Assembly: GCA_031384385.1 (NCBI GenBank)
Contig: JANNAN010000007.1
Coordinates: 10,236 to 74,235 of the forward strand
Length of the DNA stretch: 64,000 bases
Direction of reading: 5' to 3'
DNA from: Candidatus Tayloriibacteriota bacterium
GTDB lineage: Bacteria > Patescibacteriota > Minisyncoccia > Phycocordibacterales > PALSA-1337
Shown: piece after piece, positions 1 through 64,000 of the stretch
Layout of the letters: each line of letters starts with the position of its first letter
How positions within the stretch are numbered: the stretch's first letter is position 1
Translations under genes and position numbers: made by a program
The notes under the pieces: model-generated
What the model was told of the DNA's origin: nothing
The model's input: only the letters and a program-made list of their open reading frames with translations
The model's database searches: none

Positions 1-2386
1 TGTTGGACGCTTCCGTTTTAATAAGCGTTTCGGTAAATCAATGGATGAAAAAGAATTAGAAAGAAGAACAATTTCTGCTGACGATATAACAACTGTTATT
101 GCCCATATTGTTCTTTTGAATAATACTCCAGATGCAGTTGAAGATGATATTGATCATCTAGGTTCAAGACGCGTTAGATATGTTGGAGAACTTCTACAAC
201 AAAAACTGCGTGTTGGTATGACACAGATGAAAAGAAATATTCAGGACAGAATGTCTACGGTTGAACCAGATGTAACTCTTCCTGTAAATTTTGTTTTTCC
301 AAGACCATTACAAGCTCGTATAAAAGAATTTTTTACTACAAATCAGCTCTCACAATTCATGGGACAGGAAAATGTTCTATCAGAAATTGAAAATCTTAGA
401 AAACTTACAGCTCTAGGTCCAGGAGGGCTTACAAGAGAGCGTGCAGGTTTTGAAGTTAGAGATGTTCATCCTTCTCACTATGGAAGAATTTGTCCTATTC
501 ATACACCAGAAGGTCCAAACATTGGTCTTATTCTTAACCTTGCAACTTATGCCAGAATAAATGATTTTGGAATGATTGAAACTCCATATGCAAAAGTTAA
601 AAATGGAAAAGTTACAAAGGATATTGTTTATCTGAATGCATTAGAAGAAGAAGGATATAGAATTGCTCACGGTGCTATTCCATACGATGCATCTGGAAAA
701 ATTACAGAAGAAGAAGTTGAAGTTCGTATCAATGGTAAACCAGGTCTAGCAAAAGCAGACGATGTCGACTATATTGATGTATCAACAAATCAAGCATTTT
801 CAATTGCAACTTCTCTTATTCCATTCCTAAATCACGACGATGCAAACAGAGCACTCATGGGATCTAATATGCAAAAGCAGGCAACACCATGTTTAGTCCC
901 AGAAGCGCCACTAGTTGCTACGGGAATTGAAAAACAAGCAGTTATTGATACAGGACGCATTGTTCTTGCACCAGAAGATGGAGAAATTACATATGTTGAT
1001 GCAAAGAAGGTTATTTTTACAGGAAAAAAGAATGGAAAGAAAGAATACGATCTGGTTCATTTCTCAAGAACAAACGGATTCACTGCATTTCATCAGAGAC
1101 CTATTGTTAGTCTTGGAGATAAGGTAAAGAAGGGTGATGTTCTTGTAGATACATCTACTTCAGATAATGGAGAAATAGCTCTAGGGCAAAATATGCTAGT
1201 GGCATTTATGTCATGGTCTGGAAACAATTATGAAGATGCTATTATTCTTTCAGAAAGAGTTGTTAAAAATAGTAAATTTAGTTCAATTAACATTGAAGAA
1301 TTTGTAGTTAATGTTCGTGATACAAAATTAGGTCCAGAAGTTACAACTTGTGATATTCCAAATGTTGGAGAAGCAAAACTTAAAAATCTAGCAGAAGATG
1401 GAGTTGTCAGAGTTGGAGCAGAAGTAAGACCTGGGGATATTCTTGTTGGTAAAATTTCACCAAAGGGAGAAACTCAACTTACTCCAGAAGAAAGACTTTT
1501 GAGATCAATTTTCGGCGAAAAAGCTCGTGATGTAAAAGATACATCAAAAAGAATGGAAGGAGGAAAGAGAGGTCGTGTTATTTCAGTAAAGATTTTTTCA
1601 AGAGAAAAGGGAGATAAACTCGAATCAGGAATTATAAAAAGAATTTATATTGAAGTTGCTGAATTAAGAAATGTTTCTGTTGGAGATAAACTTGCTGGAC
1701 GACACGGAAACAAAGGAGTTATTTCAAGAATTCTTCCAGAAGAGGATATGCCATATATGGAAGATGGAACTCCAGTAGATGTTATTCTAACTCCACTTGG
1801 AGTGCCTTCTCGTATGAATCTTGGACAGATTCTAGAACTTCACTTAGGTCTTGCTGCACACACATTAAATTATCAAGCGATTGTTCCACCATTTACAGGT
1901 GCTACTGATGTAGAAATAAAAGAAGAGCTTGTAAAAGCAGGATTTGATGCATCAGGAAAAATGAAATTAAGAGATGGAAGAACTGGTGAACATTTCGATC
2001 AACCAATTGCTGTTGGATATATGTATATTTTGAAACTTCATCACATGGTTGAAGATAAAATCCATATGCGTTCAATTGGTCCTTATTCACTTATTACACA
2101 ACAGCCACTTGGAGGTAAGGCTCAAGGAGGAGGACAGAGATTTGGAGAAATGGAAGTCTGGGCACTTCTTGGACACGGCGCGGCTTATACATTGAGAGAA
2201 ATACTAACGATTAAGTCCGATGATATACAAGGTCGTTCACAAGCATTTGATTCGATTGTTAAGGGAGAAAGATTGAAACAACCAAACTTGCCAGCATCAT
2301 TTAATGTTCTTCTAAAGTCATTGAGAGGTCTAGCATTAGATGTCGAATTGATTAAAAAGAATAGAGATGAAGAAGAAACCGAATAA
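1..2386 (+). CDS. rpoB: DNA-directed RNA polymerase subunit beta, C-terminal ~780 aa (5' end lies upstream of the window)
   Basis: The reading frame is open from base 1. The translation shows RpoB regions (GPNIGLI, NMQKQA, GDKLAGRHGNKGVISRI, the C-terminal GGQRFGEMEVWAL motif). rpoC follows immediately. Confidence 0.95.
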   Translation, partial: VGRFRFNKRFGKSMDEKELERRTISADDITTVIAHIVLLNNTPDAVEDDIDHLGSRRVRYVGELLQQKLRVGMTQMKRNIQDRMSTVEPDVTLPVNFVFPRPLQARIKEFFTTNQLSQFMGQENVLSEIENLRKLTALGPGGLTRERAGFEVRDVHPSHYGRICPIHTPEGPNIGLILNLATYARINDFGMIETPYAKVKNGKVTKDIVYLNALEEEGYRIAHGAIPYDASGKITEEEVEVRINGKPGLAKADDVDYIDVSTNQAFSIATSLIPFLNHDDANRALMGSNMQKQATPCLVPEAPLVATGIEKQAVIDTGRIVLAPEDGEITYVDAKKVIFTGKKNGKKEYDLVHFSRTNGFTAFHQRPIVSLGDKVKKGDVLVDTSTSDNGEIALGQNMLVAFMSWSGNNYEDAIILSERVVKNSKFSSINIEEFVVNVRDTKLGPEVTTCDIPNVGEAKLKNLAEDGVVRVGAEVRPGDILVGKISPKGETQLTPEERLLRSIFGEKARDVKDTSKRMEGGKRGRVISVKIFSREKGDKLESGIIKRIYIEVAELRNVSVGDKLAGRHGNKGVISRILPEEDMPYMEDGTPVDVILTPLGVPSRMNLGQILELHLGLAAHTLNYQAIVPPFTGATDVEIKEELVKAGFDASGKMKLRDGRTGEHFDQPIAVGYMYILKLHHMVEDKIHMRSIGPYSLITQQPLGGKAQGGGQRFGEMEVWALLGHGAAYTLREILTIKSDDIQGRSQAFDSIVKGERLKQPNLPASFNVLLKSLRGLALDVELIKKNRDEEETE

Positions 2387-2419
2387 TTGCAATCATAATC
2401 ATAATTAATATAAAAAACT

Positions 2420-5400
2420 ATGAATAATCCAATAAAAAGAAATAGTGATCCTCAGGATTTTGATGCAGTGAAGCTCGGTGTTGCTTCTCCAGAAAAAATC
2501 TTAGAATGGTCATTTGGTGAAATTACAAAGCCAGAGACAATTAACTACAGAACTCAGCGTTCAGAAAAGAACGGTCTTTTCGATGAAAAAATCTTCGGTC
2601 CAGATAAGGACTATGAATGTTACTGTGGAAAATACAGAGGAATTCGTTATAAGGGAATTACTTGTGAAAAATGTGGAGTTGAAATAACCAGATCAATAGT
2701 TCGTAGAGAAAGAATGGGTCATATTGAATTGGCAACACCGGTATCACATATTTGGTTTTTGCGTTCAATGCCTTCAAGAATTGGTTTGATTCTTGGAATG
2801 ACAACTTCGAGTCTTGAGAAGGTTGTTTACTTTGCTGGATATATTGTCACAAAGATTCATCAAGGTGAAAAAGATTCATTTTTAAAAGAACTTGATTCAG
2901 AATTCAAAACAAAAGTAAAAGCAGCTCAAGATGAAAAAACTAAGGAAGCTTTGAAAGAGCTTGTTACTACAGCTCGAAAAGAAATTGAAAGTCTAGAACC
3001 AGGATTTGTGATGGATGAAGTTGTTTATCATAAATTCTCAATGAAATATGGTTCATTATTTGAAGCAAATATTGGCGCAGAAGCTATATTTGATATTTTA
3101 AAGAAAACAGATCTAAATAAATTACTTGCACAATTAGAAACAGAATTACAAAAAGCAGGTGCTCTTGATAAAGAAAAACTTTCAAAAAGAATTTCATTGA
3201 TTAAGTCAATGATTAAATCTGAAATTCGACCAGAATGGATGTTTCTTACAAGAATTCCAGTTATTCCACCAGCATTAAGACCGATGGTGGCTCTTGATGG
3301 AGGTCGTTATGCTACTTCAGATGTGAATGATCTTTACAGAAGAGTTATAAATCGAAATAATCGTCTTTTGAAATTAAAAGAAATTGATGCTCCAGATGTT
3401 ATATTGAGAAATGAAAAAAGAATTCTACAAGAAGCTGTTGATGCGCTTATAGATAATTCAATTCGTCACGGCGCAGCTACAGGTGCTGCTGCTATTCAAG
3501 CCCAAAAGCGTGCATTGAAATCTCTTTCAGATAATCTAAAGAGCAAGAGAGGTCTATTTCGTCAAAATCTTCTAGGAAAGCGTGTGGACTATTCAGGACG
3601 ATCTGTAATCGTCGTAGGTCCAGAGCTTGCTCTTGATCAATGTGGCCTTCCAAAACATATGGCATTAGAATTATTCCGTCCATTTGTTATTTCAGGACTA
3701 TTAAAAAGAGAATTAGCATACAATATTCGTGGCGCGGGAAGACTTATTGATGATGGTTCAAAAGAAGTTTGGGAAATTCTAGAAGAAGTTATTGCAGGTA
3801 AATATGTTCTCCTAAACCGTGCTCCTACTCTACACAGACTTGGTATTCAAGCTTTCAGACCAACTTTGATTGAAGGAAATGCTATTCAAGTTCATCCACT
3901 CGTATGTACAGCTTTCAATGCTGACTTTGATGGAGATCAAATGGCTGTCCATGTTCCACTTGGAGTTGAGGCTCAATTAGAGGCAAAAGAAATTATGGCT
4001 TCTGATAAAAATATATTAAAGCCTGGAAATGGAGATCCTACAGTTGTAGCAAAGTTGCTTGATATTGTGCTTGGATGTTTTTGGATAACAAAGACAGTTG
4101 AAAATGATAAGGGAGAAGGTAAAATATTCGAAAGTCCTGAGGCGGCACTTATCGCTCACAATTATGGTGAAGTAACTTATCGTGCAAAAATTAAAATTCT
4201 TCCAACGGATTGCGAAAAGTTCGCTAAATTTGAAGGTAAAATATTTGAGACTACAGTTGGACGCCTTTTATTCAATGATATGTTGCCACCTGACTATCCT
4301 TTCATAAATAAGGAAATTGATAGAAAAAAATTATCAGCAATTATTGATGATTTAATTATTTCTCATGGTCTTGATAAAATTCCAGCTATCTTAGATGGAA
4401 TTAAAACATTCGGATTCAAGTACGCCACACATTCAGGAACAACTTGGGGTATTGATGATGTTGTTATTCCAGTAGGAAAGAAAGATGTAATAGCAAAAGC
4501 GAAAGCACATTCAGAAGAAGTAATGGGTCAATATAATGAAGGACTTTTGACTGATGAAGAAAGAATTAGAAAAAATATTGAAATTTGGCACAAAGCAAAG
4601 AATGATGTTGAAAAATTAATTCCTGGCTCACTTGATAGAATGGGATCTGTTTACGATATGGTTAATTCTGGAGCAAGAGGATCATATTCACAGATTACAC
4701 AGATGGCAGGTATGAAAGGTCTTATTGCATCTACTTCTGGAGAAACCATTGAATTTCCAATTCTATCTTGTTCAAAAGAAGGTCTAACACCTATTGAATA
4801 TTTCATTACAACTCACGGTTCAAGAAAAGGTCTAACCGACACAGCTTTGAATACAGCTAAGGCTGGTTATCTAACAAGAAAACTATTCGTAGTTGCTCAA
4901 GATGTTATGGTGAATGAAGATGATTGTGGTACAAAAGATTCAATAATTATAAAGAGACAAACAGCATCAGGTATTAATATTCCACTTTCAAAGAATATTA
5001 GAGGGCGTGTACTTTCAGAAGATTTGATTGGTGATAAGGGTGATGTCTTATTTAAAAAGAATCATCTTCTAACAAAACTTGAAGCAATGAAAGTTGAAGA
5101 AACTGGAGTTACAGAAGTACATGTAAGATCCCCTCTTTCATGTAAAAGTGTTCGTGGTGTTTGTGCTCAATGTTACGGAGTTGATTTGGGAAGAAATAAA
5201 CTTGTAGAACTTGGAGAAGCCGTGGGAACAGTTGCAGGTCAAGCTATTGGAGAACCGGGAACACAATTAACAATGCGTACATTCCATGCGGGAGGTACAG
5301 CTTCAGTTGGCGGAGATATTACTCAAGGTTTACCAAGAGTTGAAGAAATTTTTGAAAAGAGAAGACCAAAGAATCCTGCGGTTGTTGCTACAGTTACAGG

Positions 5401-6097
5401 AACAGTTACAGAGGTAAAAGATCTTGGAAAAGAAAAAATAATTAAAATTATGCCAGAATTAGAAGATCGGGCTAAAGGTCATAAGGCAAGTGAAGTAGAA
5501 TATTCTTTTCATCCAAAGCGTATGTCTCTTATAAAAATTGGTGATAATGTAAATAAGGGAGATCTAATAACAGATGGTTCTGCTGACATCGATGAAGTGT
5601 TTGAATTCGGTGGAGCAGAGAAGGCGAAGGACTATGTTATTAGTGAAGTTGGAAAGATCTACGAACTTCAAGGAGAAACTGTGGCAAGAAAGCACATTGA
5701 AGTTATTGTGAAGCAAATGTTCTCAAGAAGAAAAATTACACTTGCAGGAGATACAAATTTTGCAGAAGGTATGATTATTGATGATACTTATCTTCGTGAA
5801 GAAAATGATAAGGCAAAGGAAAAAGGTGGTTCAGTAGCAAAAGCTGAGGCAGTAGTTATGGGAATTACAGAAGTTTCTTTATCAAGAAAATCTTTCCTTT
5901 CAGCGGCTTCATTCCAACATACAACTCGGGTTCTTATAAATAGTGCAGTTCGAGGAAGTGAAGACGATCTAATAGGTCTAATGGAGAATGTTATTATCGG
6001 ACGCTTGATTCCAGCAGGTTCAGGATTTGCAGGAAGTCCAAAGCAGAAGATGATTGAAACAGTACAGCCAACAGAGGAGGAAATGAGAGGGTATTAG
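2420..6097 (+). CDS. rpoC: DNA-directed RNA polymerase subunit beta'
   Basis: 1225 aa with an N-terminal Zn-binding CxC..CxxC segment (YECYCGKY...CEKCGV), the catalytic NADFDGDQM motif and the C-terminal trigger loop/jaw. It lies 34 nt after rpoB. Confidence 0.95.
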   Translation: MNNPIKRNSDPQDFDAVKLGVASPEKILEWSFGEITKPETINYRTQRSEKNGLFDEKIFGPDKDYECYCGKYRGIRYKGITCEKCGVEITRSIVRRERMGHIELATPVSHIWFLRSMPSRIGLILGMTTSSLEKVVYFAGYIVTKIHQGEKDSFLKELDSEFKTKVKAAQDEKTKEALKELVTTARKEIESLEPGFVMDEVVYHKFSMKYGSLFEANIGAEAIFDILKKTDLNKLLAQLETELQKAGALDKEKLSKRISLIKSMIKSEIRPEWMFLTRIPVIPPALRPMVALDGGRYATSDVNDLYRRVINRNNRLLKLKEIDAPDVILRNEKRILQEAVDALIDNSIRHGAATGAAAIQAQKRALKSLSDNLKSKRGLFRQNLLGKRVDYSGRSVIVVGPELALDQCGLPKHMALELFRPFVISGLLKRELAYNIRGAGRLIDDGSKEVWEILEEVIAGKYVLLNRAPTLHRLGIQAFRPTLIEGNAIQVHPLVCTAFNADFDGDQMAVHVPLGVEAQLEAKEIMASDKNILKPGNGDPTVVAKLLDIVLGCFWITKTVENDKGEGKIFESPEAALIAHNYGEVTYRAKIKILPTDCEKFAKFEGKIFETTVGRLLFNDMLPPDYPFINKEIDRKKLSAIIDDLIISHGLDKIPAILDGIKTFGFKYATHSGTTWGIDDVVIPVGKKDVIAKAKAHSEEVMGQYNEGLLTDEERIRKNIEIWHKAKNDVEKLIPGSLDRMGSVYDMVNSGARGSYSQITQMAGMKGLIASTSGETIEFPILSCSKEGLTPIEYFITTHGSRKGLTDTALNTAKAGYLTRKLFVVAQDVMVNEDDCGTKDSIIIKRQTASGINIPLSKNIRGRVLSEDLIGDKGDVLFKKNHLLTKLEAMKVEETGVTEVHVRSPLSCKSVRGVCAQCYGVDLGRNKLVELGEAVGTVAGQAIGEPGTQLTMRTFHAGGTASVGGDITQGLPRVEEIFEKRRPKNPAVVATVTGTVTEVKDLGKEKIIKIMPELEDRAKGHKASEVEYSFHPKRMSLIKIGDNVNKGDLITDGSADIDEVFEFGGAEKAKDYVISEVGKIYELQGETVARKHIEVIVKQMFSRRKITLAGDTNFAEGMIIDDTYLREENDKAKEKGGSVAKAEAVVMGITEVSLSRKSFLSAASFQHTTRVLINSAVRGSEDDLIGLMENVIIGRLIPAGSGFAGSPKQKMIETVQPTEEEMRGY

Positions 6098-6232
6098 GAG
6101 GAAAAGTTTGTAAGCGCAGAAGTCTTTTTTATGAAACATGTTGAGGAAAAAAGAGCTTGTGCGCTTTAAAGAACTTTTCGTAAGTAATTAAAAGTAACAA
6201 AAGGAGCCCTAGAAACAGGGTTCTTTTTGTGG

Positions 6233-6262
6233 TTGACAAGGGTAGGTTTGATGTGCTATAAT
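6233..6262 (+). promoter_or_regulatory. Sigma70-like promoter: TTGACA-N18-TATAAT with an extended -10 (TGTGCTATAAT)
   Basis: TTGACA at 6233-6238 and TATAAT at 6257-6262, preceded by TGn. It lies ~40 nt upstream of the GTG start at 6303 and is nearly identical to the promoter at 50223-50252. Confidence 0.5.
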
Positions 6263-6302
6263 ATGAGAGTAGTTCGGTAAACAATTTACGAAAGGCAAAA
6301 TA

Positions 6303-6917
6303 GTGAACATTGAAAATTTGATCGGATACGCAGCCATATTCTTCGGAATTATCGGCTCGTGGGGTCTTTATAGACAGACACGGCTTATTTGGAAATCAAA
6401 ATCTGCAGAGTCGGTGTCGGGGGTTTGGGTAATCATCTTCCTTGCGATGTTTGCGAGCTTTCTGATTTATGGTTCGCAACATGGAAGTTTTCCAATGAAG
6501 TTTCAGGGATGGCTAAGGGTTATTTTTTCAGTTCCAGTTACAGTGGGTTTCTACCTTTATGGTAAGCATACATGGAAACATAATGTGCTTGCGATAATTT
6601 GTGTGATCCTACTTGTAACAATGGAATGGAGAGAGTTTTCCTCGGTAATCTTTCTGGGATTCTCATTCGCGGGAATTGGAAGTTCTTTTCTACAAGCCTA
6701 CACAATCTTTAAGAATCGTTCGAGGGGTAAGGTTGCGGTTGAACTGCAAATTATCTATCTTTCGGCGATTACTTGCTGGTTAGTGTATGCCATTCTTCGG
6801 AAGGACACTCCGCTCCTTGCCGTATCAATCGGTTTTATACTCTCATACTCATCCACAATCGTTATGTGGGTAAAGTATCCAGGGTTGCGGATTTCACAAC
6901 ACCAACTTGCTTCATAG
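6303..6917 (+). CDS. Small polytopic membrane protein with two LAB_N/PQ-loop-like repeats (MtN3-like clan). GTG start. GC-rich relative to neighbours.
   Basis: 204 aa and hydrophobic. Two internal repeats have the pattern G..G...R...W.SK/R...VS..W...F....L.YG. An AAAGG ribosome-binding site lies 9 nt upstream. GC is visibly higher than in rpoC or the downstream genes. Confidence 0.5.
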   Translation: MNIENLIGYAAIFFGIIGSWGLYRQTRLIWKSKSAESVSGVWVIIFLAMFASFLIYGSQHGSFPMKFQGWLRVIFSVPVTVGFYLYGKHTWKHNVLAIICVILLVTMEWREFSSVIFLGFSFAGIGSSFLQAYTIFKNRSRGKVAVELQIIYLSAITCWLVYAILRKDTPLLAVSIGFILSYSSTIVMWVKYPGLRISQHQLAS

Positions 6918-6936
6918 CGGTTGGTGTTTCTTTTTA
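6900..6936 (+). terminator. Rho-independent terminator candidate (CACCAAC...GTTGGTG stem followed by a T-tract)
   Basis: A 7-bp stem at 6900-6906/6920-6926 is followed by TTTCTTTTTA. It overlaps the stop codon of the 6303-6917 gene. Confidence 0.4.
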
Positions 6937-6967
6937 TATTAGAGATTATTTGTGATACAATTTAAAT

Positions 6968-7369
6968 ATGAAAAAGTATGAAAATCTTATTACTTATGGT
7001 GACGAACAGTCCTTGGCTAATGTTGCTTATCACCACGAAGCCCCACTAACTCGATATGTAATGCTTCAAAAAGATAAAGTGGAAGGTGATGGTGGTTTTA
7101 GAGTGGTATCTCATATAATTAATAATTTACCAGAAGTCGTATCTTCTTATTGTGAATTACATTGGCATGATTTTGATGAAATTAATTTGATTCAATCTGA
7201 AGATAACTCTCTTAAATATAAAATTAAATTAGAAGATGAAACTTATGAAGTTATTGCTCCGGCAACTGTCTATATACCAAAAGGAATTAGGCATTCTGCA
7301 GAAGTTATTTCAGGAAGGGGAGTATTTACTGCAATAACTTTTACTAAAAATTATAGGGCGCAACAATAA
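6968..7369 (+). CDS. Cupin-fold protein (hypothetical)
   Basis: 133 aa. Cupin-like motifs are present: HWHDFDE(x)NL and PKGIRHSAE. Confidence 0.5.
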   Translation: MKKYENLITYGDEQSLANVAYHHEAPLTRYVMLQKDKVEGDGGFRVVSHIINNLPEVVSSYCELHWHDFDEINLIQSEDNSLKYKIKLEDETYEVIAPATVYIPKGIRHSAEVISGRGVFTAITFTKNYRAQQ

Positions 7370-7397
7370 AAATCTTTATCAAATCTTTATTCCGTCT
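7369..7397 (+). promoter_or_regulatory. Copy A of a conserved 27-nt intergenic motif (AAAATCTTTATCAwwTCTTTATTCCGTCT)
   Basis: Near-identical copies occur at 24338-24367 and 28497-28518, and in reverse complement at 60793-60821. Confidence 0.5.
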
Positions 7398-7478
7398 TTA
7401 GAGTTTCTTTATCTCGATCTGGTAAAATCCATGGATTATTAGATAAATTATATAAAATATTAATTTAGGCACCAATTC

Positions 7479-7503
7479 AACCTGTTCCAAAATGGAACAG
7501 GTT
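7479..7503. promoter_or_regulatory. Perfect 10-bp inverted repeat with a 5-nt loop (AACCTGTTCC-AAAAT-GGAACAGGTT): hairpin or operator
   Basis: Read directly from the sequence. It sits in the 300-nt gap between the cupin gene and the DinD-like gene, with no clean T-tract immediately after it. Confidence 0.35.
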
Positions 7504-7602
7504 CAAATAGGTGGAATTTTTGTTCACATCTTACAAACACCTTTTAAACAAAAATAAATTAGATATTTATAACTAAATGTTATAATAGGTAAATAAAATT
7601 AA

Positions 7603-7625
7603 GTTGTAAAGAATTTCTTTACAAC
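7603..7625. promoter_or_regulatory. Perfect 23-bp palindrome GTTGTAAAGAA-T-TTCTTTACAAC, a candidate operator 45 nt upstream of the DinD-like gene
   Basis: 11/11 inverted-repeat arms around a single central T. The position is typical of a repressor operator overlapping a promoter. Confidence 0.45.
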
Positions 7626-7669
7626 TACCAAAATCATCTAAATCTATTATTAATCTAATTTATATAAAT

Positions 7670-8491
7670 ATGGAATATAATCAAATTATTTTATTTAAAG
7701 GAAAGAATATAAGGAGAAAATTACATGAAAATGAATGGTATTTTTCTATTGTTGATATTATTAAGGTTTTAACAGATTCAGATAGTCCTAGTGTATATTG
7801 GTCTGTAATGAAAAGTCGATTAGAAACAGAAGAGAAAATTGAACTGTTTACAATTTGTAAACAGTTGAAATTGGAAGCAGAAGATGGAAAGATGCGAGAA
7901 ACAGACTGCGCAAATCCAGAAGGAATCTTTCGTATTATTCAATCGATCCCATCACCTAAAGCTGAACCATTTAAAAAATGGTTAGCAAAGGTAGGATATG
8001 AAAGAATACAAGAAATTGAGAATCCAGAATTAGCCACAAAGCGTACTAGAGCTTTATATAAATTAAAGGGATATTCTGATGACTGGATAGAAAAAAGAAT
8101 GAGAGGTATTGCTATAAGAGAGGAATTAACTGATGAATGGAAAAATAGAGGAGCAAAAGAACAAAGTGATTATGAAATTTTAACGGCAGAAATATCCAAA
8201 GCTACTTTTGGTGTAACTCCAAATGAATATAAAAAATTAAAAGGATTAGAAAAGGAAAATCTTCGAGATTATATGAATGATTTTGAATTAATATTTACTA
8301 TGCTTGGTGAGAAGTCTACCACAGAGATTCATAAAACAGAGGATTCAAAAGGTATTCCAAAACTTAAAGAAGATGCTAAATTTGGTGGCGAAATCGCTGG
8401 TGGAGCAAGAAAGCAATTAGAGAAAAAGCTTAAGAAATCAATTGTTTCTGAGAGAAATTATAAAAATTTAAATAATAAAAAATTGAAGTAA
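7670..8491 (+). CDS. DinD-like (DNA-damage-inducible protein D family) protein, paralog 1
   Basis: 273 aa. The C-terminal region KGLEKENLRDYMNDFELIFTMLGEKSTTEI resembles E. coli DinD (KGLKKNQKILDHMGSTELAANLFRATQTEE). The N-terminal WYFSIVDIIKVL region is also conserved. It is about 50% identical to the ORF at 19644-20474. Confidence 0.65.
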   Translation: MEYNQIILFKGKNIRRKLHENEWYFSIVDIIKVLTDSDSPSVYWSVMKSRLETEEKIELFTICKQLKLEAEDGKMRETDCANPEGIFRIIQSIPSPKAEPFKKWLAKVGYERIQEIENPELATKRTRALYKLKGYSDDWIEKRMRGIAIREELTDEWKNRGAKEQSDYEILTAEISKATFGVTPNEYKKLKGLEKENLRDYMNDFELIFTMLGEKSTTEIHKTEDSKGIPKLKEDAKFGGEIAGGARKQLEKKLKKSIVSERNYKNLNNKKLK

Positions 8492-8548
8492 AAAAGACTC
8501 GATTTTGTCAATCGTGACTTTATGCCTTAATTAGCTATAATGTAATCA

Positions 8549-10291
8549 ATGTCATCTAATGTAGAAAAAATCAAGGAAAGGCTTGGTATTGAGGAAGTAA
8601 TCAGCTCATATATCAAGCTGGACAAAGCAGGGAAAAATTCCAAAGGAAAATGCCCATTTCATAATGAAAAGACCCCATCTTTTTTTGTATCTCCAGATAG
8701 GGGTGGATATTATTGTTTCGGATGTGGAGCTAAGGGAGATATTTTTTCTTTTGTGGAACAATTTGAAGGGTTAGATTTTATGGGAGCTTTGAAACTTTTG
8801 GCGGAAAGAGCCGGAGTTCAACTTGAATTTGATAAAAATACTCAAGAACATAAAAGTGAAAAAGAAAAATTATTAGCGATAATGGAAGACGCCGCAGTAT
8901 TTTTTGAAGGTGGACTAGCACATTCCGAACAAGCTAGAGATTATTTAAAAAAGAGAGGAATTAAAGAAGAAACCGCAAAGAAATTTAGAATTGGATATAT
9001 TCCTGCAGACTGGCGATTACTTTATAATTATTTAATTTCTAAAAAATATTTTGAGAATGATATTGAAAAAGCTGGTTTAATTAAAAAGCCAGAAGCAATA
9101 GATGGTGCAATTCAAAAAGGGTATTACGATCGATTCCGTGGAAGAATAATGTTTCCAATTTCAGATTCAAGTGGAAGAATTGTTGCTTTTTCTGGAAGAA
9201 TTTTAATTGATGATGGAAAGTCTGCAAAATATTTGAATAGCCCAGATACAGTTCTATTTAATAAATCGAATGTGCTTTATGGGATCGATAAGGCAAAGCA
9301 AGATATTCGCATAAAAAATTATTCAATAATGGTCGAGGGTCAAATGGATCTCGTCCTATCTCATCAAGCTGGAATAAAAAATACAGTGGCAGTTTCTGGA
9401 ACGGCATTAGCTGATACTTTGATTACAAAAGATAATGTAATAAATAATTTAGGAATTGTGAAAAGACTTTCAAATAATATTATTTTGGCTTTTGATTCTG
9501 ATAATGCCGGACGAAAAGCAGCAATGAGATCTGCTGGAATCGCATTAAGTCTCGGAATGGATGTAAAAATTGCAGATTTACCAGAAGGGAAAGATCCAGC
9601 TGATCTTGTTCTGACAGATCCAGAATCATGGAAGAATGTATTGCGTAATTCTAAACCTGTGGTAGAATTTCAAATTGATACTGTGCTGAAACAAAAGCTT
9701 GACCCGCGCAAATTGCCACAGGCATTGCGGGACAATGTCCTTCCATTTATTGCTCCTCTTACAGGCGCGATGGAAAAAGCACACTATATAAAGTTAATAA
9801 AGGAGAAAACAGGTCTTTCTGAAGAATCTATCAAAGAAGATTTGAAAAAAGTAGAATCTTTAATGAAAGGTGAAATAGCACAAATTAAAACTCAAGAAGT
9901 TTTAAAATCATCAGCTTCACGCCTAGATTCAATTACAAGAAAACTGTTCGGTCTACTTTATTTTTTAGAAAAAAATCCAATATCTAGTATATCTGTTGAT
10001 AGTCAAAAAACTATTATAAAAGAAATAGCTGGAGAAAAGTATGATAATTTAATAAAAAATACTGAACCATTCAAAGATGGACTGCTCCTTGAAGCAGAAA
10101 TCACTTTTGGTTCAAGTACAAAAGAAATTGAAAAAGATCTCAAAGAGTTATTGATCAATTTTGAAGATGATTTAATAAGAGAAGAATTTAATGAAGTAGA
10201 TTCAAATATCCACTCGGAAGAAACTTATAAAAAGATAAATGAATTAAATAAAAGAAGACTATCATTAGAAAATAAAAAGAAAAATTTATAA
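8549..10291 (+). CDS. dnaG: DNA primase
   Basis: CHC2 zinc finger (CPFHNEKTPSF...CFGCG) and a Toprim domain (EGQMDLVLSHQAG...DSDNAG). It lies immediately upstream of rpoD. Confidence 0.9.
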   Translation: MSSNVEKIKERLGIEEVISSYIKLDKAGKNSKGKCPFHNEKTPSFFVSPDRGGYYCFGCGAKGDIFSFVEQFEGLDFMGALKLLAERAGVQLEFDKNTQEHKSEKEKLLAIMEDAAVFFEGGLAHSEQARDYLKKRGIKEETAKKFRIGYIPADWRLLYNYLISKKYFENDIEKAGLIKKPEAIDGAIQKGYYDRFRGRIMFPISDSSGRIVAFSGRILIDDGKSAKYLNSPDTVLFNKSNVLYGIDKAKQDIRIKNYSIMVEGQMDLVLSHQAGIKNTVAVSGTALADTLITKDNVINNLGIVKRLSNNIILAFDSDNAGRKAAMRSAGIALSLGMDVKIADLPEGKDPADLVLTDPESWKNVLRNSKPVVEFQIDTVLKQKLDPRKLPQALRDNVLPFIAPLTGAMEKAHYIKLIKEKTGLSEESIKEDLKKVESLMKGEIAQIKTQEVLKSSASRLDSITRKLFGLLYFLEKNPISSISVDSQKTIIKEIAGEKYDNLIKNTEPFKDGLLLEAEITFGSSTKEIEKDLKELLINFEDDLIREEFNEVDSNIHSEETYKKINELNKRRLSLENKKKNL

Positions 10292-10294
10292 TAT

Positions 10295-11515
10295 ATGAAG
10301 AAAAATAAAAAAATATTAAAAAAGTCAGCAAAGAAAATTATTAAAAAAATAAAATCAAAGTCAAAAAACTCAGCAAAGAATGTTACAAAAAAGACAAATT
10401 TAAAGTCTGTATCTCCATCAAAAAAAAATAAAAATAAGGAATTTGAATTAAAGGCCACAAAACTTACAACAAAAGGTAAAGAAAGAGGTTTTGTTACCTA
10501 TGATGAAATTTTGAAGGAATTTCCAAATATTGAGACAGATATTATATTTCTAGATGAACTTTATTCAAAATTTTCAGTAGCAGGAATAGATGTTCTAGAA
10601 GGCGGAGGTCTTCTTGAAGTTGAGCCAGAAGTTCATCATGCCCCAAAGAAATATTCCTATGGTTCTAGAGGTTCTGATTCTTCATATGATTCAATTCAAA
10701 TTTATTTGAAGGAAATCGGACAATACGCACTTATTTCTGCTACAAATGAAAAAGATTTAGCAAAGAGAATTCAGGCTGGTGATAAAGAAGCTAAAAATCT
10801 TTTGGCTCGTGCAAACTTGCGTCTTGTGGTTTCTATTGCAAAGAAATATGTTGGTAGAAGTCCAGATCTCACACTTTTAGATCTTATTCAAGAAGGAAAT
10901 CTTGGTCTTTTTAAGGCTGTAGATAAATTTGATTGGACAAAAGGATATAAATTTTCAACTTATGCTACATGGTGGATTCGTCAGGCCATTACTCGTGCAT
11001 TAGCTGATCAATCAAGAACCATTCGTGTACCTGTTCACATGGTAGAAACAATTGCAAAGTACAAGCAAGTTGTTAGAAGACTTACTCAAGATTTGGGACG
11101 CGATCCATTAGCAGAAGAAGTAGCTACAGAGATGGGTCTTGATGTTGAAAAGATTTATAATATTGAAAAAATTGATCAAAGTGTCGCTTCATTAGATGAT
11201 CAGGTTGGAGATGATAGTGATGATGGAAAATCTACTCTGGGAGATTTTCTGGCTGATGATAAAATACTTTCTCCAGATCAAGAATCTTCAAGAAGGATTT
11301 TACGCGATCAAGTAAATGAAATTTTAGGTGATCTTTCTGAAAAAGAAAAGAAAATTCTTGAAATGAGACATGGATTAAATGATGGCGTAACTCATACATT
11401 AGAAGAGGTAGGTAAAGAATTTGGAGTTACTCGAGAACGTATTCGTCAAATTGAAGCAAAAGCTCACGAAAAAATCCGCCAACATGATAAAATCAATAGA
11501 CTAAAGAATTACTAA
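10295..11515 (+). CDS. rpoD: RNA polymerase sigma-70 factor (primary sigma)
   Basis: Regions 2-4 are recognisable ([22 protein letters not shown], and a C-terminal helix-turn-helix [18 protein letters not shown]). The N-terminus is Lys-rich. The dnaG-rpoD order is classical. Confidence 0.9.
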
Positions 11516-11535
11516 AAAGGGGTTATAATAAACCT

Positions 11536-14460
11536 ATGGTGAATAAAGTTAAAAGTTCGGATAATCTTATAGATTTCGAAACTCTCTATAAAAGATTAAA
11601 TTCTGCCCAGAAGAAAGCCGTAGATACTACAGAGGGTTCTGTTATGGTTATTGCTGGTCCTGGAACTGGTAAGACCTCCATTCTGACTTTGCGTATCGCA
11701 AATATTCTACAAAAAACTGACATTTCGCCAGAGAATATTTTAGCACTTACTTTTACAGAAAGTGGTGCTTATGCGATGCGTAAGAAACTTGTAGAAATTA
11801 TTGGCACGGCAGGATATAAAGTAAATATAAATACATTTCATGGATTTTGTAATGAAATAATAAAACAATATCCAGAAAGATTTCCAAGAATAATTGGCTC
11901 AACAGCAATTACAGATATTGATCAGATTGCTTTGATGGAAAAAATAATTGAATCTAATGATTTGGAATTATTGAAACCTTATGGAGATATATTTTTTTAT
12001 GTTAGACCTACATTGGGAGAAATAAGAAATTTAAAAAGAGAAGCTATTTCTGTTGAAGATTTTGCAAAAATAATAAAGAAACAAGAGACTGACTACGATG
12101 AAATTCCAGACAAGGTTCATATGAAAGGAGCTCACAAAGGAAAGATGAAGGGTGAATTTATTAAATTAAAAGAAAAAATTGAAAAAAATAAAGAACTTCT
12201 TAGTCTCTATGATTCTTATGAAAAGGTTTTAATAAAAGGAAAGTTCTATGACTTTGAGGATATGATAGTGGAAGTTATTAAAACTCTTAAAAAAGATTCT
12301 GATTTACTACTAATCCTTCAAGAATCATATCAGTATATTCTTGCTGATGAACATCAAGATACAAATAATGCACAGAATGCCATTCTTGAATTGCTTTCAA
12401 ATTTTCATAAAAATCCAAATCTTTTTATTGTTGGAGATGAAAAACAAGCGATTTTTAGATTTCAAGGTGCATCATTAGATAATTTCCTTTATTTCAAAAA
12501 ACTTTATCCAGAAGCTGAACTTATTCATCTCGAAGAAAATTATCGCTCAACTCAGCCAATTCTAGACGCTTCTCATTCATTGATTTCAAATAATAAAATG
12601 CCGGAAAATCATCAGAGGATTTCTTTAAAGGCAAAAGCTGAAAAAGGAAAAGAACCAATTCACATTTATGAAGCTATAAGTTTTGATAGCGAATATGCTT
12701 TTATAATTAAAGATATAAAAGAAAAAATAAAAGCTGGTACAAAGCCTGATGAAATAGCTATTCTGTATAGAGATAATAAAGATGCTTTTCCGATGGCACA
12801 TGCTTTAGAAAAAACTGGTATTCCATTTAGAATAGAAAGTGATAATGATATTTTGAAAGATGAAAATATTGTTAAATTACTTTCAATTTTAGAATCAATC
12901 AACAATCTTTCTAATGAAGAAAAACTCGGTAAAGCTTTATTTGTAGATTTTTTTAAATTAAATTCAATCGATATTTATAAAGTTTTTGATCAAATCAGAA
13001 AAGAAAAAACATCTCTAATTGATGGAATTACTGAAAAGTTTCCAGAAATATCTAAAAATTTTTCTTCATGGGCTAGTTATGCACACAATAAAACATTCAT
13101 AGAACTTTTTGAAATAATCATTCGTGAATCTGGATATCTGGAGTATGCATTATCAAGTATTGATTCATTAGAAAAAATGGCAACTCTGGATTCATTTTTT
13201 AATGAAATTAGAAAGATGACGGGCGCACGAAATGAATATTATTTAAAAAATTTTATTGAACATTTAGATAGGGTACGCGAACACGGTATTCTCACAAAAA
13301 CAGGTAAGGGAATATTAAAATCAGGAATACGTATGATGACAGCTCATAAATCGAAAGGTTTGGAGTTTGATTATGTTTATATTATTGGTGCTTATGATGG
13401 TCATTGGGGTAATAAAAAGAGTAGAAATTATTTTACAACAATAAATTCTTTTGAGGCTGGTATGGATGATGAAAGAAGACTTTTTTATGTAGCCCTTACT
13501 CGTGCTAGAAAGGAGGTTGCAATAACCTATTCAAAAGAAGGAAATGATGGTCGTGAACTTTTACCAAGTCAATTTATCTCTGAAATTTCGGATGAATTTA
13601 AAAAGGTAGAATCAATTAAAGATTCTTTCGATATATCTACTCATTTTAAAGAATCTATTTTGCATGAGAATCATGAAATAAATAATAAAGAATATTTACG
13701 AAATCTTTTTTTAGAACAAGGACTTTCTGTTACTGCATTAAATAATTATTTAAAATGTCCATTAGAGTATTTCTTTGTAAATTTGATTCGTCTTCCAAAA
13801 GCTCAAAGTAAACATCAAATGTATGGTATTGCCATACATGAAACTCTCAAGATTTTTTTTGATAAATATCGTGATGAGTATGATATGAGTAAAAAGAACC
13901 TATTAGAACTATTTGAATTTAATTTGAATAAAACACTCCTTTCTCCAAATGATCTGAAAGATAGCCTAAAGAAAGGTAAAGAAGCCTTAGATGGCTATTT
14001 TGAGGCTTATAAGGGTATATGGAATCGTAATTTACTCACAGAATATAGTATTCGAGGGGTTCATTTAAGAGTTGCTAATTTTGAGTTAATTTTGAAGGGT
14101 CAATTAGATAAAATAGAAATGCTTGATGAGAAAAATGTCATTGTCGTAGACTATAAAACTGGCAAAAGAAAATCTGATCATAAAGAAAATTATCATCGTC
14201 AATTAATTTTTTATAAACTTTTATTATCTCTTGATGAAAAGAAAAAATATATTATGAAAGGTGGGGAACTTGATTTTATTGAGCCAGATGATAGAAATAA
14301 ATATAAAAAAGATATTTTTGAAATTACTGATGAAGAAGTTGAAGATCTAATTAAATTAATTAAAGAAAAAGCCGTAGAAATATACAGCTTAAACTTTTTT
14401 AATAAGGGGTGTGAGGAAAAAGATTGTGAATACTGTAAGTTGGGGAAATCACTTAAATAA
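11536..14460 (+). CDS. UvrD/PcrA-family SF1 helicase fused to a C-terminal PD-(D/E)xK nuclease with a 4-Cys (Fe-S, Cas4/AddB-like) cluster
   Basis: Walker A AGPGTGKTS and UvrD helicase motifs (FRFQGA, YRST, the C-terminal VALTRAR). C-terminal nuclease motifs: C..H (CPLEYF...HETL), VVDYKTGK (DxK) and QLIFYKLL (QxxxY). The final CEEKDCEYC three-Cys cluster completes the 4-Cys set. Confidence 0.8.
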   Translation: MVNKVKSSDNLIDFETLYKRLNSAQKKAVDTTEGSVMVIAGPGTGKTSILTLRIANILQKTDISPENILALTFTESGAYAMRKKLVEIIGTAGYKVNINTFHGFCNEIIKQYPERFPRIIGSTAITDIDQIALMEKIIESNDLELLKPYGDIFFYVRPTLGEIRNLKREAISVEDFAKIIKKQETDYDEIPDKVHMKGAHKGKMKGEFIKLKEKIEKNKELLSLYDSYEKVLIKGKFYDFEDMIVEVIKTLKKDSDLLLILQESYQYILADEHQDTNNAQNAILELLSNFHKNPNLFIVGDEKQAIFRFQGASLDNFLYFKKLYPEAELIHLEENYRSTQPILDASHSLISNNKMPENHQRISLKAKAEKGKEPIHIYEAISFDSEYAFIIKDIKEKIKAGTKPDEIAILYRDNKDAFPMAHALEKTGIPFRIESDNDILKDENIVKLLSILESINNLSNEEKLGKALFVDFFKLNSIDIYKVFDQIRKEKTSLIDGITEKFPEISKNFSSWASYAHNKTFIELFEIIIRESGYLEYALSSIDSLEKMATLDSFFNEIRKMTGARNEYYLKNFIEHLDRVREHGILTKTGKGILKSGIRMMTAHKSKGLEFDYVYIIGAYDGHWGNKKSRNYFTTINSFEAGMDDERRLFYVALTRARKEVAITYSKEGNDGRELLPSQFISEISDEFKKVESIKDSFDISTHFKESILHENHEINNKEYLRNLFLEQGLSVTALNNYLKCPLEYFFVNLIRLPKAQSKHQMYGIAIHETLKIFFDKYRDEYDMSKKNLLELFEFNLNKTLLSPNDLKDSLKKGKEALDGYFEAYKGIWNRNLLTEYSIRGVHLRVANFELILKGQLDKIEMLDEKNVIVVDYKTGKRKSDHKENYHRQLIFYKLLLSLDEKKKYIMKGGELDFIEPDDRNKYKKDIFEITDEEVEDLIKLIKEKAVEIYSLNFFNKGCEEKDCEYCKLGKSLK

Positions 14461-14483
14461 AAAAATAGTAATTACTATTTTTA

Positions 14484-15335
14484 TTAGTAAGTAAACATCA
14501 AATCAATTGTGGCTTTCATTATATCGATCGGCATTGCTCCACCAAGAACTATCATTTTTGAATCAGTACTTATACGAATTGGATATTCTCCAGTATTTCG
14601 ATCTTTGTATGGTTCATATATAGCCATTAATTTTTCTTTTATTGAATCAGGAAAAACCTTACTTAATACTATAATGCTAGTTGGTGTTCCATTAATTCCA
14701 ATATTAACTCCGTCAAGATAATCAGCTTCTACCTTGTCTTTGAATTTATTTGTTGCAAGACAATTATTGAAATCATCTATATTCAATTCTGCGAACTTTG
14801 CAATATTTTGTAATTCTTTAGGATCAAGACCTTTTGGAGAATTGTTCGTAACTGATGGTGTTATTTCATAAAGACGATTTGTATAAGTCCAGAATTTTTC
14901 ATTTCCACCAAGAGAAGCTGCACATTCAAAAGCTTGAGATTCTCGTCCTGCATTTGGATGAAGAATACTTCCATCTGGTTTGGGTTTATCTAATGGAAAA
15001 CTTCTGTATACCCAGGCAACATTTCCTGTAGCACCATAATCAGCCATAACTTTTTTCATAGTATTGTGAAAAACTTTGCAGAAAGGACAAGATGGATCAG
15101 AATATTCAACTATTCTTACTTTTGCATTTGGATTGCCATTAATATGATCAGCCGCAGTAATTGCTCGCATTTGTTGTTCTGGAGAACTTTTGATTACTTG
15201 TTTAGCAGGTGACGGGCCTTTTGTGTAAATTATTGCAATTGCAATAATTGCACCGGCAATAACTATTGCTGTTGGAATATTTAATGATTTAGAATGATTC
15301 TTTATTTCTATTTGCGGTTCTTGTGTTGGTTCCAT
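14484..15335 (-). CDS. DsbA-family thiol:disulfide oxidoreductase, membrane-anchored
   Basis: An N-terminal TM helix and a thioredoxin-fold CPFC active site in the context SDPSCPFCKVFH. Confidence 0.7.
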   Translation of the reverse strand: MEPTQEPQIEIKNHSKSLNIPTAIVIAGAIIAIAIIYTKGPSPAKQVIKSSPEQQMRAITAADHINGNPNAKVRIVEYSDPSCPFCKVFHNTMKKVMADYGATGNVAWVYRSFPLDKPKPDGSILHPNAGRESQAFECAASLGGNEKFWTYTNRLYEITPSVTNNSPKGLDPKELQNIAKFAELNIDDFNNCLATNKFKDKVEADYLDGVNIGINGTPTSIIVLSKVFPDSIKEKLMAIYEPYKDRNTGEYPIRISTDSKMIVLGGAMPIDIMKATIDLMFTY

Positions 15336-15375
15336 TGTATGTTATTGTTATAATAATTATATTAAATTATAACAT

Positions 15376-16098
15376 ATGATTCTTACTTTAATAGCAATAT
15401 TAGCCTTTTTAACTACATTACTTGGTGGTTTATTGGCACTTAAATTTAAAGATAAATTACATCTAGTTCTTGGTTTTAGTGCCGGTGCCCTAATAGGAGT
15501 AGCTTTTTTTGATCTTTTGCCAGAAGCTATTGATCTTGCAGGAAAAAGTTTTCAATATTCCACAATCACAACATTTGTGGCTTCGGGCTTCATCATATTT
15601 ATGATTGTAGATCGTTTTATTACACCCCACCATCATAATGATGAGAATTGTGAAAATGTGAATCATCGCGGAAGAGTTGGAGCTGGTAGTCTTTCATTCC
15701 ATAGTCTTTTGGACGGTCTTGCTATAGGCTTGGCATTTCAGGTATCTATTTCAGTGGGTTTAATCGTAACTATTGCTGTTTTGGTCCATGATTTTTCTGA
15801 CGGAATAAATACAGTTGCTTTAATTTTGAAAAATGGTGGAAGTAAAAAAGAGGCAGGAAAATGGTTGTGTTTGGACGCCATTGCACCAGTTATCGGAATC
15901 ATCCTCTCTACTTTTTTAGTCCTTCCAGAAGCAATTCTTGGAATTATTCTAGCTTTATTTTGTGGATTCTTTTTGTATCTTGGTGCTAGTGACCTTCTTC
16001 CAGAAAGCCATCATCAACATCCAACAATATGGACAACATTTATGACCGTTCTAGGAATTATCGTTCTGTATATTGCGATTAAATTAGCTGGGGTTTAG
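15376..16098 (+). CDS. ZIP-family divalent metal (zinc) transporter, ZupT-like
   Basis: A multi-TM protein with a His-rich loop (HHHNDENCENVNH) and the conserved HDFSDG and LLPESHH motifs. Confidence 0.8.
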   Translation: MILTLIAILAFLTTLLGGLLALKFKDKLHLVLGFSAGALIGVAFFDLLPEAIDLAGKSFQYSTITTFVASGFIIFMIVDRFITPHHHNDENCENVNHRGRVGAGSLSFHSLLDGLAIGLAFQVSISVGLIVTIAVLVHDFSDGINTVALILKNGGSKKEAGKWLCLDAIAPVIGIILSTFLVLPEAILGIILALFCGFFLYLGASDLLPESHHQHPTIWTTFMTVLGIIVLYIAIKLAGV

Positions 16099-16164
16099 TA
16101 TCTAAATTATAAATAAAATGATGCGAGTATATAATTGGTATTCTAAATTTGCATAGATAAAAAC

Positions 16165-16200
16165 CAACCCCAGGACGTCGAGCGTCGCTGGGGTTTGTCG
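16165..16200. terminator. GC-rich hairpin (CCCCAG...CTGGGG) with a flanking T-tract: a bidirectional terminator between convergent genes
   Basis: AACCCCAGG-acgtcgagcgtcg-CTGGGGTTTG lies between the 15376-16098 (+) and 16204-16581 (-) genes. Confidence 0.5.
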
Positions 16201-16203
16201 TGT

Positions 16204-16581
16204 TTAGTTCCGGTGAAAGCATCCAAGAACTTCTCGTTTCTCGATACCGATCAGACGGTATAGATCTCCGGGAACTTGGACTGTTTTTGAATGAGCTTTG
16301 AGGAAATGATGGTATAATCCTGAACTTTTACCATCACTTGTTGTTACTTGGGAAATAAAGACCCTTCCAATATAGTTCCCAATAATGTATAGACCGGGTT
16401 GCATCTGCATTTTAACCGAAACAACGACCCCGTCGTTCAGTCGATCAACATAAGCCAATTCTCCAACATTGGAAGTTGCCATTACTCTTGAGATCCCGCG
16501 AAGGATCCTCGACAGATTTACACTTTTTGTTGGGGCATCGATAATAAAACCATCTACCGCATTTAAGAATTCAATTGTCAT
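16204..16581 (-). CDS. Hypothetical protein (125 aa) with atypically high GC
   Basis: A long ORF with no recognisable motifs. GC is clearly above that of the flanking genes. Confidence 0.45.
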   Translation of the reverse strand: MTIEFLNAVDGFIIDAPTKSVNLSRILRGISRVMATSNVGELAYVDRLNDGVVVSVKMQMQPGLYIIGNYIGRVFISQVTTSDGKSSGLYHHFLKAHSKTVQVPGDLYRLIGIEKREVLGCFHRN

Positions 16582-16643
16582 AATTTTTCCTCCTAGTATC
16601 TATTATACCATAAGTAATATATATGTCAATATTTTAATTGTAA

Positions 16644-17228
16644 TTAAAAAGGCAAGGTGAAAGTCATTGCAGAATCATCTTTATTTTCCCATTTAGATGT
16701 ATCTAATTTAATATCTTTAATTTCACCACCAACTCCTAAATCTTTGTATTTTAATTTGCTATTTGTTAAAGCATAATCATAAAGTTGTCTTGTGATTTTT
16801 ACATCTTCTATACAATATTTAATTATTTTATCTATTTCGCCAGTTCTCCACCATTCTACAGCTTGAAGTCCGTGTCCGATTTTCTTTGTACCAAGAGTCG
16901 CCTCTGCTATAGTATCTAATTTAATTCTTCTACCAAGAGAATTTTTTATTTCGACCATTAAATCTAGGCTTTTTATTTTTGTTAAATCTCCTGAGTAGTA
17001 CTTATTTAAAAGTGGAATGTCGAAATGGTTACCATTAAAAGTAATTAGCATATCCGCCTGCTCGATAATTGGCCAAAGTTTCGGTAAATCTTCCTGAAGA
17101 TAGCTAGTATATTTATCAGTCTTTGAATCATGTATGCAGACAACAGAAATATCAAGAGCTGTAGATTCTGTAGAACCTACATCCTGAAAAATATTTCTTG
17201 TTTCAATATCAAATGTGATTTTTCTCAT
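16644..17228 (-). CDS. DEDDy-type 3'-5' exonuclease (DnaQ/RNase D-like fold)
   Basis: Exo I FDIET, Exo II FNGNHFDIPLL and Exo III YCIED (YxxxD). Confidence 0.65.
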   Translation of the reverse strand: MRKITFDIETRNIFQDVGSTESTALDISVVCIHDSKTDKYTSYLQEDLPKLWPIIEQADMLITFNGNHFDIPLLNKYYSGDLTKIKSLDLMVEIKNSLGRRIKLDTIAEATLGTKKIGHGLQAVEWWRTGEIDKIIKYCIEDVKITRQLYDYALTNSKLKYKDLGVGGEIKDIKLDTSKWENKDDSAMTFTLPF

Positions 17229-17240
17229 TAATTTAAAAAA

Positions 17241-18530
17241 TTAATTTAGTGTAATTGTTTCGGCGGTAAAAACTTTTTGTTTACCAGATTTAAGATTTTT
17301 TAATTTAAATTCACCAGATTTTATTTCTTCTTCACCAATACAAATGATATTTGGAATATGAACTTTATCAGCATTTTTTATTTGTTCACCAATTTTTCTA
17401 AATGAGAAATCAATAGCAACTCTGATACCTTTATTACGAATAGACTGGGCTAATTCTTGACCATAATATGCGACCTCTCTATTCATTAAACAGATGTAAA
17501 TATCGGCAGGGAATTCAGCTTCAGCTTTTGTGATTTTGCCATAAGTTTCAAGTAAATCTCTTGCTGTAACATCACCAGCTCCAAAACCAACAGCTGTAAC
17601 TTTTTCATTTCCAAATATTGATAATAAATCATCATATCTTCCACCACCAAGCACAGCACGACGGTTTAGAGGGTTTTTATCAAATACTTCAAAAACTACG
17701 CCAGTATAATAATCAAAGCCACGCATTAATGTTTGATCAAACTGTGCATTTGTAATTCCTAATTTCTCTAATCCTTCTATTACAAATTTTATTTCTTTAA
17801 TTCCAATATGTTCATCTTTTGTTTGAGGAAGATTCTTTGTGAATTCTTCAAAATTATTAGAATTAATTAGAGTTAAGAATTGTTGAGTTTTTTCATTTAA
17901 AATTTCTTCAGCAAGTAATTTGAATGTTTCAATTGTAATTTTATTCTTTTTATCAATTAATTTTGAAATTTTATGAGCCTTATTATCATCCAAAGAAAAA
18001 ACCTCTTTTGTTACATAATTCATCAGTTTTCTATTATTGATCCGAATTTCAAAATCAGTATCAGTAAGACCATATGACTTTGTAATATCATAAGCCATTT
18101 GGATAACTTCAATTTCTGATTGTAGACTTTCAGAACCAAAAATATCAACATTTAATTGCCAATGTTCACGAAGACGGCCACGCTGAGGCTGTTCGTATCT
18201 GAAAAGATTTGGTATTGAAAACCAACGCAATGGATATCCCAATTCCATTCTTTTTGCAGAAACCATTCTAGCAACAGAAGGTGTCATTTCTGGACGAAGA
18301 GTAACTTCGCGATCGCCACGATCTTTAAAGGTATATGTTTGCTCATTAATTATTTCTTCACCAGATTTTGCACGATAAAGATCTGCTGGTTCTAAAACCG
18401 AAGCATTATATTCCTGATATCCGTATTTTTTAACAATATCTCGCCAAATGGTAAAAATTTGATTCTGAACCGCCATATCTGCTGGATAGAAGTCACGAAC
18501 ACCTTTATATGAGTCTGTTGATAATTTCAT
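17241..18530 (-). CDS. hisS: Histidine--tRNA ligase
   Basis: Class II aaRS motifs, the HisRS signatures GGGRYDDL and LRPEMTPS, and a C-terminal anticodon-binding domain. Confidence 0.9.
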   Translation of the reverse strand: MKLSTDSYKGVRDFYPADMAVQNQIFTIWRDIVKKYGYQEYNASVLEPADLYRAKSGEEIINEQTYTFKDRGDREVTLRPEMTPSVARMVSAKRMELGYPLRWFSIPNLFRYEQPQRGRLREHWQLNVDIFGSESLQSEIEVIQMAYDITKSYGLTDTDFEIRINNRKLMNYVTKEVFSLDDNKAHKISKLIDKKNKITIETFKLLAEEILNEKTQQFLTLINSNNFEEFTKNLPQTKDEHIGIKEIKFVIEGLEKLGITNAQFDQTLMRGFDYYTGVVFEVFDKNPLNRRAVLGGGRYDDLLSIFGNEKVTAVGFGAGDVTARDLLETYGKITKAEAEFPADIYICLMNREVAYYGQELAQSIRNKGIRVAIDFSFRKIGEQIKNADKVHIPNIICIGEEEIKSGEFKLKNLKSGKQKVFTAETITLN

Positions 18531-18550
18531 GGTAGTATTGTAACAAAATT

Positions 18551-19279
18551 ATGAGAAAAGTCATTATTGCTAATAAATTAATAGGCGAGACACCACTTGA
18601 GGCTCTTGAAAAAATTCGTATTCAAGAAGAAATCAGGGCTGATATACCAATGACTTATGCCGGACGTCTTGACCCTATGGCAGAGGGTCTCTTAATTATT
18701 CTTGCTGGCGATGCTTGTAAAGATAAAGAAAAATATACAAAACTTGATAAAGAATATGAAATTGAAGTATTATTTGGAATTTCTACTGATACTTACGATA
18801 CTTTAGGTATTATTGAAAAAGTTGAAAAGAAAAGTTTTGATTCAATTGATTTTGAAAAATATAAGGGTAAATTCATTCAAGAATATCCAGCATATTCATC
18901 AAAAACAGTAAATGGAAAACAATTACATAATTTAGCTCGCGAAGGGAATTTACCAGATGAAATGCCCACAAAAGAAGTTGAAATTTATTTAATTGAAAAA
19001 ATAGGATCTACAGCGCTTTCAGGAAAAAGAATAGCCGATACGGTAATTGAAAATATTAAAAAAGCAAAAGGAGACTTTAGACAAAAAGAAATATCAGAAA
19101 AATGGGATAAATTTGGTAAAGATTATGAATTGATTAAATTTATAGTAATTAAATTAAAGGTAGCATGTTCAAGTGGAACTTATATGCGCACTTTGGCAGA
19201 TAGAATTGGAAAAGATGCTGAAATACCGGCATTAGCGTATTCGATAAAGAGGACTAGGGTGGGGGATAATAGAGCCTAG
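18551..19279 (+). CDS. truB: tRNA pseudouridine(55) synthase
   Basis: Catalytic Asp motif (AGRLDPMAEGLL) and CSSGTYMRTL (compare E. coli CSKGTYIRT). Confidence 0.8.
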   Translation: MRKVIIANKLIGETPLEALEKIRIQEEIRADIPMTYAGRLDPMAEGLLIILAGDACKDKEKYTKLDKEYEIEVLFGISTDTYDTLGIIEKVEKKSFDSIDFEKYKGKFIQEYPAYSSKTVNGKQLHNLAREGNLPDEMPTKEVEIYLIEKIGSTALSGKRIADTVIENIKKAKGDFRQKEISEKWDKFGKDYELIKFIVIKLKVACSSGTYMRTLADRIGKDAEIPALAYSIKRTRVGDNRA

Positions 19280-19464
19280 TTTTTTGACTTTTGTGATTCT
19301 TTTTTAAGAAATTTATTGATTACCTTATCTAAGGCAATACAACATTTGCCACAAAAATATTGATTTTTGTATATAAATTTCTCAATATTTCCCATGAAAG
19401 ATATTCTTACATATTCATTATTAATAATTTCAACCCCACAATTATCACAATAATTTTTTGTCAT
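19276..19464 (-). CDS. Small zinc-ribbon protein (62 aa)
   Basis: CDNCG...CGKCC, two CxxC pairs. Short, so low confidence. Confidence 0.3.
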   Translation of the reverse strand: MTKNYCDNCGVEIINNEYVRISFMGNIEKFIYKNQYFCGKCCIALDKVINKFLKKESQKSKN

Positions 19465-19643
19465 TTATTTTATAGTTAATTTAATAATAAATAAATTTTA
19501 TAACTTTTAAAAATTGGCACAATTATTTTTTCTAAGATTTATGTTGTAATGAGGTAGTAAGACATAAGAATAAATTTTTTCAATAGACACGAAACTTTTT
19601 TGTGATAATATTTAGCTAATATCAATACTAATTAATAAAAATT

Positions 19644-20474
19644 ATGAATATAAATACTAAAATTACATTTTTTGAGGATAAGGAAATTAGAAAGGTTTGG
19701 GATGATAAGGAGGAGAAATGGTATTTTTCTGTTGTTGATATTGTTAAAGCATTAACCAATAGTTCAATCCCACGAAGATATTGGTCAGATTTGAAAAATA
19801 ACTTGAAAAATGAGGGAAGTGAAGTGTACGAGAAAATCGTACAGTTCAAAATGATAGCCGAAGACGGAAAAGAACGTGATACAGATACAGCAGATGTTGA
19901 GGGTATTTTCCGTCTTATCCAATCAATCCCATCCCCAAATGCTGAACCATTCAAGCTTTGGCTAGCTAGAGTTGGATATGAACGTGTAGAAGAAGCTAAT
20001 GATCCAGAATTGGCTATTAATCGCGCCCTACAAATATACTTAAAGAAAGGATATAGTTTAAATTGGATTAATCAAAGATTAAAGAGTATAGAAATTAGAA
20101 AAGACTTAACAGATGAATGGGATAAAAGAGGTGTAAAGAAAGGTCTAGAATATGCGTTGCTTACTGATGAAATAACTTTTGCTTGGGCTGGACTTTCTAC
20201 AAAAGAATATAAGAATCATAAAGGACTTAAAAAAGAAAATCTTCGAGATAATATGACAAATCTTGAGCTTGTATTAAATATGCTTGCTGAAGCTTCTACA
20301 ACTGCCATATCTGAGAAAGTAGAACCAAAAGATTTTGAAGAAAATAAAAAAGTAGCGCAGGAAGGCGGATCTGTGGCTGGAGTAGCTAGAAAGAAATTGG
20401 AAGAAAAAGTAGGGAAGACGGTGTTGAGTAGTAAGAAGTTTGGGGGTAGAAGAGATAAAGAGAAGTTAAAATAG
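19644..20474 (+). CDS. DinD-like (DNA-damage-inducible protein D family) protein, paralog 2
   Basis: 276 aa, collinear with the 7670-8491 product (WYFSVVDIVKAL, EGIFRLIQSIPSPNAEPFKLWLARVGYERV, KGLKKENLRDNMTNLELVLNMLAEASTT). Confidence 0.65.
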   Translation: MNINTKITFFEDKEIRKVWDDKEEKWYFSVVDIVKALTNSSIPRRYWSDLKNNLKNEGSEVYEKIVQFKMIAEDGKERDTDTADVEGIFRLIQSIPSPNAEPFKLWLARVGYERVEEANDPELAINRALQIYLKKGYSLNWINQRLKSIEIRKDLTDEWDKRGVKKGLEYALLTDEITFAWAGLSTKEYKNHKGLKKENLRDNMTNLELVLNMLAEASTTAISEKVEPKDFEENKKVAQEGGSVAGVARKKLEEKVGKTVLSSKKFGGRRDKEKLK

Positions 20475-20504
20475 AAGATGTGTTTGTGATATAATTATGT
20501 TTAT

Positions 20505-21602
20505 ATGGAGAAATATAACCCAATTAATACTGGAGAAAATGTTCAAGAGCCCATATTGATAGATAAGAATGGACAAACCCAAGATAAAAATAAAGATTTA
20601 AATAGAAATATTATTTTGTATGAGAAAACTCAAAATCAGCTTTCATTAATTAATAGCAAATTATCTAAAGAAAATATTACAGATATTGATCGCATTACTC
20701 TATTACAAGAAAGGGAATATAAAATTAAGCAAAGAAATTATCTTGGCCCACATATTGGAATACCAGATAGAGATTCTTGGAAAGATAAAGACCCTTTTGT
20801 TTTTAGAGAGGATAATATATTCTCACTTAAAAAAATATTAGAATACTGGCATGAATATTCACCCGATTATATTTTTTTAACAGAAACAAGTGCTGTACCT
20901 TATGGATATGCAATTAAAGAAGCATGGAAGAATGCATATCCCAGTGAAAAAATACCGATATTTTATCGAATAGAATCTTGGACAGAACAAGATCATATTG
21001 TAGAAATTGACCATGAAAATGAAAGTATAGATGGTCTTATTAGATATGCCCAAAAAGACAATTTAGATTTACCAATTTTAAAACAAATGAAAATCGGTGT
21101 AAAAAAATATATTGATAATAGAATTATTATTCAAAATCCTAAAATAATTATTTTTGATCAATATGATAAAATGATGAGACCGACAAGAATTAGACCAGGT
21201 GAAAACACTGGTGGTAGAACAATATCAGGATTAAGTAAAGAGTTACAAAAAAGATTTCCAGGTGCAGATATATATAGTGCTGGGGTAAATCTTGATTCTG
21301 AATATAAAAATAGGAAAATGGACTTTGGACGTGGAGGTATCATTAAAAAAAATCACCCCCGTGTTACGTTAAAAAGAAATGCAGATCAGAGTAGGGATCC
21401 AGATATAAACGAAAATTTAGTAGACCCATTATCATTAAGGTCTAGAGAAGAAATAGTCAGTGATATATTAGAGAAAGGATATAGGCCAGTCGGGAGATTG
21501 ATTAAAGATCCAGAGAGAAGAAAGGAGGCTTTAAAATATATAGATGAATTAAAGGAGTTGGGTATGATTGCTGGAAAAGAATTTAGAGATGGAAATAAAT
21601 AA
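20505..21602 (+). CDS. Hypothetical protein (365 aa)
   Basis: A long ORF with no recognisable family. It immediately follows DinD-like paralog 2. Confidence 0.5.
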   Translation: MEKYNPINTGENVQEPILIDKNGQTQDKNKDLNRNIILYEKTQNQLSLINSKLSKENITDIDRITLLQEREYKIKQRNYLGPHIGIPDRDSWKDKDPFVFREDNIFSLKKILEYWHEYSPDYIFLTETSAVPYGYAIKEAWKNAYPSEKIPIFYRIESWTEQDHIVEIDHENESIDGLIRYAQKDNLDLPILKQMKIGVKKYIDNRIIIQNPKIIIFDQYDKMMRPTRIRPGENTGGRTISGLSKELQKRFPGADIYSAGVNLDSEYKNRKMDFGRGGIIKKNHPRVTLKRNADQSRDPDINENLVDPLSLRSREEIVSDILEKGYRPVGRLIKDPERRKEALKYIDELKELGMIAGKEFRDGNK

Positions 21603-21635
21603 AAAACCCGTCTTTCGACGAGTCTTTTATTTTCT

Positions 21636-23429
21636 TTATGCTATATCCTTTCTTCTATTCTTTGCTCTATCTGTATCTGTCAAAAACTTCTTACGCAATC
21701 TAACATTCTTTGGGGTAATTTCTAGATATTCATCTTCACGCATTGTTTCCAATCCTTTTTCTACATCAAGAGTCCAAGCTGGTGTTAGCATAATATGCTC
21801 GTCGTTTCCTGAAGAACGCATATTTGACATTGCCTTACCTTTACATGGATTTACATCCATATCATCACCCTTTGATGTATCACCAACAACCATTCCTTCA
21901 TAAACTTCTGTTGTTGGCTCAATAAATACACGTCCTCTTTCTTGTAGATTCCAAAGTGCGAATGCCAAAGCCTTTCCAGTCATCATAGATGTCATTGATC
22001 CTGTTGTATGCTTTTCAATTTCACCAGCATATGGTTTGAAATCAATAAAACGACTAGCTAGAATTCCATTTCCTTTTGTATCAATAACGAAAGCACCTCT
22101 ATAGCCTAGAAGACCTCGAGTTGGAATTTCGAAAATCATTCTACTGATACCTTCTTTTGTCTTCATATCTGTCATCATTGCCTTTCTTTTTCCAAGCTTT
22201 TCGATAATTGCTCCAGTAAATTCATCTGGAGTATCAATTGTAAGCTCTTCGAAAGGTTCACTTTTTATACCATCAATATTTTTAACAATAACTTGAGGTT
22301 GTGATACTTGTAATTCATATCCTTCTCGTCTCATATTTTCTAGAAGAACAGCAATGTGTAATTCTCCACGACCGTATACTGTATAAAATTCATTTGCATT
22401 AAAATTTACTTTCAATCCAACATTTATCTCTAATTCCTTCTCAAGTCTTTCGCGGATTTGACGACCAGTTACAAATTTACCTTCACGACCTGCGAATGGT
22501 GAACTATTTACATAGAAATTTAGAGAAATTGTAGGTTCATCAATTTTAATTGCTGGAAGAGCTGGAGTATCTGCATTATCTGTAAGTGTTTCTCCAATAT
22601 AAATTTCAGGAAAACCTGCGATAGTAACAATATCACCAGCAGTTGCTTCTTGGATTTCGACTCTTTTCTTTCCTTCAAATGTAAAAAGTTTAGTTACTTT
22701 TCCAGAATTTACAGTTCCATCTATTTTCTTTTCAAAAACGATTTGACCAGTTTTAATTGTTCCGTCATAAATACGTCCAATAGCCAAACGACCTAAAAAA
22801 TTATCATAACCAAGGTTGAATGTTTGTACTGTTAATGCGGCTGTAGCACTATGATCTTTATTTGCTGGTGGAACATGTTCAAGAATCATATCAAGAAGTG
22901 GTGTAAGATCTTTTCTTTCATCGTCTAATTTTTTCATAGCAACTCCTTGGCGTCCGATAGCATAAATAGTAGGGAAATCTAGCTGAGCATCATTTGCACC
23001 TAATTCCATAAATAGCTCGAGAACCATTTCATGACAATGATTTGCATCTGCTGCTGGTTTATCTATTTTATTTATAATTACAATTGGCTTTAGACCAAGT
23101 TCAAGAGATTTTTTTAATACGAAACGAGTTTGTGGCATTGGACCTTCTTGGGCATCAACAACAAGTAAAACTGTATCAATAGATCGTAGAACACGCTCTA
23201 CTTCAGAACCGAAGTCTGCGTGACCTGGTGTATCAACAATGTTGATTTTTGTACCCTTGTATTCAATAGAAGTATTCTTTGCATAAATAGTAATACCACG
23301 CTCTTGTTCAAGAGCATTTGAGTCCATTGTTCCATCATCTCCATGACCACATTGAGTCATGATGGCATCTGTTAAGGTTGTTTTTCCATGGTCCACATGG
23401 GCGATAATTGCGATGTTTCTTATATCCAT
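21636..23429 (-). CDS. typA: Translational GTPase TypA/BipA
   Basis: N-terminal G domain [13 protein letters not shown] and DTPGHADF. The 597-aa length and EF-G-like domain order are typical of TypA. Confidence 0.9.
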
Positions 23430-23511
23430 AAAAATACCCGTACACGGGCGATTAAGTTGAATGTCAATTAAAGCACGGAAATATATTAAAAGTCAAATAT
23501 AAAATTTGTAT

Positions 23512-23551
23512 AAAAAAGCGGCCGGACATCCATTTGGATGCCGGCACGCGT
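23512..23551 (-). terminator. Rho-independent terminator of the 23571-24185 gene (GC hairpin GCCGGCATCC/GGATGTCCGGC followed by a T6 tract on the minus strand)
   Basis: The reverse complement reads GCCGGCATCCAAATGGATGTCCGGCCGCTTTTTTATA. Confidence 0.6.
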
Positions 23552-23570
23552 TTGTGAGTTTTGCTGAGTA

Positions 23571-24185
23571 TCAAGCCATGCTGGCGAGAATCCCCGGATC
23601 AAACTTTTGTCCAGTGATATTTTTCATGTGAGTTGCAACTTCAAGAGCAATCACGTCCAGTGGAGCATCTCCATCAATGTGTCTGATGGTGACTCCGACA
23701 TTGCTTGCCGCCCTGATTATGGATGAGAGATGATGGCGATGCAATTCAAAACGCTCATTAAACCATGCTTCATCATTTCTTGGCCCGTCAATTTGGGCCT
23801 TTGTTCTGTGAAAGTGCCGATTTTGGCACGTGGATCTTGATGCATTGAGAATGCAAAACGTATCACCATCACCAATGTGTCCATTTCCATTGAGGGCTAT
23901 GATTTGATTTGCTGTCCTACAGATACCATCCATGGCAGCAATTTCACCTTGGATACCGCTGATCAAATGTCCGCTGTGTGGAATCACAACCACGTCAGGC
24001 AATAAGTTGCCAGCATCCATGGTCGGTCCATATTTAGTGTCGAAGTCGAGACTTTTTTTCCGTAAATCGCGGAGATATTCCCCAAGGACGATAGTGGGCA
24101 CTTGTGGAAATGCCGCACGAAGACGTTTAATTGTGAATCCTTTTCCGACTGATACCGCACCGATAAGAACGAGTTTTCTTGCCAT
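23571..24185 (-). CDS. Divergent adenylate-kinase-family (NMP kinase-like) P-loop protein. GC-rich, probably horizontally acquired.
   Basis: P-loop LIGAVSVGKG. Collinear with Adk (GKGTQA...DMLRAAV...DAGKLV vs VGKGFTIKRL...GEYLRDL...DAGNLL) including the C-terminal segment. GC is well above the genome background. Confidence 0.5.
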   Translation of the reverse strand: MARKLVLIGAVSVGKGFTIKRLRAAFPQVPTIVLGEYLRDLRKKSLDFDTKYGPTMDAGNLLPDVVVIPHSGHLISGIQGEIAAMDGICRTANQIIALNGNGHIGDGDTFCILNASRSTCQNRHFHRTKAQIDGPRNDEAWFNERFELHRHHLSSIIRAASNVGVTIRHIDGDAPLDVIALEVATHMKNITGQKFDPGILASMA

Positions 24186-24337
24186 AATTTTAATTTAGTC
24201 TACTAACGTTGTTGTTTACCGTGGGTTGTTCAAAAAGTCCTCATTTCCTCAATGAGAAGAACAGCGACTTAAAATGATACCATAAAAAATAGAAATAGCA
24301 AGTTTATTGTTTAAGCCATTATTTACTTAAATTATCC

Positions 24338-24367
24338 ACATCTTTATCATTTCTTTATTCCGTCTAC
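24338..24367 (+). promoter_or_regulatory. Copy B of the conserved 27-nt motif, 84 nt upstream of the pilB start codon
   Basis: ACATCTTTATCATTTCTTTATTCCGTCT. A TATAAT-like box lies downstream at 24388-24393. Confidence 0.5.
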
Positions 24368-24424
24368 AGCGTTTCTTTATTCTATCTTTATAATTTCTTC
24401 ATAACTTTTTGATAGATTATCTAT

Positions 24425-25555
24425 ATGTCAGAAAATAAATATCAAATAAATTTAAATGAAAAAATATTACATGATATTCAATCAATAATTGAATTAGTAG
24501 ATTCTATTATTTATCATGCCTATAATCGTAATGCCTCGGATATTCATATGGATCCAACTCCAGAGGGAATTGTAGTCAGATTTAGAATTGATGGTGTTCT
24601 TCTGTATATAGATACATTAAAAAAAGAATATCACGAAGAATTAATAGCTAGAATAAAAGTTTTGGCGAGTTTGAGAACCGATATTCATTTTGTACCACAA
24701 GATGGTCGTTTTAAATTTAATTATGGGAACTGTAATTGTGATATTAGGGTTTCAATTATTCCAACACACTATGGTGAAAATGCAGTTTTAAGAATTTTAA
24801 AAAATGACAATAATATTTCAACTTTATTAAATTTAGGCTTTTCAAACATTGATTGCGAACGAATCACAAATGCATTATCGAATCATCAGGGAATGATTTT
24901 GATTACAGGCCCAACTGGTTCTGGTAAAACTTCTACTCTCTATGCTCTGATTTCTATGCTTTCAACAAAAAATAATTCAATAATAACTCTGGAAGACCCT
25001 ATAGAGTATACAATTCAAGGTGTCAGACAAATTCAAATTCATTCAAAACACGGTATTACTTTTGCGAACGGTCTTCGTTCAATAGTAAGACAAGATCCAG
25101 ATATTATCATGTTAGGTGAAATTCGTGATTCTGAAACAGCACAAGTTGCTACAAATATTTCATTAACAGGCCATTTACTTTTATCAACAATTCATACAAA
25201 TTCTGCGCTCGGAGTTATTCCAAGACTTATGGATATGAAAGTCGATTCATATTTAGTGTCTTCAACTCTTTCTTTGATAATAGCACAAAGACTTGTTCGT
25301 ACTCTATGTCAAATTTGTAAAGGTGATGGCTGTAATATGTGTGGAAATTTGGGATATAAAGGTCGAACAGTTATTGCTGAAGTTATTGTTATTGATGATG
25401 AATTAAGAAAATATATAATGTCACACATTTCAATTTCTGAAATTTCTAGGTATGTAAGAAGTAAAGGTATGTTAAGTATGTATGAAGATGGAATAGAAAA
25501 AGTAGAAAAAGGTATTACAACAAAAGAAGAGATTTTAAGGGTAATTCAAAATTAA
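24425..25555 (+). CDS. pilB: Type IV pilus assembly ATPase (GspE/PilB family, short form lacking the N-terminal domain)
   Basis: Walker A GPTGSGKTST, Walker B/Asp box and His box, and a C-terminal tetracysteine zinc motif (CQICKGDGCNMCG). Confidence 0.85.
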   Translation: MSENKYQINLNEKILHDIQSIIELVDSIIYHAYNRNASDIHMDPTPEGIVVRFRIDGVLLYIDTLKKEYHEELIARIKVLASLRTDIHFVPQDGRFKFNYGNCNCDIRVSIIPTHYGENAVLRILKNDNNISTLLNLGFSNIDCERITNALSNHQGMILITGPTGSGKTSTLYALISMLSTKNNSIITLEDPIEYTIQGVRQIQIHSKHGITFANGLRSIVRQDPDIIMLGEIRDSETAQVATNISLTGHLLLSTIHTNSALGVIPRLMDMKVDSYLVSSTLSLIIAQRLVRTLCQICKGDGCNMCGNLGYKGRTVIAEVIVIDDELRKYIMSHISISEISRYVRSKGMLSMYEDGIEKVEKGITTKEEILRVIQN

Positions 25556-25564
25556 TTTTAAAAT

Positions 25565-26623
25565 ATGAATATAAAATCTAGATTTTCAATTTCAGATCAA
25601 ATTTTCTTTGCTCAAAAACTCTCTTTGCTTTTGAATTCAAATATTTCTCTAGCTGAATCATTAAATATTATTAAATCAATCGACAATTCAAATAATCATA
25701 AAAATTTTTATGAGAAATTGATAAATGATGGCGAGCATGGAATTTCATTATCAAAAAGTATTGTTGATTCAAAGGTTAAATTTGATTCGCTTTTAATTGT
25801 TCTTATAAAAAATGGAGAATATTCAGGCTCTCTCGTTGATTCATTGAATCAAGTTGCTAATAATTTAGATAAAAGAAATGAATTAAATAAAAAATTAATT
25901 AGTACATTAATTTATCCATTATTTATTTTGTTCGCTACCATTGGCATGGCTTTGTTTCTTATTCTTTATATTTTTCCAAAGATTTTACCGTTACTTAGTA
26001 GTTTGAATATTAAACTACCATTGATAACTATTATTATTAAATTTATTTATGAATTTTCAATTTCCTATGGATTATATACATGTTTGATTCTTGTGCTCTC
26101 ATTTATTTGTATAGTTTTTTTAATTAAAAAAAATAAATATATAAAAAATAGATTTCACTATATTTTATTAAAAATTCCAATGTTGGGTTTATATATCAAA
26201 ATAAATACTTTAGCCACAATCTCGGGTACTGGAGAAATTATCTTATCTTCTGGTAGATCATTGAGTGAATTCCATGCTTTTTCTAGAGATTCTGTTAATA
26301 ATTTAATTTTCAAAAATACCTTTGAATCAATTTATTATCAATCAATTCAAGGAATTTCTTTTACAAATTCAATGAAATTATATCCAGATATTTTTGTAAA
26401 GATGATGGTTGATATGTGTGCAATTGGTGAAAAAACAGGTAATTTAGCATTGATGCTTGGTCACTGCTCTAAAATATTTGAACAAGATATTGATTTATTT
26501 TTGAAAAGATTCTCATCCTTAATTGAACCAGTTTTAATGATATTTATGGGTTTAATCGTTGGTTCAATTGCTTTATCAATAATTTTGCCAGTATATGAAA
26601 TCACGAATCATCTTAGTAAATAA
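25565..26623 (+). CDS. pilC: Type IV pilus platform protein (GspF/PilC family)
   Basis: A polytopic membrane protein with T2SS-F-type repeats (FFAQKLSLLLNSNISLAESLNII). Confidence 0.85.
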   Translation: MNIKSRFSISDQIFFAQKLSLLLNSNISLAESLNIIKSIDNSNNHKNFYEKLINDGEHGISLSKSIVDSKVKFDSLLIVLIKNGEYSGSLVDSLNQVANNLDKRNELNKKLISTLIYPLFILFATIGMALFLILYIFPKILPLLSSLNIKLPLITIIIKFIYEFSISYGLYTCLILVLSFICIVFLIKKNKYIKNRFHYILLKIPMLGLYIKINTLATISGTGEIILSSGRSLSEFHAFSRDSVNNLIFKNTFESIYYQSIQGISFTNSMKLYPDIFVKMMVDMCAIGEKTGNLALMLGHCSKIFEQDIDLFLKRFSSLIEPVLMIFMGLIVGSIALSIILPVYEITNHLSK

Positions 26624-27926
26624 TAAAATAAAGACTGATATGTTTGGTTTTATGATGATTGAAATTATTTTAGCTTTTTCTTTATTTTCACTTTTTACAA
26701 TTTCATATTTTACTTTAAATTTATCAATGCAATCTTTAAAAATTTGGTCTATAAAAGAATTGAATCTTTTAAAAAATTCGGTTTTTCAATTAGATAATTT
26801 TATTAAAAATGAAAATATTAATAAAAACTTTAATCAAATAAATTATGGAAATTATTCAAAATTAATTAATTTAAATGATTTAAGTATTGTAAAATCAAAT
26901 TTCGTAGATTCTTGGGGAAGTTCAAATTGTTTATCTAGAATAAATTTTGATTTATCAAAAATACAATATTATTCAAATGGGGTATTTTTAGGAACAGGGA
27001 ATATTAGTACAAATATCGAAGTCAGAAATTCTGTTATTTATTTAACAACTGATTCAAATGTACAATCTCAGTCAGACTTTTTTATTATTGATTCAACTGA
27101 TTTTATAAGTCCAATTATTATTTCTTCATTAAATACTGGTCCCGGTTTGTCGTCGATTGCTGTTGCTGGGCCATATGTCTATGCTGCTAATACAGGTTCA
27201 ATCTCACAATTACAAATTATTGATATTCATGATCGTAAAAACCCCTTTTTAATTTCTCAATTAAAAGTTCCATTTCCTGAAGCTTCCTCAACACCACCAA
27301 AAGCAAATTCTATTTTTTATAAAGATTCTTTTATTTATTTAGGGACTAGTAAGTGGGACGGACCAGAATTTTATATTATTGATATTTCAAATCCTATGAT
27401 ACCAAAGATAGTAGGAAATTTTGAAACTAATACATTAATTAATGATATTTATATTTATGAAAATATCGCATATTTAGCAACTTCAGATAATTTACAAATG
27501 CGTATTTTGGATATTTCAAATAAAAGTCAACCTATTCTTACGGATTCTTTCTCACCATCAGGATGGCAAACTCAAGGTGGCAAGGCTATTGATTTTTTTG
27601 AGGGGAAATTAGCACTAGGAAGAACTGTTGGTGGATTCAATAATATTTCGAATCATGAAGGTTTTATTTTTTCTACATCTACTAATTTAAATAATTTTAT
27701 CTCACATGATATTTTGGGTGGCATTTATGATTTTTTAATACGGTCATCTCATATTTTTCTGGCTACGCATAGTCCATCAGCTGAATTTCAAATATGGGAT
27801 TCTACTTTTTCAACAAAAATTTTTGAGAAAAAACTTGGATTTCAACCTCTAAGTTTTTCTTGTGATTGGTCTAATATATTCTTTACTACTGGAAATGATA
27901 TGGGTTTTGCTATTTTAAAATTATGA
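26595..27926 (+). CDS. Prepilin-like protein with LVIVD-type beta-propeller repeats (candidate pilus tip or adhesin subunit)
   Basis: N-terminal class-III signal-like segment MFG|FMMIEIILA. Repeated Y.YAAN...L.I.DI.....P motifs (YVYAANTGSISQLQIIDIHDRKNP; FIYLGTSKWDGPEFYIIDISNPMIP; IAYLATSDNLQMRILDISNKSQP) match LVIVD repeats. The true start may be the ATG at 26640. Confidence 0.55.
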   Translation: MKSRIILVNNKIKTDMFGFMMIEIILAFSLFSLFTISYFTLNLSMQSLKIWSIKELNLLKNSVFQLDNFIKNENINKNFNQINYGNYSKLINLNDLSIVKSNFVDSWGSSNCLSRINFDLSKIQYYSNGVFLGTGNISTNIEVRNSVIYLTTDSNVQSQSDFFIIDSTDFISPIIISSLNTGPGLSSIAVAGPYVYAANTGSISQLQIIDIHDRKNPFLISQLKVPFPEASSTPPKANSIFYKDSFIYLGTSKWDGPEFYIIDISNPMIPKIVGNFETNTLINDIYIYENIAYLATSDNLQMRILDISNKSQPILTDSFSPSGWQTQGGKAIDFFEGKLALGRTVGGFNNISNHEGFIFSTSTNLNNFISHDILGGIYDFLIRSSHIFLATHSPSAEFQIWDSTFSTKIFEKKLGFQPLSFSCDWSNIFFTTGNDMGFAILKL

Positions 27927-28105
27927 ATAAAATAAATTTAAATCTTGGTTTTTCATTAATCGAAATAATACTGTATGTATCACTTTTATCGTTAATGATG
28001 CTGGGCATTTTTTCTACACTTATATCATCTATTCAATTAAAAAATTTAGCAAAAACTATTTCAGATGAGGATTATAAATTATTAGTATCTAATTTTCATG
28101 AATAA
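27923..28105 (+). CDS. Minor (pseudo)pilin, 60 aa
   Basis: Prepilin N-terminus LG|FSLIEIILYV. Confidence 0.55.
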   Translation: MNKINLNLGFSLIEIILYVSLLSLMMLGIFSTLISSIQLKNLAKTISDEDYKLLVSNFHE

Positions 28106-28490
28106 AAAGATAATCAAAAAGAAAAAGGGTTTTGCTGCTTTTATTCTAATCATTTATATATCAACATTGATGCTTGTTTTTTCTTTTATGCAAGGAATTG
28201 AAATTGGACATTTTTTTGATCAGGTCAAAATAAAGCAATATAGATTAATGAATTATTACTTTGCATATTCTTGTATCGATCAGGCTATTCTTGCTTTGTC
28301 GCGTGATTATTTTCTTAATCTTAAAAAAGAAATTGAATTTTCTGATTTAAACTGCTCAATTGATTCAATTTCTAGTACAAATGAACAAAAAATGATTAAG
28401 GTTCATGGGAAATATAAAAATATTAATGTCTACCGCGTTGCAAACATTAAGCTTTTTGAGGACCACCTTGAAATTATTTCAATAGAATGA
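28098..28490 (+). CDS. Pseudopilin-like protein, 130 aa
   Basis: KKKG|FAAFILIIY N-terminal hydrophobic segment after a basic leader. Overlaps the previous gene. Confidence 0.5.
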   Translation: MNKKIIKKKKGFAAFILIIYISTLMLVFSFMQGIEIGHFFDQVKIKQYRLMNYYFAYSCIDQAILALSRDYFLNLKKEIEFSDLNCSIDSISSTNEQKMIKVHGKYKNINVYRVANIKLFEDHLEIISIE

Positions 28491-28496
28491 TGTATT

Positions 28497-28518
28497 TAAA
28501 ATCTCTATCATTTCTTTA
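28497..28518 (+). promoter_or_regulatory. Copy C of the conserved motif (degenerate), 84 nt upstream of the major pilin start codon
   Basis: TAAAATCTCTATCATTTCTTTA followed by further TTTCTTTAT-like repeats. Confidence 0.45.
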
Positions 28519-28585
28519 GAATTTCTTTATCAGATCTTTATCTCATTTGTGTAAGATTAAATTATTATAAATTTAATATTTAAAT

Positions 28586-29086
28586 ATGATTTTTAAAAAA
28601 ATAAACATAAAACCAAGAAGAAAAAAGGGATCTAAAAAAGGTGGTTTTACATTGATAGAAATTTTGGTAGTTATTGGGATTATTGCGGTTTTAGCAGCGG
28701 TAGTTCTTGTCGCAATAAACCCAGCAAGACAATTTAAACTAGCGCGTGATTCTCAAAGAGTAAGTAATATAACAGCCATTTTGAATGCAATTGGGCAAAA
28801 TATTGCAGAACATAAAGGACTTTTAAATTGTGGGAGTTCAACACCAAATATTAATGCATCTTCAACACTAATGACAAATGCTGTTGAATTAAATGGAATT
28901 GATATTTCTCGTTGCATTGTACCAAATTATATTTCTTCATTACCATTTGATCCAAGTAAAAATAATGCTTATATTCATGATGATGGAAAATATAATACAG
29001 GATATTATATTTCTCAGGATTCAAATGGACGCATTACTATTTCAGCCGATGGTGAAATTAATAATCCAATTAGTATAAATCGTTAA
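28586..29086 (+). CDS. Type IV major pilin (prepilin with a basic leader)
   Basis: Leader ...KKGG|FTLIEILVVIGIIAVLAAVV is the canonical N-methylation site with Glu+5. Confidence 0.75.
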   Translation: MIFKKINIKPRRKKGSKKGGFTLIEILVVIGIIAVLAAVVLVAINPARQFKLARDSQRVSNITAILNAIGQNIAEHKGLLNCGSSTPNINASSTLMTNAVELNGIDISRCIVPNYISSLPFDPSKNNAYIHDDGKYNTGYYISQDSNGRITISADGEINNPISINR

Positions 29087-29115
29087 TTTCTTGTACATGT
29101 TATAATTAGTATTCA

Positions 29116-30084
29116 ATGAATACCCACAAGAATTTATACTTCCTTACATTATTCTGTATCATTATTCTTCTTGGAATGATAATTGTTAAGGGGTATATAA
29201 ATAATATGAAAATCGATCATAATGATTATTTTCAAAGTATTAAAAAAATACTGATTACTGATAAGATTGATGACTCTATTCTTTTTCCAGAAAATAAATC
29301 ACAAAAAGTTAAAATTCCTGTTCTTAAACCAATAATAGATCCAAATATAATTAGTGCAGAATCCTATTTGATTGGTAATTTAGAAAATGGCAAAATATAT
29401 TTAGATTATAATTATGATAAAGTCTTTCCGATTGCTTCACTTAGTAAACTTTTTACAGCGATTGTTTCTATTCACGATATGGATCAAACTAAGAAAGTTA
29501 TTATTACTCAGGAATCTCTGGATACTTTTGGTGATGCTGGCAATCTTATTAAAGATGAGAAATTTACACCAAGTGAATTATTGTATCCATTGCTTTTAGA
29601 ATCAAGTAATGATGCTGCAGATGCTCTAGCTAGATCTTTTGATTATGATAAATTTATTAAAAAAATGAATGATTATACAATTGAATTAGGAATGAATTCT
29701 ACATCATTTAAAGATGCATCTGGATTGAGTTCTTCTAATACTTCAAATTCTAAAGATTTGTTCATATTATCTAAATATCTCTATAATAATGAAAAAGATT
29801 TATTAGATATTACAAAACAAAAAGAAGTCGAATTTGCTACGACCACAGATCATAAATATCATCATTTCTTTTCAATAAATCCATTTATATTCTACAAGCC
29901 ATTTATTGGCGGGAAAACTGGTAGAACCTTTGAAGCTCAAGAAAGTATGATTACTTTATTAAATTACAAAGTTGGCACAACGACCTATCCTATTTCTATT
30001 ATTGTTTTAAGATCAAAATATAGTGAAAGAGAAACAGATACAGAGAAGATTTTAGAATTATTTGAAAAAAAGATTAATAATTAA
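29116..30084 (+). CDS. D-alanyl-D-alanine carboxypeptidase (serine peptidase S11, PBP5-like)
   Basis: SxxK (ASLSK), SxN (SSNDAA) and KTG (GGKTGRT) motifs, with an N-terminal TM anchor. Confidence 0.8.
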   Translation: MNTHKNLYFLTLFCIIILLGMIIVKGYINNMKIDHNDYFQSIKKILITDKIDDSILFPENKSQKVKIPVLKPIIDPNIISAESYLIGNLENGKIYLDYNYDKVFPIASLSKLFTAIVSIHDMDQTKKVIITQESLDTFGDAGNLIKDEKFTPSELLYPLLLESSNDAADALARSFDYDKFIKKMNDYTIELGMNSTSFKDASGLSSSNTSNSKDLFILSKYLYNNEKDLLDITKQKEVEFATTTDHKYHHFFSINPFIFYKPFIGGKTGRTFEAQESMITLLNYKVGTTTYPISIIVLRSKYSERETDTEKILELFEKKINN

Positions 30085-30129
30085 ATAAAAGAAAAACTAG
30101 TCTGTATATTTTGCATATAATATTATTTT

Positions 30130-32994
30130 TTATTGTATGGATTTTTTAGTAAGAGGTCCAAATATTCCTGTTGGTGATATGTTCATATTTATCTGATATT
30201 TCATAACAGCGTCGCGTGTAAAACTACCAAAGAATCCTTTGACTGTACCGACAGGGAGTATGAGATAACCTCTTGATTCAAGTAATGTTTGAAGTGATAT
30301 GACATCATCTCCTGTAAAACCGAATGAAAGATCTCTAGAATATGTACTTGTGCCTATTATAATTGGAGTAATGACAGGTGTGATAATGTTATTTGGTGTA
30401 ATATATTGAGATAATATTGTCTTACAAGTTGCAGTTCTAGTCATTGGTCCAAAATATCCCGTTGTCGGAACATTCACAATTCCTTGATGAGTCATAACCG
30501 AAGCTTTAGTGATTGCTCCAAAATATCCTTTGCTTACATTAACGGGCATTATTAAAAGTCCCTGAGATTCAAGATGGGTTTGAAGTGCGGATACTTCGAC
30601 GCCGCTATCGCCCATAGAAAGATTGCGTTCGAAATTACAACTTGCTGGTGTTATCACAACTGGCGTTGAAGCCGCAAAAGGTAAAATTATTTTCCTAATA
30701 CTACTTCCTCCTGACCTACTACTTGAAGATGAATTTGAAGATCCAACACCTGATGAGACAACTGTGGCAATAAGTCCGCGCCCTGTTCCTGATGAACCTC
30801 CACTTGAAAGATCGCCGGTAAATGGTGTTGAGCCATTAAGTATTACGATAGTTTGTCCTGAACTTGTCACACCAACATTAGCAAAACCACTATCGATACT
30901 TGTACTCAAATTGTCAAAACCAGATTTTGATACAGCGATTGATCCAGAACTTGTTGAAATAAAATAATATGCATTTGATACTGAAGTCGCAGCAGATGTT
31001 CCTCCATGAGTTACAGTCGCACCAGTCACAGCTGACCCGTTTGCATCACTGACCAATACTTTGAGAGTGTATTGTGTATCAGATAAAGTTTGAATTGATT
31101 GAGTATCTACATTGGCACTACGATTTGTGGTATCTCCAGAGGTACTTGTGACATATCCGCTTTTTGTGATGGTGATATCATTTGCAGTTCCATCTTCGCT
31201 GGTTGGTACTGGACAATATGCAATATTGGAAACAATGGTACATATAGTATTAGAAGAACCTGCAGTGACTGTTGCACCTGTTAGATTTTCTCCTGCTTCC
31301 GTTTGAAGTGTAATCTTCTGTGCAAATTGCAAACCTTGTCCACTCGCATTATTTCCTGCGGATACAGAAGATGTGAGAATAGATCCTGATCCGAAAGTGA
31401 TTGAAGTTGTGCTAGTTTGATTTGCGCTTACATTTGTAAGTCCTGTATTGTTTGTGGTTGCGGTGACATATCCGTTTTTTGCAAGAATAAGTGATCCTGA
31501 ACTGGTAGTTGTTGCCCAGTATGCGATATTTGATGTACTCGTAGAAACAGTAATACCGCCAAATGTTTTAGTCAGAAGATCAGAAATGTTAATTGCAGTT
31601 CCTAGTTCATCTGCAACAGTAACTTTTAAAGGATAACCGAAGCCGACAGTTGTCTGAATATTTCCACTTGCTTGTCCAATGCCAAATGTTTTTTGACTTG
31701 TAAGTGCTGAAATCAAATTTCCTGTGTCAGCAACAGTTCCTGCTGTCAGGTAGGCAGTATTTGCAGTCATACCATCAACAGTCACATTGTTTAAACTAAG
31801 TCTTATAGCATCATCGCCACCTCCATTTCCTGTAGTTGCGATATAGATCACATCACTTGCAACAGCTGAAGCAATGATAGATATACCACCAGATCCTGTA
31901 ATAGAAATATCAGTCGATGTAGCTCCAGGAATGCCGTTTGCGATATTTGTTATGTTTCCACCCAATTCTGATTTAAGGGCTGTAGATTTTAATGCGTATT
32001 CAAGACCTTTTAAGTTGAGCGTCTGTCCAATACTTATAGGGCTTGAGTTTATAGCATTTGCACCGAGAGTGATATTTGTTTGTCCTGTACTGTCTGCTGA
32101 TACATTTGCGAGTGCTGTGTTTGTAATGGCATTTGGAATAAATCCTGTTTTATTGATAACAATAACTTTTGACAATCCTGCACTAGGTGCAAAATAAAAG
32201 ACATTTGAAGAGGATGCAGTTTCAATTGATCCATCGAAAGTGATAGATGTTGGAGTTATACTATTTCCCAATTCATCTGCTACGCTAACTTTTACTTGAA
32301 ATAAAATATTTGTAGGAGAGATAGATCCTTGAACATCAGTAAGAGATGTTCGATTTCCGACACTTGATGAAGTATTTGTAACATAACCAGACTTTGCAAT
32401 ACTCAATGCTGCACCATCTGATGCAATAGGAACTGGACAATAAAAAATGCCTAGTGTTTGGGCTTCGATACAAACTGTTGCACCGACTCCGACCGTAGCA
32501 CCAGAAAGTGCACCCCCATCTCCTTCACGAGTGATTGTTGCTTTGTGTGCAAACTTTACCGAGTCAGAGCCAGTGAATGTGAAAGAGTTAACACTATTGA
32601 GAAGCGATTCGATGGCTCCAAGTTTTTCTTTTGTCACATAGCCGTCTTTACTCACTTGTATATCAAGGGAACTACCAACAATACATGTACCAGCATTTAA
32701 AAGGAGATTGGTAAGTGTTGTAAGATCAGTTATAGATACCACACCAGAAGAATTAGTGGTAACTCCAACATCAGTATATGATCCTGCATTACATTTTATT
32801 TTCACTATCGCTCCTTCAAGGGCAGTGGCTGAGACTGCCTCACGATTGACTGTGATAGTTAGCCCATCAGTGATGGCTGCATGAGCACTCTGTGGTGTAT
32901 ATAAAAAGTTGATAATAGAAATAAAAAATAGGACCATAAAAATAGACCCCATTCGAAACGATCCACGCGCATGTATAAAATTTTTCATTATCAT
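30130..32994 (-). CDS. Large secreted surface protein: signal peptide, at least 5 Thr/Ser/Gly-rich beta-sandwich repeats each ending in KSGYVT, and two C-terminal PG_binding_1-like peptidoglycan-binding domains
   Basis: 954 aa. Repeats: SKDGYVTKE, AKSGYVTNTSSS, AKNGYVTATTNN, TKSGYVTSTSGD. Two C-terminal ~60-aa units LS.G..G..V..LQ..LE..G.L......G.FG..T..AV...Q. An SSSSS linker is present. Confidence 0.7.
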   Translation of the reverse strand: MIMKNFIHARGSFRMGSIFMVLFFISIINFLYTPQSAHAAITDGLTITVNREAVSATALEGAIVKIKCNAGSYTDVGVTTNSSGVVSITDLTTLTNLLLNAGTCIVGSSLDIQVSKDGYVTKEKLGAIESLLNSVNSFTFTGSDSVKFAHKATITREGDGGALSGATVGVGATVCIEAQTLGIFYCPVPIASDGAALSIAKSGYVTNTSSSVGNRTSLTDVQGSISPTNILFQVKVSVADELGNSITPTSITFDGSIETASSSNVFYFAPSAGLSKVIVINKTGFIPNAITNTALANVSADSTGQTNITLGANAINSSPISIGQTLNLKGLEYALKSTALKSELGGNITNIANGIPGATSTDISITGSGGISIIASAVASDVIYIATTGNGGGDDAIRLSLNNVTVDGMTANTAYLTAGTVADTGNLISALTSQKTFGIGQASGNIQTTVGFGYPLKVTVADELGTAINISDLLTKTFGGITVSTSTSNIAYWATTTSSGSLILAKNGYVTATTNNTGLTNVSANQTSTTSITFGSGSILTSSVSAGNNASGQGLQFAQKITLQTEAGENLTGATVTAGSSNTICTIVSNIAYCPVPTSEDGTANDITITKSGYVTSTSGDTTNRSANVDTQSIQTLSDTQYTLKVLVSDANGSAVTGATVTHGGTSAATSVSNAYYFISTSSGSIAVSKSGFDNLSTSIDSGFANVGVTSSGQTIVILNGSTPFTGDLSSGGSSGTGRGLIATVVSSGVGSSNSSSSSRSGGSSIRKIILPFAASTPVVITPASCNFERNLSMGDSGVEVSALQTHLESQGLLIMPVNVSKGYFGAITKASVMTHQGIVNVPTTGYFGPMTRTATCKTILSQYITPNNIITPVITPIIIGTSTYSRDLSFGFTGDDVISLQTLLESRGYLILPVGTVKGFFGSFTRDAVMKYQINMNISPTGIFGPLTKKSIQ

Positions 32995-33130
32995 TTATTT
33001 TCCATTTTGTTTGCACGACAATATTTAAATGTACGCACAAAAAATTGATTATTAATATTTAAATTGTATCGCATATATTATAAAAAATAAATAGTTTGAA
33101 ATATAATGTGGTATAATTATCTATAAAAAT

Positions 33131-33613
33131 ATGAGTATTCATCCAAAAGTAAGTATTGGTCATGTACATTTAACAGTCGCTGATCTAGATCGATCACTTA
33201 GGTTCTACCGAGATCTTTTGGGGTTTGAAGTAACAACATGGTATGGAGATTCTGCAGTGTTCCTATCAGCAGGAGGATATCATCATCATATTGGATTGAA
33301 TACATGGGCAGGAAAAGATAGTACATCTGCTCCTAAGGGACATACAGGCTTGTATCATTTTGCAATTCTTTTTCCCACAAGAAAAGAATTAGCTAAGATT
33401 GTTAAGAAATTATTGGATAGTAATTATCAAATAGATGGATCAGCAGATCATGGCGTATCTGAAGCAATATATATTCGTGATTCTGATAATAATGGAGTTG
33501 AATTGTATGTCGACAGGCCGCGTGAGATGTGGAAGAAGGGTTCGGACGGCAAGTTCATAATGGAAACTTTGCCTCTCGATCTTAAAAAGTTACTTGAGGA
33601 AATTGATAATTAA
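33131..33613 (+). CDS. VOC-family (glyoxalase/bleomycin-resistance/dioxygenase fold) protein
   Basis: IGHVHLTVADLDRSLRFYRDLLGFEV, a typical VOC N-terminal module. Confidence 0.7.
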   Translation: MSIHPKVSIGHVHLTVADLDRSLRFYRDLLGFEVTTWYGDSAVFLSAGGYHHHIGLNTWAGKDSTSAPKGHTGLYHFAILFPTRKELAKIVKKLLDSNYQIDGSADHGVSEAIYIRDSDNNGVELYVDRPREMWKKGSDGKFIMETLPLDLKKLLEEIDN

Positions 33614-33938
33614 TTTTTAAGATAAATAATTAGGTGTGTATAAATTAAAAATCCTTACTAAGGTAAGCATATTAATTTCACTTCAAATATTCAGGAGGCA
33701 AAATAATCTTCATCTTTTCGAATCCTAATGCGACGCCAGCAGAGGCGTCGTTCCTTCTGTGAATTAAAAATAGGCACATACACCGCGTTTTTTAATTGCT
33801 CGACATGGTGCGGGATATCGGAACCTTTTGGAAGACAAACAAAGAGCATATTTGGCTACCGAATATCAGGCAGGGTTTCTTTGGGATAGTACGACCAACG
33901 GACAAGGAAATGGCGAAATATCGCTAAATTACCGAAAG

Positions 33939-34160
33939 TGCATAGTGCAGTATGCGAAAAATACCTTTTCTGCATAGTACAGCGTGATGAGTATGCAAAA
34001 AAGGCAAATTTTGACCACTAAATACACTGTACTGGTCAAAAAGTACGTTTTTTGACCAGTACAACGTGTGAAGTGTACAAAAAAGGTAATTCTGTCCAGT
34101 AAAACAGGTTTGTTGGACAAAATCGGTACTTTTTGTCCAGTTGAGCGATGGTCCCAAGCT
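33939..34160. repeat. Array of ~5.5 direct repeat units (~40 bp, alternating two unit types), each containing an imperfect palindrome (TGACCAGTA...TACTGGTCA / TGTCCAG...TGGACA / TGCATAG...TATGCA) followed by AAAAAG(G/T)AC...TTTT
   Basis: Read directly: units at ~33939, 33971, 34013, 34054, 34094, 34135. The array shares a GTCCAGTAAAA/AAAAAGTA core with the 42760-43140 array. Confidence 0.6.
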
Positions 34161-34666
34161 TATTTCGGCCTGTCTCCCTTCAACAATCTCTCAAAAGCCT
34201 CAAGGTTCCCCATAGCATCATGCACTGGATGATGATCGTGCTTTGTTATACTTAGCCTTTTCCAAGATGAGGCGTCTTTGAAGTCTCCGATTAAGCCAGC
34301 ATAAAAATCACCGATTCTTCTAGCAGAATATCCAAATGGATTTCTGCCTAGGGTTCGATGAAAACTATCATTGATCCACTGCCAGTCAAAAGCAGGATTG
34401 TCACTGACAAATTTAGGTCTCTCCTCGCCGCTTATTTCTTGTAGCCAGGCATCAAACTTTTTGAACACCTCCACTTCATCAAAGACCACGCCGGTCGCCA
34501 CTTTGATATTAGAATCTTCATTAGAAGGCTTTCGTTCTACCAAGACGCCATGAAAAGTAGCCTTCGATGGATATGCAACCGCACCAAATTCAGTAAGTTG
34601 TCCCATACTCGGACACTTACCGTTTGCCTCACAATCTACAAAGATTAAATTTTTTAGACTTTCCAT
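34160..34666 (-). CDS. DEDDh 3'-5' exonuclease domain protein (DnaQ epsilon-like)
   Basis: Exo I FVDCEANG, Exo II SDNPAFDWQWI and Exo III HHPVHDAMGNLEAF (H-x4-D). Confidence 0.65.
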   Translation of the reverse strand: MESLKNLIFVDCEANGKCPSMGQLTEFGAVAYPSKATFHGVLVERKPSNEDSNIKVATGVVFDEVEVFKKFDAWLQEISGEERPKFVSDNPAFDWQWINDSFHRTLGRNPFGYSARRIGDFYAGLIGDFKDASSWKRLSITKHDHHPVHDAMGNLEAFERLLKGDRPK

Positions 34667-34740
34667 ACCTATAGTTTAGCTTCAGATCCAAAATTTATGA
34701 AGCCCCCTCAAACTCTTGATGACCACTTATCCACATTTAA

Positions 34741-34823
34741 GTTTGAATACATTGATTGACTGGATGTATCCAAACATGTATACTTTGAATACATTATAAA
34801 AAAGATGTATACAAACATGAATT
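34741..34823. repeat. 42-bp direct repeat x2 (TTTGAATACATT-N8-GATGTATnCAAACATG) in the divergent promoter region, extending over the Fic start codon
   Basis: Unit 1 at 34741-34782 and unit 2 at 34783-34823. Both carry short TGTAT/ATACA inverted elements. Confidence 0.5.
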
Positions 34824-35959
34824 CTATCCAAATTGGCGAACTAAAAGAGCAGAAAGAAGGCTTCAAAGCTTTCATCCCAGGATCTTTTCCTCCGAAAGGC
34901 GGCTTTGAATTTGACCCTAAAATCGTAAAGAAAAGCGATGAGGCTACCCGTTTGCTCGGAAAGCTCGACGGCATCACTAAGCTTTTGCCAGATGCAGATT
35001 TTTTCTTGCTTATGTACTTGAGAAAAGATGCTGCATCATCAAGTCAGATCGAGGGTACAATGGCAACAATGGTTGATGCTATTGAAGCTGAAGTTCAGTC
35101 AAGCACAAAGATTCCGGAAGATGTAGATGATATTTTGCATTACATTAAAGCACTCAATTATGGAATGGAGCGGGTACAACAGGACAATTTTCCTATCTCG
35201 CTGAGGTTCATTCGAGAGCTACATAAGCAATTGATGGATAAGGCGCGCACTACACACTTCTCAGACCCAGGTGAGTTTAGGAAAACTCAAAACTGGATTG
35301 GTGGCACTCGTCCCGACAATGCTCGATTTGTTCCTCCACCGGTTGATGACATGAATAATGCACTGACTGATCTGGAAAAGTTCATGCACACTGACGATCC
35401 GACACTTACTTTGATCAAAGCGGCTCTTGTTCATGCCCAGTTTGAAACTATTCACCCGTTTCTAGATGGAAATGGCAGGACGGGCCGTATGCTTATAACC
35501 TTTTATTTATGGAAGGAAGGTTATCTCGAAAGACCGGTATTGTTTTTGTCATCCTTCTTTAAGAAGCACCAAAAAGTGTACTACGAGAGACTCTTCGGCT
35601 ATCACTTTGGTAATGCCGCGGAATGGGTTGATTTCTTTCTCGACGGCGTAATAGAGATCGCGAATGAAGCAATTGAAATTGTTTCGAAGATAACCGCACT
35701 CCGTGAAAAGGATGTCGTGAAGATACAGACGCTCGGTAAACGTGCTTCAGAAAGTGCGGTCCTTGTGCTGCCTAAATTGTATGGACAGCCAATTGTAAAT
35801 GTCTCCTTGATTCAAAAATGGACAGGGTTTAATCGTGCCGCATCTCAAACTGTAATCAAACGCTTTATAGACATGGGTATTCTTACTCCTAAGGATAAAG
35901 ATAAGAAGTATGGCAAATCATACATATACAAGAAATATGTAGATATTTTCTCTGAATAA
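34805..35959 (+). CDS. Fic/Doc-family protein (AMPylator-type Fido domain) with a C-terminal winged-helix
   Basis: Canonical Fic motif HPFLDGNGRTGRML. The start may instead be the ATG at 34817. Confidence 0.85.
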   Translation: MYTNMNSIQIGELKEQKEGFKAFIPGSFPPKGGFEFDPKIVKKSDEATRLLGKLDGITKLLPDADFFLLMYLRKDAASSSQIEGTMATMVDAIEAEVQSSTKIPEDVDDILHYIKALNYGMERVQQDNFPISLRFIRELHKQLMDKARTTHFSDPGEFRKTQNWIGGTRPDNARFVPPPVDDMNNALTDLEKFMHTDDPTLTLIKAALVHAQFETIHPFLDGNGRTGRMLITFYLWKEGYLERPVLFLSSFFKKHQKVYYERLFGYHFGNAAEWVDFFLDGVIEIANEAIEIVSKITALREKDVVKIQTLGKRASESAVLVLPKLYGQPIVNVSLIQKWTGFNRAASQTVIKRFIDMGILTPKDKDKKYGKSYIYKKYVDIFSE

Positions 35960-35964
35960 AATCT

Positions 35965-36153
35965 ATGAATCCCGTTGCAAACCAAAACCAAAAAGAAACC
36001 TATATCAAGTGCAGGAAATGCGGCACTGAGGTTTTTACCATTACAAATGGTGGTTTAATTCCATGTAAATGCGGTGCTATTTCCGTTGATGGCTCTACAG
36101 ACCTCGTGAGGGTACTTGGTAATCCCGAGGACTACGAGGAAATACAAAAATAA
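35965..36153 (+). CDS. Small zinc-ribbon protein (62 aa)
   Basis: CRKCG...CKCG. Lies between Fic and the RM gene. Confidence 0.35.
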   Translation: MNPVANQNQKETYIKCRKCGTEVFTITNGGLIPCKCGAISVDGSTDLVRVLGNPEDYEEIQK

Positions 36154-36157
36154 TTAT

Positions 36158-38833
36158 ATGAATCCTGTCGAACTTCAAGAAAATTTAGAGGATCTAACTG
36201 AAAACCTTTCGCGAGAAACGTTTATTTTTGAATTGTTGACAGCATACAGGTTGCCAAAAAGCACAGTCAGTCTTCTTAAGAAGAGTCCTTCTAAGTTATC
36301 TGGAAATAACAATCAAATTATTTTAAAAAATAAGGTCCTATTTCAAGCAACTACAATTGAGGAAGATGAGCATATTGTTATAGATAATCTCCAAAAAGAC
36401 AAAAATACATTTAGATACAACCCGAGATTTTTGATTGTTACTGATTTTCAAACATTACTTGCAGTAGATACCAAAACAAAAGAGACCCTAGATATCAAAA
36501 TAAATGACTTAGGGAGATACTATACCTTTTTCTTACCATGGGCAGGAATGGAGAAGGCACAACACGTAAACGAAAATCCTGCGGATATTCGTGCCGCAAG
36601 CAAGATGGCTAAGCTGTATGATCAAATAATAAAGGATAATCCCAATCACACTGAAAACGGACTCTATGATTTAAATGTTTTCCTATCACGGCTACTTTTT
36701 TGTTTTTTTGCTGAAGATACGGGGATATTCAAAAAGGGATTATTTACAAATTCGATTGATTCCAACACTCAAATATCAGGAGACGGCATTGGTGATTATT
36801 TCGACTCACTTTTTGATGTTTTAAATACAAAAGATACAGAGAGGTCGTCTTTTGCACATCATTTTACAGAATTTCCATATGTAAACGGCGGGCTGTTTGA
36901 AAAAAAGATCAAACTACCTATTTTTACTGCTAACTCACGTAGATTGATAATTGAGTGTGGGAAACTAGGTTGGGATGCTATCAATCCTGATATCTTCGGA
37001 TCAATGATCCAAGCGGTGGTTCATCCTGGTCAAAGAGAGAATCTGGGAATGCACTACACTTCTGTTCCGAATATAATGAAAGTCATTGAACCTCTTTTTC
37101 TAAATGATTTATATGATGAACTAGAAAATTCAAAAGATGATATTAAAAAACTAACAAAGCTACGAGAGCGTATATCAAAGATTAAAATATTTGATCCTGC
37201 TTGTGGCTCCGGTAATTTCCTGATTATTTCATATAAGGAATTATCAAAATTAGAATCAAAAATAATTGGTTGTGCTAAGGACATAGGACATCAAATGATG
37301 CCCTATTCAGGTGTGTCTCTAAACTCTTTTTATGGAATAGAGATAGATGATTTTGCACACGAGATTGCAAGGCTTTCATTGTGGCTTGCTCAGCACCAGA
37401 TGAATACCTATTTTGATGATCTGTTTGGAATGATGAAACCTACACTACCCCTCAAAGAGAGCGGAATAATTGTATGTAAAAATGCTGCAAGGATTGACTG
37501 GAATGTAGTGTGTCCTCGCATTGATTATAAAAATGAGAAATTTGAAATTTATATGGTCGGTAACCCACCATATCTAGGGTTCTTGCAACAGAAAGCTGAA
37601 CAAAAAAAAGACATGGATTTAGTTTTACCATTGGTTAATGGATATAGAAAACTAGATTACATCTCTTGCTGGTTCTATAAAGCAGCAGAATACATCTCAG
37701 AATCATTTGATATAAAAATTGCCTTTGTATCAACTAATTCGACTTCGCAAGGAGAACAGGCCTCTATTTTCTGGCCTGAAATATTCAAAATGAATGTCGA
37801 AATATTCTTCGCATACCAATCATTTAAATGGCAGAATAATGCCAAAAATAATGCTGGCGTTACCTGTGTGATTATTGGCTTGAGGAAAGTATCAAGTAAA
37901 CCAAAGTATTTATATGTTGATAATTTAAAAACTAGCGCAACAAATATAAACGCTTACTTAGCAAATTCAAGTAATGTCGTTGTTACCAAGAGAACAAAAC
38001 CGCTTTCAAATCTACCAACCATGGATCTTGGTAGTGCGGCGTATGATGGAGGTTACTTGATGCTTACTCAGGAAGAACGCAACGCCTTTATCAGTAATTC
38101 ACCTAAATCAGAGGATTTCATTAAACCTTTCATGGGATCAGCGGAGTTTATACGAAACATAAAAAGATATTGTATTTGGATTGAAGATAAAGATTCAGTT
38201 GAGGCAACTAAAATTCCAGATATTAAAAATAGATTAGAAATAGTAAAACTTTTTAGAGAAAAAAGCGGAAGAGGAAAAACACTTGAGACTGCTGAGACCC
38301 CCTATAAATTTACAGAAATAAGATATAAAAAAGCTCCAGCAATTATTGCACCGATCATTTCTTCTGAGACAAGAGAATATATACCTTTTGGTTTTATAAA
38401 GGAGGGTATCGTTGTGCCAAATTCAGCAAGAATTATATATAATTCTGAACCTCATATTTTTGCAATCATAACTTCTAGAATGCATATGGTATGGGTCCGC
38501 GCTGTTGCGGGCAGATTAAAAACTGATATTAGATACTCAGGAACGATTTGCTATAACACCTTTCCGTTTCCCTCAATTACTCTTCAACAAAAAGAAGAAC
38601 TTACTGGCCATGTTTACAATATCTTAGGTGAGCGAGAAAAATATCCCAATAGAACAATGGCAGAACTCTATGATCCAGATAAGATGCCAGATGGATTAAA
38701 AGTTGCGCATAAATATCTCGATACAGCAATTGACCAAATATATAGAAGTAAACCATTTGAAAATGACGAGAGCCGACTGTCGCATCTATTTAAACTCTAC
38801 GAAGAAATGATTATTAATGAAACAAACCAATAA
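36158..38833 (+). CDS. MmeI-like Type IIL/IIG restriction-modification fusion enzyme: N-terminal putative PD-DxK nuclease, gamma-class N6-adenine methyltransferase and a C-terminal target-recognition region
   Basis: MTase motif I KIFDPACGSGNFLI and motif IV VGNPPYLG. The YVNGGLF helical-domain motif is present. N-terminal D...VDTK is a possible PD-(D/E)xK. About 890 aa. ATG 36158 is preferred over the TTG-extended ORF at 36116. Confidence 0.7.
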   Translation: MNPVELQENLEDLTENLSRETFIFELLTAYRLPKSTVSLLKKSPSKLSGNNNQIILKNKVLFQATTIEEDEHIVIDNLQKDKNTFRYNPRFLIVTDFQTLLAVDTKTKETLDIKINDLGRYYTFFLPWAGMEKAQHVNENPADIRAASKMAKLYDQIIKDNPNHTENGLYDLNVFLSRLLFCFFAEDTGIFKKGLFTNSIDSNTQISGDGIGDYFDSLFDVLNTKDTERSSFAHHFTEFPYVNGGLFEKKIKLPIFTANSRRLIIECGKLGWDAINPDIFGSMIQAVVHPGQRENLGMHYTSVPNIMKVIEPLFLNDLYDELENSKDDIKKLTKLRERISKIKIFDPACGSGNFLIISYKELSKLESKIIGCAKDIGHQMMPYSGVSLNSFYGIEIDDFAHEIARLSLWLAQHQMNTYFDDLFGMMKPTLPLKESGIIVCKNAARIDWNVVCPRIDYKNEKFEIYMVGNPPYLGFLQQKAEQKKDMDLVLPLVNGYRKLDYISCWFYKAAEYISESFDIKIAFVSTNSTSQGEQASIFWPEIFKMNVEIFFAYQSFKWQNNAKNNAGVTCVIIGLRKVSSKPKYLYVDNLKTSATNINAYLANSSNVVVTKRTKPLSNLPTMDLGSAAYDGGYLMLTQEERNAFISNSPKSEDFIKPFMGSAEFIRNIKRYCIWIEDKDSVEATKIPDIKNRLEIVKLFREKSGRGKTLETAETPYKFTEIRYKKAPAIIAPIISSETREYIPFGFIKEGIVVPNSARIIYNSEPHIFAIITSRMHMVWVRAVAGRLKTDIRYSGTICYNTFPFPSITLQQKEELTGHVYNILGEREKYPNRTMAELYDPDKMPDGLKVAHKYLDTAIDQIYRSKPFENDESRLSHLFKLYEEMIINETNQ

Positions 38834-40784
38834 ATTCATGAAAACAATTCAAGTAGCGGAAGCTACATACAAACAAACCGGAGAAAGTACAAAAATAAAT
38901 GAACTTGGAATGCGCGAAATGCAGGCTAAAGCATTTGAAAAACGTACTGCTCAATACCTACTTTTAAAAGCACCTCCAGCTTCAGGAAAGTCTCGTGCGC
39001 TGATGTTCCTTGCACTCGATAAGTTACAGAATCAAAATATCAAAAAAGTTATTGTTGCTGTTCCAGAAAAAACAATTGGTGGATCTTTCAGTGATACAAA
39101 TCTCAAAACTGAAGGTTTCTTTGCTGACTGGAAATTAAATGACGATTATAACTTGTGTACGCCAGGTACCGATGGTAGCAGTAGCAAGGTCCAAGCCTTT
39201 AAAAACTTTATGGACAATAACGAGAAGGTTCTTGTTTGCACCCACGCAACTTTGAGATTTGCCTGCGAACAGATCGAGGATTCAAAATTTAATGATACTT
39301 TGATTGCTATTGATGAATTTCACCATGTCTCTGCGGACAAAGAGAGTAGTACGCTTGGGCGCGTTTTACATGGAATAATGACTAATTCAAGTGCTCACGT
39401 GATTGCAATGACAGGATCTTATTTTAGAGGTGATGGTGTGGCGGTCCTATTACCTCAGGATGAAGAAAAATTTACAAAAGTTACGTATAACTATTACCAG
39501 CAACTCAACGGATATAATTTTTTGAAGTCGCTTGGTATCGGGTACCATTTTTATCAAGGTAAATATACATCAGCAATCAGTGAGGTTCTTGATACAAACA
39601 AAAAAACGATACTACATATTCCAAATGTTAATTCAGGTGAATCAACAAAAGATAAACTAAACGAGGTCGATCTTATTTTAGATATTATTGGCGAAGTAGA
39701 TCATCAAGATCATGATACTGGGGTTATTTACGTAAAAAGAGACGGAGACAGCAAGATATTAAAAGTCGCTAACCTTGTGGATGATTCTGTAGACCGTGAA
39801 AAAATATCAGGATATCTAAGGACAATGAAGAAGGAAGACGACATGGACATTATTATTGCACTTGGTATGGCAAAGGAAGGTTTTGATTGGCCATACTGTG
39901 AGCACGCTCTTACTGTCGGCTACCGAAGCTCTTTAACAGAGATCATTCAAATAATCGGTCGCTGCACTCGTGATAGTTCAAATAAGACACATGCTCAATT
40001 TACAAATCTTATTGCTCAGCCAGACGCACAAGATAGTCAGGTAAAGATATCAGTCAACAATATGCTTAAGGCAATTACATGCTCGCTACTCATGGAGCAA
40101 GTAATGGCCCCTCATTACAATTTTAAACCAAAGTTTCCGAATGACGGTACCGACTTTATCCCTGGTGAAATAAAAATAAATGGATTTAAAGAGCCGAGTT
40201 CAGACAGAGTAAGAGAAATTATTGAATCAGATATCAATGATCTCAAGGCTTCAATTTTACAGGACGACCAGATCGTAAGAGCCCTTCCTGGTAATGTTGA
40301 TCCAGAAGTTATAAACAAAGTAATGATCCCAAAGATTATTCGGATCAAGTACCCTGATCTGAGTGATCTTGAGGTTGAAGAAGTGAGACAGCATGTAGTT
40401 GTTGATTCTGTAATCAAGAATGGCGAAATAAAAGAAATCGGAGATAAACGTTTTGTTAGAATGGCAGGACAATTTGTAAATATTGATGAACTTAACATAG
40501 ACCTTATCGATAGGATAAACCCATTCCAGGAAGCCTTTGAGATACTTTCAAAATCAGTCACATCAAATATACTAAAAGTCATTCAGGATACAATCGACTC
40601 ATCAAGAATTGAAATGACTCCTGAGGAGGTTAGAATCCTATGGCCTAAGGCGAAAGAGTTTAAAGAAAGAACTGGTCGAGTCCCAGAACTTAACTCTGCG
40701 GACCCTCTGGAAAAGCGTTTAGCAGAGGCGTTGGTATACTTGAGAAAGATAAAAGTTGAACAAGCAAACAATAAGCATGAGTAA
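38817..40784 (+). CDS. SF2 DExH-box helicase (restriction Res-subunit-like ATPase) lacking its own nuclease domain
   Basis: Walker A APPASGKSRA, DExH box AIDEFHHV and motif VI QIIGRCTRD. The start overlaps the upstream gene by 17 nt (alternative ATG at 38838). Confidence 0.8.
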   Translation: MKQTNKFMKTIQVAEATYKQTGESTKINELGMREMQAKAFEKRTAQYLLLKAPPASGKSRALMFLALDKLQNQNIKKVIVAVPEKTIGGSFSDTNLKTEGFFADWKLNDDYNLCTPGTDGSSSKVQAFKNFMDNNEKVLVCTHATLRFACEQIEDSKFNDTLIAIDEFHHVSADKESSTLGRVLHGIMTNSSAHVIAMTGSYFRGDGVAVLLPQDEEKFTKVTYNYYQQLNGYNFLKSLGIGYHFYQGKYTSAISEVLDTNKKTILHIPNVNSGESTKDKLNEVDLILDIIGEVDHQDHDTGVIYVKRDGDSKILKVANLVDDSVDREKISGYLRTMKKEDDMDIIIALGMAKEGFDWPYCEHALTVGYRSSLTEIIQIIGRCTRDSSNKTHAQFTNLIAQPDAQDSQVKISVNNMLKAITCSLLMEQVMAPHYNFKPKFPNDGTDFIPGEIKINGFKEPSSDRVREIIESDINDLKASILQDDQIVRALPGNVDPEVINKVMIPKIIRIKYPDLSDLEVEEVRQHVVVDSVIKNGEIKEIGDKRFVRMAGQFVNIDELNIDLIDRINPFQEAFEILSKSVTSNILKVIQDTIDSSRIEMTPEEVRILWPKAKEFKERTGRVPELNSADPLEKRLAEALVYLRKIKVEQANNKHE

Positions 40785-41925
40785 CGATAATTTATTAGAT
40801 TTGATAAATGACGATGATTCCGGACTTCTTGATATTAAAGAGAAGGCTATTTCTATCACCCCAGACGATCGATTATTAGAATCATTTATGGAGATTAATG
40901 ACTTTTTTAAAACTCATAACTCAGAGCCAAAATCTGGTGGTGATATTCACGAGCACAAGCTTTCTTCAAGGTTGAAACATATCAGGGAAAATAAAGATCT
41001 CAAAGAATTTTTATCGAAGTATGATACATATAAACTATTAGCCGTAAGTACTAAGAATTTAGAGACCGTTAGTGATATCTTTGAAGATGATAGTCTTGGC
41101 CTGCTATCAGTTGAAGATACGTCAATTTTTAACATAACAAATGTTCCTGAAGTAGACAAAGATCGTTCGGATCCCGATTTTATTGCCAAGAGAGAAAGAG
41201 TTGTTGATTTTGAAAAATATAAGCATTTGTTTGATCAGTGTCAGAGAGAACTAAAAAACGGAACTAAAAAAATATCAAGTTTTGTTGAGGGTGAAATGAA
41301 AAAAGGTGACTTCTTTGTTTTAAGTGGAGTACTTGTGTATCTTGAGGACATCTTCAACCCTTACAGAGGTAATAGTCAGAAAATAAACCGAAGAACAAGA
41401 TGTATTTATGAAAACGGCACAGAATCAAATGTCTTACTGAGATCTCTTGGAAAGAGACTGTCTGAAGTCGGATATGCTGTTAAGGACAACGACCCGATGC
41501 CTGAAATTGATACCGACGATAAAGAAACTGGATATATTTATGTTTTAAAATCACTCAGTATGGATCCTAGAATTAATAGTACAAGAAATCTTTTTAAGAT
41601 TGGTTTTTCTACCATAACCGTTGAAGAAAGAATTAAAAATGCTGATCAGGATCCTACTTATCTTATGGCACCTGTTTCTATTGTGGCAACCTATAGGTGC
41701 TTTAACATGAACCCTCAAAGACTTGAAAGATTACTTCACCGATTCTTTACTGACTCATGTCTTGATATCGAAATAACTGATAAAAGCGGAAATAAATATA
41801 CTCCCAAGGAATGGTTCGTAGCGCCGATTGTTGTTGTCGAGAAAGTTATAGACCTAATCATAAAGGGAGATATCGTTAATTATGTATATGACAAAAGTAC
41901 TGAAAAAGTCATTTTAAATCAATAA
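40777..41925 (+). CDS. T5orf172/MUG113-type (GIY-YIG superfamily) domain protein
   Basis: GYIYVLKS...(17 aa)...KIGFSTITVEERI matches the T5orf172 pattern GyvYvl...KIGxT...R. The ATG overlaps the helicase stop (ATGAGTAA). The six-frame ORF is extended to 40756 by TTG. Confidence 0.55.
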   Translation: MSNDNLLDLINDDDSGLLDIKEKAISITPDDRLLESFMEINDFFKTHNSEPKSGGDIHEHKLSSRLKHIRENKDLKEFLSKYDTYKLLAVSTKNLETVSDIFEDDSLGLLSVEDTSIFNITNVPEVDKDRSDPDFIAKRERVVDFEKYKHLFDQCQRELKNGTKKISSFVEGEMKKGDFFVLSGVLVYLEDIFNPYRGNSQKINRRTRCIYENGTESNVLLRSLGKRLSEVGYAVKDNDPMPEIDTDDKETGYIYVLKSLSMDPRINSTRNLFKIGFSTITVEERIKNADQDPTYLMAPVSIVATYRCFNMNPQRLERLLHRFFTDSCLDIEITDKSGNKYTPKEWFVAPIVVVEKVIDLIIKGDIVNYVYDKSTEKVILNQ

Positions 41926-41928
41926 AGA

Positions 41929-42654
41929 TTGTTCATGAAAAATATAGAAGAAGGACTCAAAGAGATCTACGAAAATATAAGAAAATTAGAATCCTTAATA
42001 AATACTAAAAATGATCTTACTAGGATACATAAGGACAATGTATTTAATAGGAGATTTTCTGTTGTTCTCAGTGATTTTTCTGATCTTGAAACTATAGGAA
42101 TGAGACTTAATAAAAACATACCTGAAGTTGAGACTTTACAGAGGATTATACAAAAACGCTTCAAGTCCGAAGATAAGGACAGAATTACAGATGAAGGTCA
42201 AAGACTGCACCAAGAATCGGATAAGATTAATCGAGAAAATCAGGTAGATTTCAAATGTTTATATATTTTTTCAAAGATATTTCTTGATCAATATACTACT
42301 CTAATCAAATTATTATTTAATTGGCGAGGTATTGGCGACAAGTCAATTACAAGTTTTTATAATAGCCTAGAAAAATATAAAGGAGAGGAAGAACAGATCA
42401 TTTCTTTTAAAGATAGTTGCTTAAAAAGACTTAAAGCAATTGATGTTTTTGTAACAGAATACCGTGATCAATATGTTGTGCATGATCAAACTAAACATAA
42501 AGATACAAGATGGTTTTTAAATGATATGACGGGCAGTGTTAGATTTATTGGTGGTAGGCCATCAATAACACCACAGGAGTTGGTTTTTGTTGTTTCTAAT
42601 TATATTAAGGACTCCGTCACCTTTATAAAAGATCAAGAAAGCACCCTGAATTAG
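41929..42654 (+). CDS. Hypothetical protein (241 aa), last gene of the four-gene cluster
   Basis: Starts 4 nt after the T5orf172 gene on the same strand. No recognisable motifs. Confidence 0.5.
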   Translation: MFMKNIEEGLKEIYENIRKLESLINTKNDLTRIHKDNVFNRRFSVVLSDFSDLETIGMRLNKNIPEVETLQRIIQKRFKSEDKDRITDEGQRLHQESDKINRENQVDFKCLYIFSKIFLDQYTTLIKLLFNWRGIGDKSITSFYNSLEKYKGEEEQIISFKDSCLKRLKAIDVFVTEYRDQYVVHDQTKHKDTRWFLNDMTGSVRFIGGRPSITPQELVFVVSNYIKDSVTFIKDQESTLN

Positions 42655-42759
42655 GGCCTAAATTGCCCTGTGTACGCTTTTCCAAGCCTATTCAGGGCTT
42701 TTTACGTGTCTTGGCCAATACCCACTAATTTGCACTAATTCCGACCCCATACTTACTGG

Positions 42760-43140
42760 GTCCTGGGAAATTGATTGCACACACTTTTCAACATTTTTAG
42801 CGCCTCATACTATGTGGGTCCAGTAAAAAAGTAGAAATTGACTCCGCACGATTTTCCACGTTTTTACCAGGACATACTTATAGGATCCAAAGAGATAAAA
42901 GTAATTCCTACAGTTAGGAACTTTATACACCTTAGGATAAACCCATAATCTTAGGCCTAAAAAGTAATGCACCATATTTTGCATTTTTTAGAGCCTAGGA
43001 TTAAGTAGTTCTCTGGTCCGAAGTAATTCCTGCAATTAGTGAATTACAAGACCTCAGAATAGACAAATCGGATGACCCAAAAGTAATGCACGTAATTTTG
43101 CATTAAATAAGGTCTACGATACATACATTCCCATTGCACG
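42760..43140. repeat. About six degenerate tandem repeats of ~65 bp (GGRTCC..AAAAGTAR..ATT..GCAC..TTTT..AGGNCT), iteron-like
   Basis: Units begin near 42760, 42819, 42886, 42953, 43016 and 43073. Examples: TAATGCACCATATTTTGCATTTTTTAGAGCCTAGGA vs TAATGCACGTAATTTTGCATTAAATAAGGTCTACGA. Confidence 0.6.
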
Positions 43141-43185
43141 GAAAGAGCTGAGTCAACTTGCAATGGGGACTCAGCTCTTTCTGTT
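43126..43185 (+). promoter_or_regulatory. Two interleaved inverted repeats (CCCATTGCA...TGCAATGGG and AGAGCTGAGTC...GACTCAGCTCT), a pseudoknot-like or alternative-hairpin element followed by CTGTTTTC
   Basis: The arms are ordered a-b-a'-b' with 9-bp and 11-bp stems, immediately upstream of or overlapping the 43163 ORF start. Confidence 0.45.
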
Positions 43186-43510
43186 TTCAAAAAGAGCCAG
43201 CTCGATAAAGGTCGAAAGAAAAACCCTCATGCTTACCAAACACGCACTAGAAGAATACAAAGAAATACATCGCCAGGAAACCGGCGCGGTTTTTCCTGAT
43301 GACGTGTTGGCTAATGAGGCAATTAACTTGCTTACTCTTTTTAACTTTGTCTATCGACCGATCAAAAAAGAGTGGCTGAAAGAATATGGACGACAAAATA
43401 AATCTAAACGAGGAATGGCAGAGAATTCTCAGTCAGAAGAACAAATCGCCGAAACGAGTGGCGAAGTTCGAAGAATTCAAAAAGACCCATCTCGAACAAA
43501 CCAGGAGTGA
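43163..43510 (+). CDS. Small hypothetical protein (115 aa). Overlaps the next ORF in another frame, so possibly not real.
   Basis: ORF only. The start lies inside the hairpin element. Confidence 0.25.
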   Translation: MGTQLFLFSKRASSIKVERKTLMLTKHALEEYKEIHRQETGAVFPDDVLANEAINLLTLFNFVYRPIKKEWLKEYGRQNKSKRGMAENSQSEEQIAETSGEVRRIQKDPSRTNQE

Positions 43511-44375
43511 AATAAATCCGGACACACTTCGCAGTAAGAAAAAGCCTAACAGGTTTGTTGTCGATAACGAGTATGTCAAAGGTTATTATCTGGCGAAATT
43601 TCCACCGGTCTGTTCCCAGGTGCTTTTGACGTTACTTGTCCACTGCAATCTCAATAGACAGGATGCGTTTCCGAGCATTGTCACTATTCAAGAACTCTCC
43701 GGATGTACCAACACTCGAAGTGTCATTAGTGCTCTTAGGATTCTTGAGGCCTACGGGATAATTAACATTCGTCGGTCCAAGAGAGGGGTAAAAGCAGTGA
43801 ATGTCTATTTCTTTCAGTCGGTCCGACATTGGAGACCACTCTCAAAGAGCATGAAAAAGATTAAGCTCACCGATCCATTACCGCAATGGCAAAATCCCGT
43901 CCAGAGCACTGGCAGAAAACAGACCTATCGTACTGGCCCTACTGCCAGTCTAACTAACCTAAGAGAAAACTATAATAATAAAATACAAAATATTGGAGAT
44001 ATTTTAAGGGAAAGATTCAAAATGCCAGAAGACCCGTCTAAGGTTGCTATTCCTACACCTTCTAGCAATACTGTCGTCGATGACAAAAAGGCAGAAGACA
44101 TGGAACCTGATACGCCTGTTAGAACAGGTGAAAAACAAGGGTATCGTACTGGCACTAATGCCACTACGATTGATACCCGTAATAACGGGAAATTAACGGG
44201 AACCGAAAGTCAGAGACATGGCATGTCATCAGCCGTTTATAAACGGGAAATAACGGTCGAAAAACCTCCCGAGGATCCATTTGTAAATGGTGAAAAATGG
44301 ACTAAGGAAGATGAGGGTATCGGTCTGATGAATATCAACAATGAAGATATCGGACCAGGAAGCGCAACATTATAA
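43386..44375 (+). CDS. Winged-helix DNA-binding protein, plasmid/phage replication-initiator-like (Rep-type HTH)
   Basis: LLTLLVHCNLNRQDAFPSIVTIQELSGCTNTRSVISALRILEAYGIINIRR is a typical replication-protein winged-helix. C-terminal repeated ...TGxKQxYRTG... motifs. Located downstream of the iteron-like array. Confidence 0.5.
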   Translation: MDDKINLNEEWQRILSQKNKSPKRVAKFEEFKKTHLEQTRSEINPDTLRSKKKPNRFVVDNEYVKGYYLAKFPPVCSQVLLTLLVHCNLNRQDAFPSIVTIQELSGCTNTRSVISALRILEAYGIINIRRSKRGVKAVNVYFFQSVRHWRPLSKSMKKIKLTDPLPQWQNPVQSTGRKQTYRTGPTASLTNLRENYNNKIQNIGDILRERFKMPEDPSKVAIPTPSSNTVVDDKKAEDMEPDTPVRTGEKQGYRTGTNATTIDTRNNGKLTGTESQRHGMSSAVYKREITVEKPPEDPFVNGEKWTKEDEGIGLMNINNEDIGPGSATL

Positions 44376-44380
44376 AAACT

Positions 44381-46042
44381 ATGAATAATAAAATACCCAC
44401 AATCAAATACTTCCTCTACGCTAGAAAATCTAGTGAAGCGGAAGACAGACAAGCGGCATCAATCGATGCCCAGAAAGATGAACTCTTAAAGATTGCACAA
44501 GAGCAAGGTTTAACCATTGTTGAGATTCTTACCGAATCACAGTCAGCTAAGAAACCAGGAAGACCGATATTCAACAAGATGCTTGAGCGAATCTACAAAG
44601 GCGAAGCAAATGGAATCATTTGTTGGAAGTTGGACCGACTTGCTCGTAACCCAGTAGATGGCGGGCAGATAAGCTGGATGTTACAGCAGAGTGCGATCGC
44701 ACAGATCGTTACGTTCGGCCGAACATACTATCCGACTGATAACGTTCTCATGATGCAGGTTGAGCTTGGAATGGCGAATCAATACATCCGAGACTTGTCG
44801 GTAAACGTAAAGCGAGGACTGGCAAAGAAGGTCCGAGAAGGCTGGCTACCAAGTATGTGTCCAGTCGGGTACATGAGTACACCTGACAGAGAAAAGGGAT
44901 TCAAGACAATCATGAAGGACCCTGATAGATTTCCTGTAGTAAAAAGATTGTTCGATTTAATGCTCAGTGGTAATTACAGCACCTGCCAAATATGGGACGT
45001 GGCTCGTAAGGAGTTGAATCTGAAAACATATCAGCGCAGACATATGGGTGGCAAACATCTTTCCAAAAGTGGTATCTATGCACTCTTGAGCAATCCTTTC
45101 TACTACGGCTGGTTTGAATATCCCTACAAGAGCGGAGAATGGCACAAAGGTGCGCATGAGGCCATGATCACCGAAGAAGAATTCAACAAGGTCCAGATCA
45201 TTATGGGTAGGACTATGCAACCTCGGCCAAGACCAGAGCGCAACTTTGCATTTACTTCACTCATGAAATGTGGCACGTGTGGCTGTAGCATTACTGCTCA
45301 GGCGAAAGTAAAACGCCAGAAGAACGGCAACGTCCACCACTACGTTTATTACAATTGCACCAAGAAAAAAGTAGACGTGAAGTGTCCCGAGCAATGTCTC
45401 GAACTCAAGAACCTCGAACTAGATATCAAAGGCAAGCTAAGCGAGATCACTATTTCAGAAAGATTCAAAGACTGGGCGATCAAGCACCTCCATGAACTCC
45501 GAAAGACGGAAGTCGATAGCGACACCTTGGTCTTTAAGGGCAAACACAAAGAGCTTGAGGAGGTAACAAAGAATTTGCAGTCACTCACGCTCAACTTCAC
45601 CTCACCTAAAAACAGCGAAAGAGCGATAATTACAGACGAAGAATACCAAACTCTCAAAGTTGGAATGGTGAAAAAGAAATTGATCCTCGAAGACGAACTG
45701 AAAGTAAAAAATAAAGAGGTTTTGGAATGGATAGACCTCACCGAGCAGACCTTTGACTTTGCCTGCTATGCCCACATTTGGTTTGAAAAAGGAGACGATA
45801 AAGCCAAAAGAGCGATACTTGCATGTTTAGGCTCGAACCTCACCCTAAAAGGCAAAAAGGTCTTTGTAAATTACCATTCTTTCGTAAAGACACTCATAAA
45901 AAGTCGTCAGGCGGTTGAAGACGAATTAGAGAAGGTTAGAACCTCCAAAGTATCAAGCAATAAAAGACAAAACCCCACAAATTGTGAGGTTTCGTCACTA
46001 GGGCTCCGGCGGCAGGGATCGAACCTGCGACCTTTCCGTTAA
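44381..46042 (+). CDS. Large serine recombinase (integrase). The 3' end overlaps tRNA-Asn on the opposite strand.
   Basis: N-terminal resolvase domain YARKSSEAEDRQAASIDAQ (Ser nucleophile region), a recombinase domain, a zinc ribbon (CGTCGC...YYNCTKKK..C..C) and a C-terminal coiled-coil. 553 aa. Confidence 0.85.
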   Translation: MNNKIPTIKYFLYARKSSEAEDRQAASIDAQKDELLKIAQEQGLTIVEILTESQSAKKPGRPIFNKMLERIYKGEANGIICWKLDRLARNPVDGGQISWMLQQSAIAQIVTFGRTYYPTDNVLMMQVELGMANQYIRDLSVNVKRGLAKKVREGWLPSMCPVGYMSTPDREKGFKTIMKDPDRFPVVKRLFDLMLSGNYSTCQIWDVARKELNLKTYQRRHMGGKHLSKSGIYALLSNPFYYGWFEYPYKSGEWHKGAHEAMITEEEFNKVQIIMGRTMQPRPRPERNFAFTSLMKCGTCGCSITAQAKVKRQKNGNVHHYVYYNCTKKKVDVKCPEQCLELKNLELDIKGKLSEITISERFKDWAIKHLHELRKTEVDSDTLVFKGKHKELEEVTKNLQSLTLNFTSPKNSERAIITDEEYQTLKVGMVKKKLILEDELKVKNKEVLEWIDLTEQTFDFACYAHIWFEKGDDKAKRAILACLGSNLTLKGKKVFVNYHSFVKTLIKSRQAVEDELEKVRTSKVSSNKRQNPTNCEVSSLGLRRQGSNLRPFR

Positions 46043-46075
46043 CAGCGGATTGCTCTACCTCTGAGCTACACCGGA
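46004..46075 (-). tRNA. tRNA-Asn (anticodon GTT)
   Basis: Manual fold on the minus strand: 7-bp acceptor stem (one G-U pair), D arm GCTC-AGAGGTA-GAGC, anticodon loop CTGTTAA, 5-nt variable loop, T arm GCAGG-TTCGATC-CCTGC, discriminator G. No encoded CCA. Confidence 0.8.
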
Positions 46076-46200
46076 ATGTGTATTAATTTCGTTCCTTTTG
46101 TTAAGAACATAAGTATACTATCAGATATATATATAAAAGTGAAGATAAAATAGATTATTATAAATAATAATAAAAGATTATTTGAGCTAGATTTTAAACA

Positions 46201-46229
46201 TTGAAATTAAAGAAAAATGAGAGTATAAT
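46201..46229 (+). promoter_or_regulatory. Sigma70-like promoter TTGAAA-N17-TATAAT upstream of hpf
   Basis: TTGAAA at 46201-46206 and TATAAT at 46224-46229. Confidence 0.4.
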
Positions 46230-46254
46230 TTATATATAATATTAAAATACCATT

Positions 46255-46623
46255 ATGAATATACAAATAAAAACAACAACAATTAGTCTTACTCCAGCAA
46301 TCTCAGAATATGTAGAAAAAAAGTTAAATTCAATTGAAAAATTTTTCAAAAATGATAGTACATTAAAATTTGATCTTGAATTGGGAAAAACAAACAATCA
46401 TCATAAAAATGGAGATATATTTAAGGCAGAAATTCATATAGTAGCAATGGATACAAATATTTATGCTAGTGCAGAAAAAGAAGATTTATATGTTGCTATT
46501 GATTCTGTAAAAGATGAAATTTTGAGAGAAATAAAAAGTTCAAATAGTAAAAGAAGATCATTAATTAGAAGAGGAGGTGCTAGAATTAAAAATATTTTAA
46601 AAGGTATTTGGCCAAATAAATAA
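46255..46623 (+). CDS. hpf: Ribosome hibernation promoting factor / RaiA (YfiA) family
   Basis: MNIQIKTTTISLTPAISEYVEKKLNSIEKFF is the characteristic HPF N-terminus. 122 aa. Confidence 0.8.
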   Translation: MNIQIKTTTISLTPAISEYVEKKLNSIEKFFKNDSTLKFDLELGKTNNHHKNGDIFKAEIHIVAMDTNIYASAEKEDLYVAIDSVKDEILREIKSSNSKRRSLIRRGGARIKNILKGIWPNK

Positions 46624-46771
46624 TTATTTTTTTAATGCCTAATTATTTTAAACAACAAATAAATAAATGGCTTTGTTTAATTTTTATAGGAGTTTTATTA
46701 TTTTGGATTGCTGTCTATTATCTAAAAGGTATCGCTGAAGTTGCTGGAATGAAACAACCACCAATAGAACT

Positions 46772-47620
46772 TTATCTTAGTTCATAATAATTAATTTCAC
46801 TTTTTCCTTCTGGAATTATTTTCTCAATAATTAATTTATTATCTTTAAATGAAGCTTTTGTTATTTTTATTCTAGTTTTGATACCATTCTTTTCAATGAA
46901 GAAAAATGCAGAAGGCCATCCCTCGTAGGCTTGAATTTTTAAATAGTTTTTATAATCATCATTTTTTAAATCAATTAGACCATCATTTTTCTCAATCATT
47001 TTTGTATAAGTAGCTTGTGTATGATCTTGTTCAATTTCTTTTAATTTGCCATCTATCCAGTCAGGAAGTATTGATATTAGTAAATCAGCTCCAACATTTA
47101 CCAATTCTTTTCCTAATGTATCTGCCGTAGGTGGCCAAGGTTCAAATGTAACTTCTTTTTGTACTAATATCGGACCATGATCCATTTCATTGTCCATTCT
47201 CATAATGGTTATTCCTGTAGTTTTTTCATCATTCAAAATGGCAGTTTCAATCGGACATGAACCTCTTAATTTTGGCAAAAGAGAAGCGTGAATATTCAAT
47301 GATTTTGTTTTTGGAATATTTAAAATTTCATTTGGGATTATTTTTCCATAAGCAATAACTACGAATACATCAGCATTGTGATTTTTTAATGTTTTAAATA
47401 ATTCCTCATCCTTTAACTTTTCTGGTTGATAGACTGGTATTTTATTTGCATTAGCCCATATTTTTGCTGGCGGGGGAGTTAATAGCATTTTTCTCCCACT
47501 TGGTCGATCAGGCATAGTTACAATAAAAACAATATCATAACCAGCTGTATTTAACTTTTCTAAGGTCATTACTGAATATTCTGATGTTCCAAAAAATCCT
47601 ATTTTAATTTTGTTTTTCAT
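46772..47620 (-). CDS. fmt: Methionyl-tRNA formyltransferase
   Basis: N-terminal formyltransferase domain with HASLLPKLRG (SLLPxxRG) and the catalytic N/H/D context. Lies downstream of def. Confidence 0.9.
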   Translation of the reverse strand: MKNKIKIGFFGTSEYSVMTLEKLNTAGYDIVFIVTMPDRPSGRKMLLTPPPAKIWANANKIPVYQPEKLKDEELFKTLKNHNADVFVVIAYGKIIPNEILNIPKTKSLNIHASLLPKLRGSCPIETAILNDEKTTGITIMRMDNEMDHGPILVQKEVTFEPWPPTADTLGKELVNVGADLLISILPDWIDGKLKEIEQDHTQATYTKMIEKNDGLIDLKNDDYKNYLKIQAYEGWPSAFFFIEKNGIKTRIKITKASFKDNKLIIEKIIPEGKSEINYYELR

Positions 47621-47722
47621 AGTTTGTCATTCGAAAGGTTTAGATAAATTGTGGTGAGGAGGTTCTTTTATTTTCCTAGCTTGCGTAGAAAATGAAAGAA
47701 GCCTCCGAGCACAAGTAATTTA

Positions 47723-48244
47723 TCAAACCTTTCCTAAACTTTCTGGTGGAATGTCTTCAACATCTGTGGCCTTATCAATAAATAGTACACCATCAAGATG
47801 ATCCGTTTCATGTTGGAAAATTTGAGCAAGTAAACCACTAGCACCACGCTCAACAATTTCTCCTAACTCATTATAACCTTTCACTGTTGCTTTTATGGAT
47901 CTATTAACTTTTCCATATTTCCAACGAACAGAAAGACATCCTTCCTCAACAGAATGTTTTTCTTTCGAAAGCTTACTAATTTCTGGATTAATAAAAATTA
48001 AATCTTTACCAATGCTCCTATATTCTTTATCAGCTTCGCATAAAATATTATCAGAAACAATAAAAATTCTTAGTGGAACACCAATTTGAGGTGCAGCAAT
48101 AGCAACTCCATCTTTTTGACTATCTAAGGCAATTTTCATATTAAAAAGAATCTTCTGAATCTTTTTTGACTTTATATCCTTTGTGGATACTGTTTGAGCA
48201 CATTCTCTCAATACAGGATCACTTTGTTGAACTATATTTATCAT
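47723..48244 (-). CDS. def: Peptide deformylase
   Basis: Motifs GVAIAAPQIG, EGCLS and HETDHLDG. Confidence 0.92.
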   Translation of the reverse strand: MINIVQQSDPVLRECAQTVSTKDIKSKKIQKILFNMKIALDSQKDGVAIAAPQIGVPLRIFIVSDNILCEADKEYRSIGKDLIFINPEISKLSKEKHSVEEGCLSVRWKYGKVNRSIKATVKGYNELGEIVERGASGLLAQIFQHETDHLDGVLFIDKATDVEDIPPESLGKV

Positions 48245-48267
48245 AGTATTTTTATATTGAAAGATTA

Positions 48268-50184
48268 CTATAAAAGCGTCTCCGGGTCTACCTTCACAAT
48301 TACAGCAGGTGAAAGTGAACGGATTTTTTCAATTAAATTTTTATCTGGCCATTTTCCTTTTTGAAGACGAATCAAACCATGTAAAACTTGATTACCTCTA
48401 ACTGTTTGAGTAAAAGCTGGAAATACTTCAACCTCATAAGGATCTAGAGTATTTTGAACATTTTCCATTTCTTTAATTATTTCATTTTTCTTACCTTCAA
48501 GGGTTATTTTAATTAAATTTGAAAATGGCGGATAATTAAATTTTTCTCTTTCTGAAATTTCTCCTCTATAAAAATCACTCATATTTCCACTAAGACCATA
48601 TTTGAAAACTTTCTCATCAGATTTACGAGTTTGAACAATGAAATGTTTTGTTGTTAAAGAACGAATACGAATTAACATATATAAAATTTTTTCTTGAATT
48701 CTAAAATCCGGTAAAGAGAAAAGAGAATCAAGAGAAATAATTGCAGAATTTTCTACCTTTTCGTGAAGATATTGAAGTATCATTTCAGTGCCGATTAGGA
48801 TACTTCCGGGCTTTGCTTTGAATTCTCTCACTATTTCTTTTGCAGTTTTATTTGCATTTTCTTTTTTCAATAGAGTATCTGAATCTAATTGAAAAATATT
48901 TATATCTGGAAATTTATCTTTTATTTTTTCAATTACCAAATCAATTCCAATTCCTACAACTCCCAATTTCCAACTCCCACAAATTTTGCAGTATTCTTCT
49001 GTAGATCTTCTTTCTCCACAACGATGACACATAAAGAAATTTTTCTCACCATTTTCTCTTGAAGCATTATGTAGAACAACGGGTGAACTACAATTATTAC
49101 AAATAACAATATTTTGACAATCTCCACAAACTGTAGTTGGTGCAACACCCCTACGAGTAGCCAAAATTACCATGTGTTCACTTTCATTTTTTGTTCTATT
49201 TATTAATTTCTCGACTTCATCTGAAAGAATTTTAAAGCTAGTTTTTACAGCTGATTTATAAACTTTCATATCCACAAGTTCATCTTTTGCTGTACTTAGT
49301 GAGCGAAATTTAAATGGAGAAGCTTGAATAATTTCACCTTGATTTTCTCTATATAGTGTTTCTACTCTTAAAAAATTATCTGCAAAAAATATTTTTATTC
49401 CAAGTTTATCTGCAAGTGTTTCTGTAATTTGTCTAATGTCCAAATATGGTCTTCTTTGGATTTTGTAATTCTTACTACTTTCTCTTTCAACTACTATCGT
49501 TTCAATATCTGTGCGGGGAATAGAAAGAAAACCTCCAGTGATGATTATTATAACAGGATGTTCTTCTTGTATTATATTATTCCAAGTTTCAATTATCTTT
49601 TTGGGTTTTAATGAACCATTTAAAATAAAAGCATAACCCTCAATTCCTTTTTCAAGTATTTCAAAAGCTCTTTCCGTATCTTCAATTGTTGGCATTATGA
49701 AAAGTAAAGATCTTTTCTTTGCAAATTCTTGCCTAATTAAACTTTTCCAAGTTCCATATCGCTCTTCATCATCTCCTTGAACTGCATATTTTTCTTGAAC
49801 AGTTTTAATTTCAACTTTTTCTTCAACTTTATTTACTTTTAATTTATTTGTATTTTTTAAAATATATTCAGGAACAAGTACATCGATAATTGCACCCATA
49901 CTAGTAGCGTAATAGTCGGCAGTCTCTTTTACCATTTCCATAAATGCTCTTGAGAAAAACTCAGTACTTTTTATTGTATCTATTTTTTTTAAAGTAAAGC
50001 TGGCATTTTTAATTTCACTTTTCATATCTTCAGCTTTTTTAATTGAAAGAACAATTCCATGCACCTTCTTATTTCGTAAGGGAATATCAACAATAGCACC
50101 AATAGGTACTTCTTTTGAAGTGAAGTAGGAAAGGGTATCGGTTCCAATACCACGGCTTATGGGAATTACCTCGATGATGTTCAT
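48268..50184 (-). CDS. priA: Primosomal protein N' (replication restart helicase PriA)
   Basis: An N-terminal 3'-DNA-binding domain, an SF2 helicase core, and a Cys-rich zinc-binding insert (CGDCQNIVICNNCSSP...CHRCG...CKICGS). Confidence 0.85.
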   Translation of the reverse strand: MNIIEVIPISRGIGTDTLSYFTSKEVPIGAIVDIPLRNKKVHGIVLSIKKAEDMKSEIKNASFTLKKIDTIKSTEFFSRAFMEMVKETADYYATSMGAIIDVLVPEYILKNTNKLKVNKVEEKVEIKTVQEKYAVQGDDEERYGTWKSLIRQEFAKKRSLLFIMPTIEDTERAFEILEKGIEGYAFILNGSLKPKKIIETWNNIIQEEHPVIIIITGGFLSIPRTDIETIVVERESSKNYKIQRRPYLDIRQITETLADKLGIKIFFADNFLRVETLYRENQGEIIQASPFKFRSLSTAKDELVDMKVYKSAVKTSFKILSDEVEKLINRTKNESEHMVILATRRGVAPTTVCGDCQNIVICNNCSSPVVLHNASRENGEKNFFMCHRCGERRSTEEYCKICGSWKLGVVGIGIDLVIEKIKDKFPDINIFQLDSDTLLKKENANKTAKEIVREFKAKPGSILIGTEMILQYLHEKVENSAIISLDSLFSLPDFRIQEKILYMLIRIRSLTTKHFIVQTRKSDEKVFKYGLSGNMSDFYRGEISEREKFNYPPFSNLIKITLEGKKNEIIKEMENVQNTLDPYEVEVFPAFTQTVRGNQVLHGLIRLQKGKWPDKNLIEKIRSLSPAVIVKVDPETLL

Positions 50185-50222
50185 TCCTTATTTATAGCCT
50201 ATTTTAAGGGTTTTTATTAGAG

Positions 50223-50252
50223 TTGACAGGACAGTGTCCAGTGTGCTATAAT
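50223..50252 (+). promoter_or_regulatory. Sigma70-like promoter TTGACA-N18-TATAAT with an extended -10 (TGTGCTATAAT). Near-duplicate of the 6233-6262 promoter.
   Basis: TTGACAGGACAGTGTCCAGTGTGCTATAATA vs TTGACAAGGGTAGGTTTGATGTGCTATAATA. Confidence 0.5.
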
Positions 50253-50373
50253 AATATTGTTAAGTACATTGAAATAGTGATAAGTATTTGTTGGGGCTTC
50301 TAGTATATTTCAAAGCAAGTATATTAAAAGCCCTTACAAATACCAATTCCGGTTTTGTGTGTGGATTTAGATT

Positions 50374-50649
50374 ATGAAAAACACAATCATCCTCAGTTGT
50401 CTCTTGTTGGTCGTCACTCTTGCTTTAACCGCTTGCACCGAACAACAGCGGGCCAGGGAATTTGGTGGCAGCGCAACAGTTGAACTCCCTGCTGGCAGGA
50501 AACTCGTTACTGCGACATGGAAAGCAGATCATCTTTGGTATCTCACTCGTCAGATGCACACAAATGAGATTGCTGAAGAGTATGAATTCAGGGAATCCAG
50601 TTCGTTTGGACTCATTGAAGGAAAGGTGGTTTTCAAGGAGAAAAAATAA
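50374..50649 (+). CDS. Small lipoprotein (91 aa), GC-rich
   Basis: Signal peptide with a lipobox LTAC. High GC. Strong terminator downstream. Confidence 0.5.
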   Translation: MKNTIILSCLLLVVTLALTACTEQQRAREFGGSATVELPAGRKLVTATWKADHLWYLTRQMHTNEIAEEYEFRESSSFGLIEGKVVFKEKK

Positions 50650-50683
50650 CCCCATACAGCCTCCCGACCTCTCGCAGGTCCCG

Positions 50684-50730
50684 CCCGCTTCAAAAAAGAC
50701 TCGCTGTCTTCATGAAGCGGGTTTTTTATT
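50684..50730 (+). terminator. Rho-independent terminator (CCCGCTTCA...TGAAGCGGG stem followed by TTTTTTATTTG)
   Basis: A perfect 9-bp GC-rich stem followed by a T6 tract. Confidence 0.7.
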
Positions 50731-50936
50731 TGTCTAAAATATCACAACACAAAATTTAAATAATTATAATTGTTTTTATTTTTATAAATGAGAAAATTAA
50801 TTAATAAATTTTACTAATTATTAATTTAAATAAATAAAAATATGAATAATGTACTTATAAAAATAGAAAAAGATTTGGATTCAATTAAAAAGTATAAATT
50901 TGTAAATCTCCTCTTAAACAAGTACAATATAAATCA

Positions 50937-52247
50937 ATGAAAAATGACTCATTTATCATAGAAGGCTTAGGGGGTGAAAAATCATTAAATGGTGAAATAT
51001 CTGTTTTTGGTGCAAAAAATGCTGTATTGAAGGCAATGGCAGCTACTATTCTTTTTTCTGATATTGTAAAACTTGAAAATGTTCCTGATACAGAAGATGT
51101 TAAAAAAATGAATATTTTACTCGAAAAGTTGGGTGCGAAAATCACACATCTTGATCATACTGTTGAAATCGATACAAAAAATATAAATATTTCAAATCTG
51201 GATGAGAGCCTTGCGCAAAGTATGCGAGCTTCAGTAGTTTTGACTGGCCCATTACTTGCGAGATTTGGTAAAACATCTTTTCCAGCTCCTGGTGGTTGTG
51301 TTATCGGCACAAGACCAATCGATCTTTTTATTGAAGGATATAAAAAAATGGGAGCAAAAATCGAATTGAAAGAGGATACATATTTCATGACTACTTTAAA
51401 TGATAAATTGAAAGGTGCTGAAATATTTTTTAATATTCAAACGGTTGGTGGAACAGAAACATTAATGATGGCAGCGGTGCTTGCAGATGGAAAAACAATT
51501 CTGAAGAATTGTGCAATGGAGCCTGAAATAGTTTCAGTTGCTGAATATTTGAATTCTTGTGGTGCTCAAATAAAAGGTGCTGGAACTTCCACAATAGAAA
51601 TTATTGGTGGAAAATTATTGGAATCAAAAGGAAAGCCATATATAACAGTACCAGATCGTATTGAAGCTGGGAGTTTTCTTATTTTGGGTGCTTTGTGTGC
51701 TGATAATTTAAAAATTAAAAATTGTAATCCACTTCACTTGGAATCTGTAATTAATTTATTAAGAGAATCAGGCGTAAGTATTTACACAAGTGAAAATTCA
51801 ATAGAAATTAAAAATAATGGAAAAGTAAAAAATTCTGCATTTAAAAGTTTTAATGTTAGAACACATGAATACCCAGGATTTCCAACTGATCTTCAAGCAC
51901 CAATAGTTACTTTTTTAACTCAAGCTACTGGTGAAAGTATTGTTCTTGAAACTATTTATGAAGGACGATTCAAATTTATTCAAAATTTAATTAAATTAGG
52001 AGCTGAAATTACATCTATGAATCCTCGTGAAATATTAATTCATGGAAATACAAATTTTAAAAATGTTAATGGAGAAAATCTTGAAGCATTCGATATAAGA
52101 GCGGGTTTTGCTACTATCATTGCTTCGTTACTTGCAAAGGGTACATCAGTTGTGAATAATGTGTATTATATAGACAGGGGATATGAAAATATTGAAGGAA
52201 GACTTAATTCTATTGGCACAAAAATAGTTCGTAAGAATATTTGTTAA
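50937..52247 (+). CDS. murA: UDP-N-acetylglucosamine 1-carboxyvinyltransferase
   Basis: EPSP-synthase fold, N-terminal GGEKSLNGEISVFGAKNA, and an active-site Cys context (PGGCVIGTRPIDL). Confidence 0.9.
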   Translation: MKNDSFIIEGLGGEKSLNGEISVFGAKNAVLKAMAATILFSDIVKLENVPDTEDVKKMNILLEKLGAKITHLDHTVEIDTKNINISNLDESLAQSMRASVVLTGPLLARFGKTSFPAPGGCVIGTRPIDLFIEGYKKMGAKIELKEDTYFMTTLNDKLKGAEIFFNIQTVGGTETLMMAAVLADGKTILKNCAMEPEIVSVAEYLNSCGAQIKGAGTSTIEIIGGKLLESKGKPYITVPDRIEAGSFLILGALCADNLKIKNCNPLHLESVINLLRESGVSIYTSENSIEIKNNGKVKNSAFKSFNVRTHEYPGFPTDLQAPIVTFLTQATGESIVLETIYEGRFKFIQNLIKLGAEITSMNPREILIHGNTNFKNVNGENLEAFDIRAGFATIIASLLAKGTSVVNNVYYIDRGYENIEGRLNSIGTKIVRKNIC

Positions 52248-52252
52248 ATTAA

Positions 52253-53266
52253 ATGAAATTCTTTTCACAAAAACTCGGCATAGATTTGGGAACTGCGAAT
52301 ACGCTAGTTTTTCTTCCTGGAAAGGGAATTGTTTTGAATGAGCCATCTGTTGTTGCTGTTTCTGAACAAGATAAAAAAGTTCTTGCAGTAGGTTTTGAAG
52401 CAAAGGAAATGATTGGAAGAACTCCAGATAATATTATTGCTTATCGTCCAATGCGTGATGGTGTGATAGCAGATTATAGAGTTACAGAGGCAATGCTTAG
52501 ATATTTTATAAATAAAGCTTTGGGAACTTGGAATATTTTTAAGCCTGAAGTTATGGTTTCTGTACCGGCTGGGATTACTTCTACAGAGAGAAGGGCTGTT
52601 ATTGAGGCCACTATTCGTGCTGGAGCTAGAAATGCTTATGTTGTAAAAGAGCCCATTCTTGCTGCTATTGGTGCTGGAATTTCTATTCAAGAAGCTTGCG
52701 GGCATATGATTGTGGATATTGGCGGTGGAACAACAGATGTTGCTGTGATTTCTCTTGGGGGTATTGTGGCTTCAACATCAGTGAAATGTGCTGGAAGTAA
52801 AATTGATGCAGCGATTACGGATTATATTAAAAAGACTTTCAATTTAGCGATTGGTGATAAGACTGCAGAGGATATAAAAATTAAAATAGGATCGGCAATT
52901 CCACTTGAAGAAGAACTTTCTATGCAAGTAAAGGGTCGTGATTTTATATCTGGACTTCCTCGTTCAACTGAAGTTAAGACAAATGAAATTGTAAAAGCTA
53001 TTTCAAAAGAACTTAGAGATATGATAAAAGCAATTAAAGATGTACTTCAAGAAACTCCACCAGAACTTTCTTCAGATATTATTGATCAAGGTATAATTAT
53101 GACAGGTGGTTCATCAATGCTTCGTAATCTTCCAGAGTTGGTTTTTCGTCGAACTGGTGTAAAGGCTCGTCTTGCTGATGATGCATTGTTCTGTGTGGCA
53201 AAGGGAACAGGAATTGCACTTGAACATTTGGATACATATAAGAAGAGTATAATTAGTAAGAGGTAA
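52253..53266 (+). CDS. mreB: Rod-shape determining actin homolog MreB (copy 1)
   Basis: LGIDLGTANTLVF phosphate-1 motif, DIGGGTTD and the C-terminal adenosine motif. Confidence 0.9.
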   Translation: MKFFSQKLGIDLGTANTLVFLPGKGIVLNEPSVVAVSEQDKKVLAVGFEAKEMIGRTPDNIIAYRPMRDGVIADYRVTEAMLRYFINKALGTWNIFKPEVMVSVPAGITSTERRAVIEATIRAGARNAYVVKEPILAAIGAGISIQEACGHMIVDIGGGTTDVAVISLGGIVASTSVKCAGSKIDAAITDYIKKTFNLAIGDKTAEDIKIKIGSAIPLEEELSMQVKGRDFISGLPRSTEVKTNEIVKAISKELRDMIKAIKDVLQETPPELSSDIIDQGIIMTGGSSMLRNLPELVFRRTGVKARLADDALFCVAKGTGIALEHLDTYKKSIISKR

Positions 53267-53288
53267 GGCTGGGTGTATAATATAGTCT

Positions 53289-53966
53289 ATGAACCCATTC
53301 CAATTCCTAAAATCTCTAGACCATCATGCCTACTTTATTTATTCTTCTAAAGATGATGTAGAGAAGCTAAAAGAATATCTAAAAGATAAATTTGGAATTT
53401 CATATATTCAAAATCCTGATTTTTATTATGAAAAATTTGAAACTCTTGGTATTGATGAAAGTAGAAAAATAAAAGAAAATCATTTATCAAAAAGTTTTAA
53501 GGAGGGTGATAAAAGAATGTTTATTATTAAAACATCAAATATTACTCATGAAGCACAAAATGCTTTACTTAAAATTTTCGAAGAACCACACGAGGATAGT
53601 CATTTTTTCTTAATAATGCCATCATCAGAAGTTCTTTTGCCGACTCTGCTCTCTCGTCTTTTGATTATTCAAAAAAGTAAAGATACGGATGATTTACAAG
53701 TCTTAAAAAATGCTGAAGACTTTTTAAAATTTTCCAAAAAAGAGAAAATAGATTTTGTCGATGATTTGGCAAAGAGAATTAGTGACGAAAAAGTCAATAA
53801 ATCTGATGCGCAAGAATTTCTTACTTCATTAGAAATCATTTTATATAAAAAAGAAGGATTAAAAAATCCTCAAAGAATAACGGCTGTTTTGAAAGCTAAG
53901 GATTATTTGAATGATAGATCACCATCAATAAAGCAATTATTAGAATATGTTGCGTTGAATCTATAG
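53289..53966 (+). CDS. holB: DNA polymerase III clamp-loader delta' subunit-like (short)
   Basis: EAQNALLKIFEEP and LPTLLSRL, the sensor/SRC-like motifs of clamp-loader delta'. Confidence 0.65.
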   Translation: MNPFQFLKSLDHHAYFIYSSKDDVEKLKEYLKDKFGISYIQNPDFYYEKFETLGIDESRKIKENHLSKSFKEGDKRMFIIKTSNITHEAQNALLKIFEEPHEDSHFFLIMPSSEVLLPTLLSRLLIIQKSKDTDDLQVLKNAEDFLKFSKKEKIDFVDDLAKRISDEKVNKSDAQEFLTSLEIILYKKEGLKNPQRITAVLKAKDYLNDRSPSIKQLLEYVALNL

Positions 53967-54088
53967 CTATAAAACTGTTGATAACTTTTTTGCAATTAAA
54001 TTTCAATTATTTTATATTTATGTATGTTGTGCTGACCATGATGATGCACATTACAAAAATTAGGAAAGGGGGTGACTTCTATCTGAAT

Positions 54089-54128
54089 GAGGGTTGACAC
54101 TTGTCAACCCTCTTTTTTATTTATTTTT
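54089..54128 (+). terminator. Rho-independent terminator (GAGGGTTGAC...GTCAACCCTC followed by a T-tract)
   Basis: A 10-bp stem followed by TTTTTTATTTATTTTTTT. Confidence 0.65.
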
Positions 54129-54152
54129 TTAATATGATATACTATCCATATT

Positions 54153-54704
54153 ATGGCATACGATTTTACAAAATTTAAGAAATCATTATCAGGTACTGAA
54201 GAGTGGATAAAGAAAGAGTTTTCAGTTATTAGAACAGGTCAAGCAAGTCCTATGTTACTTGATGGTATTAAGGTTGAATCTTATGGAGTTCCATCACCAT
54301 TGGTACAAGTTGGCTCTGTTATGACAGAAGGACCAAGAACTATTCGTATCGTTCCATTCGACAACTCTCTTTCAAAGGAAATAGAAAAAGCTATTACAAT
54401 AGCCAATCTTGGAGTATCAGTTTCTGTTGACGATAAAGGTTTGAGAGTTAATTTTCCAGAACTTACTTCAGAAAGTAGAGTTTCTATTGTTAAACTTGCA
54501 AAGGAAAAATTGGAAGATGGTAAAAAACAGATTCGATTACACAGAGATGATGCAATGAAGGATTTGAAAGCAAAAGAAAAGGCTGGTGGTATTGGAAAAG
54601 ATGAAGTATTTCGCCACGAAAAGGAAATTCAAAAATTTGTAGATGATGTGAACAAGAAGTTAGATGAAATTTATTTAAAAAAGGAAAAGGAAATAACACA
54701 ATAA
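54153..54704 (+). CDS. frr: Ribosome recycling factor
   Basis: 183 aa with the RRF pattern (LDGIKVE.YG...PL..V) and a C-terminal helical arm. Confidence 0.9.
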   Translation: MAYDFTKFKKSLSGTEEWIKKEFSVIRTGQASPMLLDGIKVESYGVPSPLVQVGSVMTEGPRTIRIVPFDNSLSKEIEKAITIANLGVSVSVDDKGLRVNFPELTSESRVSIVKLAKEKLEDGKKQIRLHRDDAMKDLKAKEKAGGIGKDEVFRHEKEIQKFVDDVNKKLDEIYLKKEKEITQ

Positions 54705-54712
54705 AATCATAA

Positions 54713-55792
54713 ATGATAAATACTATAATTTTCCTAATTGTTCTTGCTGTATTAATTTTTGTTCACGAATTAGGACATTTTTTGGTGGCTAAATGGTGTG
54801 GAATAAGAGTTGATGCTTTTGCTATTGGTTTTGGTCCTAAAATTTTTTCAAAACAGGTTGGCGAGGTTAAATATTCATTAAATTTAATTCCTTTTGGCGG
54901 ATATGTAAAAATCTTCGGTGAAAATCCAGAAGATGAATCAATTAACGGTCCAGACAAAGCAAGAAGTTTTATACATAAACCAAAGTGGCAACAAATTTCA
55001 GTTCTTTTTGCTGGAATATTTTTTAATTTTGTTTTTGCATGGTTCTTGATAGTGATTGCTTTTTCTTCTGGAGTTCCTGCATCTATTGATAGTTATCCAG
55101 AATATAAGGATTTAATGAAAAATCCAAATATTACAATTACCTTTGTAAATTCAGGTTCTCCTGCAGAAAAAGCTGGTTTAAAAGCTGGTGATAAAATAAT
55201 TGGCTCAAATACTCTCGCTGAGGTTCAAGAAAAAATAAATAGTAGCGGTACGGTTGGAATTGAATTAGTTTATTTAAGAAATAATATACAAGGAAAAGCA
55301 AAAGTTATTGCAGAAAAGGGAATTGTAGAAGGAAAGTATGCCATTGGAATCGCAATGGATAATGTAGCCACTTTACAATTACCAGTTCATAAAGCGATTG
55401 TTGAATCATTCAGACTTACTTATCATATGATTTCAGCTACAGTTATGGGTATCTATAATCTTATTTCTGGAATATTCAGTGGTACAGCAAAATTAGCATC
55501 CATAAGTGGCCCAGTTGGCATTGCTGGACTTATTGGTGATGCAGCAAAACTTGGATTTACTTATTTAATAATGTTTACTGCAATTATCTCTATAAATCTC
55601 GGAGTATTAAATTTAGTTTCATTTCCAGCTCTTGATGGTGGAAGAATATTTTTTGTAATTATTGAAACAATTATTCGTAAACAAATAAAACCTATCTTTG
55701 CGAATACGATAAATACAATTGGCTTTTTCTTACTCATTTTACTTATGGTTGTTGTGACTTATAGAGATATTGCAAAATTATTTGTGAAATAA
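54713..55792 (+). CDS. rseP: Site-2 protease, RseP/RasP family zinc metalloprotease with a PDZ domain
   Basis: HELGHFLVAK (HExxH), a PDZ segment, a second metal-ligand region LNLVSFPALDGGR, and TM helices. Confidence 0.85.
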   Translation: MINTIIFLIVLAVLIFVHELGHFLVAKWCGIRVDAFAIGFGPKIFSKQVGEVKYSLNLIPFGGYVKIFGENPEDESINGPDKARSFIHKPKWQQISVLFAGIFFNFVFAWFLIVIAFSSGVPASIDSYPEYKDLMKNPNITITFVNSGSPAEKAGLKAGDKIIGSNTLAEVQEKINSSGTVGIELVYLRNNIQGKAKVIAEKGIVEGKYAIGIAMDNVATLQLPVHKAIVESFRLTYHMISATVMGIYNLISGIFSGTAKLASISGPVGIAGLIGDAAKLGFTYLIMFTAIISINLGVLNLVSFPALDGGRIFFVIIETIIRKQIKPIFANTINTIGFFLLILLMVVVTYRDIAKLFVK

Positions 55793-55841
55793 GGAGTTTT
55801 CTTGTATTATTGTCACATTACCCATTTACTAAGGCATATTT

Positions 55842-57077
55842 ATGCGACAATCATTACTATTCACAAAAACTCGTAAAGATGCGCCAAAAGATGAAGTTTC
55901 AAAGAATGCTCAGCTATTGATTCGTGCAGGATTTGTTCACAAAGAAATGGCTGGAGTTTATTCGTATTTACCACTCGGTTTGCGTGTGATGAATAAAATT
56001 ATTGGAATTATTCGGGAAGAGATGAATGCCATTGATGGACAAGAACTTTCTCTAACTGCTTTGCAAGATAAAAATGTCTGGGAAAAATCTGGAAGATGGT
56101 CAGATGAAATTATCGATATCTGGTTTAAAACAGCTTTAAAAAATGGAACTGAAATCGGACTTGGTACAACGCATGAAGAAGAACTTACAAATCTTATGAA
56201 GGATTATGTTCATTCATACAGAGATCTTCCTGTTTATGCTTATCAATTCCAAACAAAATTTAGAAATGAAACTCGTGCAAAGTCTGGAATAATGAGATGT
56301 AGAGAATTCATTATGAAAGATCTATACTCTTTTAGTAAAGATCAAAAATCACATGATGATTATTATGAAAAAGTAAAGCAGTCATATATAAATATCTATA
56401 AAAAAGTTGGTCTTGGCGATAAGACTTATGTTACATTTTCTTCTGGTGGAACATTTTCTAAATATTCTCATGAATTTCAAACAATAACTGATGCTGGTGA
56501 GGATTCTATTTTTATTGATGAAAAGAAAAAGATTGCAATTAATAAAGAAGTTTTAAATGACGAAGTCCTAAAAGATTTGGAAGTTAATAGATCAGACTTA
56601 GTTGAAAAAAAGTCTGTTGAAGTCGGAAATATATTCAATTTGGGAACAAAATTTTCAGATGCATTGGACTTAACTTATTCTGATGAAAAAGATATCAAAC
56701 AAAAGGTAATTATGGGTAGCTATGGAATCGGTCCGGGAAGAGTTATGGGAACTATAGCTGAAGTTCTTTCGGACGATAAGGGTCTAGTATGGCCAGAAGC
56801 CGTTGCTCCATTTGCAATTCATTTAATTTCTATTGAAGATAAAGCAGGAAAGGTCAAGATTGAAGCAGATAAACTTTATGATAGATTGATAAAAAAAGGT
56901 ATTGATGTTCTTTATGATGATAGAGATGCTCGTCCCGGAGAAAAATTCGCAGACAGTGATTTAATTGGAATTCCAAAAAGAATTGTTATAAGTGAAAAAA
57001 CTATAGCGATAGACTCTATAGAAGTAAAAGATCGAATTACAGGGAATACGGAAATAATTAAAAATGAAAGAATTTAA
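55842..57077 (+). CDS. proS: Proline--tRNA ligase (compact form)
   Basis: A class II core with an N-terminus like bacterial ProRS (LLIRAGFVHKEMAGVYSYLPLGLRV) and a C-terminal anticodon-binding domain. Confidence 0.85.
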   Translation: MRQSLLFTKTRKDAPKDEVSKNAQLLIRAGFVHKEMAGVYSYLPLGLRVMNKIIGIIREEMNAIDGQELSLTALQDKNVWEKSGRWSDEIIDIWFKTALKNGTEIGLGTTHEEELTNLMKDYVHSYRDLPVYAYQFQTKFRNETRAKSGIMRCREFIMKDLYSFSKDQKSHDDYYEKVKQSYINIYKKVGLGDKTYVTFSSGGTFSKYSHEFQTITDAGEDSIFIDEKKKIAINKEVLNDEVLKDLEVNRSDLVEKKSVEVGNIFNLGTKFSDALDLTYSDEKDIKQKVIMGSYGIGPGRVMGTIAEVLSDDKGLVWPEAVAPFAIHLISIEDKAGKVKIEADKLYDRLIKKGIDVLYDDRDARPGEKFADSDLIGIPKRIVISEKTIAIDSIEVKDRITGNTEIIKNERI

Positions 57078-58122
57078 GAAAAAATTATATAATTATCTAT
57101 CTAATGATATTGGAATAGATTTAGGAACTGCAAATACACTGGTATATCTTCGTGGTCATGGAATTGTTGTGAATGAACCTTCTGTGGTAGCGGTAAATCA
57201 AAAAACTGGAAGAATCGTGGCTGTGGGTGTTGCGGCAAAAGATATGATTGGGAGAACTCCTTCTCATATTATTGCTATTCGCCCTTTAGTTGATGGAGTT
57301 ATTTCTGATTTTGAAGTTACTGAAGAAATGATTTCATATCTTGTAAAAAAGGCTGAACTTTATTCAAAGAAAATGCTAGGGCCACGCGTTGTTGTTGGTG
57401 TTCCTTCTGGTGTTACAAATGTTGAAATTCGTGCCGTTCGTGATGCTACTAAAAATGCTGGCGCTAGAGAAGTTTACATTGTCGAAGAACCAATGGCGGG
57501 TGCAATCGGAATACGACTCCCTGTTCATGATCCAGTTGGAAGTATGATAATTGATATCGGCGGCGGAACGACAGACATTGCTGTTATTTCTCTTGGTGGC
57601 ATTGTACGCTCTAAAAATTTAAAAATTGCTGGTGATAAATTGAATAATGATATAATTTCTTATATTCGAAATGAATTTAAAATTTTAATTGGTGAAAAAA
57701 CAGCTGAATATATAAAAATTTCTGTTGGTGCGGTTGTAGTAGGTGAACCTCTAGAAACTACGATTCGTGGTCGAGATTTGATAACAGGTCTTCCTAGGGA
57801 GGTTGTTATTACTGACTCTGATATTCGTGAATCAATGAATTCATCGATTGATCTTTTGCTTGAGGCTGCAAAAGAAGTATTGGAGATAACTCCGCCAGAA
57901 ATTCTTTCAGATGTAATGAATAGAGGCATTCATCTTGTCGGTGGAGGTGCTTTGATAAAAGGCCTGGACAAGCTTTTGTCTGAAACTTTAAAGATTCCAG
58001 TTTATATTGCCGAAGATCCATTAACAGCAATTGCTCGTGGCACAGGAATTATTTTAGAAGAATTAGATAAATATCAAGATGTTCTAATACAAAATGAAGA
58101 TGAATTACGAGCTCAAAAGTAG
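57064..58122 (+). CDS. mreB: Rod-shape determining protein MreB (copy 2), first gene of mreBCD-mrdA
   Basis: IGIDLGTANTLVY and DIGGGTTD. It is a paralog of the 52253-53266 gene. Confidence 0.9.
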   Translation: MKEFKKKLYNYLSNDIGIDLGTANTLVYLRGHGIVVNEPSVVAVNQKTGRIVAVGVAAKDMIGRTPSHIIAIRPLVDGVISDFEVTEEMISYLVKKAELYSKKMLGPRVVVGVPSGVTNVEIRAVRDATKNAGAREVYIVEEPMAGAIGIRLPVHDPVGSMIIDIGGGTTDIAVISLGGIVRSKNLKIAGDKLNNDIISYIRNEFKILIGEKTAEYIKISVGAVVVGEPLETTIRGRDLITGLPREVVITDSDIRESMNSSIDLLLEAAKEVLEITPPEILSDVMNRGIHLVGGGALIKGLDKLLSETLKIPVYIAEDPLTAIARGTGIILEELDKYQDVLIQNEDELRAQK

Positions 58123-58840
58123 TATAAAAAGAGGTGGCATCGGTCATACAATAAAAATTGTCCTGGGTATTATTTTGGTGCTTATTATTTTGCATTTTAT
58201 TGCACCAAATTTATTACCATCAATTTTTACAACAATTGTAAAACCATTTTGGAGTTTGGGAAATGTAGAAAATCCAGATATAAATTCTTTTTCAATTAAT
58301 GCACAAAATTCTATAATTGCTCAATTAGAAAAAGAAAATATTGCTCTGAAAGAACGATTGGGTAGACCTATTATAAAAAATTCTGTACTTGCATATATTC
58401 TTAAAAAACCACCATTCACTGTCTATGATTCATTTATTTTAGATATTGGAGTAAAACAAGGAATTTCAATAGGTGATAGTGTATATACTTTTGGTGATAT
58501 TCTAATAGGTGAAATATCAGAAATTTTTCCAACTACTTCAAAAGTGAAATTATATTCTTCATACGGTGAAAAATATAATGTTTTGGTAAGTGATAAAAAT
58601 ATTCAAGCAAGTGCTATCGGTCGAGGTGGCGGATCTTTTGAAATTGTAATTCCTAGAGATATTAAGATTTTAGAAGGTGATACTATTACAATTCCTAATA
58701 TTTCAAATACAGTCTTTGGTCTTGTTGGTAAAATAATTACTGAGCCTGCTAGAGCGTTCTCTACTATTATTTTTTCTCAACCCATAAATATCTATGAACA
58801 AAAATGGGTTATTGTTTCTCTTAAAAATTCTAAAATTTAA
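58094..58840 (+). CDS. mreC: Rod-shape determining protein MreC
   Basis: N-terminal TM segment, a coiled-coil (LEKENIALKERL) and a beta-rich C-terminus. Positioned after mreB. Confidence 0.7.
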   Translation: MKMNYELKSSIKRGGIGHTIKIVLGIILVLIILHFIAPNLLPSIFTTIVKPFWSLGNVENPDINSFSINAQNSIIAQLEKENIALKERLGRPIIKNSVLAYILKKPPFTVYDSFILDIGVKQGISIGDSVYTFGDILIGEISEIFPTTSKVKLYSSYGEKYNVLVSDKNIQASAIGRGGGSFEIVIPRDIKILEGDTITIPNISNTVFGLVGKIITEPARAFSTIIFSQPINIYEQKWVIVSLKNSKI

Positions 58841-59115
58841 TGAAGAAAAATATTTTAATTAGAATTATATTAGGTATCATTATGTTTTGTTGCATGATGT
58901 GGGGTTATTGGTGGTTAACATGGTGTCTAGCGATTGTTCTACTTTTTTATTTTCCAATTTATTATGAAATAATAGCGTGGGGTATTTTGTATGATTCATT
59001 ATATGGTATTGCATTACCAGAATTTTGGAATATAAATTATATTTTTACAATATCAAGTATTATTCTATTTTTAATTTCAATATTTCTTAAAAAAAGATTA
59101 ATAATTTATGAATAA
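58840..59115 (+). CDS. mreD: Rod-shape determining protein MreD-like small membrane protein
   Basis: 91-aa polytopic membrane protein in the canonical position. Confidence 0.5.
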   Translation: MKKNILIRIILGIIMFCCMMWGYWWLTWCLAIVLLFYFPIYYEIIAWGILYDSLYGIALPEFWNINYIFTISSIILFLISIFLKKRLIIYE

Positions 59116-60778
59116 AAATTTAAGAAAAAATAGAGAAATTGAACCAGATGAGATTTTTTTAGATTCTCACAATTTACCACAATTCGATGATCAGCAATTT
59201 GAAGGTCGTATGGAAAAACCTATATCAAGACTAAGTCTTGTGTCGGTTATTATTTTTTTTGTAATTATCATTTTAACATTTGGTACTAAAATATGGGCAT
59301 TACAAATAAATAATGGTACAAAATATAATAATATTAGTGAACAAAATAGGCTTCGTCATACACCCATTTTTGCTGCAAGAGGTGTTATTTATGATAAAAA
59401 TGCCGTGGAATTAGCTTGGAATGCTCCCGGTAATGATCCAGATATTTCTTTAAGAAAATATAAAGATTTACCAGGTCTAGCACATGTTATTGGTTATGTT
59501 CAATATCCAACAAAAGATAATGCTGGATTCTATTATCGTGAGGATTTCGAAGGTGTTGACGGCATTGAAAAATATTTCAATTTGAAATTAAAAGGTAAAA
59601 ATGGTTTGAAATTAATTGAAGTTGATGCACATAATCAAATTCAATCAGAAAATACAATTGAACCACCAAAAGAAGGTGATAGTGTTAATCTTTCAATTGA
59701 TTATCGTCTTCAGTCAGAAATGTACAGAGCAATAAAAGATATTGCTGAAAGAGTGGGTTTTGATGGTGGCGCTGGGGTAATGATGGATATTACAACCGGT
59801 GAAATCGTTGCAATGACTAGTTATCCAGAATATAGTTCAGAAATAATGTCATCAAAAACTGATTCTGTAAAAGTAAAATCATTTTTAAAAAATAAGAATA
59901 AACCTTTTTTGGATAGAGTAATTGATGGATTATATACTCCCGGTTCTATTCTAAAAACATATGTAGGACTTGGCGCATTAAATGAAGGTATTGTGACTGA
60001 GTTCACAAGTATTTTAAGTACAGGTTCTATTTCTGTTCAAAATCAATATTATAAAGATATACAAACAGTTTTTAGAGATTGGAAAGCCCATGGATATGTT
60101 GATATTAGACACGCAGTTGCTGTTTCTTCAGATGTTTATTTTTATGAAGTAGGAGGAGGTTATAAAGATCAAAAAGGTCTTGGAATCACTTTATTAGAAA
60201 AATATTTCAAAATGTTTGGTTTTGGTGAAAGAATAGAGAATTCTTTTTTTACAGGTGCTATTGGAACAATTCCTAACCCTGATTGGAAAAAAAAGTATTT
60301 TAATGGAGAATCTTGGAATTTGGGAGATACATATCATACAGCAATTGGGCAATATGGTTTTCAAGTCTCTCCTTTGCAGGCGGTTCGCGCATTAGTTGCT
60401 ATCATAAATAATGGTTTATTGAGAGATCCAAGTATTATAAAAGGTCAAGCTGGTCCAGTACTTAGACAAATAGATATTCCAGTAAAATATTTTAATATAA
60501 TAAAAGAGGGAATGCGTCTTGGTGTTTTAAAAGGAACTGGAACTTCACTAAATGTTCCTTATGTGGAAGTTGCTTCAAAATCTGGAACAGCAGAACTTGG
60601 TGTAGCCAAAGACAATGTTAATTCTTGGATGACTGGATATTTTCCATATAAAAATCCCAAATATGCTTTTGCGGTATTAATGGAAAGAGGTTCTATTCAT
60701 AATCTTATTGGTGCTGGGGCTGTAATGAGAGAAATGCTAGATTGGATGAATGTGAATACACCGGAGTATTTTATGTAA
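59108..60778 (+). CDS. mrdA: Penicillin-binding protein 2 (elongasome transpeptidase)
   Basis: An N-terminal TM and dimerisation domain with a transpeptidase carrying SxxK (GSILK), SxD (SSD) and KSG(T) motifs. Confidence 0.85.
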   Translation: MNKNLRKNREIEPDEIFLDSHNLPQFDDQQFEGRMEKPISRLSLVSVIIFFVIIILTFGTKIWALQINNGTKYNNISEQNRLRHTPIFAARGVIYDKNAVELAWNAPGNDPDISLRKYKDLPGLAHVIGYVQYPTKDNAGFYYREDFEGVDGIEKYFNLKLKGKNGLKLIEVDAHNQIQSENTIEPPKEGDSVNLSIDYRLQSEMYRAIKDIAERVGFDGGAGVMMDITTGEIVAMTSYPEYSSEIMSSKTDSVKVKSFLKNKNKPFLDRVIDGLYTPGSILKTYVGLGALNEGIVTEFTSILSTGSISVQNQYYKDIQTVFRDWKAHGYVDIRHAVAVSSDVYFYEVGGGYKDQKGLGITLLEKYFKMFGFGERIENSFFTGAIGTIPNPDWKKKYFNGESWNLGDTYHTAIGQYGFQVSPLQAVRALVAIINNGLLRDPSIIKGQAGPVLRQIDIPVKYFNIIKEGMRLGVLKGTGTSLNVPYVEVASKSGTAELGVAKDNVNSWMTGYFPYKNPKYAFAVLMERGSIHNLIGAGAVMREMLDWMNVNTPEYFM

Positions 60779-60792
60779 TTCACTACTTATCC

Positions 60793-60821
60793 CCACGAAA
60801 TAAAGAAATGATAAAGATTTT
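60793..60821 (-). promoter_or_regulatory. Copy D of the conserved 27-nt motif, in reverse orientation
   Basis: The reverse complement reads AAAATCTTTATCATTTCTTTATTTCGTGG, one mismatch from copy B. Confidence 0.45.
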
Positions 60822-60894
60822 GTGATTTTATCTATTGCATATATAAAGATATAAATATTATAATTACAACATTAAATATTAATCAAAAACTAAA

Positions 60895-61389
60895 ATGCAA
60901 GAAAAAGAACCACAATATTTTAAAGAATTTAGAGAAAAACTAGATATTAGACTTGAAACCGAAGAGCCAAAGTATTTCAAAGAATTTAGAGAAAAACTAG
61001 ATATTAGACTTGAAACCCAAGAGCCAAAGTATTTTAAGGAGTTTAAAAAAGAAACAAAGGTTGGTGTTGACGCCTTAAGATCAGATATGAAGCAAAGTAC
61101 AAAAAATATGGAAGCTAATCTAGAGCTTTATAGATTAGATATGAAGCAATATACAAAAGATTTAGTAGTCAGTTTCAATGAAAAGATTAGGGGGATAGGA
61201 GATTATGTAAAATCAATTGATGAAAAAGTTACGAGAATAGACAAAAGAGTCGTCGGAATGGATCATAAATTATCATTAATACAACATGATGTATTAAGTA
61301 TTAAGGGTACTTTAGATAATAAGGCAGATGAAAATGATTCGATTAATTTAAAAAGAAGAGTCGTAATTTTGGAATCAAAAATAGCTTAA
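60895..61389 (+). CDS. Coiled-coil protein with internal 19-aa tandem repeats (hypothetical)
   Basis: EPKYFKEFREKLDIRLET x2.5, followed by DMKQxTK repeats. Confidence 0.55.
   Translation: MQEKEPQYFKEFREKLDIRLETEEPKYFKEFREKLDIRLETQEPKYFKEFKKETKVGVDALRSDMKQSTKNMEANLELYRLDMKQYTKDLVVSFNEKIRGIGDYVKSIDEKVTRIDKRVVGMDHKLSLIQHDVLSIKGTLDNKADENDSINLKRRVVILESKIA
60907..61050 (+). repeat. 57-nt tandem repeat x~2.5 inside the coiled-coil gene
   Basis: ...AAAGAATTTAGAGAAAAACTAGATATTAGACTTGAAACC... occurs twice nearly identically, plus a partial third unit. Confidence 0.7.
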
Positions 61390-61576
61390 ATTTGATCTTG
61401 ATTAAGATAACAGCAGATATAGTCTATATCTGCTGTTTTTATTGTGAAAAAGTGGATAACTTTGTTTGCAACGATGTATTAAGTGGTGTAAAATGGTAGA
61501 TAAGTGGGAAGAAGTAGGAAATATATTTTATGATCGACCATAAAAAATATTTAATAAATTCATACCACTTACATAT

Positions 61577-62020
61577 ATGTTAATTGGAGAACACCTACAT
61601 ACGATAGATGATAAAAGTAGAGTTTCTCTTCCTTCGAAATTTCGAAAGGAAATGGGAAGCAATGTTGTCATAGCTCCAGGGATAGATAGCTGTCTTTTCA
61701 TTTTTACACTGAAAGGATGGAAAGAATTCGCTGAGAGATTATCTAAACCAGATTCTTCTTCAGTTTTACAAGCAGATAATCGAAATTTCAACCGTATTAT
61801 TTTTGGTCGAGCAACCGAGGTTGAAGTGGATTCGATTGGTCGCATTCTTATACCAACTCATTTGTGTGAACATGCTGGGATTACAACAAAAGTTGCAATT
61901 ATTGGTGTTCTAAATCGAGTTGAAATATGGGATGAGAAATTGTGGTTATCATATCGTACTACGGTTGAGAAAAAAACTGATGCGTTAGCTGAAAAGCTAG
62001 GTTCAGTTGGAATTCTTTAA
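61577..62020 (+). CDS. mraZ: Transcriptional regulator MraZ
   Basis: Two MraZ repeats (DDKSRVSLP... and DSIGRILIP) at the head of the dcw cluster. Confidence 0.9.
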   Translation: MLIGEHLHTIDDKSRVSLPSKFRKEMGSNVVIAPGIDSCLFIFTLKGWKEFAERLSKPDSSSVLQADNRNFNRIIFGRATEVEVDSIGRILIPTHLCEHAGITTKVAIIGVLNRVEIWDEKLWLSYRTTVEKKTDALAEKLGSVGIL

Positions 62021-62924
62021 TCAGAGTAAATATATGATACATAAAACTGTTCTTTTACATGAATCAATTGATGGTCTAAATATTCATTCAGGTGATATTT
62101 ATTTAGATGGCACTTTGGGAAGTGCTGGTCACGCGGAGGAAGCTCTTAAAAAGGCAAATAATGATTTGATTATTATTGGTCTCGATAGGGATACTGAAGC
62201 TTTGAATAGATCCAAAAATAGATTAGGTGAATCTAAAAATATTTTCTTAATCGAATCTAGTTATGTTGATTTGGATAAAGTCTTATCTGGAATCGGAATA
62301 GAAAAGATAAATCGCTTTATACTTGATCTTGGACTTTCATCAGATCAATTTGAAACATCAGGTAGAGGATTCACTTTTAAAAATGACGAGCCTTTATTGA
62401 TGACATTTAAAAAAGATTTGAATGAAGACGATCTCACAGCCAAGTTTATTGTAAATAATTGGGGTGAAGAAACTTTGGCGGATATTATTTATGGTTACGG
62501 AGAAGAAAAATATTCAAGAAGAATAGCAAAGGCGATAGTAAATTATAGAGAAAAAAAATCAATTGAAACAACGGGCGAATTGGTAGAAATTATTTCACAA
62601 TCTGTACCCGCATTTTATAGAAGAGGTCGTCTGCATCCTGCAACAAGAACATTTCAGGCTTTAAGAATTACAGTAAATGATGAATTGAATTCATTAAAAA
62701 TTGGTCTAGCTAAGGCTTTCGAAAGACTTGAAAAGGGAGGAAGAATGGCAATAATTTCATTTCATAGTTTAGAGGATAGAATAGTTAAAAATTTTAATAA
62801 AGAAAAAGCAGATTCTGAAGAGGCAAAAATAATTACAAAAAGACCGATTGTTCCAACAAAAGAAGAAATTATAAATAATTCAAGATCAAGAAGTGCAAAA
62901 TTAAGAATATTAGAAAAATTATAA
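62007..62924 (+). CDS. rsmH: 16S rRNA (cytosine1402-N4)-methyltransferase
   Basis: VDGTLGSAGHA SAM-binding motif and ISFHSLEDR. Confidence 0.9.
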   Translation: MEFFNQSKYMIHKTVLLHESIDGLNIHSGDIYLDGTLGSAGHAEEALKKANNDLIIIGLDRDTEALNRSKNRLGESKNIFLIESSYVDLDKVLSGIGIEKINRFILDLGLSSDQFETSGRGFTFKNDEPLLMTFKKDLNEDDLTAKFIVNNWGEETLADIIYGYGEEKYSRRIAKAIVNYREKKSIETTGELVEIISQSVPAFYRRGRLHPATRTFQALRITVNDELNSLKIGLAKAFERLEKGGRMAIISFHSLEDRIVKNFNKEKADSEEAKIITKRPIVPTKEEIINNSRSRSAKLRILEKL

Positions 62925-62932
62925 GTAAAAAT

Positions 62933-63262
62933 ATGACAAAAGTAATTGCAGAAAATTTAAACATAGTAAAAAAACATAAAGAAATTATTTTTATAATACT
63001 TGTTATTGGATTAATTGTTTTTTCATTAAATTATGCATATTTTATACATTCTACTATTGTTAATATTGTAGAAAGAGAGCAAATTCTGAAAGACATAAGA
63101 GATAAATCAACAACCGTTAGTATTTTGGAATCAAAGTATTTTAGTGAAAAAAATAAGGTCAATATTCAATTGGCACATGCAAAAGGTTTTCAAGATGCAG
63201 AAGTTTCTTCATATATTTCTAGAAAATCTGTAACAGCATTTATTGTTCATAATGAACTCTAA
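62933..63262 (+). CDS. ftsL: Cell division protein FtsL-like (small single-pass membrane protein)
   Basis: 109 aa with one TM helix and a coiled-coil, between rsmH and the PBP gene. Confidence 0.5.
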   Translation: MTKVIAENLNIVKKHKEIIFIILVIGLIVFSLNYAYFIHSTIVNIVEREQILKDIRDKSTTVSILESKYFSEKNKVNIQLAHAKGFQDAEVSSYISRKSVTAFIVHNEL

Positions 63263-64000
63263 TTCAAACATAAGAATTCGAATAGTACTTTATTGTTTGT
63301 GTACAGTGACACTATTTATAATTGGTAAATTATATTGGCTACAAATAGTTCAGGGAGATAATTATCGCGATAAAGCTGAAAAACAATATTCAAGACCAAT
63401 AGATTCTTCATTAGATCGTGGTTCTATTTTCTTTGAATCAAAAGATCAAATAAAAATTGCAGCAGCTACAATGAAAGAGGGTTATATATTAGCTATAAAT
63501 CCTAAATTAATTAAAGATATTAAAAATACATATGAATCATTAATTACCTATATAAAAATTGATAAAACACTATTTACTGAAAAGGCTATCAAAATTAATG
63601 ATCCGTATGAAGAAATTTCTAAAAAACTAGATAAAAATATTGGTGAATCTATTAAGAGTTTGAAACTTCCCGGTATTGTAATTTCTAAGGAAAATTGGAG
63701 AGTTTATCCAGCAGATACATTGGCGGCTAATACTGTTGGTTTAGTTGGATTTGATGACAATAATAATATTGCAGGAAGATATGGTCTTGAAAGATATTAT
63801 CAAAATATTTTATCAAGAATACAACAAAAAAGTTATAAAAATATTTTTGCTGAAATCTTTTCTGATGGGAAAAAAAAAGTTACTGGATTTGATAATAAAG
63901 AAGGAGATATTGTAACCTTGATTGAACCATCAGTTGAAAATTTTCTTGATAAAACTTTAATTGATACAAAAAATAAATGGAATTCAGATTCAATTGGTGG
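63252..64000 (+). CDS. ftsI: Penicillin-binding protein (FtsI/PBP3-like), N-terminal part. Continues beyond the window.
   Basis: ATG at 63252 in an open frame to the window end. It has an N-terminal TM anchor and a PBP dimerisation-domain-like sequence (GDNYRDKAEKQYSRPIDSSLDRGSIFF). dcw position. Confidence 0.7.
   Translation, partial: MNSNSNIRIRIVLYCLCTVTLFIIGKLYWLQIVQGDNYRDKAEKQYSRPIDSSLDRGSIFFESKDQIKIAAATMKEGYILAINPKLIKDIKNTYESLITYIKIDKTLFTEKAIKINDPYEEISKKLDKNIGESIKSLKLPGIVISKENWRVYPADTLAANTVGLVGFDDNNNIAGRYGLERYYQNILSRIQQKSYKNIFAEIFSDGKKKVTGFDNKEGDIVTLIEPSVENFLDKTLIDTKNKWNSDSIG

Follow-up and report, generated by a model that had tools for sequence, protein, structure and literature searches.

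What is the function of a row of palindromes that fills the gap between two genes at one end of a mobile island? In the window, by which we mean the whole 64,000-nucleotide stretch analysed, a sequence-only reading had described a repeat array at 33939-34160 and interpreted it as binding sites for an element-encoded protein, be it Rep, a protein acting at a partition or centromere-like site, or a recombinase using accessory sites. We confirm this array, with unit starts within 1-2 bp of those given earlier, and the three palindromes quoted for it are correct. The interpretation as a whole is partly supported. We demonstrate that the array is real, non-coding, selected and linked to an exonuclease gene, and that its arms covary; it most likely works by hairpin folding rather than as a docking row for Rep. 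Our literature searches returned no published description of the island family or of the array.

The island and its palindrome array

The island extends from 33798 to 46006 and is an integrative, mobile anti-phage defence island of Patescibacteria, the ultra-small CPR bacteria. A large serine recombinase has integrated it at the tRNA-Asn 3' end. Its left boundary was placed from homology break-points; a direct repeat of the tRNA was sought at the left end and not found, which is normal for serine recombinases. Within the integrated island the recombinase ORF continues into tRNA-Asn (46001-46076, minus strand). The attachment site of the recombinase interrupts the recombinase's own gene, the cargo of the island is swappable and the excised form is a circle. 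A displaced C-terminal piece of the recombinase is kept as coding sequence at the left end in the window and in L010, L011, L013 and L018; its reading frame is continuous with ...EVSSLGL at attR, and uninterrupted ORFs with this tail are found in P0034, P0047 and P0050. The array lies inside the island between this displaced piece and the stop codon of an exonuclease gene, and its position close to one island end, stated earlier, was borne out. The genes that frame it are:

33796-33927, plus strand: displaced serine recombinase C-terminal coding piece, 41 aa and stop, with the attL crossover core GCTC at 33798-33801
34160-34666, minus strand: gene of a 168-aa DEDDh 3'-5' exonuclease (Cap18 / Rv2179c-like), with a weak match to Pfam PF16473 and matches to PDB 7T2S and in PADLOC
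44381-46042, plus strand: large serine recombinase gene, with the attR core GCTC at 46003-46006

The exonuclease, which is 81-90% identical across related elements, is annotated as 'Effector, Exonuclease' in PADLOC (E = 8e-16) and matches PDB 7T2S with E = 7e-11. This structure is that of E. coli Cap18 (PMC12345164).

The block from 33939 to 34160 consists of 5.5 palindromic units with a 41-bp period in 220 bp of non-coding DNA, the palindromes starting at 33939, 33971, 34012, 34053, 34093 and 34134. Three 82-bp super-units make up the array, each of them a long imperfect palindrome, and a repeat search returned both a direct super-period of 82 bp (D1, 75% identity) and an inverted repeat with 34-nt arms that are 79% complementary (I1). 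The half-site TTTTGNCCAGTA occurs six times within 133 bp when up to two mismatches are allowed, compared with 34 times in the remaining 63.8 kb. Arms are spaced by 18 and 23 nt, which add up to the 41-bp period, and alternate in orientation. The interval between half-sites is about 20.5 bp, which keeps them on the same face of the helix, and the A- and T-tracts are phased. Every half-site carries TTTTG...A.TA without exception (positions TTTTG, A9, T11 and A12). The arm triplet (CAT, ACC or TCC) is specific to a super-unit and common to its arms, and the order of these flavours is the same across elements; along the array the triplets read CAT four times, ACC three times followed by TAC, and TCC three times. 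The units had been divided into two alternating types. The alternation holds, whereas the separate types do not: there is one unit in opposite orientation, the 9-nt spacers a and b being roughly reverse complements of each other. Likewise, an A5-GTAC-T5 spacer had been proposed after each unit. It is found in every second linker only (A5-(G)TAC(G/C)-T5), whereas the others read A6-GG(T/C)AA-T; spacers and linkers measure 9-14 nt and are conserved. A palindrome had been assigned to every unit, which needs qualification for unit 1 (short) and unit 6 (degenerate). The features of the array, none of them assigned to a strand, are:

33926-33938: left border linker AAATTACCGAAAG, overlapping the last two stop-codon bases of the recombinase tail
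33939-33956: unit 1, a short 18-nt palindrome (TGCATA-GTGCAG-TATGCG) of CAT flavour
33948-33979: central palindrome of super-unit 1, made of the right arm of unit 1, linker AAAAATACCTTTTC and the left arm of unit 2 (covariance model R1, 39.0 bits, E = 6e-8)
33968-34000: unit 2, TTCTGCATAGTA-CAGCGTGAT-GAGTATGCAAAA, 12-9-12, CAT flavour, type a spacer (R2, 39.9 bits)
34009-34041: unit 3, TTTTGACCACTA-AATACACTG-TACTGGTCAAAA, ACC flavour, type b spacer (R2, 43.4 bits)
34030-34061: central palindrome of super-unit 2, TACTGGTCAAAAAGTACGTTTTTTGACCAGTA, the strongest hairpin (R1, 45.9 bits; I1)
34050-34082: unit 4, TTTTGACCAGTA-CAACGTGTG-AAGTGTACAAAA (R2, 38.8 bits)
34090-34122: unit 5, TTCTGTCCAGTA-AAACAGGTT-TGTTGGACAAAA, TCC flavour, type b spacer (R2, 40.3 bits)
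34111-34142: central palindrome of super-unit 3, TGTTGGACAAAATCGGTACTTTTTGTCCAGTT (R1, 36.1 bits)
34131-34159: unit 6, TTTTTGTCCAGTTGAGCGATGGTCCCAAGC, degenerate in the window and abutting the exonuclease stop codon

The left border linker is kept beside unit 1 as A(A/T)TACC(A/G)AAAG in L011, L022 and L024 despite differing upstream DNA. In L031, both arms of unit 1 are altered together to TGCACA...TGTGCA, and the spacer of unit 2 is nearly identical in the orthologues of L011, L022 and L032. The stretch 34009-34082 is as a whole a 74-bp imperfect palindrome, and the central palindrome of super-unit 2 forms the long hairpin of the minimum-energy folds; L027 and L030 have a G:C for a C:G pair in it (TAGTGG...CCACTA). 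Unit 4 combines ACC in the left arm with TAC in the right, an intermediate towards the next flavour, and its L011 counterpart has C at the matching position of both arms. Orthologues of unit 5 are present in L011, L022 and L028, and the arm-linker-arm core of super-unit 3, TTGGACAAAATCGGTACTTTTTGTCCA, is identical in the same three elements. In L032, the central loop of super-unit 3 is flipped to its reverse complement. The orthologue of unit 6 in L028 and L031 is a clean 9-8-9 hairpin, TTTTGTCC-(A/G)GTACAG(C/T)-GGACAAAA.

Homologous arrays and their conservation

The sequence-only reading had proposed a comparison with homologous elements and had named two findings as evidence against itself, a lack of conserved repeat structure in related elements and a protein-coding gene in the region. 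We found the repeat structure conserved, with homologous arrays of two to six units in six other related element types, and no gene at this place. The arrays are absent from about 12 other types (among them L010, L013, L017 and L018), in which the stop codons are merely 3-50 bp apart, and only about a third of the exonuclease-bearing relatives carry one. In all seven array-bearing element types the array abuts the exonuclease stop codon at a distance of 0-25 bp, or about 50 bp in L011, where a bidirectional terminator hairpin lies between the exonuclease gene and the array. The gene on the other side is a different one in each type. L011, L022, L028, L031, L032 and L046 share the same flavours in the same order, L046 having the further arm flavour TGC. 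Stretches of 1 or 1.5 units also lie upstream of genes in L026, L027 and L030. From the attachment site, the array is separated by 140 bp in the window, by 1.3 kb in L011 and by 7.5 kb in L022.

The two small minus-strand ORFs of the window (33924-34157 and 33929-34120) had been regarded as artefacts of the repeats, and we agree. A small protein of 77 or 63 aa encoded here has a vanishingly small chance of being real, even if the two ORFs exist and L020 has one of 82 aa: neither ORF has a Pfam match, homologous arrays differ by indels of 2+2 nt and 82 nt, most frames of L022, L031, L032 and L046 contain stops and no open frame is shared across the arrays, and the 41-bp period is not divisible by three.

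Orthologous super-units are 70-94% identical, compared with 33-54% for four-fold sites of the adjacent gene and 47-60% for the intergenic DNA upstream of the exonuclease gene. As the array exceeds both four-fold sites and other intergenic DNA, it is under purifying selection. Identity drops between the array and the exonuclease gene, is as high in the array as in coding sequence, and extends to loops and linkers to the same degree as to stems. This bears on the view that the units are selfish, REPIN-, BIME- or MITE-like repeats which found a place between convergent genes where they do no harm and bring no benefit to the element. Their architecture matches, as imperfect palindromes of alternating orientation form paired hairpins of about 80 bp in tandem clusters, and so do the variable number of units, the ragged left edge of the arrays across elements and a location in a 3'-3' intergenic gap that otherwise spans only 3-50 bp. 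However, models R1 and R2, run on the window and on 805 kb from related genomes and elements, found no unit outside arrays, and exact 21-mer scans gave no match in IMG/VR, none in GTDB genomes and one in JGI metagenomes, which is an L011-type element. Moreover, the same super-units occur in the same order and at the same site in elements whose synonymous sites are saturated, which argues for descent under purifying selection and against repeated insertion. We therefore give the selfish view little credence.

A degenerate pattern of the architecture had four matches in IMG/VR, all of them chance matches in AT-rich DNA. BLAST of 33600-34700 against plasmid and phage records left the array unmatched, the sole phage match being the coding part of the exonuclease, and the phage homologues of the exonuclease (L001-L009) have no array downstream. 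A generic TTG...CAA palindrome finder was too noisy for use.

A link to a second array at 42760-43140 had also been suggested on the basis of recurring cores. One of these, GTCCAGTAAAA, does recur there once (42818-42828), but this copy is not conserved: the shared 11-mer is absent from the right-hand region of the relatives. A looser motif common to both arrays (arm, A-run, GTA) was found 11 times against 8.8 expected and is not enriched. The region 42655-43230 is present and alignable in all seven aligned family members, in contrast to the left array with its presence in about a third of exonuclease-bearing relatives. These results speak against linked arrays.

Pairing between arms and possible functions

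The array folds better than shuffled sequences, with z = -7.2 and -6.0 as RNA and -5.8 as DNA, and none of 200 shuffles was as good. In the 12-9-12 register 86% of cells pair and the covariation score is 0.267 (0.114 in shuffles), and in the 13-6-13 register 91% pair with a score of 0.339 (0.165 in shuffles). For both registers none of 500 shuffles reached the observed covariation, and slid controls were about 40-56% paired. Variable positions each show three or four kinds of pair, and G5:C, A9:T and T11:A are invariant. Adjacent arms share triplets more often than in permutations (P = 0.0006, 0.0005, 0.013 and 0.006, and 0.10 in the short L022 array), and parallel arm changes are seen as CAT to CAC in three arms of L031, in both arms of unit 4 in L011 and, for L027 and L030, as a G-to-C change of the two arms. 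Variation among orthologous super-units was too low for RNAalifold to assess covariation at the level of orthologues. A triplet that is private to each super-unit, symmetric and conserved between elements is the signature of base pairing. Together with the arm covariation, it points to intrastrand pairing and not to duplex iterons, and the inverted hairpin loop of L032 fits an exchange between arms. Template-switch correction of quasi-palindromes could also generate arm covariation without selection for pairing. Folding in vivo, and the identity of the molecule that would fold, we infer from the sequence.

In a broader form of the earlier interpretation, a single protein would occupy successive duplex sites along one face of intrinsically bent DNA; it could be a repressor, an initiator of the Rep type, a protein that binds centromeres or one that uses resolvase-like accessory sites. 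The half-site bases that never vary, the helical phasing of half-sites and tracts, the strong conservation of the entire sequence including the spacers, and the Rep-like protein encoded in the island are all consistent with it. Lambda-type origins contain palindromic iterons with phased A-tracts, and the central palindromes of the array resemble serine-invertase or resolvase sites in having an outer TGGTC, then an A-tract and a central TA. Nevertheless, we consider such duplex sites unlikely. Iterons or a centromere read by one protein should repeat one sequence, but there are three or four flavours here, and each 82-bp super-unit has its own conserved and symmetric arm triplet. The array is optional, while Rep and recombinase genes are found in the loci retrieved via the Rep protein; it is 9 kb away from rep, and the conserved repeats adjacent to rep (AAAGTAAT-palindromes) differ from it. 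A partition site is disfavoured by the lack of Pfam matches to partition genes (ParA, ParB or ParR-type) among the island proteins. As for recombinase accessory sites, the island proteins include no small resolvase by Pfam, only the large serine recombinase, and the array travels with the exonuclease gene and is not kept near the attachment site.

Our preferred reading, which we hold tentatively, is that the array is a selectively maintained non-coding module of three 82-bp imperfect palindromes that acts via intrastrand pairing. Its six 41-bp units of alternating orientation would fold into hairpins when present as RNA or single-stranded DNA, or extrude as cruciforms from supercoiled duplex. 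Given the private triplet of each super-unit, its four arms would pair among themselves and not with neighbouring super-units, and the invariant TTTTG, A9, T11 and A12 may constitute a common 'foot' readable by a structure-specific protein. The module is an optional attachment to the 3' end of the Cap18-like exonuclease gene that fills the gap to whichever gene converges on it. Our best guess for its role, by analogy with REP/BIME elements of E. coli, is a structure-dependent boundary or 3'-end module that would impede both read-through and 3'-5' RNA decay for convergent transcripts; within the same module, a docking or supercoil-absorbing site would be an alternative. Several observations stand against hairpins of this kind. 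G.U-type pairs show no strand bias (7 versus 11 and 12 versus 6 by strand), hence neither strand is marked as functional RNA. Units also lie upstream of genes in L026, L027 and L030, and about 12 relatives manage without an array. Scans for promoters and terminators were negative across the array, with no terminator-like site within 33500-35000, and the T-runs of the array precede stems or sit inside them instead of following them. In L011, the terminator between the exonuclease gene and the array would place the latter outside the exonuclease transcript. Finally, loops and linkers that are conserved like stems would not be needed for a mere decay barrier and imply a specific partner.

Two further explanations also assume folding. 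The array could be a signal for a single-stranded stage, that is a site for complementary-strand priming or for transfer or uptake, similar to plasmid ssi/sso hairpins or oriT inverted repeats. Its predicted fold as DNA, the conserved hairpin feet and loops, the combination of circle excision, replication initiator and proofreading-type exonuclease, and the location near one element end in the window, L031, L027 and L030 would agree with that. Yet the Rep-like protein, for which no relatives were found in IMG/VR, is of the theta-replication (phage O-like) kind and not a nicking HUH protein, and neither Pfam nor PADLOC identified relaxase or transfer genes in the island. A signal acting on one strand should be asymmetric, but the strands do not differ, one loop is flipped in L032 and most relatives lack the array, which makes such a signal improbable. 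Alternatively, the array might encode an independent structured RNA that partners the exonuclease as substrate, decoy, antidote or regulator, yielding a two-part module of nuclease and hairpin RNA. This would explain why, in all seven element types, the array strictly adjoins the stop codon of the exonuclease, and a conservation equal to that of coding sequence. The multi-hairpin layout resembles protein-sponge or antitoxin RNAs, and an intrinsic terminator follows the L011 array, as expected for a small-RNA gene. However, the exonuclease is just as conserved in phage contigs and in about 12 relatives that have no array, and the alternating orientation of units is unlike known antitoxin RNA arrays. 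There is no detectable promoter or strand bias, and with Rfam 15 at the gathering score tRNA-Asn is the sole match in the window, the array giving only sub-threshold microRNA-like hairpins. We regard this RNA as very unlikely.

A bolder proposal, to which we assign only a slim chance, is that the array and the Cap18-like exonuclease form an undescribed functional pair, in which a nuclease is combined with a flavour-coded multi-hairpin nucleic acid at the fixed end of swappable CPR defence islands. In such a pair, the hairpins could serve the exonuclease as substrate, brake, decoy or guide-like scaffold. If so, it would be a new module of nuclease and structured nucleic acid in defence islands; if the array is instead a BIME-like boundary, such elements can be single-locus, element-borne and strongly selected. 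The array is non-coding and better conserved than neighbouring coding DNA. The pattern itself is unusually clean, with invariant foot bases and arm triplets that differ between repeats and match within them, and this combination separates self-folding from reading of the duplex. CPR bacteria account for a large share of bacterial diversity, and to our knowledge almost nothing is known about their mobile elements and non-coding DNA. The island offers a compact and well-delimited model for the exchange of defence genes among them.

Comparison with known systems

Several known systems do not fit the array. For res-type accessory sites, the sub-sites are not beside the crossover in L011 and L022, and the att half-sites are unlike the arms. 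An intrinsic (rho-independent) terminator would need a G+C-rich stem followed directly by a T-run, which is not found within 33500-35000. In comparison with a type III toxin-antitoxin RNA (ToxI-like), the units alternate and differ, the array is downstream of the gene and the gene occurs without it in about 12 relatives. A CRISPR array is not compatible with spacers and linkers that are conserved, only 9-14 nt long and alternating in orientation. DnaA boxes, dif/Xer sites, Tn7/Mu ends, hix/res sites and uptake sequences were dropped by eye: the positions required by the proteins vary here, the partner genes are not there or host DNA shows no enrichment of the motif.

Lambdoid origin iterons and centromere repeats share with the array palindromes with phased A-tracts, and the element encodes an O-like initiator. 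Still, those repeats have one sequence and are essential, whereas the array has three or four flavours and is dispensable. An origin should be found in every replicon beside rep, where a different conserved set of repeats is located instead. The par locus of pSC101 is a cis-acting, protein-free stability locus of a small replicon; it consists of direct and inverted repeat segments, binds gyrase and can form a large hairpin. The array can be likened to it in its cis-acting, protein-free repeat build, without sequence similarity, but par adjoins the origin whereas the array is optional and 9 kb from rep. Integron attC sites are likewise recognised as folded hairpins whose stems are free to vary as long as a few boxes and the pairing are kept, and they mark the 3' ends of cassettes or module boundaries. 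However, there is one attC per cassette and it requires the tyrosine recombinase IntI, whereas the array packs six units without intervening genes and no IntI-type integrase was detected in the island by Pfam. Pneumococcal BOX elements (boxA-boxB(n)-boxC) are modular and intergenic as well, with a variable count of internal units of about 45 bp and a stable predicted fold. Their modules are direct repeats dispersed in the genome, in contrast to the mutually inverted units at a single locus.

The REP/BIME/REPIN elements of Enterobacteria and Pseudomonas are imperfect palindromes, each about 35-40 bp long and alternately oriented, that pair up into hairpins of about 80 bp and form tandem clusters of variable number in the gaps after gene 3' ends. 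Alternating imperfect palindromes clustered in an extragenic 3' region are what we find here. Differences concern the dispersal of REP sequences, which number tens to hundreds and require a RAYT transposase, whereas the array was found at one place in a mobile element with no further copy in 805 kb, and the distinct conserved arm flavours of its super-units. The known roles of REP/BIME elements are structure-dependent and comprise the protection of mRNA 3' ends and the binding of gyrase or IHF.

Island boundaries and related elements

Within the AT-rich host DNA of the window (about 26% G+C) lies a 12.2-kb island of about 35-45% G+C with the following features in island order:

34160-34666, minus strand: gene for a 168-aa DEDDh 3'-5' exonuclease, first in the island
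then: gene for a SoFic-type Fic protein
then: gene for an MmeI-like type IIG restriction-modification enzyme
then: helicase gene
then: gene for a T5orf172 protein
then: gene for a 241-aa protein of unknown function
then: about 600 bp of non-coding DNA
then: 115-aa ORF
then: gene for an HTH_36 protein (Rep-like) that matches phage replication-initiation families
44381-46042: gene for a 553-aa large serine recombinase, last in the island
46001-46076, minus strand: tRNA-Asn at the island border, into which the recombinase ORF runs

Eight related recombinases have common sequence up to ...NPTNCEVSSLGL, and their DNA is common up to ...CACTAGGGCTC, past which point the flanks differ. The left end of the window's island retains a 43-codon coding stretch (33796-33924, stop 33925-33927), as do the left ends of the related loci L010, L011, L013 and L018. 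GCTC is found at both island junctions (33798-33801 and 46003-46006), and joining them yields a single continuous frame, ...EVSSLGL-DMVRDIGTFWKTNKEHIWLPNIRQGFFGIVRPTDKEMAKYR followed by a stop; uninterrupted recombinase ORFs with the DMVRDIGTFWKTNKEHIWLPNIRQGFFGIVRPTDKEMAKYR tail are present in the protein collection (P0034, P0047 and P0050). The shared breakpoint, the displaced tail, GCTC and the joined frame therefore place the attachment site inside the recombinase gene and delimit the island as 33798-46006. Judged from these junctions, the gene for the large serine recombinase is split at the attachment site it contains. Upon integration at the tRNA-Asn 3' end the last 41 residues of the recombinase are replaced by 13 read from the antisense tRNA, and the displaced tail (33796-33927) is kept as coding sequence at the opposite island end. 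With this tail swap, integrated and excised forms could have different recombinase proteins.

About 30 relatives of the Rep-like protein were found on contigs with the same fixed ends and differing cargo (DpnII and type I restriction-modification, AbiE, AAA_15/RloB and copper-handling genes). The island (33798-46006) and loci L010, L011, L013, L014, L017, L018 and L022 form an integrative defence-island family in Patescibacteria. Its fixed left end consists of the recombinase tail and the exonuclease, its fixed right end of a non-coding region, the 115-aa ORF, the Rep-like protein and the recombinase, and the cargo between them is swappable. Four family loci lie at tRNA-Asn and the rest at other sites, some resembling tRNA fragments. 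In L018 a second island (12575-20849) with its own serine recombinase, HaeII-type restriction-modification and AAA_15/GIY-YIG genes adjoins the first, which suggests tandem accretion.

The best solved relative of the island exonuclease is 7T2S (E = 7e-11), the CBASS-associated 3'-5' exonuclease Cap18 of E. coli (PMC12345164), and its PADLOC label is 'Effector, Exonuclease'. Homologues with 51-64% identity occur in the IMG/VR phage contigs L001-L009, where neighbouring genes overlap or abut them; the island gene may therefore be of phage origin. Just outside the island, a gene for a 954-aa protein with C-terminal peptidoglycan-binding repeats (30130-32994; 38-41% G+C against about 26% in the host flanks) may be a separate acquisition. 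Two tandem repeats elsewhere in the window lie within called ORFs: 60905-61045 (57 bp x 2.5, 90% matches; ORF 60895-61389) and 10318-10407 (45 bp x 2, 80% matches; ORF 10295-11515).

A conserved, non-coding repeat array

The array starts 11 bp past the stop of the displaced recombinase tail, inside the island, and extends as far as the stop codon of the exonuclease gene, which converges on it. The sequence-only reading had placed palindromic repeat units at 33939-34160, and this was confirmed by repeat finding and by the starts of six units (33939, 33971, 34012, 34053, 34093 and 34134). The direct super-period is 82 bp (51 nt, 75% identity), and an inverted repeat of 34 nt (79% complementary) is centred on GTACG at 34043-34048. 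A full unit reads TTTTG-NNN-A-N-TA, 9 nt, TA-N-T-NNN-CAAAA (12-9-12). Start-to-start distances of the 9-mer arms are 18 and 23 nt, which add up to a period of 41 bp, and orientation alternates along the array. The alternation described earlier holds, but the supposed two types prove to be a single unit in either orientation: from one unit to the next, the 9-nt spacer is roughly its neighbour's reverse complement. The linkers therefore alternate too: A5-GTAC-T5-like spacers, first described as following each unit, make up only every other linker (A5-(G)TAC(G/C)-T5), and the remainder are A6-GG(T/C)AA-T. The half-site TTTTGNCCAGTA (up to 2 mismatches) is present six times in a 133-bp stretch, compared with 34 times across the rest of the window (63.8 kb). 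Compared with dinucleotide shuffles, the 240-nt array region folds with z = -7.2 (minus strand) and -6.0 (plus strand) as RNA and -5.8 as DNA, and 0 of 200 shuffles fold as well.

Two ORFs overlap the array (33924-34157 and 33929-34120). They had been taken for probable artefacts, rightly so: neither has a family match, no single frame is open across the homologous arrays, most frames of the arrays in L022, L031, L032 and L046 contain stop codons, and 2+2-nt indels distinguish the window array from that of L011, with arrays also differing by entire 82-bp super-units (pairs of units). These comparisons show the array to be non-coding and leave a coding gene a negligible chance.

Orthologous super-units are 70-94% identical, compared with 33-54%, near saturation, at four-fold degenerate positions in the neighbouring exonuclease gene for the same pairs. 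When the window is aligned with L011, L022 and L028, the array is 83-93% identical, the 30 bp separating it from the exonuclease gene 60-67%, the exonuclease coding sequence 50-97% and the intergenic DNA upstream of that gene 47-60%. The fall in identity from array to gene border speaks against one tract of recent recombination. The array is shown to be under purifying selection, and its repeat structure is kept in homologous elements.

Probable base pairing between the arms

Read in one sense, the arm triplets of the window are CAT (four times), ACC (three times), TAC and TCC (three times). Other arrays have the same order, CAT, ACC, TCC, with TGC following CAT in L046 only and TCC nearest the exonuclease gene. 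Neighbouring arms change in parallel: three L031 arms have CAC for CAT, unit 4 of L011 is altered in both its arms, and L027 and L030 carry C for G in both arms. Compared with permuted arms, adjacent arms have the same triplet far more frequently (P = 0.0005-0.013 for four arrays, and 0.10 for L022, whose array is short).

Covariation was scored in two gapless unit alignments, as summarised below; paralogous units are non-independent samples, which limits the reading of these scores.

Pairing and covariation in the two registers (12-9-12, 20 units; 13-6-13, 17 units)
Share of cells that pair: 86%; 91%
Covariation score, observed: 0.267; 0.339
Covariation score, shuffled: 0.114; 0.165
Shuffles scoring as high: 0/500; 0/500
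Paired when partners were slid: 34-50%; 40-56%

At each of the three variable arm positions the pairs are of three or four kinds, and no variation is seen at G5:C, A9:T, T11:A or in the T/A runs. Pairing is best in the linker-centred register, which includes a C:G/G:C/U:G position that forms a mismatch in the other; the core of each super-unit is accordingly a palindrome of 32 bp with the (G)TAC linker in its middle.

Arm-arm base pairing explains why the triplets differ between sites, are symmetric and are conserved. A single protein reading the duplex would need no such triplets; pairing is therefore preferred, and a duplex protein-binding array appears unlikely. Template-switch correction of quasi-palindromes could also homogenise the arms without selection for pairing. 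The central loop of super-unit 3 reads GTACCGA in L032 (5198-5229) where the window (34111-34142) has TCGGTAC; the hairpin loop has been flipped exactly with the arms kept, which fits an exchange between arms. Overall, we regard it as probable that the array acts through intrastrand pairing. G.U-type pairs show no strand bias (7 vs 11 and 12 vs 6), so RNA, single-stranded DNA and cruciform are not told apart. A signal for a single-stranded stage is improbable, and an RNA partner of the exonuclease slightly more so.

Distribution and possible roles of the array

With the exonuclease protein as query against one genome per species, 68 loci were obtained; nearly every close one is classed under Patescibacteria (Saccharibacteria, Paceibacterota, Nomurabacteria and others). 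Homologous arrays lie 0-25 bp from the exonuclease stop codon; in L011 the distance is about 50 bp, with a terminator hairpin in between. They comprise 6 units in the window, L011, L012 and L020, 5 in L046 (exonuclease only 67% identical), 4 in L022 and in L031, 3.5 in L032 and at least 2 in L028. L026 has 1-1.5 units upstream of the exonuclease gene, L027 and L030 have 1-1.5 units beyond the Fic-gene operator close to the element end, and L024 retains a remnant of unit 1. About 12 other close relatives lack the array, and just 3-50 bp lies between their convergent stop codons. Covariance models of both hairpin registers, applied to the window and 805 kb of loci, detected no units outside these arrays. 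IMG/VR, GTDB genomes and JGI metagenomes, scanned with exact sequences or patterns, yielded nothing beyond one more copy of the L011-type element.

The exonuclease-proximal edge is constant, the distal edge is ragged with a different abutting gene in each element, and additional cargo separates array and recombinase tail in L011 (1.3 kb) and L022 (7.5 kb). The array hence moves together with the exonuclease gene and is tied neither to the attachment site nor to rep. It is shown to be prone to hairpin folding, linked to the exonuclease gene and optional. Both this linkage and the differing, conserved, symmetric triplets make Rep, partition or recombinase sites, as first proposed, unlikely.

Two further elements were observed. 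A bidirectional terminator hairpin, CTAGTGAATAG...CTATTCACTAC with A- and T-run flanks (L011 1565-1610, L013 1525-1570, L024 12212-12260), recurs at the module boundaries of different elements as if moving with cargo cassettes. A perfect operator-like palindrome, TTTTCACGATT-N10-AATCGTGAAAA, with a half-site (L027 14740-14830, L030 14760-14850, L024 12130-12180) lies upstream of a 290-aa Fic-family gene, beside single hairpin-repeat units.

The earlier interpretation is partly supported: the array is conserved, non-coding and cis-acting, but does not form one site family with the repeats at 42760-43140. The 11-mer common to both, GTCCAGTAAAA (42818-42828), is conserved in no relative of a seven-member alignment, and a looser motif is not enriched (11 found vs 8.8 expected); nothing ties the two regions together. 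The region 42655-43230 aligns across seven family members (71% mean column identity) with conserved repeats, also present in L022: AAAGTAATTCCTACAGTTAGGAA, AAAAGTAATGCAC...TTTTGCA and a doubled AAATTGATT-CACGATTTTCCACG motif. It is non-coding, conserved and upstream of the 115-aa ORF, which a conserved hairpin precedes, and of the Rep-like gene. The region is probably the island's origin or operator region, and is a better candidate than the left array for that of the Rep-like protein. Its palindromes (TTCCTA...TAGGAA and ATGCA...TGCAT types) are about 60 bp apart and preceded by AAAGTAAT. At 43120-43190, interlocked inverted repeats, CCCATTGCA...TGCAATGGG and AGAGCTGAGTC...GACTCAGCTCT, are followed by TTTT just before the 115-aa ORF, with pairing kept through changed bases in L013; this looks like an attenuator or terminator-type switch.

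We propose that the left array would work as folded nucleic acid, in which private triplets would stop mispairing among three long hairpins and the common foot (TTTTG/CAAAA with A.TA) would be read by a structure-specific partner. As the array fills a 3'-3' gap, it would serve a boundary or 3'-end function, like REP/BIME clusters. Against a simple boundary role, loops and linkers are conserved as much as stems, no terminator-like site lies within the array, L011 has its bidirectional terminator between exonuclease gene and array, and the single units of L026, L027 and L030 are upstream of genes. We hold a boundary role to be less likely than not, and its combination with intrastrand pairing, though the leading reading, tentative, at somewhat under an even chance.

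For iterons, centromeres, res sites, terminators, ToxI-like repeats, CRISPR and Rfam families, the array in each case lacked a defining feature. BIME/REPIN clusters are defined by dispersal and a RAYT gene; dispersal was not found in 805 kb of loci plus the window, and a selfish REPIN-like repeat, for all its likeness in architecture, is quite improbable. The array belongs with the palindromic intergenic repeat arrays; BIME/REPIN clusters are its closest architectural analogues and BOX elements a looser one.

Follow-up and report, generated by a model that had tools for sequence, protein, structure and literature searches.

Gene content of the locus

The window, a 64,000-nt stretch of a Candidatus Tayloriibacteriota contig (JANNAN010000007.1), carries a block of closely spaced genes on the plus strand (Table 1). 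Attention had initially been drawn to four tightly packed, same-strand ORFs with overlapping or abutting junctions (here g1 to g4), and this layout was borne out: the ORF calls place all four on the plus strand, and the g1/g2, g2/g3 and g3/g4 junctions were re-checked in the sequence. The co-directional block is better described as having six genes rather than four, with a Fic/DOC-family gene and a small DUF7695 gene preceding g1 at intervals of 5 nt (Fic to DUF7695) and 4 nt (DUF7695 to g1). The TAA stop codon of g1 (38831-33) falls between two candidate start codons of g2, so that the two genes either overlap by 17 nt or lie 4 nt apart, and the start at 38838 is the one seen in homologues and in the database entry. 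The sequence ATGAGTAA (40777-40784) is common to the end of g2 and the start of g3, while g3 and g4 are separated by 3 or 9 nt, depending on the start codon chosen for g4. A terminator scan detected none on the plus strand within the block, consistent with co-transcription, and promoter-like sites in the block were no commoner than in shuffled sequence.

Table 1. Features of the gene block and the adjoining part of the island.
Feature	Position	Strand	Basis
Fic/DOC-family gene	34805..35959	+	Pfam Fic_N and Fic
Small Cys-rich DUF7695 gene	35965..36153	+	Pfam DUF7695
g1, YeeA/DnmA-type MmeI homologue	36158..38833	+	Pfam, PADLOC, MmeI alignment
g1 N-terminal segment (aa 1-86), in place of PD-ExK core	36158..36415	+	Alignment
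g1 methyltransferase motif I FDPACGSGNFLI, AdoMet binding	37190..37225	+	Translation; invariant among homologues
g1 methyltransferase motif IV NPPY, catalytic	37562..37573	+	Translation; invariant among homologues
g2, YeeB-type SF2 helicase, 648 aa	38838..40784 (655 aa from in-frame ATG 38817)	+	Pfam, motifs
g3, YeeC-type T5orf172/GIY-YIG protein	40777..41925	+	Pfam T5orf172/MUG113
g4, all-helical protein, 239 aa	41935..42654 (alternative TTG 41929)	+	ORF; model
HTH_36/replication-initiator-like gene	43386..44375	+	Pfam HTH_36; PHROG replication initiation protein
Large serine recombinase, 3' end into tRNA-Asn	44381..46042	+	Pfam Resolvase/Recombinase/Zn_ribbon_recom
tRNA-Asn(GTT)	46001..46076	-	ARAGORN

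Further downstream, the window holds the elements expected of the mobile element that had been proposed, namely the Rep-like HTH_36 gene, the serine recombinase, the tRNA-Asn gene and a shift in base composition, with GC content falling to the right of the tRNA. The tRNA-Asn(GTT) is probably where the island integrated and where it ends on the right. Another locus (L009) has the same recombinase/tRNA-Asn arrangement, but a different island at that tRNA. A search for direct repeats of the tRNA-Asn (att sites) of at least 16 nt found none.

A methyltransferase without the MmeI nuclease site

The product of g1 matches all five MmeI domains of Pfam (MmeI_N, hel, Mtase, TRD and C) and combines a gamma-class N6-adenine methyltransferase with a fused target-recognition domain (TRD) and a C-terminal helical domain. 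The best PADLOC match is REase_MTase_IIG, at 1000 bits, and some fragmented homologues of the g1 type carry the PGAP label "type IIL restriction-modification enzyme MmeI". The initial annotation likewise regarded g1 as an MmeI-like restriction-modification (R-M) fusion. The MmeI homology stands, scoring 595 bits from about MmeI residue 103 to the C-terminus, with residues 87-884 aligning to residues 106-902 of MmeI (PDB 5HR4) at an E value of 1.6e-177 (phmmer), but the nuclease does not. The catalytic residues of MmeI are D70, E80 and K82 (PMC4833311), and in a profile search the alignment also begins late, at MmeI residue 103. When g1 and its helicase-linked homologues were aligned with four stand-alone plasmid MmeI-family enzymes, the stand-alone enzymes displayed the motif GxIDxFWxG..xExK, whereas g1 and every helicase-linked homologue had "QIIL----KNKV", with a 12-column gap in g1, such that the equivalents of the three catalytic residues are substituted or deleted. 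There is also no invariant acidic residue within aa 1-90 of the alignment of g1 homologues. The N-terminal "D...DTK" that had been read as consistent with a single-chain MmeI-type enzyme corresponds to a non-catalytic stretch of MmeI (residues 113-123).

The N-terminal segment of g1 is nonetheless well conserved, being 70% identical to CPR homologues as compared with only 45% for the TRD. The TRD is the most divergent part of the protein, as would be expected for differing specificities, and the N-terminal segment is presumed to be where the helicase and nuclease subunits discussed below dock.

The helicase and the GIY-YIG protein

Pfam identifies ResIII/DEAD/Helicase_C in g2 and T5orf172/MUG113 in g3; together with the MmeI-like methyltransferase of g1, these are the families that had been anticipated, and the other motifs read from the translations, including FDPACGSGNFLI and NPPY of g1, the Walker A motif, DEFH and QIIGRCTR of g2, and GYIY and KIG of g3, are all present. 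As had been proposed, g2 appears to be an SF2 helicase without a nuclease, and no nuclease domain was found in it by Pfam, PADLOC or NCBIfam. Its motifs I (PPASGKS, 38973-38993), II (DEFHH, 39312-39326), III (MTGS) and VI (QIIGRCTR, 39948-39971) are invariant in the homologue alignment. Helicases of the g2 type number more than 8000 homologues and are 60-88% identical across phyla. The C-terminal ~230 aa of g2 are also conserved and match no assigned domain, and a search of solved structures gave no close match (best E value, 0.016).

The g3 protein begins with a helical module, followed by a disordered linker and a small beta-barrel, and ends in a T5orf172/GIY-YIG nuclease domain that matches the GIY-YIG fold of SLX1. 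Its GIY, KIG, R and E residues are intact and invariant among homologues, which PGAP names "GIY-YIG nuclease family protein". Another T5orf172 protein, Gp88 (Odn) of ICP1, has been described as a nuclease (PMC8263062).

Conservation of a three-gene unit

A survey of the neighborhoods of these genes took in 80 species-level genomes, drawn from more than 10 phyla, with informative loci being counted. A T5orf172 gene directly followed the helicase gene in every informative locus (72/72), at gaps of -10 to +98 nt, and an MmeI-like gene lay upstream on the same strand in 63 of 64, being absent within 6 kb in the single exception. This co-occurrence supports the earlier idea of a methyltransferase accompanied by a separate helicase and a separate GIY-YIG protein, and the helicase and T5orf172 genes do not recur as a system of their own without a methyltransferase. 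The three genes g1, g2 and g3 are each collinear with their homologues. The triad family occurs in at least 588 species-level genomes, with the closest relatives of the window triad in Patescibacteria, and is also found on plasmids of Bacillus, Niallia, Paenarthrobacter, Proteus, Acinetobacter and Providencia. A serine recombinase was considered as a general partner and rejected, as it is present in CPR loci and in the window, yet the window type occurs in 0 of 80 genome loci.

Only three of the six genes in the block (g1 to g3) form the conserved unit. While the packing of g4 behind g3 is real, its membership in a four-gene cluster is not upheld, as it occurs in none of the 80 related loci and is also absent from the plasmid and CPR loci. 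Just 34 homologues of g4 were found, their settings including other islands and the downstream side of a Type III-like operon, and most are in contexts without a triad. In the locus with that operon (L017), the g4 homologue follows Mod, Res and PD-ExK genes, and DNA homology between it and the window begins exactly at the g4 ATG. On the basis of these homologue contexts and the 80-locus census, g4 was rejected as a conserved fourth subunit. The protein itself matched nothing in Pfam, PADLOC, NCBIfam or PHROG. An AF2 model (pLDDT 89.7) is all-helical, and a Foldseek search returned only weak, generic helical-bundle matches, none of them significant. Among its homologues an R177-x5-H183 motif is invariant. 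HEPN-domain RNases are marked by a four-helix up-and-down bundle with an Rx4-6H motif, and g4 may conceivably be HEPN-like; no HEPN Pfam model matches it.

R-M operons often harbor or adjoin passenger genes, and g4, Fic and DUF7695 are here regarded as independent passengers rather than subunits. Fic genes occur between the methyltransferase and helicase genes in three other loci (L041, L074 and L075), and DUF7695 occupies the position upstream of g1 that is held by HTH_3 (controller-like) genes in eight CPR loci (L001-L008). It is conceivable, if unlikely, that g4 is instead a portable accessory effector, possibly HEPN-like, that docks as a discrete cassette 3' of unrelated restriction operons (the triad here, the Type III-like operon in L017) and adds to them an abortive-infection or back-up layer that comes into play once restriction fails. 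If so, Fic and DUF7695 may act in a similar way, and the whole of 34805-42654 would form a composite of layers and not just a simple R-M locus.

Relationship to YeeA(DnmA)-YeeB-YeeC

The cluster had been put forward as an undescribed system, but its architecture was published in 2009. Morgan et al. described a "second group" of MmeI homologues that lack the nuclease motif and, without exception, have genes for a DEAD helicase resembling YeeB and a GIY-YIG protein resembling YeeC beside them, reported that YeeA alone and a second member of the group had no endonuclease activity when expressed, and advanced the same mechanistic idea as is considered here (PMC2731913). The family was later studied in Vibrio crassostreae and, as dnmA-yeeB-yeeC, in Bacillus subtilis (Nye et al. 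2020, PMC7261158; Fernandez et al. 2023, PMC9973331). One point does favor the earlier reading: PADLOC-DB v2 contains no model specific to the family and returns only Type IIG for g1 and weak partial matches for g2 and g3; dedicated models for g2, g3 and g4 are likewise lacking in PADLOC, NCBIfam and PHROGs. The assignment, a probable one, was made indirectly, by architecture and published description together with the Bacillus and Niallia plasmid homologues.

Work on the family has given two rather different pictures. In V. crassostreae, Piel et al. found that inactivation of yeeAB abolishes resistance to some phages; this genetic evidence concerns yeeA and yeeB only and is silent on methylation-dependent self/non-self discrimination (bioRxiv 10.1101/2021.05.05.442762). 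In B. subtilis, DnmA is described as an m6A methyltransferase with the non-palindromic site GACGAG (PMC7261158), and it influences gene expression. The dnmA-yeeB-yeeC operon there neither restricted plasmid transformation nor protected against three phages, the DnmA site is not avoided in phage genomes, and the authors, who used the word "relic", pointed out that YeeB and YeeC of B. subtilis are without stretches that are found in the active Vibrio proteins (mBio).

The window triad shares with the B. subtilis and Vibrio copies the tightly coupled gene order of methyltransferase-TRD without PD-ExK, DEAD/SF2 helicase and T5orf172/GIY-YIG protein and, with the former, a residence on horizontally acquired DNA beside serine recombinases (yefB/yefC in B. 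subtilis). It differs from these copies with regard to the host (low GC) and the TRD, and presumably also the recognition site, and in having DUF7695 in place of the upstream HTH gene, plus the Fic and g4 passengers. Taken together, g1 to g3 probably belong to the YeeA(DnmA)-YeeB-YeeC family as a full-length copy with intact motifs, acting as a three-subunit, Type I/ISP-like R-M system on a serine-recombinase island at tRNA-Asn, with g4, Fic and DUF7695 as passengers.

A possible mechanism and its parallels

The likeliest mechanism is ATP-dependent restriction by a split system resembling Type I/ISP. By analogy with MmeI and DnmA, the TRD of g1 would recognize a short asymmetric site and one adenine on one strand would be methylated (m6A), marking host DNA. 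The conserved N-terminal domain that replaces PD-ExK in g1 may recruit g2 and g3. At an unmethylated site, the SF2 helicase could then translocate or switch along DNA at the expense of ATP, as its intact motifs I, II, III and VI would allow, and the GIY-YIG/T5orf172 domain of g3, with its conserved catalytic-type residues, would cut the DNA. The division of labor could differ from this scheme, because no function has been assigned to the C-terminal third of g2 or to aa 1-240 of g3.

Several established systems share parts of this design. With MmeI, g1 has in common the helical spacer, gamma-class methyltransferase, TRD and C-terminal bundle, and probably single-strand modification at an asymmetric site; unlike MmeI, it lacks D...ExK, has obligate helicase and GIY-YIG neighbors, and presumably depends on ATP and cleaves via another subunit. 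Type ISP enzymes (LlaGI, LlaBIII) unite nuclease, SF2 helicase, gamma-class methyltransferase and TRD functions and act on hemimethylated asymmetric sites, and their investigators explicitly count among the related forms some that have helicase subunits and GIY-YIG nucleases (PMC3553950). Membership of Type ISP itself was rejected, as these enzymes are single polypeptides with an Mrr-type PD-(D/E)XK nuclease, whereas the triad has three separate ORFs, a GIY-YIG nuclease, and a helicase from a different, structurally uncharacterized SF2 family. Like Type I and Type III systems, the triad has separate modification and ATP-dependent restriction subunits, and restriction probably needs the methyltransferase/specificity subunit (hence "Type I-like", PMC7261158). 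In contrast to them, it has no separate HsdS, its R function is split between helicase and nuclease, and a GIY-YIG nuclease takes the place of PD-(D/E)XK. Type III was further dismissed on the grounds that g1 is of the gamma-class MmeI type, not a beta-class Mod, and that g2 lacks a nuclease domain. Class 1 DISARM and BREX were represented only by partial methyltransferase matches (DrmMI and PglX), with DrmA, DrmB, DrmC, PglZ and BrxC all absent among the neighbors, and matches to MADS, Pbe, Dnd and Cas3 covered partial domains only, so the triad was not assigned to any of these systems.

Alternative explanations

The best surviving alternative to the three-subunit R-M system, though an unlikely one, is that g1 alone is functional, as an orphan methyltransferase with an epigenetic or regulatory m6A role like that proposed for DnmA, and that the genes for the helicase and the GIY-YIG protein are decaying leftovers of a defunct system. 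The B. subtilis operon, with its lack of restriction and phage defense and its effect on gene expression, provides the precedent, but the missing stretches in its YeeB and YeeC set that copy apart from the active Vibrio proteins. In the window, g1 to g3 are full length with all catalytic-type motifs intact and lie on a recently mobile island, and across the family the helicase is very strongly constrained and the triad is held together almost without exception.

Somewhat less probable still is a role that does not involve cleavage, whereby the triad would block replication in the manner of BREX or DISARM, or serve the island as an addiction or maintenance module, the GIY-YIG domain acting in some other capacity. 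Such a role would suit the partial similarity of g1 to DrmMI and PglX, the frequent location of the triad on plasmids and islands, and the lack of avoidance of the DnmA site by phage genomes, and there is no biochemical demonstration in the literature of DNA cleavage by any YeeABC-type member. Against it are the invariant catalytic-type residues of the GIY-YIG domain and the absence of the hallmark BREX and DISARM genes from the neighborhood. Of comparably low probability is a four- or six-gene composite, in which g4, and perhaps Fic and DUF7695, would either be needed as a subunit or act as a second-line effector coupled to the triad; the distribution of g4, most of whose homologues sit where no triad occurs, speaks against this, as does its want of a significant Foldseek or HEPN Pfam match.

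Finally, it is very improbable that g1 is an MmeI-type fusion cutting by itself, with the helicase and T5orf172 genes (and g4) as add-ons or a separate system, for while Pfam MmeI_N matches residues 1-159 and PADLOC and PGAP offer Type IIG/IIL labels, the catalytic residues are missing, the two expressed members of the group had no endonuclease activity, the pair lacks an upstream MmeI-like gene in only one of 64 loci, and motif-bearing stand-alone MmeI enzymes have no helicase or T5orf172 neighbors. A single-chain Type IIL/IIG identity was accordingly rejected for g1, given the absence of an N-terminal PD-(D/E)XK and the conservation of its partner genes.

Significance

The Type IIG and IIL labels given by PADLOC and PGAP to proteins of the g1 type are likely an annotation error, now corrected, because g1 has no nuclease site and relies on two partner genes. 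The window triad introduces no new concept, and the open question of how the family works is no more testable with it than with many other copies. The best-studied YeeABC copy, that of B. subtilis, appears to be inactive, and the mechanism of the family has never been reconstituted; a complete triad such as this one, with its motifs intact and carried by a mobile island, would be a reasonable choice for supplying the missing biochemistry.

Gene layout and domain content

The four co-directional open reading frames (ORFs) reported in the initial annotation are present on the forward strand, and every motif quoted there was confirmed by translation. The block itself is longer than had been noted, as a Fic-family gene and a small DUF7695 gene also precede the MmeI-like methyltransferase (MTase) gene, g1, with gaps of 5 and 4 nt. 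The SF2 helicase gene, g2, starts 4 nt past the g1 stop in homologues and in database entry P0035; initiation at an alternative in-frame ATG, 38817, would lengthen the product to 655 aa and make the gene overlap g1 by 17 nt. Read directly at the junction, ATGAGTAA is common to the g2 stop and the ATG of the T5orf172/GIY-YIG gene, g3.

Pfam places all five MmeI domains (MmeI_N, MmeI_hel, MmeI_Mtase, MmeI_TRD and MmeI_C) in g1, ResIII/DEAD/Helicase_C and no other domain in g2, and T5orf172 and MUG113 in the C-terminal third of g3, while the helical protein encoded by g4 has no Pfam family match. PADLOC labels g1 “REase_MTase_IIG” (1000 bits), gives only weak partial matches for g2 (PbeA and Cas3) and g3 (PDC-S57), and returns none for g4; an NCBIfam search added nothing specific for g1–g4.

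Coordinates of features in the window and in comparison loci
Sequence	Feature	Position	Strand	Remarks
Window	Fic-family gene	34805-35959		upstream of g1
Window	DUF7695 gene	35965-36153		upstream of g1
Window	g1	36158-38833	+	891 aa
Window	g2	38838-40784	+	648 aa
Window	g3	40777-41925	+	382 aa
Window	g4	41935-42654	+	239 aa; alternative start TTG 41929
Window	55-nt element, two copies	42947-43001, 43066-43120		
Window	Recombinase ORF and tRNA-Asn	44381-46076		
Window	tRNA-Asn terminator hairpin	45966-45996	-	
L009	Recombinase and tRNA-Asn	2201-3784		different island
L017	Closest g4 relative	5752-6471		78%
L021	“Type IIL” fragment	4734-6005		
L022	“Type IIL” fragment	5505-5996		
L025	“Type IIL” fragment	4471-4998		
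L096	Locus without MmeI-like gene within 6 kb upstream of the helicase	68-3922		

A three-gene unit with a published precedent

Work on dnmA(yeeA)-yeeB-yeeC of Bacillus subtilis leads back to Morgan et al. 2009 (PMC2731913), where two sets of MmeI homologues were described. Members of the second set are without the PD-ExK motif, differ in their first ~100 residues, and are “invariably” flanked by a YeeB-like DEAD helicase and a YeeC-like protein with a GIY-YIG motif. In the scheme proposed there, the MmeI-like subunit sets specificity and modifies one strand, and cleavage is left to the helicase and nuclease subunits (PMC2731913). Relatives of this kind are also mentioned in the Type ISP literature (PMC3553950). 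Both the architecture of g1–g3 and the suggestion of split restriction subunits were in print before the initial annotation put the system forward as a candidate undescribed one.

More than 8000 relatives of the helicase are found in databases, many of them 80–90% identical in Patescibacteria. The contexts of three were inspected, and each shows HTH, MmeI-like, helicase and T5orf172 genes in that order and, after these, a serine recombinase gene in convergent orientation. The triad also occurs on plasmids of Bacillus, Niallia, Paenarthrobacter, Proteus, Acinetobacter and Providencia, where it is annotated as “DNA methyltransferase”, “DEAD/DEAH box helicase” and “GIY-YIG nuclease family protein”. 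When one genome per species was scanned, at least 588 contained a relative, and the best 80 (L030–L109) were taken for a census; these come from Patescibacteria, Bacteroidota, Planctomycetota, Chlamydiota, Spirochaetota, Campylobacterota, Actinomycetota, Bacillota, Melainabacteria, Verrucomicrobiota and Pseudomonadota. The neighbourhood check bore out the three-gene unit: a g3 homologue lies directly downstream of the helicase on the same strand, with gaps of −10 to +98 nt, in all 72 loci with enough downstream DNA, and an MmeI-like gene lies upstream on the same strand in 63 of the 64 loci whose upstream DNA extends for 2.9 kb or more. In the one exception, L096, the 6 kb upstream of the helicase contain no MmeI-like gene. 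The locus instead encodes a 1284-aa protein without a Pfam match, and RhuM-like and Schlafen-like ORFs come next. Perhaps L096 is a variant in which another partner provides specificity or modification; its MTase could also lie further upstream.

Of the three window proteins, the helicase is the most similar to its homologues (56–88% identity), the MTase is intermediate (40–61%, with the target-recognition domain lowest at ~45%) and g3 is the least similar (33–73%). In the window and L030–L109, conservation of the YeeB-type helicase is unusually high, with 60–88% identity across more than ten phyla, and surpasses that of the methyltransferase catalytic domain of its partner.

Absence of a nuclease motif in g1

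The catalytic residues of MmeI are D70, E80 and K82 (PMC4833311; PMC2731913). Alignment of g1 with the MmeI chain of PDB 5HR4 begins no earlier than MmeI residue 106, and that of a profile of six helicase-linked homologues no earlier than residue 103. The N-terminal “D...DTK” previously read as a nuclease mark, IVTDFQTLLAVDTK, pairs with MmeI 113–123, outside the catalytic motif. For comparison, four plasmid-borne MmeI-family enzymes were taken whose tblastn match to g1 likewise starts near residue 57–89 and beside which no helicase or GIY-YIG neighbours were found; three carry a classical GxIDxFWxG...xExK and the fourth a shortened form. In g1 and five other homologues linked to a helicase, a hydrophobic residue takes the Asp position (“QIIL”) and the 12 columns bearing ExK are missing. 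Across the group, the first 90 residues include no invariant acidic residue. The divergent MTases of L104, L105 and L107 also have the YeeA-type N-terminus without D..ExK. Judged from these alignments, g1 is not the restriction-modification (R-M) fusion that it had been taken for, and the PGAP “type IIL” and PADLOC “REase_MTase_IIG” labels are systematic and wrongly imply an autonomous restriction enzyme.

PGAP applies the name “type IIL restriction-modification enzyme MmeI” to fragments in L021, L022 and L025, whose proteins are without the nuclease motif. Several plasmid copies are split or truncated through IS26 or frameshifts.

Passenger genes of the operon

None of the 80 census loci carries a g4 homologue, and the 34 g4 relatives found by database search include many in other contexts, so that the four-gene system initially proposed reduces to three genes. 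In L009 and L013–L016 the homologue belongs to another integrative element, one that encodes serine recombinases as well as unrelated methylases; in L010–L012 it is paired with an unknown protein of 301 aa, next to a Peptidase_S24 gene. The closest relative, in L017, is the last gene of a Type III-like operon (HTH, Mod, Res, PD-ExK), directly after the nuclease gene. Since DNA similarity between the window and L017 (78.6% identity) begins exactly at the g4 ATG, g4 appears to move as a discrete cassette. An Rx5H motif is invariant in the g4 family and the protein is confidently modelled as all-helical, but searches for structural or family matches gave nothing significant. A portable accessory effector that docks onto different restriction operons is a rather improbable reading of g4.

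The MTase–helicase junction holds 0.5–5.7 kb of extra genes in 24 of 63 triad loci, and the helicase–T5orf172 junction is never interrupted. The inserted genes encode RhuM, PDDEXK_3, Abi_C, three Fic/DOC proteins, Schlafen/AlbA_2-type proteins with HATPase_c_4 and one additional DEAD helicase. The MTase–helicase junction acts like a hotspot where accessory defence-type genes insert, and the Fic, DUF7695 and g4 genes of the window fit this class of operon passengers. Loci with inserts are L031, L038, L040–L044, L048, L050, L054, L055, L062, L073–L075, L077, L078, L082, L086, L088, L092, L095 and L108.

Mobile-island context

The mobile-element context described initially is sound, because g4 is followed by genes for a Rep-like HTH_36 protein and a large serine recombinase, the recombinase ORF runs into tRNA-Asn, and GC content is raised over ~30–46 kb of the window. 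The left border of the window’s island was not found. L009 is a different island at the same tRNA-Asn/S30AE site, also with a g4 homologue. In the window, the recombinase ORF reads through the tRNA-Asn terminator hairpin into the tRNA-Asn 3′ end, and an overlap of the same kind is seen in L009, an indication that serine-recombinase islands targeting tRNA-Asn form a family.

Between g4 and the Rep-like gene, a stretch of ~500 nt includes two copies of a 55-nt element, 71% identical and each with an internal inverted repeat, which may be an iteron/origin or operator of the integrative element. In the Patescibacteria contigs L001–L008, an HTH_3-type controller-like gene precedes the triad and a convergent serine recombinase gene follows it, overlapping the T5orf172 gene by ~11 nt, which suggests a compact mobile cassette; a search of the 80 genome loci with the window’s recombinase found no such arrangement.

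Proposed mechanism and standing of the family

Alignment across phyla shows intact and invariant MTase motifs I and IV, helicase motifs I (PPASGKS), II (DEFHH), III (MTGS) and VI (QIIGRxTR), and g3 residues G252, I254, Y255, K274-I275-G276, R285, E317, H321 and E345. The helicase has no close solved relative in the PDB (best E-value 0.016). The best-supported reading of the triad is a split, ATP-dependent, Type I/ISP-like R-M system, in which we infer every step after methylation. The g1 protein would recognise and hemimethylate an asymmetric site, and its replacement N-terminal domain would dock the partner subunits, a role consistent with the good conservation of that domain. The helicase would then use ATP for translocation or signalling, and cleavage would fall to the GIY-YIG domain of g3.

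DnmA is reported to produce m6A at a non-palindromic site (PMC7261158), and inactivation of yeeAB in V. crassostreae abolished resistance to one phage group (bioRxiv 10.1101/2021.05.05.442762). Against this model, YeeA alone has no endonuclease activity (PMC2731913), plasmids are not restricted by the B. subtilis dnmA-yeeB-yeeC locus, which also gives no protection against three phages, and phages show no avoidance of the B. subtilis DnmA site; according to the authors of the B. subtilis study, its YeeB and YeeC are without stretches found in the Vibrio proteins.

The initial observation was largely correct, apart from its claims of an R-M fusion, of four genes and of novelty. The triad is a new member, full length and with its motifs intact, of a known family whose mechanism is so far only proposed, and while the window copy brings no new principle, the family is under-studied and commonly mis-annotated.

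Follow-up and report, generated by a model that had tools for sequence, protein, structure and literature searches.

Theta plasmids such as pSC101, pPS10, R6K and F carry iterons, direct repeats of 17-22 bp in helical phase, together with an autoregulated rep gene. Origins of the RepA_N type lie inside the rep gene itself. The rep leaders of pT181 and of pIP501/pAMβ1 are controlled by transcription attenuation, and the sopC centromere of plasmid F consists of tandem 43-bp repeats, each with an inverted repeat that is bound by a helix-turn-helix protein. SCCmec, which is mobilised by a large serine recombinase (LSR), carries replication genes. Patescibacteria account for a large part of bacterial diversity and, to our knowledge, little has been learnt about their mobile elements. 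Pipolins are integrative islands at tRNA genes with exchangeable defence cargo (PMC11551731).

The segment analysed here, part of a 64-kb stretch of DNA (the window), is a conserved intergenic control region of an LSR-moved island of about 12 kb in Patescibacteria. A preliminary description, made from the sequence alone, had noticed degenerate repeats of about 65 bp and an interleaved double inverted repeat upstream of a Rep-like gene, and had interpreted them as iterons and as the replication origin of the element. The observation itself is confirmed, in that six degenerate units and two interleaved inverted repeats (43130-43183) are present, and the interpretation as a whole is partly supported. 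We find that the units behave as palindromes of DNA and that the interleaved repeats are an RNA element.

A mobile island with exchangeable defence cargo

The island reads, in order, variable restriction/defence cargo, a conserved terminator, two to seven palindromic units, a leader, ORF93, an HTH_36 protein and the LSR, and the control region divides the swappable defence cargo from the core operon formed by these last three genes. The cargo upstream of the control region comprises restriction or defence genes that are different at each locus. About 40 related copies were found, every one in Patescibacteria MAGs or metagenomes, and viral contigs, cultured phage and plasmid collections held no relatives of the island; a literature search found no description of this island family.

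The LSR gene (44381-46042, plus strand) sits at one end of the island, and its product has Resolvase, Recombinase and Zn_ribbon domains with XisF/Ccr-like NCBIfam matches. Its element-derived part ends near 46007, the last codons coming from the host gene for tRNA-Asn (GTT; 46001-46076, minus strand), whose 3' end is the integration point. The right end of the element, ...CACTAGGGCTCC, adjoins tRNA-Asn genes at their 3' end, although the gene bodies vary by host, and the element stops at the same base in these hosts and next to a non-tRNA site in L005. By its recombinase domains and host junctions, the island is an integrative element moved by a large serine recombinase. In the excised circle, attP would join the right-end ...GTTTCGTCACTAGGGCTCC to the left end, and the empty tRNA-Asn site would represent attB. 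The left junction is placed only approximately. A displaced tRNA-Asn half was considered as the left end, and none lies within the window. The conserved core of 3.4 kb was rejected as the entire mobile element because a left-end gene beyond the cargo is conserved in three elements. Across Patescibacteria classes the LSR is 83-96% identical, and the island ORFs scanned include no recognisable transfer genes. The noncoding control region and the recombinase gene are about equally conserved at the nucleotide level.

Elements with unrelated cargo begin to share conserved sequence at the stop codon that ends the last cargo gene. The module at this cargo end (42652-42704, plus strand) contains a terminator-like hairpin, GCCCTG (42665-42670) pairing with CAGGGC (42693-42698), followed by a T-run; its loop, GTGTACGCTTTTC, is invariant, and its helix covaries among 30 variants (GCCCTG/CAGGGC, GCCCCG/CGGGGC and CCCCTG/CAGGGG).

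Palindromic units upstream of the core operon

The array of the window (42745-43126, plus strand throughout) consists of six degenerate units of 58-71 bp, each an imperfect palindrome, with unit-to-unit identities of 61-73%. The blocks named in the preliminary description are present, namely GGNCC, AAAGTAAT, GCAC, a T-run and a TAGGAT-like end. Independent HMMs, trained on other loci with the window and its two near-identical relatives left out, match all six units in the 64-kb window, five of them with E values of 6e-13 to 2e-7, and make no other significant match there. Unit 1 (42745-42802) is of type C, with the core AAATTGATTGCACACAC...TTTT (C/D HMM, 42759-42810, E 1.4e-11), and unit 2 (42803-42872) of type D, with the core AAATTGACTCCGCACGATTTTCCACGTTTTT (C/D HMM, 42832-42877, E 4.3e-12). 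Unit 3 (42873-42943; core AAAGTAATTCCTACAGTTAGGAA) is of type B (A/B HMM, 42887-42939, E 8.7e-9). Unit 4 (42944-43007; core AAAGTAATGCACCATATTTTGCATTTTTT) and unit 6 (43068-43126) are of type A, matched by the A/B HMM at 42945-43002 (E 6.2e-13) and 43073-43120 (E 2.2e-7), respectively; none of the other five units is as good a palindrome as unit 4 (-24.5 kcal/mol). Unit 5 (43008-43067) is a degenerate type B, which reaches E 0.13 with the independent HMM and E 1.2e-4 with an HMM trained partly on the window's own units.

Taken by itself, the window's array is too degenerate to be recognised as a direct repeat. Tandem Repeats Finder, proposed earlier as a check, did not report it and returned nothing relevant to it in the window, and self-autocorrelation of the window's array gave no excess over shuffles. 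The evidence comes from folding (see below) and from homologous elements, in which the units are conserved: the unit types recur in 30 distinct arrays with 2-7 copies each, and in the window and all fetched loci the HMM matches are confined to one intergenic site and one orientation. The core AAAGTAAT-GCAC...TTTTGCAC is conserved, its AAAGTAAT-GCAC part being nearly invariant over 88 distinct units; the apex of the unit is conserved and the base variable, and each unit contains an A-run, a small hairpin and a T-run. The palindromes span 50-56 bp and are spaced irregularly, at 55-68 bp, hence out of helical phase. The units share conservation and variable number with iterons, which bears out part of the first interpretation, but their palindromy and spacing are not those of classical iterons. 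Whole units have been gained or lost at repeated TAGGAT/TAAGAT ends (L007 versus L008), and the array is absent in distant relatives that carry an ORF93-like gene. Unit composition does not track two very divergent alleles of the winged-helix protein, since the same A-A-B-A array also stands beside alleles only 31-40% identical to the protein of the window.

Do the units act as DNA or as RNA? Folding predicts an imperfect hairpin of 50-60 nt in every unit, and the 389-nt array folds beyond shuffles on both strands (plus-strand z -5.9, minus-strand z -3.9). Arm sequences differ from unit to unit while staying complementary, and cognate arms pair better than non-cognate ones (-11.2 versus -8.9 kcal/mol, permutation p below 0.0002), equally well on both strands. 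Fold energies of the two strands are alike (-14.8 versus -15.0 kcal/mol, 52 units), and G·T oppositions are not in excess (72, versus 106 A·C). Most substitutions between orthologous units break pairs and are uncompensated. In 12 collinear arrays, RNAalifold and pair counting gave no convincing covariation: the covariation term is -0.27, and only 5 pairs have compensatory changes, against 0-6 in slid controls. The same analysis of the leader gave a sharply contrasting result. The units behave as DNA-level palindromes.

Several known classes of repeat were considered for the array. The unit HMMs match this intergenic region only, unlike genome-wide REP/BIME or MITE repeats; the recombinase is of the serine type and no ORFs lie between units, unlike in an integron attC array. 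Type III toxin-antitoxin arrays of the ToxIN kind consist of near-identical tandem repeats of 34-36 nt with a terminator and an endoribonuclease toxin; the units here are degenerate and about 60 bp long, and the downstream genes match no toxin family. Inspection by eye found no convincing similarity of the units to LSR pseudo-att or Xer/dif sites. On their plus strand, the 30 arrays contain 13 exact and 78 one-mismatch copies of a DnaA-box-like 9-mer (TTWTNCACA), against 0.7 and 15 in shuffles, an enrichment inflated by the relatedness of the arrays; the window's own array has no exact copy, and we treat these boxes as no more than a lead. No discrete AT-rich unwinding element was recognised by eye.

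A proposed two-state leader RNA with interleaved repeats

The interleaved repeats follow the array in the order a-b-a'-b', as claimed, with b:b' longer than stated (16 bp). On the plus strand, segment a (CCCATTGCA; 43130-43138) pairs with a' (TGCAATGGG; 43159-43167), whereas segment b (43139-43154), the 5' arm of a terminator-like hairpin, pairs with the 3' arm b' (43168-43183), after which comes a U-rich tail, TTTTC (43184-43188). Segment a' lies inside the b:b' loop and directly abuts b'. Across 14 variants, 350 of 350 base-pair cells are paired, with compensatory changes in 11 of the 25 pairs (5 of 9 in a:a', 6 of 16 in b:b'); slid controls gave no compensatory pair in five of six cases and two in the sixth. 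Only the plus strand shows G·U pairs, and the leader folds to -31.2 kcal/mol (z -6.7) on that strand versus -23.8 on the minus strand. The interleaved repeats form an RNA element encoded on the plus strand. Rfam, searched in gathering and E-value modes, returned only tRNA and chance microRNA-like matches, and the leader RNA is previously uncatalogued.

Folding of the nascent RNA in five variants forms a:a' first (-13 to -17 kcal/mol) and then flips to b:b' (-28 to -34 kcal/mol). We read the leader as a two-state element, in which hairpin a:a' alternates with the terminator-like b:b'; the two folds are mutually exclusive, and both are conserved in evolution. Covariation and folding order strongly support the earlier suggestion of mutually exclusive hairpins acting as a regulatory switch or terminator. 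On the sense strand, b:b' has the stem and U-rich tail expected of an intrinsic terminator, judged by sequence, with a poor U-tail in a few variants (L006, L033, L037); it escaped a consensus terminator scan on account of its 13-nt loop. A compact H-type pseudoknot, the other fold proposed at the outset, is ruled out geometrically by established pseudoknot rules: loop 3 would have 0 nt opposite a 9-bp stem, because a' abuts b', and loop 1 only 0-3 nt opposite a stem of 13-16 bp. Directly downstream, segment c (CAAAAAGAGC; 43188-43197, plus strand) is a b-like copy that could pair with b' in read-through RNA; by eye, without a formal count, it changes together with the type of b' across 29 leaders. 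In the distant relative L041, the ORF93-like gene is preceded by a comparable interleaved hairpin with a T-run behind it.

A promoter-like pair within unit 6, TTGCAT (43098-43103) and TACATA (43120-43125), 16 nt apart on the plus strand and read in 13 loci, suggests a weak, putative core promoter just upstream of the leader; the -35-like box has three of six consensus positions, and a consensus promoter scan did not call the pair. A search by eye for an antisense promoter opposite the leader found nothing conserved. Pairing of the leader with tRNA-Asn in the manner of a T-box was dismissed because the 8-mer shared with the tRNA of this host is missing in other hosts.

ORF93 and the winged-helix protein

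Whereas the Rep-like gene had been placed directly downstream of the repeats, ORF93 (43229-43510, plus strand) lies between. It encodes a conserved two-helix domain of 53 residues, and its tail overlaps the start of the next gene by 125 nt. That gene (43386-44375, plus strand) encodes the HTH_36 winged-helix protein. Pfam detects HTH_36 only, with a score just above the cut-off (25.7 versus 25 bits), and the AlphaFold model shows one winged helix, with residues 61-146 folded and residues 160-329 disordered. PHROG families annotated as replication initiation protein are matched at 6e-7 to 6e-5, and among 73 remote relatives eight match DnaD_N and one RepL. The best structural matches in Foldseek are N-terminal domains of RepA_N initiators (PDB 4pt7, 4pql, 5kbj) and of DnaD (PDB 2v79), all weak (E 0.015-0.05, 11-18% identity), and many generic repressors score almost as well against the winged-helix domain. 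A PDB sequence search with ORF93 and the winged-helix protein returned nothing meaningful. The protein weakly resembles replication initiators of the DnaD/RepA_N kind; its Rep-like character stands to this extent, through consistent sequence and fold similarities, and it is not a two-domain initiator like those of the Rep_3 type. Among the island ORFs scanned there is no HUH or Rep_trans nuclease, which leaves the proposed nick site unsupported and argues against a rolling-circle double-strand origin, and no primase or rolling-circle Rep is encoded.

Discussion

What is the function of a stack of degenerate palindromes between a terminator and an RNA leader? We give about even odds to the following model, in which the segment is a cis-acting control region made of a terminator, an array of protein-binding palindromes and a two-state leader that gates the core operon. 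The conserved terminator would close the cargo operon. Behind it, the stack of two to seven units (about 60 bp each; six here) may act as an array of binding sites, most likely for the DnaD/RepA_N-like winged-helix protein that the island itself encodes. The last unit and the weak -35-like box of the putative core promoter overlap, and a protein bound at this place would act as a repressor of the operon; in addition, the array as a whole could be the origin from which the excised circle replicates, in the manner of plasmid iteron/operator regions. An origin or operator array is thus our best, if unproven, reading of the units. Transcription would start right after the last unit, so that the two-state leader is made at once. 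Hairpin a:a' would form first, holding segment b in its loop, and the much stronger b:b' would form fully only if a:a' were prevented or melted, probably terminating transcription. The balance between the two hairpins may set how much transcription enters ORF93 and the genes for the winged-helix protein and the recombinase; excision, and replication if there is any, would depend on it.

Several other readings place the emphasis elsewhere. The array may primarily be the vegetative origin of the excised element, its units being iterons bound by a winged-helix initiator, with replication taking precedence over transcription control. Conserved units of variable copy number in one orientation beside an initiator-like gene, the enrichment of DnaA-box-like 9-mers, and the presence of replication genes in other LSR-mobilised islands such as SCCmec are in line with this possibility, but we lean against it: long, irregularly spaced palindromes differ from iterons of 17-22 bp, the protein is not a two-domain initiator of the Rep_3 type, no AT-rich unwinding element was noticed, the window's array lacks an exact DnaA-like box while the enrichment elsewhere is inflated by kinship, and the make-up of the array does not follow the winged-helix alleles. 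It is conceivable instead that the whole array is transcribed and works as RNA, as a long structured 5' untranslated region or a non-coding RNA of hairpin modules ending at b:b'. The array does fold far beyond shuffles, its cognate arms are complementary despite differing among units, and in L041 a near-consensus promoter, about 300 nt ahead of the ORF93-like gene, leads into a long structured leader. The equal fold energies of the two strands, the surplus of A·C over G·T oppositions, the lack of covariation with many pair-breaking substitutions, the sharp contrast with the leader and the absence of an Rfam match of the array nevertheless make an RNA function improbable.

Two further proposals are very improbable, the second slightly more so. 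The array might have little function of its own, being either a row of weak, AU-rich terminators that work in both directions and shield the core from the cargo, or repeat homology that expands and contracts by unequal crossing-over. The A-run, hairpin and T-run of every unit, the gain and loss of whole units at their ends and the distant relatives that manage without an array could be explained in this way; however, the apical hairpins are very weak as terminators, no T-run comes after the full unit hairpins, the array already has a strong conserved terminator in front of it, and neither the nearly invariant AAAGTAAT-GCAC core nor the conservation of the noncoding region fits a dispensable sequence. 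Alternatively, the units could form hairpins in single-stranded DNA, as signals for priming or for a complementary-strand origin like plasmid sso or ssi sites, once one strand has been taken up or transferred, for example by natural transformation, which is reported for Saccharibacteria (PMC10187176). Hairpin potential is kept on both strands by arms that differ between units, the apex is conserved over a variable base, and the island has spread across classes with no recognisable transfer genes in the ORFs scanned. The idea is entirely inferential, and it sits poorly with the missing primase and rolling-circle Rep, the uncompensated loss of pairs in orthologous units and the lack of similarity to sso/ssi families in Rfam.

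One may also speculate that the array represents a new kind of cis-element of Patescibacteria LSR islands, a modular stack of hairpin units which the island, once excised or newly imported, would use as its origin or as a signal for establishment, possibly following natural transformation, and which is coupled to a new class of topologically interleaved RNA switch gating excision. We regard this reading as unlikely; if true, it would account for the spread of one island type across Patescibacteria classes without transfer genes. A compact island, about 12 kb long, with exchangeable cargo and an LSR so similar across classes is of interest for horizontal transfer and as a possible genetic tool for Patescibacteria. 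The leader is a well-supported new cis-regulatory RNA with two interleaved covarying helices, and the units are an unusual repeated DNA element for which one protein is the putative binding partner.

Comparison with known systems

With the regions of pSC101, pPS10, R6K and F, the locus shares repeats in one orientation and variable copy number upstream of an initiator-like gene, and a palindromic site that overlaps the gene's promoter, here a putative one. It differs in its palindromes of 50-56 bp at a spacing of 55-68 bp and in its protein, which has one winged helix and a disordered tail where those initiators have a WH1-WH2 arrangement, and the element is integrative; neither the repeats nor the protein are those of a classical Rep_3-type iteron origin. 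Unlike RepA_N origins within rep, the candidate sites lie upstream of the gene. The tandem array with a palindrome in each unit recalls sopC, but the island has no ParA/ParB-type genes and its units are much more degenerate. As in pT181 and pIP501/pAMβ1, a leader with two exclusive folds, one of them a terminator or terminator-like, precedes a replication-type gene; here, however, exclusion is achieved by interleaving, with a' in the terminator loop abutting b', and not through a shared strand, and no antisense RNA promoter was found. Pipolins and SCCmec resemble the island in overall layout, with a conserved mobility and replication core beside a variable defence block and a conserved host site. 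In contrast, the core described here consists of ORF93, the HTH_36 protein and the LSR, its hosts are Patescibacteria, and it is set apart by a palindromic array and an RNA leader that have not been described for pipolins or SCCmec.

Results

A repeat search of the noncoding interval at 42655–43228 returned direct matches of 44–55 nt (61–73% identity, spacing 58–67 bp) and a 17-nt inverted repeat (43138–43154/43168–43184). Tandem Repeats Finder, one of the checks proposed in the preliminary description, reported no array in this interval of the window, and scored as a plain direct repeat the window array does not rise above chance. Folding of six units (42745–42802, 42803–42872, 42873–42943, 42944–43007, 43008–43067 and 43068–43126) gave one long imperfect hairpin per unit, at -7 to -24.5 kcal/mol, and the 389-nt array folds far more stably than dinucleotide shuffles (plus strand, z -5.9; minus strand, z -3.9). 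The degenerate tandem units originally described are upheld by this hairpin periodicity and by comparison with other loci, but not as a simple direct repeat.

About 40 related loci were gathered from the contigs of winged-helix protein clusters, one species-genome pattern scan and one metagenome scan; those named are all Patescibacteria (Saccharibacteria, Parcubacteria/Paceibacteria, Taylorbacteria and Zambryskiibacteria). They provided 30 distinct arrays of 194–474 nt, measured from the upstream terminator motif to the leader, in which span-limited folding placed 2–7 hairpin domains per element, mostly 50–64 nt long with centres ~58–68 nt apart. The units have five core types, A to E (type A, AAAGTAATGCAC...TTTTGCAY; type B, AAAGTAATTCCTACAGTTAGGAA), and most end in TAGGAT, TAAGAT or TACGAT. 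In the window and all loci, unit HMM matches are confined to this intergenic region and to the plus strand, and HMMs built without the window and its close relatives still match only there. Cognate arms pair at -11.2 kcal/mol versus -8.9 for shuffled partners (38 non-redundant units; permutation p < 0.0002), pairing symmetry being preserved although arm sequences vary from unit to unit. In 13 loci, type-A last units carry a TTGCAC/TTGCAT box 16 nt upstream of a TATAAA-like hexamer that ends 5–9 nt ahead of leader segment a; the putative -35 box is a weak consensus match, and a promoter-scan tool made no call on the pair. In the 30 arrays (L001–L042), DnaA-box-like 9-mers (TTWTNCACA) show strong plus-strand enrichment and minus-strand depletion; the arrays share ancestry, which makes counts across them non-independent. 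The window's own array (42745–43126) holds only three copies, each with one mismatch.

The leader contains two interleaved inverted repeats (a, 43130–43138; b, 43139–43154; a', 43159–43167; b', 43168–43183). Across 14 distinct variants, with nine pairs counted for a:a' and 16 for b:b', standard pairing is present in 350 of 350 cells, and 11 pairs show double-sided changes (five in a:a', six in b:b'), against none in five of six slid controls and two in the remaining one. One position reads CCC/GGG, CCA/TGG or CCT/AGG, and in locus L029 the entire GCAC...TGCAA segment is exchanged for GTGAG...CTCACAA. G·U is common (11 of 14 sequences at one pair, five of 14 at another), and these pairs become A·C mismatches if read on the opposite strand. 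The plus strand also folds more stably (-31.2 kcal/mol, z -6.7; minus, -23.8). Together, the strand-specific G·U pairs and the stronger plus-strand fold argue that the interleaved repeats fold as RNA of the sense strand, single-stranded DNA of the plus strand being the less likely form. An Rfam search of the leader matched no family.

Segment a' immediately adjoins b', and b:b' can be extended until it touches a, so a pseudoknot would have connecting loops of 0–3, 3–4 and 0 nt. Since established pseudoknot geometry does not let a 0-nt loop cross a 9-bp stem, a:a' and b:b' must be alternatives. Of the two arrangements initially envisaged, the H-type pseudoknot is therefore rejected, while the mutually exclusive hairpins agree both with loop geometry and with a switch of fold in the nascent RNA: in all five variants tried, the minimum-energy structure is a:a' for RNA reaching a' (-13 to -17 kcal/mol) and b:b' once b' is included (-28 to -34 kcal/mol). 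A U-rich tail follows b:b' in most variants. Downstream, a b-like segment c (43188–43197) is able to pair with b' and, judged by eye, varies in step with b' type. A similar interleaved long hairpin followed by a T-run lies just before the ORF93-like gene of the distantly related locus L041, whose winged-helix protein is 24% identical. The cargo ends in a terminator module of its own (42652–42704), whose 6-bp helix covaries and whose loop, GTGTACGCTTTTC, is invariant; the stop codons of unrelated last cargo genes lie inside the beginning of the conserved module, a pattern suggestive of a fixed point at which cargo docks.

The segment is part of a mobile defence island. All loci share the gene order cargo, noncoding region, ORF93 (43229–43510), HTH_36 winged-helix gene (43386–44375) and large serine recombinase (LSR; 44381–46042; Resolvase, Recombinase and zinc-ribbon domains). 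Identity across loci is 83–96% for the LSR and 31–93%, in two allele groups, for the winged-helix protein; conservation holds throughout for the noncoding region and for ORF93 codons 1–53. That the hypervariable gene of the core is flanked by a very conserved LSR on one side and by the conserved leader and ORF93 on the other suggests that the core has undergone mosaic recombination. ORF93 (123 database clusters, no Pfam family) has as its conserved part a 53-residue two-helix domain that stops exactly at the winged-helix gene ATG. The two genes share 125 nt (43386–43510), read in different frames; every locus has this arrangement, and so do distant relatives, where the pairing is kept, with an LSR as well in locus L043. 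Elsewhere ORF93 stands on its own behind restriction cargo, and no array accompanies it.

Close relatives of the winged-helix protein in the database amount to only 30 clusters, every one of them metagenomic, and the protein's HTH_36 score is barely over the Pfam threshold. PHROG matches comprise three 'replication initiation protein' families (6e-7 to 6e-5) and an O-like family (0.004). A profile search yielded 757 remote relatives; those sampled carry HTH_36 in 73 of 73 cases, DnaD_N too in eight and RepL in one. The AlphaFold model shows N-terminal helices, a confident winged helix (residues 61–146) and a disordered C-terminal half, and its top PDB matches are N-terminal domains of RepA_N initiators and DnaD (E 0.015–0.05), with generic repressors close behind. 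On these grounds the 'Rep-like' label given previously is plausible but weak. Within the gene lies a 43-nt direct repeat (43905–43947 and 44121–44163; 74% identity); in the disordered tail of the protein it reads as a repeated K-x-x-YRTG-x-x-A motif.

Cargo changes between loci (Type I restriction-modification; DpnII with a large ATPase; Type IIG methylase; AbiE). In the window (34805–42654) it encodes a Fic protein and, as the upstream genes of the segment, an MmeI-family restriction-modification enzyme, a DEAD/ResIII helicase, a T5orf172/GIY-YIG-like protein and a 241-residue protein with a faint SLATT-like match. GC content is 0.42–0.43 at 43–46 kb versus ~0.26–0.37 in adjacent sequence. 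Element sequence terminates at ...CACTAGGGCTCC, followed by host-specific tRNA-Asn bodies or, in locus L005, a non-tRNA site, and this common end before differing host sequence places the right end at ~46007. The LSR frame runs into the tRNA-Asn gene (46001–46076, opposite strand); in the stretch 45990–46042 it crosses the junction and reaches a TAA stop within the anticodon loop, so its last ~12 codons are host-encoded and would differ after excision. The LSR has 570 residues in L005, at its different site, versus 553. Contigs L003 and L004 (ends 8588 and 8550) carry the same element and both stop inside tRNA-Asn just beyond the junction, as expected if the samples mix integrated with empty or excised forms.

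Beyond the cargo, a minus-strand gene (34160–34666) encodes a 168-residue protein with weak DEDD 3'–5' exonuclease similarity, 84–90% identical in three elements; the island thus extends over roughly 33.7–46.0 kb, the left junction being approximate and the studied segment internal. Near that side, a second repeat-rich noncoding stretch (33926–34150) holds TTYTGWCCAGT five times within 133 bp at ~41-bp spacing, 25–51-nt direct repeats and long inverted repeats. Neither L039 nor L005 has this stretch, and exact copies of the motif are lacking at the equivalent position of every other locus; the stretch may be a further cis site or a remnant.

Discussion

What might the array be? Both strands of its units fold equally (plus -14.8, minus -15.0 kcal/mol; 52 units), and A·C oppositions (106) outnumber G·T (72). 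In 12 collinear orthologous arrays most substitutions disrupt pairs: 87.7% of cells are paired, compensatory pairs number five versus 0–6 in slid controls, and the RNAalifold covariation term is -0.27. The units thus lack an RNA signature, in contrast to the leader, and what is conserved within them is sequence, namely the core and T-run. This pattern is a better match for double-stranded protein-binding sites than for RNA, and it also agrees with cruciforms or with hairpins formed by either strand of the DNA. Single-stranded DNA priming signals, and an insulator or passive repeats, are possible but less well supported, as is a structured RNA.

Our best reading of the segment, with every functional statement drawn from sequence, is a three-part control region of terminator, array and attenuator. 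The terminator would close the cargo, and the palindromic binding-site array would overlap the core promoter. The leader would be a kinetic attenuator with a predicted terminator, gating ORF93, the winged-helix gene and the recombinase: the a:a' hairpin would slow or block terminator formation, with some factor tipping the balance between a:a' and b:b'. The nick site once suggested for the hairpin was rejected. An origin of replication, as first proposed, is a possibility, in that replication of the excised circle may also start from the array; such an origin would depart from classical iteron origins in several of their defining features.
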